A DNA stretch of 64,000 nucleotides. It comes from Mobula hypostoma. Lineage: Eukaryota. Numbering within the stretch: the stretch's first letter is position 1; each line of letters starts with the position of its first letter. Location of the stretch: positions 120,778,001 through 120,842,000 of the forward strand of contig NC_086097.1 in NCBI RefSeq assembly GCF_963921235.1, read 5' to 3'. The position numbers were made by a program, and so were the translations under genes. Under the pieces are notes generated by a model. That model worked only from the letters and a program-made list of their open reading frames with translations. It had not been told where the DNA came from and made no database searches. Below are positions 1 to 64,000 of this stretch, piece by piece.

Positions 1-109
1 AAACCCATTAGATAGATCTTCTCCTAGCAAGGGAAGTAATATTTATGTTTCAGGAAAGGCAGGTATGTGGAGCTGAGTCCATGGCCAGATCAGCAGCGAT
101 CTTACTGTA

Positions 110-320
110 AGGTGTTCACATGTTCTCCCTGTGACTGTGTGGGTTTCCTTTGGGCACTCTGGTTTCTTCCCACATTCCAAAAGATATCCTCTTTGGGTCG
201 GGGCTAGTGAGTGTGGACATGCTTTATTGTTGCTGGAAGCATGCCAATATTTGTGGGTGGTCAGGCAAAATTCTCACTGATCTGATTTGACACAAAGAAC
301 ACATTTCATTATATGTTTCT
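110..320 (+). mobile_element. V-domain/HE1-like SINE fragment
   Basis: Core TGTTCTCCCTGTGACTGTGTGGGTTTCC...GGTTTCTTCCCACATTCCAAAAGA recurs at 52080, 61830, 62880 and (reverse) at 3670 and 4150. Confidence 0.65.
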
Positions 321-1071
321 ATAAGAACATAAAAAATAGGAGCAGGAGTAGGCCATCCAGCCCATTGACCCTGCCCCACCATTCAATAAGATCATGGCTG
401 ATCTGTCTGTAACTCAGCTCCATCTACCTGCCTTTTCCCCATAACCCTTAATTCCCGTACTATGTAAAAACCTATCTTACTGTATCTTAAGTATATTTAG
501 TGAAGAAGCCTCAACTGCTTCCCTGGGCAGAGAATTCCACAGATTCACCACTCTCTGGGAAAAACAATTTCTCCTCATCTCCGTCCTAAATCTTGTCCCC
601 TGAATCTTGAGGCAATGTTCCCTAGTTCTTGTCTCACCTACCAATGGAAACAACTTTTCTACTTCCAGATGACTTATCCACCTTCAGACCTTTAAGTTTC
701 CCAAGAACCTTCTCCCTAGTAATGGTAACGTCACACCCTTCATGACCCCTGACAGCTGGAACTTCCAACATACTGTTAGTGTCTTCCTCAGGGAAGACTG
801 ATGCAAAATGCTTATTCAGTTCATCTGCCATTTTCTTGATCCCCATTACTACCTCTCCAGCATCATTTTCCAATAGTCATAACTATTCTTACCTCTCTTT
901 TACACTTTATGTATCTGAAGAAACTTTTGGTATCCTCTGTAAAATTATTGGCTAACTTACTTTTGTGTTCCATCTTTAACTTCTTAATGACTCTTTTAGT
1001 TCCCTTCTGTTGGTATTCATAAGTGTTATGTACCCCTAGGGGTCATATTTTTTATGAACTATACCTTTAAA

Positions 1072-1109
1072 AAGAGAGAGAGTTGTTTCAACACAAGCAC
1101 CTTGTTATT

Positions 1110-1152
<43 letters not shown>
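1072..1152. repeat. (GA)n microsatellite within the solo LTR
   Basis: Direct reading; the main run is about 1109-1151. Confidence 0.9.
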
Positions 1153-1156
<4 letters not shown>

Positions 1157-1709
1157 GAAGACTGCTTTGGAGATGTTGTTATGGTTTCTCTGCAGCATGT
1201 TTACACTTTGCAAGGACACTGTCAGCTTCTGTGTTCTTACAGAGAAAGAAGGGAGGAGCCGCTTGATGGACAGATGGTGTTCAGCACGGGGAGATAAGTA
1301 GAAGGTCAGATGATAGACTCACAGACACATGGTTTTGGACACCGAATGAGTTTTGTTGTGCCCAGAGAAAAGATAAGTTTTTGGGGGTTTGACCAGGCAA
1401 ATTGATCAGTGGCCCTCGCAGTGTGAAAAGGGTGTGACCGGTGGGGAGTTATTCGTGTGTCCAACCCTTGCCTGGGTTGATAATTCCACCACAGAAGAAT
1501 GGTCCCCTTTGTTGTGGTCACAGTCAGTGACTTCTAAAGGATTTTGGAGAACAATGGGAAGATCGACATCAGCAGCTCACCTGAAGACTCAAATCTCTCT
1601 CTCTCCATCATTCCTCAATTCAATACCACAAACTGAACTGAACTTTACTCATCGTCATAAGATTATCTATTTACCCCTAGACATGAAGAAGCTTGGTTTT
1701 CATATATTT

Positions 1710-1713
<4 letters not shown>

Positions 1714-1740
<27 letters not shown>
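1714..1740. repeat. (TA)n microsatellite
   Basis: Direct reading. Confidence 0.95.
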
Positions 1741-1744
<4 letters not shown>

Positions 1745-3485
1745 CATTGCTAACTTGCTTGATTTATCTGCATTTATATTACTGTATTGTGTAGTTACTA
1801 ATAAGTACCATTAGTTAATAGCAATACTGGACTCCAAAGTGGTTTCCATTTCTGCTGGATCTTTAACCCGTCATGGGGTACAAGACATAAGCTACCCAAT
1901 TCTTTAACTTCCCATTAATTTTTGTTTCATTATACGCCCTCTCTTTGGCTTTTATGCTGGCTTTGACTTCTCGTTAGCCACAGCTATGTCATCTTTCCTT
2001 TAGAATACTTCTTCCTGTTTGTGATGTATATATCCGGTGCCCTCCGAATTGCTTCCAGAAATTCCAGTCATTGCTGCTCTGCCATCATCTCCGCCAGTGT
2101 TCTTTTCCAATCCATTCCGGTCAACTCCTCTTGCATGCCTCTGTTATTACCTTTACTCCACTGTAATTCTGATAAATCTGACTTTAGCTTTTCTTTCTCA
2201 AATTTCAGGGTGAATTTGATCGTATTATGATCACATGCCCCTAGGGGTTCTTTCACCTTTACCTTAAGCTCGCTAATCAATTCCTCTTCATTGCACAAAA
2301 CTAAATCCAGAATAGCTGATCCCCTACTGGGTTCAACTACAAGCTGCTCTAAAAAACCATCTTGTAGGCATTCTAGAAATTCCCCCTCTTGGAATCCAGC
2401 AAAGACACAAATCCAAGTCTCTACGCACTCTGACTTCACTTTGTTCAAAAATGAGAGAGCAATCACCTGCCCTGGAAAACAAGCCATCATTTACTGATCT
2501 TCCAATTTCATGCACAACAGATATAAGATGTTGAAAATGTCTTTGGAAAATTAAGACATAGAAGTTGTGGAATGGTTGTCACTTTGAGCATCAAAGTGTC
2601 TATTTATGACAGCTGCCAATCACAAACTGAATGATTCTCACAGTGTACTTCCTGCAATGTTTCCAATCTGTCACTTTGCATAAGTGTTCATAGACTGCTG
2701 ATATGTAGAGTTGTGGGATGTGGAATGGAAATAACAAGTCTGATGAAGATGAGATTCTTTACTGCAAATAAATTATATAAATTCTGGACTACATCGAATA
2801 TTCTCATGAAAATGTTTCGAAATGCCAAGATGATTAAGCATGGTTAATATATATGAACAGGCACAAGTAATTACTGAAATCTCCTCCAGCTGCAAGAAGC
2901 TTTAGGGGATATGCACTGCAGCTATTATAACGTGAGCAACTTTTAGAGCTGAGATATGAATGGGGAAAACAGATAATGAGCAAAAACCTAGGGTGGGGCC
3001 AAATACATGAAAAGAGCCCAATAAGAATTTGCATTCCTTGTAAAGTTATGTTCAGCTCGACGTTTTAAAGTGTGAAATAGGAACTGTGTTAATATTAATT
3101 GAATTATTGGAACGTGAAGCTGACTGTAAAAAGCTAAAAACACAGTGAATTCTGTACGTATATTAGATCTCCCCTTCAGTAATGAACGACCCCAAGTTTA
3201 ATGCATCCAAATAAAATTGTTTGATCAAGCATTTCTGGCTAACTCAGACATAAGCACCCCTGTGAAACATTGGGTGTTCACCGATTGTTTTTATTTGTTA
3301 AATATAATGGTATGTGTATATGTAGCCTCAACCTTTTATGAACTACAGAGATATTGAAATGGTCTTCAATAAAGAAGTATTTCTAATTGTTTCTTAAGTG
3401 ATAACAGCCAGCTGCAGTGTTTTTTTTTTAAAAAAACAAAGATGTTCTCAGAATCTCTGGATGTCCAGTAGGGTGGTGTGGGAAA

Positions 3486-4280
3486 TGGAAGCATTTGGCT
3501 GTCATTAATTATATGGCAATACATTGAATCAACTTTAATTTGGATTATAAATATAAAGTTTAGCTTTATCTGTCACAGGTATGTTGAAACATATATTAAA
3601 ACAAATTGCTGTGTCACCATACTTCCAGCACAAACATAGCATGCACACAGCTCAGTAACCCTAACCCATAAGTGGGAGGAAACCAGAGTATCCGGAGGAA
3701 ATGCACATGGTCACCTGGAGAACGTACAAACTCATTACAGGACAGCAGCAATAAATGACCCCGAATGCTGAACACTCACTGTAAAATTGTGTTCTAACTG
3801 CTACACTCCTTTGCACTCCTAACTAATTGAATGGAAGCACTTGGTTATCATTAATTATATAGCAATATGTTCCACCAACATTAAATTAGTTTATAAAGAT
3901 AATGATTAACTTCATTTGTCATATGTACATTGAAACATACTGCTAAATGTGTTGACGAAGGGTCTCGGCCTGAAACATCGACTGCACCTCTTCCTACAGA
4001 TGCTGCTTGGCCTGCTGCGTTCACCAGCAACTTTGATGTGTGTTGCTAAATGTGTTGTTTGCATCAAGCGTGTGAAGAGGGCTTCCGGCAAGTGTCGCCA
4101 TGCTTCCTGCTCCAACATAGCATGCCCACAGCTTACTGTATGTCTTTGGAATGTGGGAGGAAACTGGAGCACACTGGGAAACTCATGTGGTCATTGGGAG
4201 AATGTACAACCTCCTTACAGACAGCAGCGGGAATTGAATCTCGATCTTACGCTAACCACTATGTTACTGTGCTGCCATTA
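3486..4280 (-). mobile_element. Two reverse-oriented V-domain SINE copies within an old tandem duplication
   Basis: Both units begin ATGGAAGCAYTTGG..TCATTAATTATAT.GCAATA (3486 and 3831), each followed by a reversed SINE containing GTGGGAGGAAAC..GAG.. Confidence 0.7.
3953..4046 (+). mobile_element. Solo Penelope-like terminal repeat with hammerhead-like core
   Basis: TGACGA-A-GGGTCTCGGCCT-GAAAC-ATC-GACTG...TGTGTGTTGCT, flanked by duplicated TGCTAAATGTGTTG (3941-3954, 4044-4057). Same sequence as the terminus of the Penelope element at 33465. Confidence 0.8.
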
Positions 4281-4542
4281 GCAAAAATGACCAAGTTTCG
4301 GAATTGCTTCAGGTCAGTATTAGTTTTAGCAAAGGGAAATGGCTTGCATTTCAAACTCATTCAATCAACACTTGTGGTTCTCTGCTGCCACGCTACTTTA
4401 CAATTCGAAGTGCTGTATCCTACAATGAAGGTGCAGTTCGCACATTTAAAAGTAATTTAATTTGATAAAGATAACAGTCAATAAAATGATTATTTCAGAA
4501 ATTCATTCCTGGTTTTATGGAATAATAATAATAATATAGAGT

Positions 4543-4680
4543 AACAGTGCTGATGAAGGGTCTCTGCCCGAAATGTGGACTGTTTATTCCCTTCCATGGA
4601 TGCTGCCTGGCCTGCTAATTTCCTCCAACATTTTGTGTGTTACTCCGGATTTCCAACATCTGCATAATCTCTTGTGTTTG
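4543..4680 (+). mobile_element. Solo Penelope-like terminal repeat with hammerhead-like core
   Basis: AACAGTG-CTGATGA-A-GGGTCTCTGCCC-GAAAT-GTG-GACTGTT followed by GATGCTGCCTGGCCTGCT..CTCCAACATTTTGTGTGTT. Confidence 0.8.
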
Positions 4681-5371
4681 TGTTAATAACCATATTGTCC
4701 TTGATATCTGTTCTGTATCACCTTTCCATACAGAATTTTATAACATTACAAAGAATTATTCTATCTTAGTATCAGTCCTGCTGGTCATTCGACTCCCCTT
4801 CACCTGTAATGGGTCAGCATTTACCCTTTATCTTTCACGAATAGTCAGCTCTCGATCTCTACTGCTGACACTTCACTGGATACCAGGGCACTGTTATTTG
4901 CAAGACTGGCAATCCAACAGAATGGGAAGCTGTCTTTCCAAAAAAGCCTCCTGGCACATGTTACTGTGTAATTACGCTCAATCATTCTTCAGGCTCTAGA
5001 GGTACTGTGCCTCCTTTGTTATTGTTCCTTATGAACCACCGTTGTAATATTCTAGTAATACATGAGAACACTTTATTAAATTAGCTCTGGGCACCTCCAA
5101 GGCCAGAAACTAATCTGACTGGAAGCTCTGATATTGCACACTTACTATGTTCAGCAAACTTAAGCACTGAAGAATAGGCTGGGTGATGCCTGCTAATTGA
5201 CTTTCTTCATGTGTCAATATATTACTGAGTCCCTGCATCTGAAACTTGTTTTCTTTTTATTTCTGTGAATTCCTGATGATGTTTTAAAAAACAACACTCG
5301 GAATTAGGTAAGCTGACTGAAGTATACCTCAAGATCCATCCTTTTGTTTGACATCTTAAGTGATCATTATA

Positions 5372-5742
5372 ATTAGGTGCCATGTCATATGATGTGGGCG
5401 ATCTTAGTCTTATGACCATGATTGTTCTTGGCAAATCTTTCTACAGGAAATTTTCTTCTGGGCAGGGTCTTTACAAGATGGGTGACCTCAGCCATTATCA
5501 ATACTCTTCAGAGATTGTCCGCCTAGCGTCAGTGGTCGCATAACCAGGACTTTGTGATATGCACCAGCTTCTCATATGACCACCAACCATCTGCTCCCCT
5601 GGCTTCATGTGAGCTTGACCAACGAGGGGGGAGGGGTTGGCGAGCAGATGCTACACCTTGCCCAAGGGTGCCTTGCAGGCTAGCGGAGCGAAGGAGCGCC
5701 TTACAACTCCTTTGGTAGAGACGAATCTCCACCACACCACTC
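5372..5742 (-). mobile_element. Non-autonomous interspersed repeat, SINE/RTE-associated-like
   Basis: GC-rich block with sharp edges in AT-rich DNA and no coding frame. The family assignment is from recollection only. Confidence 0.4.
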
Positions 5743-6091
5743 AAAGTATATACGATCTTAAGTATTAAAACTAATTATTTCTCACTTTGTATCTCTATAA
5801 ATGCTTCTTTATCTGCACCCTCTGTTGCTTCATTTTCTAAGTGTGTATGTGTATTTTCTTCACATCTATGGCTGATATATTGAGGGTAAATTTTGCCTTT
5901 TAGGTCATGGCTAACCATAAGTGATAGTGAATTAGCTTCCTGATGCAAACAGTACCTGGTTTCATTATAGGTCGGAGTGTCAAAGAGCACTACAACACAG
6001 AAACAGGCCCTTCAGACCATCTAGTCTGTGATGAACTATTATTCTGTATAGTCCCATCGATACACACCTGGACCATATCCTTTCATACATG

Positions 6092-6395
6092 TAACACACA
6101 CAAACCACTGGAGCAACTCAGCAAGTCAGGCAGCAGCAATGGAGATAAAGAGTCAACACTTCAGGCTGAATCCCTTCATTAGGACTGAAAAGGAAAGGGG
6201 GAAAAGCCAGAATTTAGAAGGTGGGGGGAGGGGAAGGAGTGCAAGCTGGCAGGTGGTAGGTGAGACCAGGTGAAGGGGAAGGGAGATGAAGTGAGAAGCT
6301 GGGTGGTGATAGTTGGAAAAAGTAAAGTGCTGAAGAAGAAGGAATCTGATAAGAGAGTAGAGTGGACCATGAGGGAAAGAGAACAAGCAAGGGCA
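6092..6395 (-). mobile_element. Penelope-like 3' region with terminal repeat (mutated hammerhead core)
   Basis: Collinear with 33465-33780. The core reads CAGTC-CTAATGA-AGGGATTCAGCCT-GAAGT-GTT-GACT on the minus strand. Confidence 0.75.
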
Positions 6396-6659
6396 TCAGA
6401 AGCAGGTTATAGCATTCGCCGAATCTCTTGTGTTATTATACTAAACAAAATTTCCCTGAAATATTAAAATTGAATCCACTTTCTTCATTTCAGCAGGCAG
6501 CTCATTATGCAGTGGGACTTTACGTAAGCTCCTATGTGCAGTAAGGAATTATAACATGCTATCATCCATTTTCTGTCACTGCAAGTTGGATTTCTACCCA
6601 TGAATGATGAAGGACAGCTCTGAAAGAGTTTTGCTTTATTGCACTCATTGACTTTCACA

Positions 6660-6817
6660 TGAGATAGGGATAGATACAGAGAGAGATAGGCAGAGATAGA
6701 GATACAGCTGGAATAGAGATAGAGAGAGAGAAATAGAGATAGAGTAAGAGAGAGATGGAGGGAGAGGGACAAAGAAAAGGGGGAGAGAGACAGAGAAGGT
6801 GGGGAGGAGAGAGAGAA

Positions 6818-6850
<33 letters not shown>

Positions 6851-6870
6851 CAGAGAGGCAGAGAGGGAGA
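6660..6870. repeat. GA/GAGACA/GAGATA purine-rich simple repeat
   Basis: Direct reading. It explains the low-complexity ORFs at 6485-6976. Confidence 0.9.
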
Positions 6871-7010
6871 TGTTGAATATTGACACCCAGGGACTTGAAA
6901 CTGCTCCTCCTTTCCAAAGCTGATCCCAATTACCCGTCCTGAAGTCCACAATCAATTCCTTGGTTTTACTGACCATAAGTGCAAGATTGCTGTTATGAGA
7001 CCAGTCAATC
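6870..7010 (-). mobile_element. Rex1/Babar LINE RT fragment
   Basis: Minus strand reads VSKTKELIVDFR...SSFKSLGVNI. Confidence 0.65.
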
Positions 7011-7234
7011 TACCTCACTCCTGTATTCCTCCTCGACATACCTACTCAAGTACCACAGGCAGAAGGTGGTAAGTGTCTGTGCACACTCTGCCTGCTCCTA
7101 TGAACTGAAGGTAATGCTCTCCTTGAATGTACGGCAGTGAGCAGAAAAGCTGTGAAGTATGGTAGATGTCAGCAGCAACAATGTGTTATGGCCCTGACCC
7201 TGGGAAGCTGAGTGTAATCTGATGTCTGTGACAA

Positions 7235-8505
7235 AAGCAATTGCTGTACAAGTGAGTCTCTGTTTGGTTTCAACAATGTGGTGAAGCAAGATTTGCCCAT
7301 TCCTCCATGCAAAATTGCTCAATTTGTGCCAGGTTAGTTGGGGAGTGATGGTGGACAGCAATCTTGAGGCCCTACCACAGATGTTCAATTGGGTTAAGGT
7401 GAAGACTGTGACTGGACCAAGGGCATCATTTTTTTAAAAATTTGAAGCCACTCCGTGCTCTGGCAGTCTGCTATGCAACATTGTCCAACTGAAAAACAAA
7501 CTTCTCCCCAATTTAAGATTTCTAGCAGTGGCTAGAAGGTCTTTATCCAGGATCCCTCTGCATTTAAGAGCATTCAGCTTCCATTCAATTGAATCATATT
7601 TCCAGTCCCTACCACTGAAAGGCATCCCTATAGCATGATGCTATCTTCACCATACTTTACAATAGGGATGATATTACCTGTCTGATGCACAGTATTGGAT
7701 TTATGCCACATATCCTGCTGAGACCAAAAAGTTCCACTTTAGCCTCATCTGACCACAAGACCTTCTTCCAGACCTTTAGAGTATTTTCTAAGTCATGCTT
7801 TGCAAAGTCTTTATGGACAAGGATATGCCAAGGCTTCTTCCTTGCCACTCTTCAATAAAGACTGTTTTTGTGCAAGGCTTTAGATATTGTAGAGCCAAGA
7901 ACTTCATCTCCAGTTGTAGTTCACTCAGAGTAACCACTGGTGTCACAGTAGCCTCTCTTACAAATGTCATTCTTCTCTGGTGACTGAGTTTAGAGGGGTG
8001 GCCTGACTTAGGCAGTGTGATTGTGGTTTGATATATTTTCCACTTTTTCACAATGGACTGCACTGAGCTCTGAAATGCCTTTGAAATGGTCTTGTTCCCT
8101 TTCCCAGATTTGTGCTTCTCTATTATCATTTCCCTGACTTTCCTTGAATGCTCTTTTGTCTTCATTTAGTTTGGTCTGTTGAAAATCTATCATAACTTTG
8201 GACCTTACAGAGAGAGGGCTTAGTTATTCAGGTGATTTTCTCCATCAACAAGTTGGGTGAGTTGGAAAAGTAATGTAGAGTATTGCGTCTGAAAAAAGTT
8301 AGAGTACTAATTACAGAGGGAACGAATACTTTTTCAGCCTCACAATTTTGATTTTTAATTTTTTGTAAATTGTTGACAGATTTTGGACTTATTCTTTTGA
8401 TGTGACGTGACTCAAAAAATCCTACTTCAATTTACTTTAAATTTAGAAAATGGGCAGTAAAATATGAATATAGTTGTGGGGACTGAATACTTTTTCAAGG
8501 CACTG
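7235..8505 (-). mobile_element. Tc1-family DNA transposon, degenerate, one end missing
   Basis: Transposase pieces MKTKEHSRKVREMIIEKHKSG, WKKVLWSDEAKVELFG and LNPIEHLW. Terminus CAGTGCCTTGAAAAAGTATTCAGTCCCC ends at 8505, followed by TA. A partial inner repeat GAATACTTTTTCA lies at about 8324. Confidence 0.9.
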
Positions 8506-9384
8506 TATATGTCATGAAATTTGTTGTTCACTGACTGCAGTACAATGCAATATATAAAATATACTATAAATTATAATAAGAAATATACAGGAAAGCTTAA
8601 ATAAATATTGCAAAAAAAGAGCAAAATTAGATTCATGGGTACATGGATCATTCAAAAATCTGAAGATTGAGGCCAACAACTCACTAACCCTAACTCTAAC
8701 CTTTGGAATGTGGATGGAAACCAAAAATACAAACTCTTGCAGACAGTGGAGAGAATCGACTCCTGGTCGGTGACCACCGGGAAACCGAGAAAGACACAGA
8801 GAAAAGATGCAAACTCCACATGGACAGCATCTCAGGTCAGAACTGAATGCGGATTACCGGTGCCGTGAGGAAGCAAACTCTAGAGGTGCCAGCCCCAGAA
8901 ATACTGGCATCATTTGAGGGAGTTTTACACATGAGAAAACATGGACAGAGCTCACTACTCTAATAGATACTAGTAACTGTTGTTTCATTCCTGACAGTCA
9001 GCTGACTTGAGATCCATCTCACCTCTTGGTCTCGGCAAACATTTTTTTCCATTATTCTAATGAGTTGCATCTTATCAAAATGAATCCTAGGATCCATATG
9101 AGACATCAAGTGTATGACAGTTACTGCCTTCTGGAACCTCCTTGTTGCCTTCTGAAAACAAGAATAATCAAGTTTGTCAGGCAACTTCACTTTAACAAAT
9201 TCATACTGTTTTTGAGTATTCCGTAATTTTCTAAGTTGTGATTAATACTAATCTTCAGAATTGTTTCAAACTGTGTTTCTATTATCAAGGAATGGTCAAG
9301 AGAATTATAACTCGACAGTGCATCTATCCTTCTCAAGTAGTCACGAGTCTGGTGGTGTTATATTCTCAGCCAGAGAAGATTAAC

Positions 9385-9930
9385 ATTGAACATAGAACAG
9401 TTCAGCACCATAAAGTCCATTTGGCCCTCAAAGTTGTGCTGACGTTTCAGTCTACGCCAAGATCAATCTAAGTTTTCCTCCTATATACATAGGCCTCCAT
9501 TTTTTCTTTCAGCTTTGTGCCTATTTAAGAGTCTCTTAAATGTCCTAATGTACCTGCCTCTATCAACACCCTTGGCAAAGCATTCCCGTTACCTATCACT
9601 CTCTATATACAAATCAACTACCTCTGATATCCCACCTATAAAGTTGTGCCCTTTTGCATTAGCCATTTCCACCCTGGGAAAAAGGTCTCTGGATATCCAC
9701 TCGATCTATACCTCTTTTCGTCTTGTGCACCTCTATAAGTCACCTATCATCCTCATTCTTTCCAAAGAGAAAAAACCTTAGCTCCCTCAATGTTTCCTCA
9801 AAAGATATGCTCTCTAATCAATACAGCATCCTGGAAAATCTCCTCCACACCCTGTCTAAACTTTCCACGCCTAACAATGAGGTGACCAGAACTGAATGCA
9901 ATACTCCAAGTGTGGTCTAACCAAAGGATT
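9385..9930 (-). mobile_element. CR1 LINE 3' fragment
   Basis: CATAGAACAG tail and reverse-strand RPHLEYCIQFWSP motif (GAACTGAATGCAATACTCCAAGTGTGGTCTAACCA). Confidence 0.75.
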
Positions 9931-10146
9931 TATAAATGATGGTCGAAGTCTTCATCATTTCTTTTCATGCTTACCTGAACATTCTTGGATTGGTATCCTA
10001 TGCTCCTAGTAATTTAACTCCTTTCAAATCTTCTCATATTTTCTCCATCACAAAGTATAATCCATCCAATATTCCACAGTACTCCTCCTCTTTAACCACA
10101 ATCCCTTGAGATTTAGGATCAAAGTTCATGAAGAACTATATCTATT

Positions 10147-10563
10147 TGTCACGAAGAATAAGAGCGAGGTGTAGAGGAATGGCAGCGATTCTCTGTTATG
10201 TAGGTTGCTGGCACTGACTCAGCCCAGGAGCTGTAGACAGCAGGAACCCTAGGAGGAGACGGAAACAAGAGGTTAAACATGGAAATACCAATAAAGTCTT
10301 GGAGGGCTGACTGAGTGACACTGCGAGACAATTCCTTACCTCCAACACAATAACTCTGCTAAGGCACTAAATTAGAGTTCTCTTCAACTAATCATAGAAT
10401 GCAGGAAATACATGCCAGCCACAATTAACTTGAGAAGATTAAACCAAAACCACAAGAGTTTATCAGCTCTAGTTAAGATTACGATTAGTAAAGAGAAGTG
10501 CTGAAAAACCCTTAGAAGCTCAACACTCTACAGCAAGCTGCAGAGGCCATAGGATTCTTGACA
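10147..10563. mobile_element. Probable old solo LTR
   Basis: TGTCA...TGACA termini with a near-TSD CTATT/CAATT (4 of 5). No internal coding sequence. Confidence 0.5.
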
Positions 10564-10904
10564 CAATTATTTCCAGCTTGAGACATATATTACTTTTTAC
10601 TATTTTATTACCCCTTTGCTTACAACATACTTGCAAGCATTTAGACGTATTTCCATATCCTCTTTTAAAACCCATGTTTCATTTTATTTCAGTGCTTGCG
10701 TTTTTAAGCTTCTCTTGGCCTTTGATGTAATGAGCTCTCGTTTGACAGAATTACACTGTAACAGAAACTGTGTTTTAAGTTTGTTTCATTGGTTGTGAGG
10801 TAATTTTGAATGCCTTAAGATTATGAAAGGCCCTATACGAAAGTGTCTTTCTTTCATCCTGTGTCTTTCTTCTATAGTGGCTACAGCTTGGACCTTTTCC
10901 AGAC

Positions 10905-11860
10905 AAGATGGCACCAGCAAACAGCGCTACCTCTGGCGACATCTACCAGATAGTCCATCAAACTGTTTCTTTCATTTCTTTAACATTTTTTAAAATTTTA
11001 AATGTGTTTCTGGTACTGTGATCTAAAGTTTAAAGATAGATTATGTAATCTGGTGCTTTGTTGTCTCTGAGAAGATTCTGGGAAGCAAGTGCCCTCAAGG
11101 CTTAGAAGCTCAGAGACTGGGCGTAGGTCCATGATCGACTGACCCTATTTCTCCCCGATCTCGCTGATTAAAGCATCAAGGAAGATTGAAACATCGAACC
11201 GAGTGCAGAAATCGAGTGAGTTTTCAACACCATCTACCAGCCTCGTTCACTGCTACCGGTGTCTGCGTGTGACGGTCAATTGCTCGCTGCTCCTGAGGGA
11301 AGGCCCCTGCGTTCAAATGGTCTCTCTCTCCCTCGATGCTTTCTGAGGATGGTATCAAAGTTCTGGATCTGTGATTTATGGATTGGACTGTAGTTCACTT
11401 GGACTCTTTCAGTTCTATGCTTTTATATTCTGTGTTTTTGCCTGCTCTTTCTTATTGCCGTTTGTGGGATTTGTGCGTTGGGAGGGGGTTAGATTGGGGT
11501 TTGACATTCTTATTGTCGTTTGTGCGACTTATCCAAGGGGGATTTGTTGTTCTTTTTGCTGTTTGTGCAATTTATCTGCAGGGGTGTTTGATGTTCTTTC
11601 TGCCGTTTGCGCAATCTGTGCGGGGGAGAGGTTGCAGTTTGATGTTCCTTTTGCCTTTTGCGCCATTTATCCAGAGGGTTTATGGTTTGATGTCCTTATT
11701 GCCGTTTGCATGGTTTGTTACTTTTGCACATGAGGGTGTTCATGTTTTTCTTTGAATAGCCTCCATGGTTTTATTTGTTTCACGCCTGTTGGAGGTGACA
11801 AATCTCAGAGATGTGTACATCATACACACTTTGATAATAAATGTACCTTGAACCTTGAAA
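10905..11860 (+). mobile_element. Non-autonomous retroelement with AAGATGGC head and Rex1-like tail
   Basis: Starts AAGATGGCACC and ends TTTGATAATAAATGTACCTTGAACCTTGAA, similar to the tail at 12900-12932. No RT frame. Confidence 0.55.
11445..11720 (+). repeat. Degenerate minisatellite, about 6 units of about 45 bp
   Basis: Unit approximately TTTGATGTTCTTTTTGCCGTTTGCGCRATTTATCC..GGGG. Confidence 0.75.
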
Positions 11861-12014
11861 GGCTTTTGAGCTGCCTCCTAGTTTTAGTCACTACTGTCTC
11901 CTGTGAGACAGCAGGAACTGTGATATTGACAGTCGTGAGAGATATGTTTGTAATCTTGTTGTCGCAGTTCAGTAGTTGCCAGTGCATGTGTGATATTGCG
12001 ATGAACACTCTAGT

Positions 12015-12335
12015 GTATCAGCGCAAGGTAATGTTGCAGTTCTACAGAACCACAGTTGGTTCACACCTGGAATATTACGTTCATTTCTGATTGCTTCATT
12101 GTAGGAAGGACATGGAAGCTTTAGAGATGGTGCAGAGGAGATATACCAGGATGCTGCCTAAATTAAAGAGAATGTCTAATCAGAATAGGTTAAGTGAGCT
12201 AGGGCTTTTCTCTTTGGAGCAAAGAACGATGTACAGGATGATAAGAGGCATAGACTGAGTGAATATCCAGTACTTTTTACCAAGGCCAAGATGACTGATA
12301 TGAGCGGGCATGACTTTAAGGTGTTTGGAGAACAT
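12015..12335 (+). mobile_element. CR1 LINE ORF2 C-terminal fragment
   Basis: KVMLQFYRTTVGSHLEYYVHF...LEMVQRR. Confidence 0.75.
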
Positions 12336-12932
12336 GGTATGGAAACACCAATGCCCTTGAATGGAAAATCTGACAAAAAGTAGTAGATATAGCCCAGTCC
12401 ATCACAGGTAAATCCCACTCACTATTGATCACATCTACATGAAGTACTGTGGCAGGGAAGCAGCATCCATCATGAAGAATGCCCACCACCCAGATCATGC
12501 TCTCTTCTCACTGCTGCCAACAGGAAGAAGGTACAGGAGTTTTAGAACCCACACCACCAGGTTCAGGAACAGTTATTACCCTCAACTATCAGGCTCATGA
12601 ACCAGTGGGAATAACGTCACTCAACTTCACTCACCTCATCATTGAAATGTTCCCAGAGCCTATGGAATCAACTTCAAGGACTCTTCATCTCATGTTCTCA
12701 ATATTTATTGCTTATTATTTGCTATTATTATTTCTTTTATTTCTCATGTATTGGCTCAGTGTGTTGTCTTTTGCACACTGGATGTTTGTCTGTTCTCCAG
12801 GGTGTGGTCTTTCATTGATTCTATTATGTTTCTTGGAATTACCGAGTATGCCCACAAGAAAATGAATTTGAACCTTGTATGTGGTGACGTATATGTACTT
12901 TGATAATAACTTTGTTTTGAACTTTGAACTTT
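12335..12932 (+). mobile_element. Rex1/Babar-like LINE 3' end
   Basis: AASIMKNAHHPDHALFSLLPTGRRYRSFRTHTTRFRNSYYP, then a 3' UTR and a TTTGAAC repeat tail. Confidence 0.75.
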
Positions 12933-12939
12933 AAACTAA

Positions 12940-13848
12940 ACTAATTCCTTCTACGTACACAATGCCCATAGTCTTCCCATTCTCTGCACACTCATATGCC
13001 TGGTTAAAAGCCTCTTGAACACCTCTATGATATTTGCTTCCATCAACATCTCTGGCAACACATTCCAGGAACCCACCACTCTATGCAAAAAAAAACTTAC
13101 TCTGTGTACCTCTTTGAACTTATCTCCTCTCACATAAATTCATGCCCTCTGGTATTTCAATCTTGCAAAAAAGATACTAGCTGTCTACTCTATCTACACC
13201 TCTCATAATAGAAACATAGAAACATAGAAAATAGGTGCAGGAGTAGGCCATTCGGCCCTTCGAGCCTGCACCGCCATTTATTATGATCATGGCTGATCAT
13301 CCAACTCAGAACCCAGCCTTCCCTCCATACCCCCTGACCCCTGTAGCCACAAGGGCCATATCTTACAAACCTCTGCTAGATCTCTCCCTAACCTCTACCA
13401 TTCTAGAGAAAACAGCCCAGGTCTGTTAAAGCTCTCCTTATAGTGTATGCCGTTTAACACAGACAGCACCCTGCTAAACCTCTTCTGCATCTTCTCCAAA
13501 GCCTCCACATCCTTCCTATCATTGAGTGATTAGAACTGAATCCAATACTTCAGGGGCAGACTAACTAGAGCTGCAACAAAACTTCCCAACACTTGAACTC
13601 TGTTGCTAGACTAATAAAGACAAGCATGTGGCATGATCCCTCTGCTTATCAACACTAATAAGTTTCTTGCCATGAACAGAATACAGTGTTTTCACATTTG
13701 GTCTCCGAAAGTGCAACACTTCTCGTCTGGTATAGTTAAATTCTATTTGCCATTTCTCTGCCTATATCTGCAACTGTATATCTCTATCCTACTGTATCCT
13801 TTGCCAGTCTTCTATGCCATCCACAACACATGCATTCTCAATCATCTA
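12940..13848 (-). mobile_element. CR1 LINE 3' part, with a younger CR1 3' end nested at about 13208-13360
   Basis: RGDKFK...FFLHRVVGSWNVLPEM on the minus strand. Nested ATAGAAACATAGAAACATAGAAAATAGGTGCAGGAGTAGGCC tail. Confidence 0.75.
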
Positions 13849-15460
13849 GACTGTACTTGATCTGGTATTGGGAAATGAACTTGGTCAGGTGTCAGGACTC
13901 AGTGGGAGAGCATTTTGGAGATAGTGATCACAATTCTATCTCCTTTACCATAGTATTGGAGAGGGATAGGAACAGACAAGTTAGGGAATGTTTCATGGCA
14001 GTCAGGGGAACTATGAGGCTATCAGGCAGGAACTTGGAAGCAAAACTTGGAAACAGATGCTCTCAGGGAAATGTACCAAAGAAATGTGGCAAATGTTCAG
14101 GGGATATTTGCGTGGGGTTCTGAGTAGGTATGTTCCAATGAGACATGGAAAGGATGGTATGGTACAAGATCTGTGGTGCACAAAGGCTGTTGTAAAATTA
14201 GTCAAGAAGAAAAGAAAAGCTTACGAAAGGTTCAAAAACTAGGTAATGATATGAATCTAAAAGATTATAAGGCTTGCAGGAATGAAATTAGAAGAGTCAG
14301 AAGGAGCCATGAGAAGGCCTTCTTGGACAGGATTAAGGAAAACCCCAAGGCATTCTACAAGAGTGTGAAGATCAAGAGGATAAGACATGAGACAATAGGA
14401 CCAATCAAATGTGACAATGGAAAAGTGTGCATGGAACGGGAGGAAATAGCCAAGGTACTTAAGGAATACTTTGCTTCAGTATTCACTACGGAAAAGGACC
14501 TTGACAACTGTAGGGATGACTTGCAGTGGACTGAAAAGCTTGAGAATGTAGATATTAAGGAAGAGGATGTTCTGGAGCTTTTGGAAAGCATCAAGTTGGA
14601 TAAGTCACCGGTACCAGACGGGATGTACCCCAGGCTACTGTAGGAAGCAAGGGAGGAGATTGCTAAGCCTCTGGCAATGATCTTTGCATCATCAATGAGG
14701 ATGGGAGAGGTTCCAGAGGATTGGAGGGTTGTGGATGTTGTTCCCTTATTCAAGAAAGGGAGTGGAGATATTCCAGGAAATTATAGGCTAGTGAGTCTTA
14801 CTTCAGTGGTTGGTAAGTTGATGGAGAAGATCCTGAGAGCCAGGATTTATGAACATTTGGAGAGGCATAATATAATTAGAAATAGTCAGATGGCTTTGTC
14901 AAAGGCTGGTCATGCCTTATGAGCCTGATTGAATTTCTTGAGGATGTGACTAAACATATTGATGAAGGTAGAGCCGTAGATGTAGTGTATATGAATTTTA
15001 GCAAGGCATTTGATAAGGTACCCCATGCAAGGCTTATTGAGAAAGTAAGGAGGCATGGGATCCAAGGGGACATTGCTTTGTGAATCTAGAACTGACTTGC
15101 CCACAGAATGCAAATAATGGTTGTAGAATAGTCATATTCTGCATGGAAGACGGTGACCAGTGGTGTGCCTCAGGGATTTGTTCTGGGACCCCTACTCTTT
15201 GTGATTTTTATAAATAAGCTGGATGAGGAAGTGTTTTTTATGCAGAGAGTGGTGAGTGTGTGGAATGGGCTGCCTGCGGCGGTGGTGGAGGCGGAAACAA
15301 TAGGGGTTTTTCAGAGACTCCTGGATGGCTACATGGAGCTTAGAAAAATAGAGGGCTATGGGTAAAGCCTACGTAGTTCTCAGGTAGGGACATGCTCGGC
15401 ACAGCTTTGTGAGCCAAAGGGCCTGTATTGTGCTGTATGTTTTCTATATTTCTATGTTTC
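13849..15460 (+). mobile_element. CR1 LINE ORF2 (RT), internally deleted
   Basis: [75 protein letters not shown], and a (TTCTATG)n tail. Confidence 0.9.
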
Positions 15461-15940
15461 CTGGCCTTCTCGTGTGGCTTAGCCTCTAAGCCCAGTGGAA
15501 CTGTTTCTACTGACAGGAGAAGGTGAAGGCGGGTCCTGGTGCCTTAAAACCAGTGCTTCAGGTCGATGGAGCTTGTCAGCCTGGGAAGGCAGTCCATCGA
15601 AGAGAGGGAAAACTCTGATTTCAAACCTCCGCTACCTTGCGGCCATACCCACTTATGGGAAAGGCTTCGGGAGTAAACTCTGAGGACAAATCCGGAGCTG
15701 GAGTCCCTAAGGCAGTCTGACATTGCCTTCAACTTTATTTTGGCAACTCCAGCGACGACACCAGTGCCAAATTGTATCGGCCCTTGCCCTTCCCTTGGAC
15801 AACATCGGTGGCATGGAGAGCGGAGACTTGCTGCATAGGCAACTGCCAGTCTTCCATAAAAGCTTGCCCAGGCCCACGCCCTGGAAACCTTCCAGGTGCA
15901 GATCCATGGTCTCACAAGACTAACGGATGCCACCACCACT
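15461..15940 (+). mobile_element. Non-autonomous RTE-associated/SINE-like repeat inserted in the CR1 tail
   Basis: Homologous to 46100-46630 (GGAAAACTCTGAT..AAAC, GGAGCTGGAGTCCCTAAGGCAGTC). Ends in (CCA)n. The CR1 tail TGTTTCTATGTTTC lies on both sides. Confidence 0.6.
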
Positions 15941-15959
15941 GTGTTTCTATGTTTCTATA

Positions 15960-17890
15960 AGCCTTCCATGAGAGACCTTGTAAAGTGCCTTACCTTACTA
16001 AAAGTCTACATAGACAACATCCATTGCTCTACATTCATGGCGGGAGGAGAAGATGGCAGCGCGACGCAGCGCACGCTGCTCTCCAGTGAAATTATATCGT
16101 ATCTGTTATATAGAGGCCGCAGACAATTCTGATTTGATGGAGACAGATGTGAAAGCACAGAGGAACACCTGGAGAAATCTCTGAAATGCCGGTTCACTGC
16201 CGCTGCTACTGTGTGATTGAGAATCTCCGGAGGGAAGGCCATAAAATCAGGCTTTGCCTGCTGCTGGTGACCGAGGTTGAGTTCGAAGCATTCGGATAGA
16301 GATGGTGCTCGGTACTCGGTGTCAGAGGGCTGATCAGAGCTCGAAGTTTTCGGATGACTCAGAGTCGGACTGAGGTCGGGCATGGTAGGGAGAGTTTTCT
16401 TCCTTCTCCCGTCTGCGTGAGATGTGGGACTTTTGAGAGACTTTGAACTTTTTTACTGTGCCATGGCCTGTTCTTCATCAAGTTATGGTATTGTTGCACT
16501 GTTGTAACTATATGTTATCATTATGTGGTTTTTGTTAGTTTTTCAGTCTTGGTCTGTCCTGTGTTTCTGTGATATCACATCGGAGGAATATCATATCATT
16601 TCTTAATGCATGTATTACTAAATGACAATAAAAGTGGACTGCGTGCTCTCATAATCTAATCTAATCTAATATGTTCATCACATCCTCAAAAAAAGACACA
16701 ACTTACCCTGCACAGAGCCAGCTGACTGCGTTTAATTAGGCTATGATTTTCCATTGTTCATAAATCTTATCCCTCAGAATCCTCTCCAATAGCTTTCCTG
16801 CCAGTGATGTGAGACTCATCAGTCTATATTTTCCAGGATTTTCCTTATTTCCCTTCTTGAATAATGGAACAACATTAGCTACCCGCCCCCCAGGACTCCA
16901 CCTGTGACTCGAGGTGACTCAAAGATATTGGTCAAAGCCCCAGCAATCTCATCTCTTGCCTCTCTCAGTAACCTAAGTTAAATCCCATCAGGCCCTGGGG
17001 ACTTTTTCACTTTAATATTCATAAGAGACCAATATTAACTCATTTACATATCTCAAAATGTCCTAATAAACTACCATGCTCCACACTAATCTGTCTGTCA
17101 TCCACACCCTTCTCCTTGGTGAATACTGATGCAAAGTACTCATTTAGGATCTCACTCACATCCTCTTCCTCCAAGCACATCTTCCATCCTGTTTTCTTGA
17201 GTGCTTTTACCCAGTCTGTAGTTATTGTCTTGATGAATGTGTGGAATGCTTTGGGATTCTCTTTAATCGTATTTGCCAAGGACTTTTTGTGGTCACTCCT
17301 GGCTTTCCCAATTCCCTTCCTGAGTTCTTTTCTGCCTTCTTTATAATCCTCAAGGGCTCTGTTTGATCTTAGCTTCCTAAACCTTACATAGCTTTCCTTT
17401 CCCTTCTTGATTAAATTTATCACCTCTCTTGATATCCAAGGTTCCCTTACTTCATTATCCTTCTCCTACCTCCTTCATGGAATGTACCTGTGCTGTACTC
17501 TGTGCCACAGAGGGTATCCTGTACTGATTGCTCATTCCCCTTGCTCTTCCTAGTGTGTACCCATCTATCTGATGCCTGTAGCTTGGATGTGACCTCCTTG
17601 GATGAAGTTCCTAGCACTTCAGTTGATCTTGTGTACCTCCAGATCCATCTGCAGTTTCTTGACCTGGTCTGTCAGTAGCAGAAGCTGGGTGTACTTCCCA
17701 CAAATTGCAGGAGAAGCGTTCCACTGCCCATCAGGAAGACCACGCAAGGTTCCCTGACTTCCCATAAATTGCAGGAGAAGCAGTCCACTGCCCAAACTGC
17801 CACCCTGCCTACACTGAATCAGTAATATTGGATGGACAACAAGATAAAGCCTTTCTTCTTCTTCCCTGTGCCTTCCCACCAAAGCATTTT
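15960..17890 (-). mobile_element. CR1 LINE, ORF1 N-terminus to RT, with deletions
   Basis: Minus strand: ICGKYTQLLLLTDQVKKLQMDLE (ORF1), IKENPKAF..LNEYFASVFT, AMDVVYVDFSK. Probably the upstream part of the copy at 12940-13848. Confidence 0.75.
16037..16668 (+). mobile_element. Non-autonomous retroelement with AAGATGGC head and (AATCT)n tail, nested in CR1
   Basis: CpG-rich head GGAGAAGATGGCAGCGCGACG. Tail AATGACAATAAA...AATCTAATCTAATCT resembles the Rex1 tail at 39468-39498. Confidence 0.65.
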
Positions 17891-18202
17891 TTTAAAGAGC
17901 TTATGTGGCTCCCCACATGTGGGCCACTTACTCCCTTTTTTAACCGTAAAAACGACAGCAACCCATGCTTACACAGGGCCACTGTGAAAATGATTGCTCC
18001 ACATGACCTCAACTTCTCTTTATTAGCTGCTGTTAATTAGCTTACTCGTAAATCTAATATTAACTAATAAGTTGCAAGCATGGCACTATTAGAGACCTGT
18101 CAAGTAAAGCTCACCAGCCTGAGGCCTACCTTTTTTAAACTCTCACACCTAATGCTCTAAGGGTTAATGTTCACACTTATTTGTAATTTCCTGCATGCAG
18201 GA

Positions 18203-18335
18203 CATCCTGATGAAGAGTTTTGGCCCGTAACATTGACTGTTTACTCCTTTCCATAGATGCTACCTGGCCTGCTGAGTTCCTCCAGCATTTTGTATACATT
18301 GCTTGGATTTCCAGCATCTGCAGATTTTCTTGTGT
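18203..18335 (+). mobile_element. Solo Penelope-like terminal repeat (mutated hammerhead core)
   Basis: CTGATGA-AGAGTTTTGGCCC-GTAAC-ATT-GACTG plus the conserved downstream block. Confidence 0.75.
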
Positions 18336-18534
18336 CAGTGCAGACGTTTGTTATCGTTACTTCTCATTGCTGCACTGTCCACCCAGGGTAAAGCACAGGC
18401 AGAGATGACTGAGCACAACAATCATTTTAATGAGTACAAACGTAGCTTTAAAGTGCTTGACAGCAGCACTACCAAGGTTAGTCATGAACAATAGTTACAA
18501 TGTATGATGTTTGTTGTGTCTCTTCGTATTTTCA

Positions 18535-18870
18535 AAATTCGAAGTTCAAATTAAATTTATTTTCAAGGTATGTGTACTGTATGTCACAACGTACTACCCT
18601 GAGATTCATTTGTCTGCAGGCATTCACAGTAGATAAAAAGAAACACAATCAAATCAATGAAAAATGACACATAGGCAATGATGGACAAACAACCAATGTG
18701 CAAAAGAAAGACTCTGCAAATAAATACATAGATAAATAGATAGATAGATACACAAATACATAGATACTAGAGAAAGAAAGTAAGGAAGTTGGGAACATGA
18801 GCTATAGACTCCCTGAAAGTGAGTCCTTAGGTTGTGGTACAAGTTTAGTATTGCGAAGAGTGAATATAAA
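18535..18870 (-). mobile_element. Rex1/Babar-like 3' UTR fragment with GATA/TAAA repeat
   Basis: Reverse-complement match to the UTR at 12650-12930. Confidence 0.65.
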
Positions 18871-19394
18871 CAGACGGAGTCTCTTTTACTCCCTGTGTGT
18901 TCTTATGCGAATGTGGTGCTGATTTTGGCATCTTCACAACCGATGCGGCTCCCACTCATCTGTCCTCTAAGGTAAGTATAATTATTCGCTGCACCTCCTT
19001 GCCTCAGCAAAAGCTCAAATGCCTGAACAAAGCATAAATGAGGGAGTTAATAAAGTTGCTCGTCTCTTTCTCAAACCAAAATATAACAAAAGCTTTGCTT
19101 TCTTGGGAAATTAAAGTCACTTTTGTGCAAACCATGCAGAATCTCTCCCCTTCAGTTGAATTATAGTGCAATTTACAATAACCTTCCTGCCATGGGATAG
19201 TACATATGAAACACTGCTGGATGCCTTATCTACTGCTGGGTGAAAACAGTCTAGGTTGTCAGTAATTGCTGCAGAACAAATAGATAAATCTATATTGCTT
19301 TGTGCATGCAGTTAAATGAAGGAAAATGTCAAATGCAAACTTTCCAACCTTTTTCAGTCCATACTCTCAGAAGCAGGATAAATGAGAATTGGTG

Positions 19395-20140
19395 AGAACA
19401 CAGTACAGGCTTTTTGGATCACAATGTTGTGCCAACCTTATAACCTACTCCAAGGTCAATCTAACCCTCCCCTCCTGCATAGCCTCCATTTTCCTATTAC
19501 TTATGTGCTATAAATGTTCCTAATGTATCTGTTGCAACCATCACTCCTGGCAGAGCGTTCCACCTCTCTCTGTAAAGAACACGGACCTATGAAGCCCCCC
19601 TCTAATCACCATAATATTATACCCATTTGTATTGGCCACTTCTGTCCTGGGAAGAAGTCTCTGGCTATCCCTCTATCAATATCTCTTTTCATCTTGTATA
19701 CCTCTATCAAGTTTGCTCTCAGTCTCAATCGCTCCAAACAGAAAAGTCGTAACTCACTTAACTAATCTTTAAAAGGCATGCTCTCTAATCTATGCAGTAT
19801 ACTGGTAAATCTCCTCTGCATGCTCTCTAAAGCTTCTCCAACCTTCCTTTAATGAAGTGACAACAATATTTCAAGTCTGGTCTAACCAGGGTTTTATAGA
19901 GCTGCAACATTTCCTTGTGGCTCTTGAACTCAATCTCCAACTAATGAAGATCAGCCACACCACATGCCTTCTTAACAACCTTTTCTACCTCTTTGGCAAC
20001 TTAGAGGGATCTAGGGTTGTGAACCGCAAGATCCCTCTGATCTTCCACATTACTAAAAATCCTGTTATTAATCCTGTATCCTGCCTTCAAATTTGACCTT
20101 CCAAAGTGAATCACTCCATATTTTAATGGGTAGAACTTTA
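19395..20140 (-). mobile_element. CR1 LINE 3' fragment
   Basis: WQIKFYPLKYGVIHFGRSN...VEDQRDLAVH. Confidence 0.75.
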
Positions 20141-20574
20141 TTTGCCATTTGAAGAAGAGAACTAATCCAATTAACCGATGAATAAACTCTTCTTGGGCTT
20201 CCAGCCAGGTCCAGGTACTGATCATAACTGACGTTTTAATGACAAACTCTGCTATCCTCACCAGGGACCCTTTTTCAATCAACTGATGTTCTCCTGACTG
20301 AATCAATGAGAGTATTAGTGTGTACGAAGAAAGGCGAAACATCATTTAGAAGTCGGTGTAGAAGCTCACTAAATGCTGTTTTTTTATGTGAAAATCTAAA
20401 AACAGGAAATTCTGGAAATTTGAAATGCATAGAAACACAGATTGCTAGAAACATTCAACAGGTCAGGCTACATCTGCAGAAGAAAAAACCCCTTAATGAT
20501 TCTGATCAAATGCCAATTGTCAGAACAACAATAAAAGAATGAGACATGAAGGGGCGTTAAATTAGTCCCAAAGA

Positions 20575-21215
20575 GCGGATTATTGACTACAGGAGGAAAA
20601 AAGCTGAATTCTATGAGCTAGTCCTCATTAAGGGATTGGAGTTGGAGAGGGTCAGTACCTTTAAATTCCTTGGCATGGCCATTTCAGAGAATCTGTCCTG
20701 GGACCAGCATGTAAGGGCCAAGAAGGCACGGCAGCACCACTACCTTATTTGAAGTTTGCACAGATTCAGCATGTCATCTAAATCTTAACAATCTTCTATA
20801 GATGCACATGGAGAGTATCTTTACTGGTTGCATCACAGCCTGGCATGGAGACACTAATGCCCAGGAGTGGAAAAACCCTCAAAAAGTAGTGGATACAACC
20901 CAATTCATTGGAAAAAAAAAAGACCTCCCTACCATCAAGCAAATACACAAGAAAGTAGCATCCATCACCAAGGACCCCCACCCTCCAGGCTACACGCTCT
21001 TCTCACTCCTGCTAGCTGGAAGGAGGTACAGGAGCCTTAGGTGCCACACCACCAGGCTAAGGAACAGCCATTATCCTTCAACTCTCGGGCTATTAAAACA
21101 GCATGGATAACTTCGCTCACCTCATCACTGAAATAATTCCACAATCTATGGACTCACTTTCAAGGAGTCTACAACTCATGTTCTCTGTATTATTTATTTA
21201 TCTATTTATAATTAT
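20575..21215 (+). mobile_element. Rex1/Babar-like LINE 3' fragment
   Basis: ESIFTGCITAWHG...ASITKDPHPPGYTLFSLLLAGRRYRSLRCHTTRLRNS. The UTR is cut off in an ATTT-rich tract. Confidence 0.8.
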
Positions 21216-21224
21216 TAACTCATT

Positions 21225-21915
21225 TTTTTTTCTCAGCTCAAGCTGGTAAAACCTAATGTACGGGCATAGACAGGCACACTCATTTATCAATAGCTAGAAA
21301 CTTTCAGACTATTCTAATGGTGTTTCATCTAGTGGCTTTCTGGGGATTTACATAAATATTGCTGTGTAGGCTGAACTTAAGGCTATTGTGCAGTGATTTT
21401 GGAACAATATCATTTGTAGATATTATTATTAGGACAATGTACAGTATACCCTGTTCTTGTTCTGCAGTCTTTCTATTTGCTCTATTAATTCAGCATATTT
21501 CTGGGGTGTTTTTCATTATTGATTTCTGTACGTAATGTGTGCTTGGAATGGCTATATCTATTAAGTAAGTTGTTCTAGCTTGTCTATCCTGTTATATCTG
21601 GATGCATATTATGGATTGTCCTATCTGTAATACTGCATTTGTCATAATACAATTTGTAGGACTCTGACTCTTAAAGTAGATCAGGCTTGTACTTATCGTA
21701 AGGTATGGTGTATTTATGAGTTTCTATTTTAAAACAAGATTTTGGTGAATGATGTTTGCCACTTGATTGTGCCTGTGTAAGCAATCAGATTGAGTTAAAC
21801 TGCTGCAGGATCCTGTAATGTGTCGGATTGTTTCTGGTTTCTCTTGACATTTTCTGCATTTGTTGCCGTGAATTTGCTGGGTTTTTTTCATCATGTATTT
21901 TTGATATTTTTTTGT
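21225..21915 (-). mobile_element. R4/Dong-clade non-LTR retrotransposon, 3' fragment (CCHC knuckle plus restriction-like endonuclease)
   Basis: Manual minus-strand translation: KCRKCQEKPETIRHITGSCSSLTQSDCLHRHNQVANIIHQNL, then (frameshifted) YKLYYDKCSITDRTIHNMHPDI...TTYLIDIAIP. Not in the ORF track because of stops. Confidence 0.8.
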
Positions 21916-23585
21916 GGTGGCCTATCTTTAACTGGGAATAAAAGATCTGTTTGGGGAGATATGAGTTAGGCAGCTAGATGACATGATCTATCCATCGGAG
22001 TTGGTGTTTATCTTGGTGGAGATGCTACTCATGTTGTCCTCCTCCAGTGCACTGGTGTTTGTGTGTCTGTCCTTCCAGATGATCCTCAAAATCTTTGATA
22101 AGGATCTTTGGTGATATTGTTCCAGGGCTTTCAGTTGCGTACTGTAGGTGGTCCTGATTCAGCTCCATACTGTAATGTAGGTAGGGTGACTGCTCTACAA
22201 AGCAGAAGATTTGTTTGGACTGGTAGGTCACAATCTCCAAAGACTCCTTTCTTTAATCTTGCATAGCCTCCACCAGCACAACTCAGTCGGTGGTTGATTT
22301 CTGAGTTGATGTTTGTTTTGAGCAGAAATGGGAAGGTCTTTGACTTTCCCAAGGTCAGGAAAGTAGTCTATATTTTCAGGTGTGATATCATCAACTCTTA
22401 TGGAGGGCTGGATAAATGAATTGAATTGAATTGACTTTATTATTTAGAACCTTTATCTACATGAGCAGTAAAAAAATTTGTGTTATGTCTCTGTCTAAAT
22501 GCACAATGTGCAATTTACAGTAATTTATATTGGACAATCAATATAACATAGAAATACGATTGTGTCAGCGTGAACTAAGCAGTCTGATGGCCTGGTGGAA
22601 AAGCTGTCCTGAAGACTGTTGGTCCTAGCTTTTATGCTGTGGTACCATTTCCAGATGGTAACAGCTGGAACAGCTCATGGTTTGGGTGACTCGCGTGCCC
22701 AATGATCCTTTGGACCTTTTTATACACCTGTCTTTGTAAATATCCTAAAAAGTGAAAAGATCACATCTACAGATGCAGTGGCCTGTCTGCACCACTCTCT
22801 GTAGAGTCCTGCAATTGAGGGAAGTACAGTTCCCATTACAGGTAGTGATGCAGCCAGTCAGGATGCTCTCAGTTTTGTCCCTACAGAAAGTTCTTAGGAT
22901 TTGGGGGCCCATACCAAACTTCTTCAACCGTCTAAAGTGAAAGAGGTGCTGTTGTGCCTTTTTCACCAAACAGCTGGTATGCAGAGACCACATGAGATCC
23001 TGAATGATGTTTATGCCAAGGAACTTAAAGCTGTTCACCCTCTCAACCACAGATCCATTGATGTCAATAGGGGCTAGCCTGTCTCCATTTCTCCTGTAGT
23101 CCACAACCAGCTCCTTTGTTCTTGCAACATTGAAGGAGAGGTTGTTTTCTTGACACCACTGTGTCAGGGTGATGACTTTTTCTCTGTAGGCTGCCTCATT
23201 ATTATTTGATATTAGGCCAATCAGTGTAGTGTCATCAGCAAATTTAATTAGCAGATTGGAGTAGTGGGTGGTGACTCAGTCATGGGTATACAGAGAGTAA
23301 AAGAGGGGGGCTTAGTACACAGCCCTGAGGGACTGGTTGAGCAGTGACTGATATAGGATTTGTGTATTTTTTAATATTCAAAACAAGTTCCATGGCCCTA
23401 AAATGCCTTGGTATACACTGGAGGTCTTCTTTAGAGCATGCTACAATGGTGCTGACATCCGCATACTAAGGCTCCATGATATTGGTGATACTGACCTTGT
23501 TTTTGGCCTTGAACCAGTTGACGTTGAAAAACCTGTTATCCATTTTATGCACAATTGTGATCCCTGGAGTAGCCCTTGGCCAATG
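21915..23585 (-). mobile_element. RTE LINE, 3' segment, interrupted by a Rex1 insertion
   Basis: NRFFNVNWFKAKNKVSITNIMEP*YADV, INSEINHRLSCAGGGYARLKK, RAVTLPTLQYGAES, HQLRWIDHVI*LPNSYLPKQIFYSQL. Confidence 0.8.
22415..23335 (-). mobile_element. Rex1/Babar LINE RT to 3' end, nested in RTE
   Basis: LIKFADDTTLIGLI, VERVNSFKFLGINI, VKKAQQHLFHFRRLKKFG, ESILTGCIT, and a (CAATT)n tail. Confidence 0.85.
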
Positions 23586-24580
23586 AAAAGCTTATTCTAT
23601 AGCCAAGGATAAATCCAGCACAGGGAGAGAGAACTAAAGAATTTGTGGTGGACAGCTAAAGCCCTGGGGATCTTAAGGCTGGCAGACTCTGGTGACACAG
23701 CAGGCTTCTTCATTGCCACCAAAGCAGTCTATGTTCCCAGTTACTGCAGATTAAAGACTCATGCCCTCAAAGGACAGGGTGAACTTGTTAATGGATCAGA
23801 AGGATAATCAATGATCAATGAAGAGAGCACTTTCAAGAACTTCTTAACCATGACAACACTGAGTTAGAACCAAATCTTCCAGAGACCTGTGAAGGAAATC
23901 ATGGGAGAACCTCTGAGTATGAAAGAGGTCCAGGGTACTATCAGGAGCTTGAAATGCAACAAAGCCATTGGTCCTGACAGGATTCTAGCAGAAATCCTCA
24001 AGGTGGACCAGTGCTCCTGCACTACATATAAACTCTGCTCCTGAAGGTCTGGGAAAAGGAACAACTGCCTTCAGAGCTCACGGATGCTCTAATAGTGGCC
24101 TTATTTCAAGAAGAGAGACAAGGCAGATTGAGGCAATTACAGAGGCATCTCCCTTCTGTCAACAATAGGCAAAGTGCTTGAACGTATCTTTGTTATCTGA
24201 CTCCTTCTGCCATTTGAAGTAGTCTTCCCTGCATCACAATGTGCTTTTGCCCACCTAGAGCTACCACAGACATAATTTTCAACGCAATGCCGATTTGAGA
24301 AAAAATGCCATGAACAAAGGCAACCCTTGTACTTGGCTTTCATAGATTTGACAAAGGTATTTGATACAATAGGCCACCATGCTCTCTGATATACATTATT
24401 CTGACGTGGCTGCCCTGACAAGTACTTAGACAGAGGCTACTGCATGATGACATGTCAGCTACTGTACTCAGCAACAGTGGTACTGAATCCGAACCCTTCA
24501 CTGCCAAGACAGGAATCAAACAGGGCTGTATCATTTCTCCCACCCTATTTGCCATTTTTACTATTGCTCTCCGTCACCCA
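23586..24580 (+). mobile_element. RTE LINE, inverted 5' segment (RT N-terminal half)
   Basis: KAIGPDRILAE, GNYRGISLLSTIGKVL, LYLAFIDLTKVFDTI, GIKQGCIISPTLFAIF. Confidence 0.85.
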
Positions 24581-24928
24581 CAGACTAGGGTGCACCCAGG
24601 AAGTCAGGTTTAAACAGTGAGAAGAGTCAAGCCTGAATTTTTAAAGTCATCATCAATTGCTTTGATCTAGTGGGGAATCAGTTAAAGAAAAGCTCATTTC
24701 AAACAACTACTCAGTGTTTAAGGCATTTCTAAGATAAAACTTTCTCTATATTAATAGCAATATGGATGCCTTGCACAATGTATCTTCAAAAACAAAATTT
24801 TTCCTCAGTACAGATTTCAGTACTAAAGTGTCAGGACTGGATCTTGAGTCCATAATCTCTGATTCAGAAACAATAACCATTTTTACTAGGCAGTGCAGTA
24901 TATGTCACCACTTCAGCAAAATGTTTAA

Positions 24929-27900
24929 TGTCATGGCTTAAACTGGGTTGGTTTGTCCAAAAAGGATCTGTCAGACTTGCACAGGCAGGGACCTCCCAGT
25001 CTCCGCCCAGCTAACACGAGTCACCCGCCACTCATTTCCAACACATCAACTGCAGCCTATTTAAACCCAGTTCGTATCCACCATCCTTGTTCCCTCAACA
25101 AGTTGCTCCTAGATGTCAGTTACATTGGTACCCTGTTGTGCACAGGGTTGCTGCTCCCTGCACCAGTCAACCCCTGGATTCCAGTGTCTGAATGCTTTTA
25201 CGAATCTCCAATCTGATGCCATAACTCCCTGTCCCAATGCATCTTACAATTTGAGCTCCAGCCATCTCTATATGTCACAGGCCGAGCCTATCTCTCACCC
25301 CTTCTGCATCACAGCCATTGACGGTGATCCCTTGGGATCTGGAATAGTCAGAGCACGCACACAGCCTGTGCACGTGAGCATCTGAGAACACTAAGAGTCA
25401 ATCCAAGACGTCCTGATTGACTCAGACAACACTCCTCTCATTTTGGGTTCCTCCTGGCTCTCCACCCACAATCCTCACTTTGCCTAGACATCCAGTTCAC
25501 TGCTGAGTTGGCGACTCACCTGCTGGATCATCTGCCTTCAACCTCAGCTGATTTCAACCTGTAAATCCCTGGAGACGATGGAAGCCCTTGACTTCACCAA
25601 ACTCCTAATGGAGTACCACATCTTAGCCATTGCCTTCAGTTAAAAGGAAGCCAGCGTCCTTCTATCTCACAGACCATATGACTGCACAATTGGCCTCCTC
25701 CCGGGCATCACCCCTCCCCAAGGTCATTTTCTTCCTCTCCTCTCTGGACACCCAAACCATGAATGACAACAGCACAGTTTCATTTGACCATCCCAGTAAC
25801 AGCCAGTACAGGATTATTCTTTGTCAAATATAAAGATGGCGGTCTTTGTCCCTGTGTTGATTATCATGGACTTAACAAAATCACCATTAAGAACCACTAA
25901 CATCTTCCCTTGACCGATAACACATTAGAAACACTCCGTAGGGTGCAGATCTTCACCAAACTGGATTTGCGAAGAGTGTATAATCTGATTTGCATCCACC
26001 AGGGGGATGAGTGGAAGAGGATGTTCATAAAGCAACATGGCCTCTGTGAGGACATGGTAATGCCTTTCAAACTTACCAACAGTCTGGTTATTCTCCAAGC
26101 CTTCAATAACAAGTTCCCCTAAGACATGCTACACAGGTATCCATTTGTCTACCTCAGTGACATCCTCATCTTCTCCAAGGATGCCCAAGACCAACTATAT
26201 TCATTCCTCCAGGTTCTCGTTGAAAACCAACTCTACAAGTTAAAAAAATTCCATTTCCACACCCCAGTCATTTCTTTCCTGGGTTCTGCCCTTTCACTCC
26301 AAGGCATAACCATGGACCTAGAAAAAGTGAGTGCCATCATTGAATGGACCTGACCTCACTTCCTCAAATAGTTACAGCGTTTGGGCTTCTCCAACTTCTA
26401 CCTTGTTCATTAGAGACGACAGCTCCTCACAACTCCCTCACCAGACTACCTACCTCACGAATAACCATGACAGACCATGCTTTCAAAGAGCTCAGGAGGT
26501 GCTTCATTACCACTGCCATTCTCCACCATCCGAACCCCTCTAGACCTTTTGTGGTACAGATGGATGCAACTGATGTGGGTGTCAAAGCCATCCTTCCCCA
26601 GCGAGGAACAGATGGGAAGATACAACCTTGTGCCTTCTTCAAGGACATTTAACTCTGCACATTATAGAGTAGTAGAAAAGGAGCTACTCACCATCAAATG
26701 GCCTTTGGATGAATGGAAACATTGACTGATAGGAAATACCAAGCACTCCTTGATCTAGACTGACCACCAGAACTTCGTATCCATTCAGCAGACCAACTGA
26801 CTCAACCCACATCAGACTTGCTGGGCCCTCTCCTTCGAACAGTTCAATTTCACCATCTCCTTCCGACCTAGGTCCAAGAGCACAAAGGTGAACACCCTGT
26901 CATGATAGCTTGACCCAGAAGAAATAGAGATCGACCCTCAGATCATCATTCCCTCCTCCCCAATCCTTGCTCCAGTCATCTGGGACCTCAGAAGCAGATC
27001 CGCCAAGGCCCAAAACATAACACTGGTCTGGCCAACACACCTAACAACTAACATGGCAGCCATGCGATCTGAGGCGCTCCAGTGGGCCCATTCTACACCC
27101 CTGTCTGGCCATCCAGGCACATGACAGACTCTAGATTTTCTGTGACACCAATTCTGGTGGCTCACCATGATCACAGATCATCAATTCGTCACTGCCTGCT
27201 CTCAATGTGCTGAGTTCAATTCATCCAAACAGCACCCCTCTGGGCTCCCTTGACATCCGAGGACACACATCACCATGGATATCATCATGGGTGTGTCACA
27301 TTCCAGTGGGGCCGTGGTGATCATGGGATTGGTGGACCAGCCCTCCAAGGCAGCCCACTTCATTACGCTCTCCTCACTTCCATCAGCCGATGAGACAGTG
27401 GACCTGGTACTTCAACACATAGTTCGCCTCCACGTCTCCCCTCAGAACCATGTGTCAGATCAGGGTCCACAATTCATCTCTGGCTTCTGGAGACTCTTCT
27501 GCTCCCTCCTCTGCACCTCAGTGAGTCTGCCCTCTGGATTTCATCTGCAGACCAACAGACAGTCAGGGAGCGCCAGTCAGCAAGTGGAGAAATTCCTGCA
27601 ATGTTTTGCCACCTCCAATCCTTCCACACAGAAGATGTATCTGCTCTGGGTCAAGCAGTCCTACAAACTATGCACCTCCTCTTCCATGGGTATGTCACCC
27701 TTTGAAGTGCTTCATGGCTACCAACCGCTGCTGATCCACGTGAAGGAGGTAACAGTAGAAGTCCCATCCACCAGGGCCCTGGTTCATCGCTGCTGGAATA
27801 CTTGGAAGAGGGCATGAAATGCCATCCTAGAAGAGGGCACAAAATGCCATCCTAGCTGCCAACCACGCCTACTTCTGCCAGACCTACTGCCGGCAGTGCC

Positions 27901-28556
27901 CAGCTAAACTACTGTGTCCTGGGGACCATGTCTGGCGATTCAATTGAGTTCTGCCCCTGGGCACAGACTCCTGCAAGCTCTAGTCCTGGTTCACTGGCCA
28001 TTTCAAGATTATGCATCCCCTCAGTCCAGTTGCTTACCATCTCCAGCTGCTAACATCCTTCAGGATCACAACTACCCTCCACGTGTCCTGCCTCAAGATT
28101 GTTGACCATGAACCATTTAACCCTGCCCCTCTGGAACCTAGGATGGTAGAAGGTGCTCCAGTGTACATGGTTTGCCGACCGATGGATTCACAACATCGTG
28201 GTCGGGTTATGCGTTACCTGGTCGACTGGGAAGGTTATGGCCTGGAGGGGAGGTCTTGTGTAATGCCCAGTTTCATCTTGGATTCACCACGCATTGAGGA
28301 GTTCCACTGGACTCATCCAGTTCGCCCAGGCTGAACACAGCTCTCAGCCACAATACTTCTTCACTCATCAGAACAGCCAGCCCCACCGAGCTGCTTCTAG
28401 TCTTCAGTTACCATATTGACTTGTATTGTTAAGTATCCATTTTCTCTTGTTTTGTGGCCCCTCTTGACTTGTTCTTTTGCAGTTTATTATTAAAGTTATC
28501 ACTCACCACTAAATCATCTCCTCTGCTCAGCATCTGGGTCCTCTACACTTCCTACA
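24929..28556 (+). mobile_element. Old Gypsy chromovirus (sushi-like), pol pseudogene with LTR remnants
   Basis: RT IFTKLDLRRVYNLICIHQGDEWK and VYLSDILIFS; RNase H PFVVQMDATDVGV; integrase SDQGPQFISGFW..SGFHLQTN; chromodomain YLVDWEGYG. LTR remnants 25061-25123 and 28331-28411 align at about 45/62 by hand. Confidence 0.85.
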
Positions 28557-28564
28557 GGATCTTA

Positions 28565-28985
28565 GAGTCAGAATGAAAATTGGGTTTAATATCACTGTCA
28601 TATCTCATGAAATCTGTTGTTTTGCAGCAGCAATGCAGTGCAATACATAAAAAACTATAAATTACAATAAGAAATATACCTTACTTTGCAAATATATAAA
28701 ATAATTTAAATAAGTAGTGCAAAAAGAGAACAAAAATATAATAAGGTCGTGTTCATGTAAGGTTCATTGTCTGTTCGGAAATCTGATGGCAAACAAGAAG
28801 AAGCTGCCCTTAAAATATTGAGTGCGTGTCTTCCCCCTCCCTGATGGTAGTAACGAGAAGAGAGCATGTCCTGGGTGATGGAGGTCCTTTATAGTGGATG
28901 CCGCCTTTTTTCGGTATAACCCCATGAAGGTGCCCTCGATGGTGGGGAGACGAGTGCCAATGATGTAGCAGACTGAGATTGCAAC
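28565..28985 (-). mobile_element. Rex1/Babar-like 3' fragment
   Basis: AASTIKDLHHPGHALFSLLPSG-type sequence on the minus strand, plus UTR. Confidence 0.65.
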
Positions 28986-30134
28986 CCTCTGAATCTAAAT
29001 CTGAAGAAGCAGCCTTTTGGAACAAAATATAATATATAACAACCCATGTGTTTAAGAGAAAGTGGAAGATAGCCACTGAACACATTACTAAATATGCTGT
29101 TATTCAAGAAAGCCGCCCCGTAATTAATGAGAGTCAAATAAATGATGTTGCTAAGGATTAATCTGACTCTGGGTTACAAGGTGGGTGAAAAGCTGTGTCT
29201 AGTAGTAAATTACAATTCAGGCAGCCAAGGTTGGCCAGGTGGAACCCTCTCATTATCCTTTTTTCACTGTTTTCCTCTTTCTGTTTAAACAGCCATCCTA
29301 ATGGGATGCATGTGAGCTCTGCTATATCAAGTAAAGCCTCGAAAATACAAATGGATTCAATTACTCAAACCATGTGGTTAGATGATGTAATTTATATAAT
29401 ATTTTATTTAATGACACCTACTCGGGCCCCAGGATAATGAGCAGCAGAAGCGGAAATAAACCTTTCATGGCAAAGTCACTGGTCTCACTCCATGATTTAT
29501 TTGTTAATTTACTCCCATTTAAGAGTGAAATGTAAATCCAAAGAAGGTACCTCCCAAAAGTGTGGCATAAACAAAGTTCCTGAAGAGAAACTGCAGGTAG
29601 TGATTTAGATCCCATTCTGTCACTTGACATGTTATCAGGTCAACATTTTTTTTTTGTGGCTTATAAATCATGGGCTGGAAAATCCAAGAACAGTTACAGC
29701 CACCTTACCATGTCCACTGATCCTGTACAATGCTGACCCCTGCTGGTGTTTGCAGCATTGCTCGTGGGTCTATCATCTGGAAGACTTGAGGCATCTGTTT
29801 GCTCTGAAAGGAGGATGGCATCTAAAGATCTTGAGGGAAGGTAGACACTTTCCAGCTTCCACATTCCCTACCACCCACAATATTACTCCACCCTGAAAAT
29901 CTGATGCCTTCTATACTACTTTTCCCACGGGAGCTAAACCTTCCCTCAGCAGTGTCAGAGCAGGGTAACTCACTTCAATCAGCTTCATTCCAGTGAGGGG
30001 TTTCAACTCAAGCAGGAAATGGCCAGGATAGAGTCATTGAGTTATACAGCCCAGAAATGGACCTTTCATTATACCATGTGCATGCGGAACCTTTTGTCTA
30101 CCTACACTACTCCAATTTGCCCATATTAGGATCA

Positions 30135-30505
30135 AAGTTCAAAGTAAATTTATTATCAAAGTGCGTATATGTCACCATATACTACCCTGAGATTCATTTT
30201 CTTGCAGGCAATCACAGTAGAACAACAAAATACAATAAAATCAAATAAAAACTGCACGCAACATCAGACAAAAGACCAATCAGCAAAAGAAGATTAACTG
30301 TGCAAAAACAAAAGAAACGTAAGTAAATAGCATTGAGTTTGTGAGTTGTAGAGTCCTTGAAGGTGAGCCTGTAGGCACTGAAATCAGTTCAGAGTTGTGA
30401 TGAGTGAAGATGTCCATGCCAGTTGAGGAGCCTAATAGTTGAAGGGTAATAACTGTTCTTGAACTTGGTGATGTGGGGCCTTTGACTCCTGTACCTTCTT
30501 CCTGT
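30135..30505 (-). mobile_element. Rex1/Babar-like 3' UTR fragment
   Basis: TCAAAGTTCAAAGTAAATTTATTATCAAAGT is the reverse of the tail at 12900. Confidence 0.7.
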
Positions 30506-33464
30506 TTATAAAAGGTTTGTATTCTTCTATACTTTGCCTGTTCAAGTGCCTATCAAAGTGACTCCTGAACATAGTGCTTGTATTGGACTCTCCCACCTTC
30601 TAAGTACATATAGAAGAAAAAATAACTTTTCCCTCAAAATGTCTTCTCACTTTAAACTATATTCTCCTGTTTTTGATACTTCCAACTTCCATTTCAGCTG
30701 GCTGCAATCAGTGTGAGATAAAGAGCTTTGTTGCTTTCCAGACTTTTTGGTAGGCTTCAATCAAAACGAAAGGTTGTTCGCTGATGACACAATGTGAGGT
30801 TTAAAAAGGACTCAGGTGCTTTCAGGACTTTTCAGCAGCTGCAATTAGCTCGAGAAGGTGTTTATTGGCGATGCAGGGCAAAGTTTAAAAAGACTTTGGG
30901 TGCTTTTGGGACTTTTTGACAGGCTGCAAACATAACAATCTACTGGGCACTCAGCAGGGGCCAATAAAAAGAAATGAGGTGTAGGCAGAGTGGCCATTGT
31001 GTGAATGGACAGTATCAGAGTGGTCTGGGTTTTGCTCAATGGGCTTAGGGTAGAACAGGCTTGGACAAGCATAGACAGAGGTTCTAATAAGTTTCCGGTA
31101 GGCTTACTTCTTCTGTTAGTACAGAGTTAGCGTTATGTTTCTTGTGTGAGATCTTGGAACTTTGGATGACCTCCAGTCTCCTTGATAAGAACACTGCCAT
31201 GAAGAACACCACGTGGCAGATCCTTGGAGTCCATGTTAAGGAACTAGAGCTAGAACTGGCTGACCTTTGGCTCATAAGGAAGAATGAGGAGGTGATAGAC
31301 AGGAGCTACAGGGCAGTAGTCATCCCTATGTTGCAGGAGGCAGGTACCTGGATGACCTTCAGGAGAGGGAAAGGGAAGAGGCAGTCAGCGCAGAGCACCC
31401 CTGTGGCTGCCCTCCTCAACAGTAAGTATATCACTTTGGATAGTGTTGGGGGGAACACAGTGTCGGGGCAAGCCGCACTGACCTGATCTCTAGCACTGAG
31501 TCTATCTCTGCAGCTCAGAAGGGAAGGGGGTGAAGAAGAGGAGAGCATTAATGATAAGGGATTCCATAGTTAGAGAACCAGACAGCAGATTCTGTGGACA
31601 TGAAAGAGGCACCTGGATGGCATGTTGCCTCCCAGGTGCCAGGGTCAGGGGTGACTCAGATCGGCACCACAGCATTCTAAAGGGGGAGGGTGAAATACAG
31701 GAGGTTGTGGTACATATTGACACATGTACCAATGACATATGTAGGAAAAGGAAGGGGGGCCTGAAGAGGAATTTAGGCAGCTAGTAGAAAGCTGAGTAGT
31801 AATCTCTGGATTGGCGCCTACAAGATGAATTTATGTAGGGAGCAGGGTTTCAGATTTCTGGATCATTGGAGTCTCTTCTGGGGAAGGTTTGACCTTTACA
31901 AAAACAATGGGTTACACTTGAACCCGAGGGGGGACCAATAACCTTGCGGGCAGACTTGCTAATGCTGTTGGGGTGAGTTTATACTAATTCAGCAGGGGAA
32001 TGGGAACCAGACTGAAAGGGCTGAGGATGGGGCAGTTTATTTACAAGTAGATGCAGTTTGTAGTGAGATAGTGAGGAAGGACAGGTGATGGTAAGGCAAA
32101 ATTGCAGTCAGTGGAATAAGGTAATGTTTAATATGAGGCCAAAATCAGAAAGGGTGATGAATACAGGACTGAAGGTGTTATATCTGAATGCACGCAGTAT
32201 ACGGAATAAGATAAATGATCTTGTAGCCCCATATTGAGATTGGCTGCTACGATGCTGTGGGCATCACTGAGTTGTAGCTGAACGAAGATCATAGTTGTGA
32301 GCTTGACATTCAAGGATACACAATTTATCAAAAGGACAGGCAGGTAGGCAGAGGGGATGGGATGGCTCTGTTGGTAGAAAATGAAATTAAATACTTAGAA
32401 AGAGGTGACATAGAATCGAAAGATGTAAAATCCTGTGGCTGTAGTTAAGAAACTGCAAGCATAAAAAGACTTTATAGTAGTTATATACAGACCACTGAAC
32501 AGTAGCCAGGACTTGGGCTACAAATTACAATGGGAGATCGAAAAGGCAATGAAAGGGCAATGTTGCAATAGTTATGGGAGATTTCAATATGCAGGTAGAT
32601 TGGGATAATCAGGCTGTAGCTGAGTCCCAAGAGAGGGAATTTGTAGAACGCCAACTCTTTAGATCAGCTTGTGGTTGAGCCCACTAGGGGAATTGCAATT
32701 CTGGATTTGGCATTATGTAATGACCAGAATTGATAAGGGAGCTTAAGGTAAAGGAACAGTGGCTGGAGTTTCCGAGAGTAATTTGGAAGGTGCAGGAAAG
32801 ATAGATCTCACAGATAAAGAGGCATTTTTTAGGGAGGATGAGGCAACTGTGGCTGACAAGGAAAGTCAAAGACAGCATTAAAGCAAAAGAGAGGGTATAT
32901 AATATAGCAAAAATTAATGGGAAGTTAGAAGATTAAGAAACTTTTAAAAACCAACAGAAAAAAACTAAAAAAGCCATAAAGAAAGAAAAGATGAAATTAT
33001 AAGGTAAGCTAGACAATAATGTAAACGAGGATGCAAAAAGATTTTTCTGATATTGAAAGAGTAAAAGGGAGATGAGAGTGGATATTGGACCGCTGGAAAA
33101 TGGCACAGGAGAGGTAGTAATGAAGGACAAAGAAATGGTGGCGAAACGTATTACGTAATTAGTGTCAGTCTTCATTGGGAAAGATACTAGCAGAATGCCG
33201 GAAATGCAGGAAGCAGAAGTAAGTGTAATTGCTATTACTAAGGTGAAGGTTCTTGGGAAAGAAAAAAATCTGAAGATAGATAAGACACCTGGACCAGTTA
33301 AACTACGCCCCAGGGTTCTGAAAGAGGTAGCTGAAGTGATTGTGGAGGCATCGGTAACGATCTTTCAAGAACCACTAGATTCTGGAATATTCCAGACGAC
33401 TGGAAAGTTGCAAATGTCACTCCCCTCTTTAAGTCAGGACAGAGGCAGAAGAAAGGAAATTATA

Positions 33465-34838
33465 AGCAACACACACAAAATTCTGGAGGAACTCAGCAGG
33501 TCAGGCAGCATCTGTGGAAAAGAGGAAACAGTCGATGTTTCGGGCAGAGACCCTTCATCAGGGCTGGGAAAAAAGATGAGAAGACAAAGTAAGAAGGTGG
33601 GAGGAGGAGAGGAAGAAATATAAGGTGCTAGGTGATAGGTGAAACTAGGAGAAGGGGAAGGGGTGAAGTAAAGACTTGGGGAGTTGTTGGGGCAAGGGAT
33701 AAAGGGCTGGAGAAGGACAAATATGATAGGAGAGGATAGAAGACAATGGAAGAAAGGGAAAGGGTAGGAGCACCAAGAGTTGCTGGGCAGGTAAGGAGTT
33801 AAGGTGAGAGGGAGAAACAGGAATGGGGAATGGTGAACGAGGGTTGGGGGTGGGGGAATCAATTACCAGAAGTTTGAGAAATGGATGCTCATGCCATCAG
33901 GTTGGAGGTTACCCAAACAGAAGATAAGGTGTTGTTCCTTCAACCTAAGTGTGGCCTCATCACAATAGTGGAGGAGGCCATTTATTGACGTATCAGACTA
34001 GGAATGGGAACTGGAATTAAAATGGGTGACCACTGGGAGATCCTGCTCCTTTCTCTGGCGGATGGAGCATAGGTGCTCAGTGAAGCGATCTCTCAATCTA
34101 GGTCGGGTCTCACCAATATACAAGAGGCCACAGTGGATGCACCAGATGCAGTAGGTGACCCCAGCAGACTCACAGGTGAAGTGTCACCTCACCTGGAAGG
34201 ACTGTTTGGGGCCCTGAACAGTAGTGAGGGAGGTGGTGTCGGGGCAGGTGTGGCATTTATTCTGCTTGCAAGGTTAAGTTCCAGGAGGGAGATTTGTGGG
34301 CAGGGATAAGTGGACAAGGAAGTCGCATAGGGAGTGATCCCTGCAGAAAGTGGAAAGTTGGGGGTGGGAAAGATGTGCTTGATGGTGGGATCCTGTTGGA
34401 CAATTATGTGCTGTATGTGAAGGCTAGTGGGTACCAAGTGAGGGCAAGAGGAACCCTATCCCTGGTGTTGCAGCAGAAGGATGGGGTGAGGGCAGATGTG
34501 CGCAAAATGAAAAAGACGTGGGTGAGGGCAGCATTGATGATGGGAGAAGGAAAGCCCTTTTCTTTAAAGGAGGATGTTTCATTAGTTCTGGAATGTCAAC
34601 CCTCATCCTCAGTGCAGATGCAGTGAAGACAGGGGAGCTAAAAGAAGAAGATGGCAATTTCACAAGTGACAGTGTGGGAAGAGATATAGTCCAGGTTGCT
34701 GTGAGAATCAGTGGGTTTATGAAAGATATCAGTAGATAGACTGTCTCCAGACATACAGATTGAGAGATTAAGAAAGGAGAGGGAGGTGTCAAAAATGGAT
34801 CAAGTAAATCTGAGGGCAGGGTAGAAGTTGGAGGCAAA
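33465..34838 (-). mobile_element. Penelope-like element, 5'-truncated (RT C-terminus, GIY-YIG, terminal repeat)
   Basis: Minus strand FASNFYPALRFT..SGDSLSTDIFHKPTDSH and VTYCIWCIHCGLLYIGETRPRLRDRFTEH. Inserted at the CR1 KGNY|RPV codons with approximate duplication GGAAATTATA / GGAAAATATA. Confidence 0.9.
33529..33566 (-). ncRNA. Minimal type I hammerhead ribozyme motif, best-preserved copy
   Basis: CAGCC-CTGATGA-A-GGGTCTCTGCCC-GAAAC-ATC-GACTG: stem I CAGcC/GACTG, core CUGAUGA/GAAA, stem II GGG/CCC, NUH site AUC. Stem III is mismatched by a probable CpG decay. Confidence 0.65.
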
Positions 34839-36907
34839 GGGAAAATATAGGCCAGTTGACCTGAGTTCAGTGGTTGGAAAGACGTTGGAGTCTATTATTA
34901 ACAATGAGATTTCAGGATACGTGGAGACATATGATAAAATAGGCCAAAGTCAGCATGGTTTTCTAAAGGGAAAATCTTGCATGACAAACCTGTTGAAATT
35001 CTTTTAGGGAGTAACACACAGGATAGTCAGAGGAGATAGGGAATGTTGTTTATTCGTACTTTCAGATGGCCTTTGACAGGGAGCCACACATGAGGCTGCT
35101 TAACAAGGTAAGAACCCATGGTATTACAGGAAAGGTACTAGCATGGATAGAAGATTGGCTGAGTGGCAGGGGGCAAAGAGTCGGATTAAAGGGAGCCTTT
35201 CTGATTGGCTGCCAGTGACCAGGGTTGTGCCGCAGCAGCCAGTGTTGGGGCCGCCTCTTTTCATGATATAGGTCAATGATTTCGATGAAGGAATTGATGG
35301 CTTTGTGACCAAGTTTGTGAAGGATGATGTTAAGATACGTGAAGGGGCAGGTAATATTAAGGAAACAGGGTGTCTGCAGAAGGACTTTGACAGATTGGGA
35401 GAATGGGCAAAGAACTGGCAAAACGATTATAGTGTAGGGAAATGCATTTTCATGCATTTTGGTAGAAGGAATAAAGGTGCGGACATTTTCTAAATTGGGA
35501 GGAATTTCAAAAAGGGATGTAGGATTCCTCATGCAGGATTCCCTAAAGGTTAACTTACAGTTTGAATTGGTGGTAAGGAAGGCAAATGCAATGTTAGGAT
35601 TCATTTTGAGAGAACTAAGATACTAAAGCAAGGACATAATGCTGAGGCTTTATAAGGCATTGGTCAGAACACACTTGGAATATTGTGAGCAGTTTTAGGC
35701 CGTTTATCTAAGAAAAGATATGCTGACATTGGAGAGGATTCAGAGGAGGTTCACGAGAATGATCCCAGGAATGGAAGGTTTAAAGTATAAGGAACGATAG
35801 ATGGCTCTGGGCTGTACTCACTGGAGTTTAAAAGAATGAGAGGGGATCTCATTGAGACTTATCGAATTTTGAAAGGCCTAAATACAGTGGAAGTGGAGAA
35901 GATGTTTCCTATAGTGGGGGAGTCTAGGATCAGAGGGTACAGCCTTAGAATAGAGGGAACTACACTTAGACCAGAGGTGAGGAAAAATTTATTTTGCCAG
36001 TGAGAGTTGAAATTGTGAAACTCATTACCATGTACGGCTGAGCAGGCCAAGTCATTGGGCATATTTAAGGCAGAGATTGGTAGGTTCAGGGTGTCAAAGT
36101 TGTGGGGAGAAGACAGGAGAATGAGGTTGAGAGGGATAATAAATCAGTCATGATGGAATGGCAGAACACACTTGATGGGCTGAGTGGCCTAATTCTGCTC
36201 CTATGTCTTATGGTTTAATGATCTTATCTGTAGGAAAAAGGTTCTGATTTACCTATGCCTATCATAATTTTATATACATCTATTAGGTTGTCCTGCCACC
36301 CCAGTTTCATGGCAAACCCAGCCTATTGATTCATTTCTAATAACTGCAGATGTCTGATCCAGACAACATCTTGCTGGATCTCCTCTGTACTCTCCAACAG
36401 GGTGCAGTGACCAAATCTGCATACAGTACTCCAAGGGCAGTCTAACTACTTTCCATAAAATTGCAACACGACTTTTATTTTCTGACCATTGTGATTCTAA
36501 TCATTTGGATTAAAGTTTGAGTAGTTCATTTGAATGTGGTTTTAAGTTCACTGCTCTTTGTGGTACTTGGCTGAACCAGCTTAGAGAAATATCCTTGTCC
36601 ATTATTCAAACAATCTGGAGTCATATCAGTGCTTATATTGGTATATGAACCATTTGAAGGTAATTTCCTCTTGAAGTACTTTGCTGTGTTAGCCCAAATC
36701 TACATTGACCTCATTGGTTTCATATACTTACATTCTTATATTCTGCCTGCTGTTGCTGTGGAAAGTTCTTCTTCTGTGAAAGATATCCTATTTTTGGACT
36801 ACCCTTGACTTACTATGTTGGCTTTAGACTTCCATGTTGTAGTTATGTTTCTATCTTTACTACACAATTCTCACCATAAAGTATGACATGGACAGGTTTA
36901 TTAAAGT

Positions 36908-37300
36908 GCACTCAGTGGCCACTTTCTTCAGTGCAATGTACTCCTGCTCGTTAATGCAAATACCTAATCAGCCAGTCATCTGGCCGCAACACAATGCATA
37001 AAAGCACGCAGACATGGTCAAGACATTCAGCTGTTGTACACACCAAGCATCAGAATGGGGGAAGAAATGACTTTGACCGTGGCATGATTGTTAATGCCAG
37101 ACAGGTCGATTTGAGTATCTCAGAAACTGCCGATCTTCTGGGATTTTCATGCACAACAGTTAGAGTTTAGTGCAAAAAAACCAAAAAAAGCAATTCAGGA
37201 AGTGGCAGATCAGTGGATGAAAATGAAAGAGGTTGGAGAAGAATGGCCAGACTAGTTCAAGCTGACAGGATGGCGATAGTAACTCAAATAATCATGCACT
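36908..37300 (+). mobile_element. Tc1-like transposon 5' fragment
   Basis: Terminus CACTCAGTGGCCACTTT and peptide DFDRGMIVNARQVDLSISETADLLGFSCTTV. The same terminus occurs at 61720. Confidence 0.75.
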
Positions 37301-37304
37301 ACAT

Positions 37305-37590
37305 CATCCTTGCTTTTATATTCTAGTCCTTTCAAAATGAATGCTAACATTGCATTTGCCTTTCTTACTAACAACTCACCTGCAAGTTAACCTATAGAGA
37401 ATCCTGCAGTAGGACACCCAATTCCATTTGCATTTACGATTCCTGTATTCACTTCATTTGTAATGGTGTCAAAGGTTATGGAGAGAAGGCAGGAGAATGG
37501 GAGTGAGAGGGATAATAAATCAGCTATGATAGAATAGCAGAACAGACTTAATTGACTGCATGACCTAATACCTCACCTATGTTATTATTC
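37305..37590. mobile_element. CR1 fragments in opposite orientations
   Basis: 37305-37455 is a minus-strand KKGKCNVSIH/ANAMLAFI-region segment; 37460-37590 is a plus-strand 3' UTR matching 36090-36210. Confidence 0.6.
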
Positions 37591-37918
37591 TCCTTTCAAA
37601 TCCTTCGTCTCAGAGATAGCTAGGTTCTGGTGAGAGCCGATACAAATGTTGGGAGAATAAAAAGATTGGACTTGGTAAATATAAATTGTCAATAGTTCAC
37701 CTGGACAGGTTCTGTGATGTGTCTTTCCATGACCCTACAACTGTACCTCTCCTCCAATTCTAATATTTCAGAATTGAAATCATTCTGGAACATTTGCACT
37801 ACATTGGCACAATGAATCAAGTGAGATATCTTTAGTTTTTCACTGAACCGGAGGACTTGGTTTTATATTGTATGTCTCTGAAACATTCCATTCAATGGAA
37901 AAGCTCTTATATAGTATT

Positions 37919-38172
37919 AAACGCAAGAGATTCTGCAGGTGCTGGAAATCCAGAGCAAGACACACAAAATGCTGGAGCAACACCGTAAGCCAGGCAGTAT
38001 CTATGAAAGGGAATAAATAGTTGATGTTTCAGGGTGTGACACTTCATCAGGACTCATCTCCCTTTATTGGGATTCTGATGAAGAGTCTTGGCATGAAACA
38101 TTGACTATTATATTCTTCTCCATAGATGCTGCCTGACATGCTGAGATTCCCCAGCATTTTATCTGTGTTACT
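37919..38172. mobile_element. Head-to-head pair of Penelope terminal repeats
   Basis: Minus copy 37919-38055 (GAGTC-CTGATGA-AGTGTCACACCCT-GAAAC-ATC-AACT) and plus copy about 38070-38172 (CTGATGA-AGAGTCTTGGCAT-GAAAC-ATT-GACT). Confidence 0.75.
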
Positions 38173-38184
38173 CCTATATTTTTG

Positions 38185-38410
38185 TGTTGGCGCAAGGCCA
38201 AGTGGTTAAGGCATTCGTCTAGTGATCTGAAGGTTGCTAGTTCAAGCCTCAGCTGAGGCAACATGTTGAGTCCTTGAGCAAGGCACTTAACCACATTGCG
38301 GGCTGCTCAGTAAAATTCTCACTGATTTGATTTGATGCAAATAATGAAATTAACTGTATGTTTTGATATTTCAATGTATGTGACAAATAAAATTCATCTT
38401 TAAGGTCTTT
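38185..38410 (+). mobile_element. tRNA-headed SINE
   Basis: A-box-like GGCCAAGTGGTTAAGG and B-box-like AGTTCAAGCC. The tail CTCACTGATTTGATTTGATGCAA is shared with 275-290 and 52220. Confidence 0.65.
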
Positions 38411-38574
38411 ATCTTTAATGACTGCACTTTCCAACTCATTATATTAACAATTGTTGGTTACATTATGCACAACTATCCACTGGTTGCAAGACTTCACTCA
38501 AGAATTGTACTAGTCCTCACACAAAGTACACCAAGGAACTCTCATACTGTTCTTGAACAGAGTTTTACCAATAA

Positions 38575-39498
38575 TCTCTCCCTGTACGTTCCTGTACATG
38601 ATTCTAACTCCATAATCAAGTTCGCAGATGACACCATGGTGGTTGGCCTGATCAGAGGGGATGGCGAGACAGTCTACAGGGAAGAGGTCCAGCACCTGGC
38701 CGCGTGGTGTGCCGACAACAACCTGGACCTTAACACCCAGAAGACCAAGGAAATCATTGTGGACCCAGGCATGCTAGGAGCCACAGTCACGTCCCCATCT
38801 ACATCAACGGAGTTGTAGTGGAGCACGTATCAAGCTTCAAATTCCTTGGTGTCCACATTTCTGAGGATCTCACCCGGTCCCTGAACTCCTCCATCCTGGT
38901 CAAAAAGGCAACAGCGCCTTTATTTCCTGCGGAGCATGAAGAAAGCTCACCTCTGTCCCAGGACACTGATGAACTTTTACCGCTGTACCATTGAGAGCAT
39001 ACTCACCAACTGCGTCTCAGTGTGGTATGGCAATTGTCCCGTATCAGATCGCAAAGCACTCCAGCATGTGGTGAAAATTGCCCAGCGGATTATTGGCACC
39101 AAATTGCCTACCATTGAGAACATCTACCATAAATGCTGCCTGGGCAGGACGAAAAGCATTATCAAGGATGCATCTCACCTTAACCATGGACTTTTCACTC
39201 TCCTCCCATCCGGTAGGTGCTACAGGAGCCTCCGCTCCCGCACCAGCAGGCACAGGAAGAGCTTCTTCCCTGAGGCTGTGACCCTGCTGAACCTCACATC
39301 ACAGCGCTAAGCAGTATTGCATCCATATTGTACTGTCTCAGTACTTTCATATTTGTGTGCTGTAGCACTTACTTTTTATTCACAGTTATTTTGTAAATAA
39401 CACTATTCTTTGCATTTCTGGTTAGATGCTAACTGCATTTCATTGGCTTTGTATCTGTACTCGGCACAATGACAATAAAGTTGAATCTAATCTAATCT
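38575..39498 (+). mobile_element. Rex1/Babar LINE RT to 3' end, relatively well preserved
   Basis: IIKFADDTMVVGLI..WCADNNLDLNTQKTKEIIVD, FYRCTIESILTNCVSVWYGN, LLPSGRCYRSLRSRTSR, and an (AATCT)n tail. Confidence 0.9.
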
Positions 39499-39854
39499 TA
39501 TCCACACTTGCCAGGGCTCTCTAAAAGTCGGTTGCCTCTGTACTAAAGAATGCAGCCAATACCTCAAAATTTCAATGTGGTCAGGTTGCAAGCTTCACCT
39601 TTTTTTTCTGTACAGATCTTTTAACACTAGGCAGAGAACATTATAAAAGGACCCAGAACCTGAATATTGAAACAGCTACAAATAATGCTGTTTCCTCACT
39701 GCTCAGTGTACTTGACTGAATTAGAACTTATTTGCCTGAGATTTTTCAAATGTATCCTTAGCATTAGCAACACTTTTCACTGTAACAGACTTGGAAAAAT
39801 GTTCCCATCCATTTTATGTCTGAGTTCAAATATTTTTGACTATTCATAGCACCA

Positions 39855-40072
39855 AGGCAGCCCACATAAATAGGAACACGTCAGTAGATGGTTTCCTCTT
39901 GTGCCAAGATGCCACACTCAGGGTGGAGAAGCAACAACACCTTGCATGACATCTGGATTGCCTCCAAACTAAATGCATGCATTTTGATTTCTCCTTCCAG
40001 TATAAAAAATACCCCTCTTCCTCTATTCCCCACTCTGATTTTTTATCTCTTTTCACTGCCTATTACTTCCCC
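39855..40072 (+). mobile_element. Penelope-like GIY-YIG C-terminal fragment
   Basis: GCCACACTCAGGGTGGAGAAGCAACAACACCTT matches the reverse complement of 33900-33960. Confidence 0.6.
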
Positions 40073-40074
40073 TG

Positions 40075-42762
40075 GAAGAGGGAAACGGTAGTGATAGAGG
40101 ACACGATATTCAGAGGAACAGACAGGAGATTCTGTGGACATGAACAGGACACCCAGATGGTATGTTGCCTCCCAGGTGCCAGGGTCAAGGATACCTTGGA
40201 TTGCATCCACAACATTTTGAGGGGGAGGGAGAGCAGCCAGCTGTCTTGGTGCATATTGGTAACAGTGGCATAGGAAGGAAAAGCAAAGAGGTCCTGAAAA
40301 GAGATTTTAGAGAGCTAGGTAGAAAGCTGAGAAGCAGGACCTCCAGCGTAGTAATTTCTGGATTGCTACCTGTGCCGTGCACCAATGAGGATAGAAGCAG
40401 AATGATTTGGCAGATAAATGCATGGCTGGGAAGCTGTTACAGGGGGCAAGGCTTCAGGTTCTTGGATCATTGGGATTTCTTCTGAGGGAAGATTAACCTG
40501 TACAAAAGTGACATGTTGCACCTGAACCCAAGGAGGACCAATACTCTCACAGGCAGGTTTGTTAGAGCTGTTGGGGAGGGTTTAAACTAACTTGGCAAGG
40601 GGGTGGGAACCGGAGTGAAGAGACTCAGGATAGGACGGATGGCAAAAAAAGCAAAAGTAGTGTACAGTCAGACTGTCAGAAAGGGCAGGCAGATGATAGG
40701 ACAAAATTGCAGCCAGCAAGGTAAGTACCAGTGCATTAGGAATGCAGAGTCAAAAAGACAATACTCAAAGTGTTATATCTCAATGCACAGAGTATAAGAA
40801 ATAAGGTGGATGATCTTGTTGCACTATTACAGATGGTCTGTTATGATGTTGTGGCCATCACTGAATCGTGGCTGAAGGATGGTTGTAGTTGGGAGCTGAA
40901 TGTCCAAGGTTACTCATTATAACGGGGATAGGAAGGTAGGCAGAGGGGGTGGTGTAGCTCTGCTGGTAAAGAAAGGCATCAAATCAGTAGAAAGATGTGA
41001 CATAGGATCATAAGATGTTGAATCCTTGTGGGTTGAGTTAAGAAGCTGCAAGGGTAAAAGGACTGTGATGGCAGTTATATACAGGCTTCCAAACGGTAGC
41101 TGGGATGTGGACTTAGATTACAATGGGAAATAGAAAAGGCATGTCAAATGACAGAGTGTGAAGCAAAGTCATGATGGCGCTAAACAGTGACTCTTTTCTT
41201 GCATTTTCGTAAACAGCTCTATACCTATCTTTGGTATCTCTTATTTTCCTTTTCAAGGTTCTTTTGAAGACCCTGACCTGGAGTTACACTCTGACTTCAG
41301 TTCTTTGCAGGAATGGGACCCGCTCTCAGGGCCTCATGACTGGATGCTTTTTGATATCCCAAGGACGCGGCCTGGAAGACTAATGTGCTTTCAGGGTGCC
41401 GGATTTTTGTGGCTCTGGAGATGGGCTGATTTAAGGCGGGTGCCCCTGACCTAGACATCGCGGGAGAATACGGAACATCAGGAGTGGCGGGCTAGCTGCC
41501 AGCTGTGTGCCCTGAGACCTGAGCCCTTGGGGCTGGGAGCTCGGAACATGCAACACAACAGACTTTTAACACCATAAATCAGCGAGTTGTTTGTTATGCC
41601 TCCCCGCTCACTGTGAAATGGAAACATCTCTTTTTCCCTTATTAGGGATGCAGTGAGAGCCCGTGGTACATCCAATTACCGGGTGAATGAGTAGTCTTTG
41701 GTGTACTGCAAGTCTGTGTCTTTATTGAAGCTCTACTACATGCTTGAGTGCTCCGTGGAGGGTGCCGATGCTCTTTTGCTGGTGGCTTGGAGGGGGTTGA
41801 GGGGGTTGTTGCCTTGCTGCTGCCTGTGCGTGGGAGGGGGGAGCTGGGGGGGCCTATAGGGTTCTAGATTTAACTGTCATTCATTCTTTGGGGAACTCCT
41901 CTGTTTTTGTGGATGTTTGTGAAAAAAGGTAATTTCTGGATGTATATTATATACATTTCTCTGACATTCAATGTCCCTATTGAAAAAAAGGGCAATCTTA
42001 TTATAATCGTGGGAGATTATAACATGCAGGTAGATTGGGAAAATTAGGTTGGTAATGGATCTCAAGAGAGTGAATTTGGTGAATGCCTACAAAATGGCTT
42101 TTTAAAACAATTTGTCATTGAGCCTACTAGGGGAACCGCTATACTGGATTGGGTGTTAGGTAATGAATCAGAGATGATTAGGGAGCTTAAGGTAAAGGAA
42201 CACTTCGGAGCCACTGATCACAATATGATTGAGTTCAGCTTGAAATTTGATAGGGAGAAAGTAAAGTTTGACGTAGCAGTATTTCAGTGGAGTAAAGGAA
42301 ATTACAGTGTATGAGTGAAGAGTTAGCCAAAGTAAAATGGAAGGACATGCTGGCAGGGTTGACTGCAGAGCAGCAATGGACTGAGTTTCTGAGGAAAAAA
42401 TGAGGAAGGTGCAGGATAGATGTATTTCAAAAACAAAGAAAAACTCAGATGACAAAATAGTACAACAGTGGCTGACAAGGGAAGTCAAAAGCTAATGTAA
42501 AAGCAAAAGAGAGGGCAGACAACAAAATAAAAATTAGCAGGAAGAGAGAGGATTGGGAAGCTCTTAAAAACCTACAGAGAGAAACTAAAAGAATCATTAA
42601 GAGGGAAAAGATGAAATATGAAAGCAAGCTAGCAAACAATATCAAGATGGATAGAAAAAGCTTTCTCAAGTGTATAAAAAAAAATAGAAAGATAGGAGTG
42701 GATATAGAACAGCTGGAAAATGAGGTCGAAGAAATAATAACGGGGGGCAAGAAGATGGCAGA
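40075..42762 (+). mobile_element. CR1 LINE (ORF1 esterase plus ORF2 endonuclease), 3'-truncated
   Basis: VIEDTIFRGTDRRFCG..VCCLPGARV, QPAVLVHIG..SVVISGLLPVP, KVLYLNAQSIRNKVDDL, KYESKLANNIK. Confidence 0.85.
41152..41985 (+). mobile_element. Non-autonomous GATGGCG-headed retroelement nested in CR1
   Basis: The CR1 frame EIEKACQ|KGNL..IIVGD is interrupted. The insert carries ATGATGGCGCTAAAC near its start and ends CTCTGACATTCAATGTCCCTATTGAA. Confidence 0.6.
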
Positions 42763-43027
42763 TGTTGGTTTTGTGGAACGATCCATGTTCCAAACCTATT
42801 CTGGTATCTGTCCCCCACTTTTCCTTCGCTACATCGACGACTGCATTGGCGCTGCTTCCTGCACGCATGCTGAGCTCGTTGACTTCATTAACTTTGCCTC
42901 CAACTTTCACCCTGCCCTCAAGTTTACCTGGTCCATTTCTGACACCTCCCTCCCCTTTCTAGATCTTTCTGTCTCTATCTCTGGAGACAGCTTATCTACT
43001 GATGTCTACTATAAGCCTACGGACTCT
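42762..43027 (+). mobile_element. Internal Penelope RT fragment, stop-free
   Basis: LFLRYIDDCIG..FASNFHPALKFTWSISDTSLPFLDLSVSISGDSLSTDVYYKPTDS, homologous to 34700-34838. Confidence 0.9.
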
Positions 43028-43434
43028 AATAGCTGTATCCGTGGAAACACATTCTCTGATTTAAACGACTTATGCCAGCAGCAGTAATCATGAAATATAT
43101 GGCTAGGTACCAAGAAATGACGCAAAAGGCTAAATTACTGGTGGTAGTTCTGACCTGGCCTCCCTGAAGCACAAAATCTCTGGTGCTCTCTACACAATGG
43201 ATAGAAAAAGTTAAAAGCTTTGGCTCTGCATGTTGCCAATATATACTATACGTGGATATAGAAGTCTTATATGAAACAGCCTTTGGCTAGTTATCTGCAC
43301 TTGTTATCATCAAGCACCTTCTACAATATTTCTTCTACTCAGGCTCTGTTTTGAAGATGAAGTACAATGTGTAGATATAGTCAGCAGAAGCAACTGTGGT
43401 TGCAATTCCAGCATAGCTGTCAATCAAACACAGT

Positions 43435-43610
43435 ATGTGACTGCATTAGTTATGTCAGCAGCCTTGTAATCTAGGGGATGTGAGCTCAACTCTCACCACT
43501 GCCACCTGAGAATTTAAATTCAGTTTGAAAAATCAGGGCATATGCATTTGTATGAATGAACGTGACCATAACCCAGACAGTAGACAAAAACCTTTGAGGT
43601 TACTATTAGA
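43435..43610 (+). mobile_element. Ancient SINE remnant, possibly Deu/SacSINE1-like
   Basis: GTAATCTAG..GTGAGCTCAACTCTCACCAC..GAGAATTTAAATTCAGTT..GTGACCAT. Recognised from memory and highly diverged. Confidence 0.35.
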
Positions 43611-44894
43611 AGATAGAACATAAAACAGTGCAACATGGGAACTGGCCCTTTGGCCAATACAGTTGTGCCAAACTAATTATGCAAACAATGTCTAAGTACA
43701 CTATCCTTTCTGTCTCACATGCTCCATATCCCACCATTCTCTCCATATTCATAAACCTGTCTCTTATGTGATAACACTGGCTTCACTCTCTAGAAAGCCC
43801 TAAGCTCAAAAGAAGATTTTAAGCCCCATCTGATATAGGTATCTAAAGTTTCGAGTAGCCTCACTATAGCAGGTAATACTGTATTAACCTACTCTTCAAA
43901 GACTAACTACTTCCTTGTATAGTCTCTGCGGTGAGGTCTAGTTGAGTGAGGGTCCCTCACTGCCAAGGAGAAGATACTTCCAGCTGACAAAGTAGTTTAA
44001 ACACTGTTTATTTTACTTTGTATTTTTTAATTTATATAAATAGTCCTTAACTCATATTTAACACTCATGGAGGATTTCTGATTTATAAAAGATTAGCAAA
44101 TTACAAAAAAAAACAAACACAAGTACAATTCTTAAAAACTAAAAGATCATACCAATGAGTTGTAGAAGAATGAGGCGCCCGTTGGAGAAAGCGAAGGTTG
44201 AGGAGTGAATTCTAGTTCTTCTTTCTGTCACCCCATCTTCTGTCATTCTCTTTGTCATTCCTTACAATCCCTAGTGCTTTCTAGTGTTTTGCTATTAGTT
44301 GACATTATTTGCATGTGATGTTTTGCTGTGACAAAATAATCCGCACTGATAGTCTCAAAGTTTCTGAGGAAAGAGATTCCAGACAATTAATGCTGGGAGT
44401 GCTGACTCTCTGAGTACACAAACTACTGATGGCCATGTTTGATGTGCTAAGTGACATAAACCATTGTGCTGTGTTTGGCTAATGCACTCTCATTGTCACA
44501 TCGCTCTGCAAAGCACATCTGTTGTCAGGCAGCCCCATGCCTGCGTATCACTTTGCAAAGCTGTCCTTTTAATTTCAGACCCTATTACTGTGTGTGCTTC
44601 ACATTAAAATCTAAAGATTGATTCTTGTTTACAACAAGGAGCTGAGCAAGGAACATTGGTTAGAAGTTTAATTTTGTGACAAACAACTCTGACCTTTGAT
44701 AAGGTTGTGCTGCTGTGCTGGAAAGCTGAGGTGAGTAATAAGCCTCTTGACTCCTGGAAAGTGAACATGTATGACACTTAAATACTTCTTTCATATTTGT
44801 CTTTATCACCACCCCTAGCAGCACATTCCAGGCACCTGCCGCTCTCCTTGTAAATGAGCATATCTCCACAACTCTCCCCGTCTATGAAAACATT

Positions 44895-45260
44895 AGGGAC
44901 TGACAAACAACCAATGTGCAAAAGAAGACAAATAGTGCAGACAAAAATAAATAATAATTGATAGACAGATAGTTAGATAAATAAATCAACAAATAAACAA
45001 ACACAAAAATAAATAGATAATAGATTAATAACTAATTCTGTGCACATGAGTTATAGACTCCTTGAAAGTGAGTATGTACGTTGTGGAATTGTTTCAGTAT
45101 TGAGCTAAGGAAGTTATCCATGCCAGTTCAAGGAGCCTGATGGTTGTTGAGTAATAACAGTTCCTGAACCTAGTGATGTGGGGCCTAAGGCTCCCGTATC
45201 TCCAGCCCAATAGCAGCTGTGAGAAGAAGGCATGGCCTGGATGATGGGGGTCACAAACCT
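44895..45260 (-). mobile_element. Rex1/Babar-like 3' fragment nested in a CR1 remnant
   Basis: DPHHPGHAFFSQLLLGWRYGSLRPHITRFRNCYY. CR1 sequence lies at 44770-44890 and 45260-45370. Confidence 0.7.
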
Positions 45261-46099
45261 TTATAATCCCCTCAGCCTCCTGTCCCAGGGAAAATAAGCT
45301 GAGGCTATCCAGTCTCTCCTCGTGTTGCAACACTTTTTCCCAGGCAAGATTCCAGTGAATCTTCTCTCAATAAATGAGCAACAGACTATCCTTGTTGAAG
45401 TACTCAAATTATAAAGCTTTCTTTTGCATTTGTATCCAAGGGCTACATTCACTGTGTGAATTTGTGTCATTACCTCCTGCAAGCCAAGGTGTACTGTTCT
45501 CTCTTGAATAGAATGCCTGTCTCTAGCAAAGTATAAAGCATCTTTACATTCACTTTAAGCAATAAATTTTCCACTTCCTAATTGATCAACTTGGAGTAAG
45601 GGGCAGTTCATCTCTGCAACTGGTCCACAGCCTGTGTTCTGTGATTTTACATTGTGCTCCTATAGTTTTCACTTTCCCTATCTTCTGTGCCCACATCCCT
45701 TTTCCCAAAACCCTTTGTGGTGTGGAGACTTTTAAACCTTTTTCTCCCCTGCAAGCAGTAAATTCTCTTCCTTTCCCTTCACAGTAATAGTTGTTTAATG
45801 ATTGCATGCTTTGTGCTAGAAGCCCTACTCATTCATTATCATTTCTATACAGTGCCCGAGGTGTGCAAAGAATACATATAAATGTTTAACTGTTTAAAAT
45901 TAGCTGTAATGCCAAGCACAATTCCTATTCCAACCATGTCAGTGCACGGAAGTGCTTAGCAATCTGGGGTTATTTTTCTTGAGAAATGGAATTGTTCTAA
46001 AACCGTGTTGTAATCCTGAAGATGACAACATTCTACACATAATGACATCAGATGGAAGAATAGTGCCTACATTTGACTTGGTTCCTTAAGGTTGTCATA

Positions 46100-46630
46100 G
46101 GCAGGTTAGGGTGGGGGTTTGTAGTAGAGTTAAGTTCACACTACCTATTAAACGCTCCCAATGGCATGCATCTCAAATAGCCTCTGACGTCCAAGTCCAG
46201 CTCTTGGCCTTGAAGTGTGGCTCAGCTACACATTTCTGCTGACAAAAGACAAAGGCGGGTTACTGCCTTAAAACCAGTTGCTCTGGACAGGTGGGGCTTG
46301 CTGGCCATGGTTAGCAATTCATCTTGGAGAAGGAAAACTCTGATCTTAAACTTCCGTAGCTTTGTGGTTATACCCACACGTGGGGAATGCTTTGGGAGTA
46401 AAACTCTGGAGCTGGAGTCCCTAAGGCAGTCCTATGTTGAGTTCAACACTGACTGGCAATTCCTGCGATGTTGCAGGGGCCAAATTGTATCAGTTTCTGC
46501 CTTTTCTTTGGATTCATCAGCAGCATGGAGAGGGGCAGCTTGCTTGCTGCATGGGCAACAGGGTTGCTCTTCATATTGTACTGCCTTGGCTTATCGATCA
46601 CAGCTAGGACACAACATCCATGGTTCATCC
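46100..46630 (+). mobile_element. Non-autonomous RTE-associated/SINE-like repeat
   Basis: Homologous to 15461-15940, with about 100 bp more 5' sequence. Confidence 0.6.
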
Positions 46631-46779
46631 TAACCAACAGGGGGGCCCTGCTTTGAGGGCTATGAATTAAAGTTACTAATATCACTAGGCAAATACTTAA
46701 TGCAATTTATGTTCTGCCCTCTGTTCTCCAAAACAGGTATAAATCCTCAAATCTAAAATGGAAGCAAAACTATTTGCTT

Positions 46780-47472
46780 ATACAAGGGGGCATAATTTTA
46801 CGGTGATTGGTGGAATATATCCCTCAAAGTTGCTTCCTAGGCTAATGGGGTGGATAAGAAGGCATATGGTGTGTTGTCTTTCATTAGTTGAGGGATTCAG
46901 TTTAAGAGCCATGAGGTAATGATGCTGCTGTGTAAGACCCTGGTTACACCACACTTGGAGTATTGTGTTCAGTTCTGGTCACCTCATTACAGAAAGGTTG
47001 TAGAAACTTTAGAAACGGTGCAGGGGAGATTTACCGAAATGCTGCTCTGATTAGATTAATGTCTCATGAAGACAGGCTGAGCGTACTAGGGCTTTTCCCT
47101 TTGGAGAAGAGGAAGATAAGAGGTCAACTGATAGAGGTATAGAAGATGATGAGAGGAAAATATCGAGTGGATAGCCAGAGATGTTTTTCCTAGGGTGTAA
47201 ATGGCTAATATGAAGGACATAATTTTAAGGTGATAGGAGAAAAGTATAGGGTAGTGTCAGGGGTAAATTTTTACACAGAGAAAGGTGGGTGGGTGAAACA
47301 CGTAGCAGAGGTGGTGGTAGAGGGGTGCATTGGGGACATTTAAGAAACTCTTAGACACATGGATGCTGGAAAAATGAAGGGCTACGTAGGAGGGAAGGGT
47401 TAGGTTTTTCTTTGAGTAGGTTAAAATGTTGAAACAACTGAAGTGTCTGTAGTGTACTGTTCTATGTTCTAA
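46780..47472 (+). mobile_element. CR1 LINE 3' fragment
   Basis: KTLVTPHLEYCVQFWSPHYRK and a TGTTCTATGTTCT tail. Confidence 0.8.
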
Positions 47473-48354
47473 CCATGAACATCATATAAATTGCTATATC
47501 CTTACATATTAAAATTATCAAGATTTTTAAAATGTTTCAACTTCAACATTTGTACTTACATAATTGCCCACATTACATATTATATATATGCATTTTCCTA
47601 TGCCCTGCGGCAACCTAAAAGGGTTCCTTGAACCAAGAATAATTTTGTCACTTTAACATCTCCTGTCAGAATTGCCCCAGCATCCCTTTGTGTACACACA
47701 ATCAGTCCATGTTTATAAGCTAATCTAATGTATATACAGCCACACTCAATAGTTATTTGTACATTATGTTTCATGAGATTTCTTTTATATCGATATTTAT
47801 TGTGCTTTTATGCTTATTGTGGGTTTTTTTTTTGCTGCATCAGATCTAGAGTATAATCATTTAGTTCTCCTTTGCACTTGTGTACAGAAAAATGACAAGA
47901 AATAATCCTGAATTTTGAATCTTGAATTAATTTCTGGGCAATTTCTAAGAAATGAAACCAAGTCTGTTGAGGCTTGGTAAAACTATATATAATGCCTGCT
48001 GTATTCATGACATTGCAAAATTTATTTTCCTTTAATCATTGACCTTGCGCAGCTTCTCTGCGTGTGTGCTCTGTTGTATTCTTACAATGATTCATTGAAG
48101 CCCTCGAGGGAGAACAACATAATTCACCGATTGAATTGAACTTCAGATGACAAGGATTTCTATCAGGTGTGGTAATGCTCAACATTATATAATTATTCCC
48201 TGATTCTGAACAGAAAAGTTATAGTCGGTTCAACAGCCATAAATAAATATTTAGACGGTTCTCCCTACAGGAGTAAGGATCAGTAGAAAGAAATCCCAAG
48301 GGTGACAAAAAAAAAGCAGCTGTTCATCAACAGGGCTAATTCATGGCATTCAGT

Positions 48355-48505
48355 TTTTGATTCTGGCTTCTTCTGCCTTTCTTTCCACTCTTGATAAAAG
48401 GTCTTGACCCAAAACTTCAAATGTTTATTCTTTTTCACAGACCTGCTGAGTCCGTTCAGCATTTTGTATGCGTGTTACTCTTGATTTACAGTATCTGCAG
48501 ATACT
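48355..48505 (+). mobile_element. Degenerate Penelope terminal repeat
   Basis: TTGATAAAAGGTCTTGACCCAAAAC..ACCTGCTGAGT..CAGCATTTTGT. Confidence 0.6.
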
Positions 48506-48829
48506 TTCCCCTTTGAGTACTCCAGAGCACCGGAATTTAGTATATTTAATTATTCAACCTGAATAAACCAGCCAAAATAACCTTTTTCTACAGAATCACG
48601 TTTAAGATCCCCCACTCCCCTCATGAAAAGTGATTTTTTTTTCATCATTCTTGGGATGTGACACTACAAATGAGAAAGATATCTATTGTCCAACCCTCAT
48701 CTGCCTTGAGGCGATGTTGTTGAGATTCCAGGGAGCAAGCGTGATCCTATTGGAGCACTGTCCCACTGGACAGGGAGTTCCAAGATTTGGACCCAATAAT
48801 GAACAGGAAACCATAATATTTTTTGAGCT

Positions 48830-49490
48830 GCTGTAGAAATGATTGATATCTTCAAGTTCTTTGACATCCATATCACCAGCAGCATCACCTAATCCCATCA
48901 CTCTAATGCAATGATAAAGAAAGCACAGTAATATGCTTACTTTCTTCAGCATCTGAGAAAATTCAGCATGCCCATTGGGATTCTGTCCATATTTTGTAGA
49001 AGCACTTCAGAAAGCTGCTTCTCAGCCTGGTGTGGCGAACTGTCTGTTTTGGGTTAATGGAGCACGCAGATAGCGGTAAACGCTGCCCACTCCATCTCTG
49101 GCTCGTCTCTCCCTTCTATCCAGTCCATCTACATGGTGTGCTGCACCAGGAGGTCTAGTAGTATTATCATGGATGCCTGTCACCCTGGCCATTCCCTTTT
49201 CTCTCTTCACCCTTTTGGGAAAAGATGCAGGAGCTTGGAAGCCAGGACATCCAGACTCAAGTACAGCTTCTTCCCCACAGCTATCAGACTTCTGAACCGT
49301 TCACCTCTTTCACACCACTTTCCTGGTGGTGCTGCCATGTTTCCATACTCTTCCAGCTCTCCTGGTTATTCCATTATGGCCGCATTAGCAGTTCTTTTTG
49401 CACTACTTCAGATTTGCACTAAAATCTTGTGCCATGTTGATATTTTCTGCTTGACATTATATATATTATTGTTTATTATTTCCACGTATA
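48830..49490 (+). mobile_element. Rex1/Babar-like 3' fragment
   Basis: SIIMDACHPGHSLFSLHPFGKRCRSLEARTSRLKYSFFPTAIRLLN. Confidence 0.75.
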
Positions 49491-51965
49491 CATAGAACAT
49501 AGAACAGTACAGCTCAGGAACTGATCCTTCAGCCCACAATATTTGTGCTGTCCCAACTAAGAGCCAAATCATAAATACTCAAACACTAATCCCTCCTACC
49601 TTCAATATCCCTCCATCTTCCTCACATTCATGTGCCTATCTAAATTTCTCTCAAAAGCCTCTAATGCATTTGCTTCCACCACCACACCAGGCAGCGCATT
49701 CCAGTCATCCATGACTGTCTGAGTAAAAAGCATGCCCCTCATATCCTCTTGGAACCTACCTCCTCTCACCTTCAATGCATGTCCTCTGGAATTAGACACT
49801 TCAACCCTGGGACACAGATACTCCCTGTCTACCCTATCTCTTGTAAACCTCTATCATATCTCCCCTCAGTCTCCGGCGCTCCAGAGAAAACAACCCAGGT
49901 TTACCCAGCCTGTCGTGATAGTACATTCCCTCTAAACCAGGTAGCATTCTGAGGAACCTTTTCTGCACCTCTCCAAAGCCTTAACATCCTTCCAATGGTT
50001 TGGGTGACCAGAACTGTATCAATACTACAGATGTGGCCTAACGTTGCAACATAGCCTCTTGACTCTTGAACTCAATACTTTGACTACTACAGGCAAGCAT
50101 TCCATAAGTCTTGTTTACTGTCTATCGACCTGTGTAGCCACTTTCAAGGAGCTATGAATTTGGATCGCTGGGTCTCTCTGCTCAGCAACACTGTTAAGGA
50201 TCTCACCTTGCATTTGTCCTGCCAAGGTGCAACACATTTGTCTGTGTGAAGCTCCATCTCCCATTACTCTGCCCATATCTTTCTGATCTATATCGCACTG
50301 TATTCTGTGTCAGTCATCTACACTATCCAGAACTCCGCCAACCTTGGTATCATCCCCAAATTTACTAACCCACCGATCTGCATTTTCATCCAGGTCGTTT
50401 ATATACAGAACATTTCAAGTAGTAGAGGCCCCAGCACAGATCGCTGCAAAACACCACTAGTTACGTACCTCCAGCTCGAATAAGTCCCTTCAACTAATTA
50501 CCCTCTGTCTTCTGTGCAGAAGCCAGTTCTGAATCCAAACAGCCAACTCACCACAGACCCCACACAGACCCCACACATCTTAATCTTCTGGATTAGGCTC
50601 CCATAAGGGACATTGTCAAGTGCTTTACTAAAATCCATGTTGACAATATCCACTACTCTACCGTCATCAGTCTCTCTTGTCACCTAGCCAAAAACTCAAT
50701 CAGGTTGGTGAAACATGACCTGACATGTGTAAAGCCATGCTGGCTCTCCCTAATTAGGCCATGAGTTTCCAAATACTTAGACTGTATATCCTATCCATAA
50801 GTATTTGCTCCATCAATTTCCCAGCAACTGTTATGAGACTCACCAGTCTAGAGTTCACAGGATATTCCTCGATCCCTTCTTAAATAAAGGTCCACTCGCT
50901 TGCCTTCCAGGACCTTGCCTGTGCCTGCAGAGGACACAAAGATACTGTCAAGGCCCCAACAATCTCGTCTCTTGCCTACTTCAATAACCTGGGGTAAATC
51001 CCATTAGGCCCTGGGGATTTATCCACCTTAATACTCAATTGGAGGCCTAACATTTCCTCCTCCTTGATCTCTAAATGTCGTAACATATTTATTCACTCAG
51101 CACTGATCTCCTGGTCCTCTATGTCCTCTTCCTTGGTAAATACTGAAGCAAAGTACACAATAAGTACCTCACTCACATTTTCTGCATCTATGTTTATCCT
51201 TGAGTAGTCCTACTCTCTCGCTGGTTATCTTCTTGCTCTTGATGTACGTATAAAATGCTTTGGGATTCACCCTATTCCCACTTGCCAATGACTCTTCATG
51301 GCCCCTCCTGACTTTCCTAATTCCCTTCATTAGTTCTTTTCTGGCTTCTTTGTAATCTTCACATGCCCTGTTTCATCCTAATTACTGAAGCATTAGATAC
51401 TTTTCCTTTTTCTTCTTGACTAAATTCATCACCTTTCTAGACATCCAAGGTTCTCTTATGTGTCCATCCCTGTCCTTCCTTCTAACAGGAACATACCTTC
51501 CCTGTAGTCTGTGCAATTGATATTTAAACATCCTCCACATGCCTGATGTGACCTTTCCAGAAAAAAAAAGTGTTCCTAATTAACTCTTCTTAGTTTCTAC
51601 CTAATGCCCTTGTAATTTGCCCTGCTCCAATTTAAAACACTCCTGCAAAGACCATAACTATCTTTATCCATAGATATCCCAAAAGATAAGGAATTGTGAT
51701 CACTGTTCCCTAACTGCTTACCCACTGAAAGGTCAGTCACTTGGCCAGACTCATTGGCCAACACCAGGTCCACTACAGCCCCTGCTCTCATTGGATCATC
51801 TACATATCCCTCCTGTGTACACTTAATAAATTCTTTCCATCTAAACCCATTGCACCAAGGGCCCAGTTTATATTAGGGAAATTGAAATCCCCCATGACAA
51901 CAACCCTATTATTTTTACATATTTCCTTAATCTGATGACATATTTGTTCCTCAATGTCCCTGTGG
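49491..51965 (-). mobile_element. CR1 LINE ORF2 (endonuclease C-terminus, RT, 3' end)
   Basis: VVMGDFNFPNI, AVVDLVLANESGQV..LGNSDHNSL, VDIVNMDFSKALD, SRGHALKVRGGRF, and a CATAGAACATAGAAC tail. Confidence 0.9.
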
Positions 51966-51981
51966 CTATTTATACTTTTTA

Positions 51982-52290
51982 CATGGGGCAGTACAGCAGG
52001 GTGACTGCTGGAAAAATAATATTAATGTGCCAGTGATCACCAACTAGGTTCAATTCCAGCCGCTGTCTGTAAGGAGCTTGTTCGTTCTCCTTGTGACCAC
52101 GTGGGTTTCCTCCATTTGCTCCAGTTCCCCCCCCACCACTTTCCAAAATACACAGATTAGGGTTAGTGATGCTGGCTTTGGTAGTGTGGCAACATTTGCA
52201 GGCTGCCAGACACAATCCTCACTGATTTGATTTGATGCAAGTGGTGCATGTCATTATATTTTTCAATGGACTAGTGACAATCTTTACTCT
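51982..52290 (+). mobile_element. V-domain tRNA-headed SINE
   Basis: B box GGTTCAATTCC and V core TTCTCCTTGTGACCACGTGGGTTTCCTCC. Confidence 0.7.
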
Positions 52291-52627
52291 GTGAACTTTG
52301 TGTGGACAAGGAATCCCATTGCGTTCTAGTGCATGTGATAATAAAGTAATCTGAAACTGAACCCTAATCTGTGTGTTTTGGGGAAAGTGTAGATACTTGA
52401 AAGTTTGCTATTTCTGTACAAATGTTGCCCTTGTGGTTCAGCTTTGAGTGGATTGAAACTGCTGTTAAATAAGCCTTGATAACAGTTCAGGAACAATTAT
52501 TACCCTCAACCAGCAGACTTTTGAACCAAAGGAGATAACTTCACTCAGCTTCACTTGCCCCATCATTGAGATGTTCCCACAACCTACAGATCACTTTCAG
52601 GGACTCTTTATTTCATGTTCTTCATAT

Positions 52628-53484
52628 TGTGACGAGAATACACATAAAATTAAGATGTTTGCTGGCCTGGGTTAGCATCAGTGGCATCAGCAGTTGGTCT
52701 GCCACCTGCCCTCAGGGGAAGGAGAGATAAGGAACAATGGAGCAGCGTCTGGAGATGTGTAATGGAGGGACGTGGGAGAGAGAGCTGTCTGGAGCGGCTC
52801 CCCCTTTGAACCCTGAACTGTTTGAAGTGGTGGACAGGCGATGCCCCAGCAGGGGGATAAAAAGGGACCGGTTCGCTAAGGAGGACACACGCCGCCCGAG
52901 GTAACGAGACCCTGGAAGCGGTGCGCCTCTCACGAGTGGGTGAGAAGTACCAGACAACAGCCAGGGTGGAAAGGTAAGATCAGCGGGAACCCGGTGTGTG
53001 TCCGCCCTTGCCTGGGTGCCGGGTTCACTGCAGAGGATCGACCGCATCTGGAGGAGGGGTCACAGTCGGTGACCTCAGGTGACATCACCAAGGACCCGCC
53101 CAAAAGTTGCTTGTGAGCCATATCGCCGGTCGGTGAGTGAAGCCGCTCGGAATGATCAGTTGTTCCTGTTCTATCTCTCTCTTCCCCCACGTTGTCCATC
53201 ACCATGGCAACGATTACTGCGAACTGAACTACTAACTGGACTGAACTTTGAGTCACTTTGAAATTTGGTCATTTACCCCCAGACAACGATAGAGCTTGAT
53301 TGATGCTGTTATCTTAATTCTGCGCACATGTGTGTTTATCATCGCTGAACTGTTGCATTTATTATCCTTTCGATTACTGTTTTGCTTGTTTCTTTAATAA
53401 AACTTTCTTAGTTCTAGTACTCCAGACTCCAACTGAGTGATCCATTTCTGCTGGTTTGGCAACCCAGTTATGGGGTACGTAACA
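52628..53484 (+). repeat. 5' LTR
   Basis: TGTGACGAG...TACGTAACA with AATAAA at about 53396. About 17 substitutions versus the 3' LTR by manual count. Confidence 0.95.
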
Positions 53485-53488
53485 TAAG

Positions 53489-53509
53489 TGGGGTTCTCGT
53501 CCGCGATTT
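53489..53509 (+). promoter_or_regulatory. Primer-binding site, tRNA-Pro-like
   Basis: TGGGGTTCTCGTCCGCGATTT versus the tRNA-Pro 3' complement TGGGGGCTCGTCCGGGATTT; lies 4 nt after the LTR. Confidence 0.8.
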
Positions 53510-53583
53510 TGAATGCTAAATTTGGGACGGAGTAAATTGATTGGGTTAAAATTCCCGAAAGAAAGAAAAGACAAACAGCAGAA

Positions 53584-55701
53584 ATGGAGGCTGAGGAATT
53601 TATAAAGGCGCCGACCTTGGAGGCATTAGAGGATGCCAGGAAATCGGAATTGGTAGCTGTGGCCAAACGGTTGAATCTTGCTAAGGTGAAGTCGACAATG
53701 AGGAGAGAGGAGATACACAGAGCTATTGTAGAGCACTATGTATCTAAAGGTGTGTTTCCCCAAGGTGAGCTGGGGATGGTGTCTATTGAAAAACCTGCTG
53801 GAGACGCGGTACAGGTACAGCTTGAAAAACTGAGACTCGAGCACGAGTTCCGGGTACGACAGTTGGAAAGAGAAGAGAAAGAGAGAGAGAGACAGTTAGA
53901 GAGAGAAGAGAAAGAGAGGGACAGACAGTTGGAGAGAGAGGAGAAAGAGAGGCAATGGGAGCGAGAAGAGAGAGGGAAACAGAGGGAAAGGGAATTTGAG
54001 CTGGAGAAGTTAAAGATAAGGGCCGAGCAGGGGCTCGTGCCGAACCAAGGTGGAGGGTTCCGGGCGACCCAGGAGGTTAGGCTGGTTCCCCCATTTGACG
54101 ATACCGACGTGGATCGGTACTTCCTCCACTTCGAAAAAGTGGCTATAAGTCAGGAATGGCCGAGGGATAAGTGGGCTGTGTTACTTCAGAGTGTACTGAA
54201 AGGGAAAGCCCAACAAGCTTACTCCGCTTTATCCCCGGAAGATGCCCAGAAGTATGAGGTGGTGAAAGAGGCCATCTTCAGGATTTATGAGTTGGTCCCG
54301 GAGGCATATCGGCAGAGGTTCCGGAATGCGAGGAAGCAGTGGGACCGCACGTATTTGGAGTTTGCCCGTGAGATGCAGACATATTGTGAGCGTTGGTGCG
54401 CCTCGAAGGGGGTAGAGGGGGATTATGACAGACTGCTACAACTGATCCTGATTGAGCAGTTTAAAGGTTGTGTCCCTGATGGTATGAGACCCTACCTCGA
54501 TGAGAAAGAGGCAGCCACATTAACCGCAACTGCTAAGTTAGCGGATGAGTATGCGTTGACGCATAAAATGAAGTTTGCCCCGAGTAAAGGCTACCAGAAG
54601 GGTAGTCAGGACGGCAGGGAGAGTCCGCCGGAAAAGTCAGAAAGTAAGCCGGGGACTAGTGAAAAGGATAAGGTAGACCGGGAGCAGTCTAGTAGGAAGT
54701 CTCCTGGGGTCGTCTGTTATAATTGTGGGAAAGCCAGACACTTTGCGTCCAGGTGCTTTGCCCCAAAGAAGGAGACGGGAAAAGGAAAAACTGCGATTTT
54801 GACTGGCTGTATCGAGCTGTTAAGCGAACCGCTAGGGAAGGCCAGGTCTGAAAAAGTCCAGGAAGGGCATGAGAGGTTTATCTCGGCCGGATTGGTGTCA
54901 GTGAAGGAGGGGTTAAAACCAGTTCCAGTGCGGATCTGGAGAGACATGGGAGCGTGTCAGTCACTAATACTGAAAAGTGTATTAGAGTTTAGCTCAGAAA
55001 CCCAGACTGGGGAGGTCAAGGTCAAAGGTGTTGGGGAAGGGACAGAGTCAGTCCCTTTGCACCAGATACATTTACAAAGCAACCTGGTCTCTGGACTAGT
55101 CACGATCAGGGTGAGGTCCGAATTACCGATGAAAGACGTGGAAGTCTTGCTCGGTAATGACATCGCCGGGGGAATCGTGTTCCCAGTCGTGAGATTGACA
55201 GGTCAGCCTGCCAACAGTGAGGCCCCGCCCATGGACTCACAGGTTCATCATGGGGCTGCGGTAGTGAATTTAGCTGTGGTGGTAAATTTAGCTGAAACAT
55301 TTCTGCCAACCTTGTATGAGACAGGGTGTAGTGAGATAAGAGGTAGTGAGGGAGCTGGGACAGACGTAGCAGTAGCCAGGAAAGAATTTGTGCAGACGCA
55401 GGAGCGAGACGAGGGGCTGATGGTTTTTACAGAGACAGCTCTCTCTGACACAGCCTTGACAAGGGAACTAGTAGGCTATTGTGTAGCGGAGGAAGTGCTA
55501 AGGAAAAATGGGAAATCAAGTACAGTACCCACAGATGAGGAATGGGGGGTGGTGCAAAAGAGTTATGGGGATGAGGTTTTTAACATGGCCCACGAGGTAC
55601 CCCCCGGTGGACATTTTGCGGTGCTGGAGGAAACAGTTAGTGGAATCATGAAAGAGATTTACTGGCTGCCCAGGGGGAAAAATGTTATTGATCATGACTG
55701 A
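53584..55701 (+). CDS. gag: Gag (coiled coil, capsid/SCAN-like domain, CCHC knuckle) - aspartic protease - truncated integrase N-terminus, 705 aa
   Basis: VPPFDDTDVDRYFLHFEKVA..W; PEAYRQRFR..LILIEQF..LADEY (SCAN-like); CYNCGKARHFASRC; RDMGACQSLI..LLGND (protease); AHEVPPGGH (integrase zinc-binding His pair). Confidence 0.9.
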   Translation: MEAEEFIKAPTLEALEDARKSELVAVAKRLNLAKVKSTMRREEIHRAIVEHYVSKGVFPQGELGMVSIEKPAGDAVQVQLEKLRLEHEFRVRQLEREEKERERQLEREEKERDRQLEREEKERQWEREERGKQREREFELEKLKIRAEQGLVPNQGGGFRATQEVRLVPPFDDTDVDRYFLHFEKVAISQEWPRDKWAVLLQSVLKGKAQQAYSALSPEDAQKYEVVKEAIFRIYELVPEAYRQRFRNARKQWDRTYLEFAREMQTYCERWCASKGVEGDYDRLLQLILIEQFKGCVPDGMRPYLDEKEAATLTATAKLADEYALTHKMKFAPSKGYQKGSQDGRESPPEKSESKPGTSEKDKVDREQSSRKSPGVVCYNCGKARHFASRCFAPKKETGKGKTAILTGCIELLSEPLGKARSEKVQEGHERFISAGLVSVKEGLKPVPVRIWRDMGACQSLILKSVLEFSSETQTGEVKVKGVGEGTESVPLHQIHLQSNLVSGLVTIRVRSELPMKDVEVLLGNDIAGGIVFPVVRLTGQPANSEAPPMDSQVHHGAAVVNLAVVVNLAETFLPTLYETGCSEIRGSEGAGTDVAVARKEFVQTQERDEGLMVFTETALSDTALTRELVGYCVAEEVLRKNGKSSTVPTDEEWGVVQKSYGDEVFNMAHEVPPGGHFAVLEETVSGIMKEIYWLPRGKNVIDHD

Positions 55702-55719
55702 CGCGAACTGAGACGGTCA

Positions 55720-56486
55720 CCGACTTTTGATATGCTAACAAACCTAGTCGGTGTTAGCATGGAAATCAAAGAAGCTAGGGGCCCCCTGATAAGAGGAAAA
55801 AAACATTTTGAAAAGATTAGTATGGGATCGATCAGATGGGAGAAGGCTATGGTTTTGGCCAGGTCTACTGATAAGGTCTCTCCCTTAATCCCCGAACAAA
55901 GCGAATCTTTAGAAGTAATTAAACGACTCGCACCCGTATGTTTGATTGTCCCGAGGAAATGCAAAGAACTGGGACGTTGGGTGATGTCTGTTACAATAGG
56001 GCGGCCTAGTAAACAACACCCATATTTTTTGATTAATTCAGTGACTAAAGGGCTGATGAACACAGAGGTGTGTATGGCAATTTAATACGGCTGTCTGAAG
56101 CCAGCCTGATAGTGAACCTTGAAAAAAATGAATTCGGCCACACGAGGGTCACTTACCTGGGAATTGTGGTGACACAGGGGCAGCTGGCAGCGATGCAAGC
56201 TACAGTGCAGGCTATCGCTGACCTCCCAACCCCGACAGACAAGAGGGCTCTCAGAAGGCTCTTGGAGATGGTGGGGTACTGCAGGAAGTTTTGCAATAAC
56301 TCTGCGGTCAATACCCGTCCCCCGCCTACTAAGCCCTTGCGAGAGAAAACTGAGTCGGAATGGGACGACTCTTGTTATTGTGGTCCGGGAAAAAGCCAAA
56401 TGAGAGGTTACATTGATCGCAATTCATCAGTGTTTTTGGCCACTATGAAGTTTGCTGAGTTGGAGCCTGGTCTAAGGGATTATTAA
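55720..56486 (+). pseudogene. pol: Remnant pol (RT C-terminal/connection segment)
   Basis: LSEASLIVNLEKNEFGHTRVTYLG..PTPTDKRALRRLLEMVGYCRKF. No YxDD, integrase core or RNase H seen. Confidence 0.75.
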
Positions 56487-56647
56487 TAACACGTGTAAAA
56501 GGAACAGAAAATGTGATGACTGTCTGTCAAGGTGTTGACAGCTTCAAACTCGCTGTGTTAGCCAAATAGCTGATAAAGATGTACATTTGTGTATGTATCA
56601 AATAATGTATTCATGTTTGTAATTTTTACCTCCCGGTAAAAATTCTT

Positions 56648-56659
56648 AAAGGGGGGAAG
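56648..56659 (+). promoter_or_regulatory. Polypurine tract
   Basis: AAAGGGGGGAAG immediately before the 3' LTR. Confidence 0.9.
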
Positions 56660-57516
56660 TGTGACGAGAATACACATAAAATTAAGATGTTTGCTGGCCT
56701 GGGCTAGCATCAGTGACATCAGCAAGTGGTCTGCCACCTGCCCTCAGGGGAAGGAGAGATAAGGAACAATGGAGCAGCGTCTGGAGATGTGTAATGAAGG
56801 GACGTGGGAGAGAGAGCTGTCTGGAGCGGCTCCCCCTTTGAACCCTGAACTGTTTGAAGTGGTGGACAGGCGATGCCCCAGCAGGGGGATAAAAAGGGAC
56901 CGGTTCACTAAGGAGGACACACGCCACCCGAGGTAACGAGACCCTGGAAGCAGTGCGCCTCTCACGAGTGGGTGAGAAGTACCAGACAATGGCCAGGGTG
57001 GAAAGGTACGATCAGCGGGAACCCGGTGTGTGTCCGCCCTTGCCTGGGTGCCGGGTTCACTGCAGAGGATCGACCGCATCTGGAGGAGGGGTCACAGTCG
57101 GTGATCTCAGGTGACATCACCAAGGACCCGCCCAAAAGTTGCTTGTGAGCCATATCGCCGGTCTGTGAGTGAAGCCGCTCGGAATGATCAGTTGTTCCTG
57201 TTCTATCTCTCTCTTCCCCCACGTTGTCCATCACCATGGCAACGATTACTGCGAACTGAACTACTAACTGGACTGAACTTTGAGTCACTTTGAAATTTGG
57301 TCATTTACCCCCAGACAACGATAGAGCTTGATTGATGCTGTTATCTTAATTCTGTGCACATGTGTGTTTATCATCGCCGAACTGTTGCATTTATTATCCT
57401 TTCGATTACTGTGTTGCTTGTTTCTTTAATAAAACTTTCTTAGTTCTAGTACTCCAGACTCCAACTGAGTGATCCATTTCTGCTGGTTTGGCAACCCAGT
57501 TACGGGGTACGTAACA
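56660..57516 (+). repeat. 3' LTR
   Basis: Direct repeat of 52628-53484. Confidence 0.95.
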
Positions 57517-57916
57517 ATATTTATTGCTTATTTATTTATTTATTATTTCATTTTGTATTTGCACAGTTTGTTGTCTTTTGCACACTGGTTGAATGAACAC
57601 CCAGTTGGTGTGGTCTTTCATTGATTCTATTATGTTTACTATTCTATAATGGATTTACTAAATAAGCCCACAAGGGAATGAATCTCAGGGTTGTACATGA
57701 TGACATATATGTACTTTGATAATAAATTTACTTTGTACTTCCAGTGCATATTGTTCACACTATATACAGCAAACACGATATACCGTTGGTGGGTGGAATG
57801 GGCTTCTAATGTATTTTGTCCAGTCTAGGTCAGGGGCCCCCAACCCTTTTTGCACCGCGGACCAGTTTGATATTGACAAAATTGTTGTGGACCGGCCGAC
57901 CAGGGGCAGGGGGTGG

Positions 57917-58405
57917 TAGGGTTCCCAACTTTCTCACTGTGTTACCCCGAGAAAGACTACCATGACCATGAAGCCTTGTGCGGGCACCTGTGTGCTCATG
58001 TGTGCCGTGCGCATGTGTGTACGTGCCGATTGTTTTCTACAAGTCGTTTTTGGCGATTCTTTTCAGTGAAACTACACTGTACATACATTATTTCTACTTT
58101 ATATAGGCTGCGTATTTATCATATCATTCCTGCTTTTACTATATGTTAGTGTTATTTTAGGTTTTATGTGTTACTTGGTATGATTTGTTAGGTTATTTTT
58201 TGGGTCTGGGAATGCTCAAAAATTTTTCCCATATAAATTAATGGCAATTGCTTCTTCGCTTTACTCCTTTTTGGCACGAAAGGTTTCATAGGAACGCTCT
58301 ACCTTAGCGGGGGAAATACGGGACAAGGGCAGTCTTTTATGGGACAAACCAATTTAACCCAACATACGGGATGTCCCGGCTAATACGGGACAGTTAGCAA
58401 CCCAA
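57917..58405. mobile_element. Nested non-autonomous hAT (Blackjack-like TIRs)
   Basis: Ends TAGGGTTCCCAACT ... AGTTAGCAACCCAA, with clustered GGGACA subterminal repeats at 58320-58392. Confidence 0.6.
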
Positions 58406-58499
58406 TATCGCTGAATCAGTGGGAGCCCTGGGCTTATTTCCTTGCAACAAGACGGTCCCATTGAGGGGTGATGGGAGACACCGATACTCAAAGGGGGTT

Positions 58500-60295
58500 C
58501 CTTATGTCCAGTCTATTCCACAAATCTAGTTTTCATTGCATTCATTGCAGAAAATCCTGCTTCACAAAGATATGATTTTGGAAATGGAAGCAACGTTTTC
58601 AGTGCTTTCGTGGCTTTCTCAGGGTATTTAGCCTGGACTTTGATCCAGAATGCCGGCAGAGGTGTTATGTCAAACATACTTTTCAGCCCACCATCATTTG
58701 CAAGCTTGAGGAGTTGATCTTCTTCCCGCGCTGACGTGGATGATTCACTGGGGACATTCACAAATGGGTCACGGTCCCATTCCTTTGCACGTCTTGGGTG
58801 ATTTGCGGTTGGGAAGTAACGCTCGAATCCTGTTGACAGCGAGGTTAGGTGATCGTGCACCAGCTTTGAGAAAGACGGTGCAGTCTCAGTCTCTCCCAAA
58901 ATCCCAGCTAATATTGGGAACATGTCAAATATGCCCCTGTCCACTCGCCGTCCCCACAGTTCTAGTTTGGCTTTGAAAGCAGACACTTTATCTGCCAACT
59001 TGAAGACAGTTGTCACTCTCCCCTGAAGTGACAAATTGAGTTCACTGAGCAGTTTGAAGACGACACACAGATAAGCGAGTTCTGCTATCCACTCCTCGTC
59101 ACTGAAGTGTGCTGCCAGTGGTGACCTTTTTCCTGAAAGAAATCTCTGTAGCTGCTCTTAACTCAAAAACCCTGGCCAGGGCTCTCCCCTTTGATAGCCA
59201 CCTGACTTCAGTGTGTAAGAGAAGGCGTTTGTGCTCTGCATCCATTTCCTCACAAAGCTGCTCAAACAGAGCTGAGTTAAGGGCTTTTGCTTTGATGTGA
59301 TTGATAACTTCAACAACACCACTCAATACGCTGTTAAGATCAGGTGATATTTTCCGGCTAGCCAGCATTTCCCTGTGTATGACACAGTGTGTAGACTGGC
59401 ATTCAAGAGCAACCTCTTTGACTCGGGTAGTGAAACCAGACAGACGTCCAGTCATAGCTGCAGCCGTGTCTGTGCATATTCCAACACAGAATGACCAGTC
59501 CAGTTTGCCTGACATGTCGTCATTCAAAGACTTGAATAGTTCTTCCCCAGTTGTGTTAGTTGGCAGCGGCAGTGCACACAACATATCCTCCTGAACATCG
59601 TCTTGAAATATATATCGCACATAAACCAGCAGCATTGCCATGTTGTCGACATCGGTAGTCTCATCGACCTGGATAGCATACCATGGTGACTCGTTAAGCT
59701 GTTCCAACAACTGTGCTTTGATGCCCTCCGCTATGTCATCGATTCCTTGAAACTGTGGTAGCTGAAAGTGAAACCTGTGCCATCTTGTTAGCTGCAGCTT
59801 CTTCCAACAGTTCAGGCGACACATGTCCTTGGCAGAAGGCAGAGTCAATTCTTCACCAACGGTGAAAGGCTTCTTAGCCTTAGCAATACGGCTAGCCACT
59901 AAGTACGATGCTCTCAGAGCAGCAGCATTTGTGGAGGTGGTGGATCTCAGTACTTCCTTCTGTCCTGCTTGCTCACGTTTTTTTTTTCCACTCCAAAAAC
60001 TCGACGGGTTTGTCTTTAAGTGCAGGGTGCTTGGACTCAAGGTGCCGAAGCAGATTTGGGGGCTTCATTACCTCATTAGACAGCTTGTCTCCACATATCA
60101 CACACAGGGGGCTTGGAGCGTGTGAGTCACTGGTCGCAATAAAGCCATACTTTATGTACGTTGTATTTTCTGTTGAAGGAAGCTTTCTTTTTTTTTGCAG
60201 TCTCTGCCTCTGCTGTCTCTGCGTTATCATCATCATTAGGCCTTTTATGTCCTCTTCCAAAGAAATTCTCAAGCAACGTTTGTTTTTTACTCATA
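58500..60295 (-). pseudogene. Buster-type transposase (ZBED5/TcBuster-like), frameshifted
   Basis: BED finger PLCVICGDKLSNEVMKPPNLLRHLESKHP; QVDETTD; CTDTAAAMTG; HCVIHRE; TEVRWLS; dimerisation LLPFPKSYLCEAGFSAM. Spread over several frames. Confidence 0.9.
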
Positions 60296-61717
60296 TTGGC
60301 TGATGACATCTGGTGTGGGTAATATCTGACATGGGTAATGACCACGCGTGCATTAAAGCTCAACAGTGGGCGTGACAGGGAATGAGGAAAGGTGCAGCTG
60401 ACCCATATCGCTTCATATTGCCAAATCATATAGTTTCCTCGTGGCCTGGCAGCACATGCTTTGCGGCCTGGTGGTTGGGGACCACTGGTCTAGGCCATTT
60501 TGTTCCAAATGACACTGAGCTTGAGAAACTGTTGCAGCTTCTTCCATCCATCCATGTGCAGAGTATTCAAAACATCGCGGATGCTTCAAAAGCAAATAAC
60601 AAATGACAAAAATCTGAAATAAAAACAGAAAAGGCTGGAACTAGGGAGATCAGGTAGCATTTCAGCAATGAGGAAGAGTTAAAGTATTACAAATTTGCTG
60701 TGATGTGTTGGCCAGGGTGAGACATGCAACCAAAACAACATTCAGCAATTATAAAGAATAAATAAATATATACTGTATATATATATAAATAAAGCTAGAG
60801 GTTAAGGTAAGGGTACAGAATTAAATGTGCATAAATACATAAATAGCAGCATGTATTTACAATGTAGCCAGTATTATAAAAATAGTTTTAAGTGTCTACG
60901 GTGTGGTGCAGTGACTGAGGTAATAGATTGAAGGGGATGGGGTGGAGTAACTACCCTAGAATGGCTGATCAGATTAACTGCCTGGAGGAAGAAACTTGTA
61001 AGATGCATGAAGCTTTTTTGTTTTAATAGCTGTATAGTGTTTTCTGGAACAATGCTTTCAGAAAAGGTTTTGAATCTTTTAGAAATGCTTCAAACTATTC
61101 ACTATCCTTTACAGATACTCTTGTTATTCTCTGTTTTTCTTTCTGACTTCCAGCACCCACAGTTTATGTTTATTGCTTTACGGTCTGTTTCCACTTCATG
61201 AACATTGCCTTATCTATTGGTCTTTCCACTTTATATCAAATGTTTGATAACTGTCCTCTCAATCTCACAATTTCAGCATGTTTTTTTTGTTTCTTTGTTC
61301 CTCTACCTCTTGTTTCTTAAACTTACATTTTCTCAAGACAAATTTGCTGTCATCCATATGCCTTTGTCACCCTTCCTTGTTTGACTCAGTATGTGTCAAG
61401 TATCTTCTCCAAATCCCCACCTTATGACAAATGTTCCCTTTATTCTTTCTGCTCCTCCCTACCCTATGTCGTTCATCAAATACCTATTTTCTACATTTTC
61501 CGTACTCTAGCAAAGAGCTATTGATCAAAAATGTTACCTCTCTTTCCTTCAGCTTTCACGCCGCCTGTCCTGCTGAGTTCTGGCATTGATGCCACTATTA
61601 AAGTACAGTGGCCTTGTAAGTGATTGTGATGGACCAGGAAGTAAAACCTGTTATGTTTTGTAACTCCTAAACATGTAACTAATTAAAAGAAAAACACAGG
61701 GAGCGGCGGGATGAACA

Positions 61718-61765
61718 TACACTCAGTGGCCATTTTATCAGGTACAGGAGGTAACTAATAAAGTG
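61718..61765. mobile_element. Tc1-type miniature remnant
   Basis: TA-CACTCAGTGGCCATTTTATCAGGTAC..GTAACTAATAAAGTG, a partial inverted repeat. Confidence 0.55.
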
Positions 61766-62277
61766 ATTATGATCAATCCCCACACCTCCAGGCTTGATTC
61801 TAATCCGTTCCTGTCTGTGCTGAGTTTTCACCTTCTCCCCGTGCTATGGGTTTCCTTCAGTTGCTCCAGCTCCCCCCCACTCGTTGGTAGATTAATTAAT
61901 GACTGTAAACCTCTCTTGTTTAGGGTGTATGGTGGAGAAATTCTATGATTAGGAGAACGAAATTGATGGGGAATGCTCTGAAACACAGTGGGCAGAAAGG
62001 CCTTCTCTATGTCATAAGATTATATAAGAAAATATGAGCATTGGTATCATCTGTGACATTCCCCACCTTGACTGCCGAAGGATTTAGGTGAGATGGTTGA
62101 TGGCCCTTCCACTAATATTTCCTAGTGTATTATCTCAGCCAATCCTGGAAGAGCAGAAACTGAGTGTCAAGTCCATTTTGTCTTTGATGCAATTTGATTG
62201 TAGTAAATATACCAGGTCTGATGACTTTACTGCAAATAAGAGGGTGTTTTGTTTCAAATGTTTAACTCAAGAAACAG

Positions 62278-63190
62278 GTCATAAGGCCATAAGACATAAG
62301 AGCAGAATTGGGCCATTTGGCCCATTGAGTCTGCACCTCCATTTGATCATGACTGATTTATTCTCCCTCTCAATCCCATTCTACTGCTTCTCCCCGTAAA
62401 TTTTGACAGCCTTACTACTCAAGAACTGATCAACCTTCACGTTAAATATACACAATAACTTGGCCACCACAGTCTTCTGTTGCAATGAACTCCACAATTT
62501 CTTCTCATCTCTGTTCTAAAGGGGCATCCTGAGGCTATTGCCTCTGGTCTTTGTCTTTCTCACATTTGGAAACATCCTCACCATGTCCAGTCTATCTAGG
62601 CCTTTCAACATTCAATAGATTTCAATGAGATCCCTACTCATCCTTTTAAATTCAGTGAGTACAGGCCCAGAGCCATCAGACGCTCCTCATTTCAGCTCTC
62701 TCCCCATCCAACCCTTTTATTCCCAGGATCATTCTTGTGACACTCCAATGCTGGCACGTTTTCTTAGTTATGGGGCGGCAAGGTAGGGTAGTGGTTAGTA
62801 CGATGCTACGACAGCTCAGGGCGTCAGAATGCAGAGTCCAATACTGGCATCCACTGTAAGCAAGCTCCTTCACGCCTGCGCGAGGGTTTCCTCCAGGTAC
62901 TCTGGTTACCTCCCACAGTCCAAAGACGTACCATTCAGTATGTTAATTGGTCTTTGTAAATGTCCTGTGATTAGGCTAGGGCAGATTGCTGAGTGGTGCA
63001 GCTCGAAGTGCCTGAATGACCTGGTCTCTGCCCACTCTCTAAATAAATAATTAAATAAATAAACATGGGCCCAAAGCCACTCACAGTACTCTAAGTGCGG
63101 TCTAACCAAAAACTTATAAAGCCTCAGCATTACATCCCCACTTTTATATTTGCCTCCTCTCAAAATGAATGCCAACACTGCATTTGTCAT
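62278..63190 (-). mobile_element. CR1 LINE 3' fragment with nested SINE
   Basis: NAVLAFILRGGKYKSGDVMLRLYKFLVRPHLEYC and a CATAAG repeat tail. Confidence 0.8.
62772..63064 (+). mobile_element. V-domain tRNA-headed SINE with (TAAA)n tail
   Basis: Head GGGGCGGCAAGGTAGGGTAGTGGTTAG, V core GGGTTTCCTCCAGGTACTCTGGTTACCTCCCACAGTCCAAAGAC, and an ATGGG(G)C duplication on both flanks. Confidence 0.75.
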
Positions 63191-63363
63191 TGTTAATCCT
63201 ATGTGTACATTTCAGAACATGAGAAATACAGGGCTTTCTTACACTGAGCAGAAAAGAAGATGCCAGATCAACTTTTGGTCGTGAAGAGTCATCACTGAGC
63301 AAAATAAAATGAGGGAAGTAATATTTAGCTGCAGAGAGACCAAAATGGTTAATCTCATTTAGC

Positions 63364-63940
63364 TTGTATAAGGCATTGGTGAGGCCGAATCTGGAGTATT
63401 GTGTTCAGTTTTGGTCACCAAATTACAGGAAGGATATTAATAAGGTTGAAAGGGTGCAGAGAAGGTTTACAAAGATGTTGCCGGGGCTTGAGAAACTCAG
63501 TTACAGAGAAAGGTTGAATAGGTTAGGACTTTATTCCCTGGAGCGTAGAAGAATGAGGGGAGATTTGATAGAGGTATATAAAATTATGATGGGTATAGAT
63601 AGAGTGAATGCAAGCAGGCTTTTTCCACTGAGGCAAGGGGAGAAAAAAACCAGAGGACATGGCTTAAGGGTGAAGGGGGAAAAGTTTAAAGGGAATATGG
63701 GGTGGGGGCTTCTTCACACAGAGATTGGTGGGAGTATGGAATGAGCTGCCAGACGAGGTGGTAAATGCGGGTTCTTTTTTAACATTTAAGAATAAATTGG
63801 ACAGATGCATGGATGGGAGGTGTATGGAGGGATATGGTCCGTGTGCAGGTCAGTGGGACTAGGCAGAAAATGGTTCGGCACAGCCAAGAAGGGCCAAAAG
63901 GCCTGTTTCTGTGCTGTAGTTTTGCTGTGGTTTCTATGGT
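63364..63940 (+). mobile_element. CR1 LINE 3' end, well preserved
   Basis: LYKALVRPNLEYCVQFWSPNYRKDINKVERVQRRFTKMLPGL..RRRMRGDLIEVYKIM..TRGHGLRV. Confidence 0.9.
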
Positions 63941-64000
63941 TGTCCAAGCATTCCTCAACCCGGCACACAGTATCGATGTGTCCCATGTATATGATATACT

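Follow-up and report, generated by a model that had tools for sequence, protein, structure and literature searches.

Dispersed and decayed minimal type I hammerhead motifs from Penelope-like terminal repeats of the ray Mobula hypostoma

Results

Eight copies of a hammerhead motif in 64 kb of ray DNA

In the window analysed here, a 64-kb stretch of Mobula hypostoma DNA, a minimal type I hammerhead motif of 38 nt occurs eight times. These motifs are very probably mutated copies of one carried at the 3'-terminal repeat of a Penelope-like element; they would have been inserted as passengers when uncleaved RNA was copied, and are likely inactive today. The initial annotation had listed eight dispersed copies, and all of them were found by BLASTN: the copy in the displayed piece (below, the flagged copy), used as a query, recovered the other seven at E 3e-26 to 7e-9. 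Three of the listed positions were exact, whereas five were off by 1–6 nt; the positions used here are given in Table 1. The eight copies are 78–91% identical to their own majority sequence. Their density, 8 per 64 kb, is high, and their spacing on the same strand ranges from 598 nt to 27 kb, i.e., they are dispersed and not tandem within the window. CpG dinucleotides in the window are at 0.29 of expectation. A profile built from the eight copies detected no further motif-bearing copy in the window, only a ninth, weaker piece. Of the two kinds of model search that had been proposed, a relaxed hammerhead descriptor supported the motif, with one site in the window (33561, minus strand) compared to a single site across 40 random sequences with the dinucleotide composition and length of the window (mean 0.025), but the Rfam hammerhead models did not, as they gave no match in the window up to E 5 or in positions 33480–33620 up to E 10.

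Table 1. Coordinates of the motif copies and of the parts of the carrier element in the window
Feature	Positions	Strand	Remarks
Motif copies, plus strand	3947-3984, 4545-4582, 18202-18239, 38070-38107, 48386-48423	+	
Motif copies, minus strand	6150-6187, 33529-33566, 38018-38055	-	
Flagged motif	33529..33566	-	stem I 5' strand 33566-33562; core C3-A9 33561-33555; extra A 33554
Flagged motif, continued		-	stem II 33553-33542; GAA 33541-33539; stem III 33538-33535 (ACAU)
Flagged motif, 3' part		-	H17 33534; predicted cut at the 33534/33533 junction; stem I 3' strand 33533-33529
Terminal repeat behind the flagged motif	33465..33528	-	pyrimidine tract, YAG, ATG, GT-rich end
Pyrimidine-rich 3' untranslated part	33567..33862	-	common to the 6086-6398 copy, 69% over 320 nt
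Linker and GIY-YIG frame, broken	33866..34357	-	CX4CxxC, CCHH residues; three in-frame stops in 33866-34312
Reverse transcriptase end (thumb), broken	34342..34931	-	interrupted by two frame changes and by stops; truncated at the 5' side at ~34840-34930
Separate RT fragment, same family	42764..43033	+	YIDD motif; 93% to protein P0002 over 83 aa; no motif
Short copy, ~100 nt	3947..4057	+	C3>U, disrupted stem I, ACAU
Short copy with full tail	4545..4682	+	core intact, AUGU stem III, H17=G, G2.1-G1.1 mismatch
Tailless copy, extended upstream by ~215 nt of the element	6086..6398	-	G5>A, A15.1>G
Short copy with full tail	18202..18335	+	A13>U, disrupted stems I and II, ACAU
Ninth, weak piece	20414..20484	-	profile match 20423-20484, minus strand, E 8e-4; sequence behind the motif only, hammerhead unreadable
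Short copy with full tail	37915..38055	-	left arm of head-to-head pair
Short copy without tail	38070..38182	+	right arm of head-to-head pair, 14 nt from left motif
Old copy, ~35 nt of upstream sequence, partial tail	48355..48500	+	C3>U, G8>A, G12>A

The carrier is a Penelope-like element

The initial annotation had assigned the hammerhead repeat to Penelope, and the arrangement around the flagged copy bears this out, as the motif lies behind a reverse transcriptase (RT) and GIY-YIG frame on the same strand, ~300 nt downstream of the latter. The RT-thumb and endonuclease pieces are collinear at 33869–34931, across two frame changes. Proteins P0002 and P0005 aligned with the RT-thumb stretch in tblastn at E 7e-103 and 6e-95, and the endonuclease frame, translated with X at its three stops, matched Pfam GIY-YIG with 25.3 bits at a cut-off of 22.6. 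Seven of 79 candidate proteins matched the element; six of these are from the rays Mobula and Hypanus (63–77% identity), and the seventh, from a frog, is 830 aa long and contains RVT_1 and GIY-YIG domains. The linker reads C-X4-C-XX-C, and there is a C-XX-C inside GIY-YIG with two His further downstream. The order of RT thumb, CX4CxxC linker and GIY-YIG thus identifies the flagged copy as a dead Penelope-like element of which the 3'-terminal 1.4 kb is present. In Neptune/Nematis-type elements, as described in the sections of PMC8557442 available to us, RT is followed by a CX2-5CxxC linker and then by GIY-YIG with CCHH, and the C-X4-C-XX-C linker and CCHH endonuclease therefore point to this type. 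To judge from its sequence, the carrier is a 5'-truncated Neptune-type Penelope-like element, with the clade taken from the linker motif rather than from a tree. A diverged second GIY-YIG end fragment was seen at 39836–40021 (plus strand, ~40% to P0002), with no readable hammerhead behind it.

The window also contains other repeats. Direct repeats of 300 nt at 52628–56959, 97% identical and 4032 nt apart, enclose a 721-aa frame (53536–55701, plus strand) with SCAN and zinc-knuckle matches; this seems to be a young LTR retrotransposon, apparently without a pol region, which we take to be Gmr1-like. Two overlapping frames at 58513–60064 (minus strand) have no Pfam match, and by their motifs they presumably resemble a frameshifted hAT transposase. 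Other transposon relics, at 7791–8165 and 22748–23275 (minus strand) and at 27254–27814 and 38384–39307 (plus strand), include a Sleeping Beauty-type HTH, RVT_1 and ALKBH8_N (typical LINE ends), and an integrase core. At 11441–11725, a 41-nt unit recurs six times at a loose spacing of 43–58 nt.

Consensus of the family and decay of the stem III palindrome

The column majority of the eight copies agreed with the consensus of the initial annotation at all columns except 11.1 (C in four copies, U in four) and 16.2 (A in five, G in two, U in one). The extra A between 9 and 10.1 is present in all eight copies and G10.1 in seven, and three single copies combine all 11 core bases with an H17 that is not G. 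Stem I has 5 bp in the family majority but is perfect in none of the eight copies. In the flagged copy, the core is intact (11/11 bases), stem I has a C2.2–A1.2 mismatch, and ACAU is not a palindrome. Stem III, which had been described as ACAT or ATGT, reads so in six copies (five and one, respectively), but it is GTGT in one and ACTT in another. At positions 15.2–16.2, the copies have CA (5), TG (2) or CT (1) and never CG, i.e., the intact ACGU palindrome is in none of them. Three other CpGs of the motif have decayed in the same way as the stem III CpG.

The shares of these variants in the whole family were estimated from contigs of 4 of 24 public runs, of which three are DNA runs from organisms A, B and F and the fourth, X22, is a presumed RNA run from organism A; the contigs were aligned to positions 33420–33659 at 80% likeness (96,129, 109,719, 111,698 and 12,885 contigs per run); the variant positions come from the best 40 of 71 rows, and some differences were left uncounted by the aligner. 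G16.2 was found in 23–36% and U15.2 in 5–13% of contig depth in all four runs, which places ACGU in ~14–29% of depth in each of them; this share is likely an underestimate. U2.2, which completes stem I as CAGUC/GACUG, was found in 90–98% of depth. The family therefore has both ACGU and a paired stem I. Together with the like decay of the other CpGs, these shares support an ACGT ancestor that has undergone CpG decay, as had been proposed, and the ACGU palindrome, which some members of the family have, most plausibly represents the ancestral state. Among the best 40 of 71 rows, no core position in 33548–33562 was variant.

The commonest contig state of stem III was ACAU (64–77% of depth), but this share is inflated, as the reference sequence itself is ACAU. 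When symmetric decay was simulated, in a way that imitates the aligner only, CA:UG ratios of 2–6 (seeds 11–15) and 2–29 (seed 17) were obtained, compared to the observed 5–13; in the simulation, reference bias would thus explain much of the ACAU excess. An ACAU master lineage, considered because of the skew in run X1 (ACAU 65%, AUGU 6%), was rejected, since simulated reference bias yields similar skews and the 5:2 ratio in the window rests on too few copies. The consensus rows of loose contig ends also lean to A16.2, with an agreement of only ~0.5. U11.1 was found in 24–37% of depth. The C11.1>U change (33541–33542, minus strand), which keeps a wobble pair, was about twice as frequent as G12>A in runs X1 and X5 (0.37 vs. 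0.18–0.19), but not in X12 or X22, and simulated symmetric decay gave no such excess. Possibly, it marks a subfamily.

Predicted activity of the copies

The initial annotation had doubted that any copy is active at present, and our predictions agree with it. Each homodimer has two to eight predicted defects, and none of the eight copies and none of the 64 ordered copy pairs is free of them; according to this model, all window copies are likely inactive today. Folding of the majority sequence predicted a misfolded core with a probability of 0.97, in which G5–G8 is paired with 15.2–17, and the energy of the active dimer was −19.9 kcal/mol, compared to −33.7 kcal/mol for the best dimer, in a calculation that disregards tertiary contacts and proteins. 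As free RNA is predicted to trap its own core in this way, ancestral cleavage would probably need the help of a protein. A compensatory change was found at none of nine stem pairs in the eight decayed copies, although no covariation would be expected if they are neutral copies of a single master; 297 of 500 shuffles of these copies paired equally well, and RNAalifold run on the eight gave no consensus structure. Without covariation, and with pairing like that of shuffled copies, selection on structure within the family is unsupported. The ancestral motif was presumably catalytically active. By folding predictions, and by analogy with related motifs (PMC4209133), it would have cleaved weakly and only as a dimer paired through ACGU/ACGU; in the available part of that report, a minimal hammerhead ribozyme (min-HHR) of Schistosoma shows no cleavage as a monomer and low cleavage as a dimer.

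Since ACAU is the exact reverse complement of AUGU, a pair of decayed copies, one of each kind, could restore stem III between them and might still cleave. The hybrid stem III would be fully paired, at −18.5 kcal/mol compared to −19.9 kcal/mol for the intact dimer, and the ACAU copy at 3947–3984 lies 598 nt from the AUGU copy at 4545–4582 on the same strand; the core of the latter, combined with the cleavage strand of the former, gives a whole core and a paired stem III with a single defect. However, this sole defect (G2.1–G1.1) affects the core-closing pair, not one of the 64 copy pairs is clean, and even intact minimal motifs cleave poorly according to the accessible text of PMC4209133. We consider such complementation extremely improbable, and inactivity of the present copies remains our preferred reading.

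Ends of the insertions and the mode of copying

All eight copies run through the predicted cut and none begins at it, as if the cDNA had been copied from uncleaved RNA. Five copies start within ~5 nt of C3. At the 3' side, four copies end ~+65 to +70 past the cut, three at +100 to +102 and one in between; the flagged copy, which lacks the optional tail, ends ~69 nt past the predicted cut, and loose contig ends at 33464–33468 show that the family sequence continues beyond its end. The two classes of 3' ends are ~33 nt apart, matching the optional 30–40 bp tail of Penelope-like elements given in the consulted sections of PMC8557442. One inverted partner is present, in the head-to-head pair 38018–38055 (minus strand)/38070–38107 (plus strand). 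Both the optional tail and the inverted partner are published features of Penelope-like elements (PMC8557442; PMC4209133, in the parts available). The copies had been described as short solo insertions, which holds for five of the eight (100–140 nt), two of them making up one head-to-head unit, but not for the other three, in which the element extends upstream of the motif by ~35 nt, 215 nt and 1.4 kb. A 14-nt direct repeat (3941 and 4044) flanks the copy at 3947–4057; it is likely a target-site duplication and overlaps with the beginning of the core.

Small size alone would also fit a non-autonomous retrozyme or SINE-like family derived from a small cleaved or circular RNA: the five pieces of only 100–140 nt share a similar start point, and tandem retrozymes of one chondrichthyan have been traced to Penelope terminal repeats (10.64898/2026.07.22.740005, in the accessible part). 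However, the window copies are dispersed, with same-strand spacing of 598 nt to 27 kb, 0/8 begin at the cut, and the short ones resemble the repeat of the ORF-bearing copy, with the same tail pattern, which makes this origin highly improbable.

The copying of uncleaved terminal-repeat RNA can be pictured as follows. A protein of the element would nick the DNA and prime cDNA inside the RNA at ~65–70 or 100–102 nt past the cut. With a start inside the RNA behind the cut, the terminal segment and the hammerhead would be reverse-transcribed first, and most insertions would end soon beyond the motif. The template would be uncleaved RNA, by analogy with the Anolis Poseidon element, which belongs to another clade (PMC11167929, in the sections available). 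The ancestral role of the hammerhead was likely the processing of tandem element transcripts, and it would have been dispensable for insertion.

The 5' ends at the edge of stem I may represent an RNA start, a splice acceptor or polymerase drop-off. In Drosophila virilis Penelope, an intron ends at helix I, according to the available text of PMC4209133. Two splice-acceptor-like arrangements were seen around the flagged motif: a pyrimidine tract with CAG that ends at the stem I 5' strand (33562–33590, minus strand), and a second tract (33510–33528, minus strand) with YAG and then ATG ~20 nt behind the motif, the YAG being present in 6/8 copies. The first core bases of the motif presumably fit the branch-point consensus. 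Opposite-strand joints ended at 33561–33564 in 6/6 cases among the best 15 of 349 rows, but they give only a hint, since the reference departs from the family exactly there. A spliced leader in the short copies was rejected, as the sequences that precede C3 have nothing in common. A coding frame that runs through the motif or begins at the ATG behind it was rejected as well: 45 candidates of 82–2000 aa gave no protein at E 1, and a stop in this frame was found in 59–72% of contig depth, although both observations are weak evidence either way.

Features of this kind could mean that the hammerhead shape gave no ribozyme service in this lineage and was kept for a promoter, a splice or branch signal, or protein binding. 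The lack of covariation (0/9 stem pairs) and the predicted misfolding of the core (0.97) would agree with that, as would the CAG-ended pyrimidine tract at stem I, the second tract with YAG 20 nt behind the motif, and the survival of this YAG through C/U exchange in the contigs; in the accessible part of PMC11167929, moreover, hammerhead mutants of the Anolis element inserted unimpaired in vitro. On the other hand, all features of the descriptor, including the extra base after A9 (8/8), G10.1 (7/8) and the palindrome, are found at the usual hammerhead site, and related motifs do cleave: weak cleavage is reported for dimers in PMC4209133, and cleavage in the presence of protein in PMC11167929. 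Hence, we regard a purely non-catalytic role as very unlikely, and favor descent from a ribozyme-bearing terminal repeat.

Discussion

Taken together, these results describe the hammerhead motifs of the window as relics of an abundant Penelope-like element. Very many insertions of the family record where cDNA synthesis started and stopped, so it is well suited for asking whether and when Penelope hammerheads cut in vivo, although the eight relics of the window do not settle this question. In a bolder scenario, in our view a long shot, CpG decay would have divided the family into complementary ACAU and AUGU half-ribozymes instead of silencing it; paired in this way, decayed copies within ray pre-mRNAs would still cut, helped by a protein of the element or by a chaperone of the host. 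The shared 5' edge of the mini-insertions would, in this scenario, be the true 5' end of the uncleaved RNA. If this were true, strong-stop-like mini-insertions, with a 5' edge at the start site or splice acceptor, would chart Penelope replication in vivo.

Degenerate motif scans of viral contigs and of metagenome contigs gave no match. We found no publication on the ray family in the literature on hammerheads or Penelope elements of cartilaginous fish, although preprint supplements and repeat libraries may contain it.

Several published systems resemble the ray family. The Neptune/Nematis elements of Craig et al. 2021 also show 5' truncation, an inverted 5' partner and a 30–40 bp tail in the consulted sections (PMC8557442), while the window holds only a broken 1.4-kb 3' part. 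Vertebrate non-LTR retrozymes likewise carry a type I hammerhead from Penelope terminal repeats, but in the available text they are defined by tandem units, unlike the dispersed window copies (10.64898/2026.07.22.740005).

Poseidon of Anolis carolinensis (Frangieh et al. 2024, PMC11167929) is similar in having a hammerhead in the terminal repeat and two classes of 3' ends past the cut. According to the sections of this paper that were accessible, its reverse transcription starts internally on the RNA, at two sites that lie past the hammerhead, its insertions derive from uncleaved RNA with no reads ending at the cut, and its hammerhead cleaves only with protein. By the linker motif, however, Poseidon belongs to another clade, and its end offsets are +85 to +92, compared to ~+70 and +101 here. 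Moreover, its ORF begins within the hammerhead, whereas no ORF start is linked to the motif in the window family.

The family also closely resembles the Penelope min-HHRs of Cervera and De la Pena 2014 (PMC4209133). Their descriptor, as given in the part of the paper available to us, comprises a CUGANGA core, an extra base, G10.1–C11.1, GAAA, a loop-less palindromic 15.2–16.2 and NUH, and the majority sequence of the ray family conforms to it. Location in the terminal repeat, dispersed single motifs of truncated elements and opposite-strand pairs are also shared. Thousands of dispersed single motifs, with A-Y-R-U variation, are reported there for coelacanth and Xenopus (Fig. S4), and the Acropora Neptune example (Fig. 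S3) has the same 4-bp stem II and C–G palindrome; cartilaginous fish were absent among the inspected rows of Fig. S3. The differences are that stem II of the window family, at 4 bp, is at the short end of the published range seen in that part, and that the density in the window is high (8 per 64 kb). Thus, the motif class itself is already published (PMC4209133, in the sections consulted), and the window copies extend it to a very abundant ray element.
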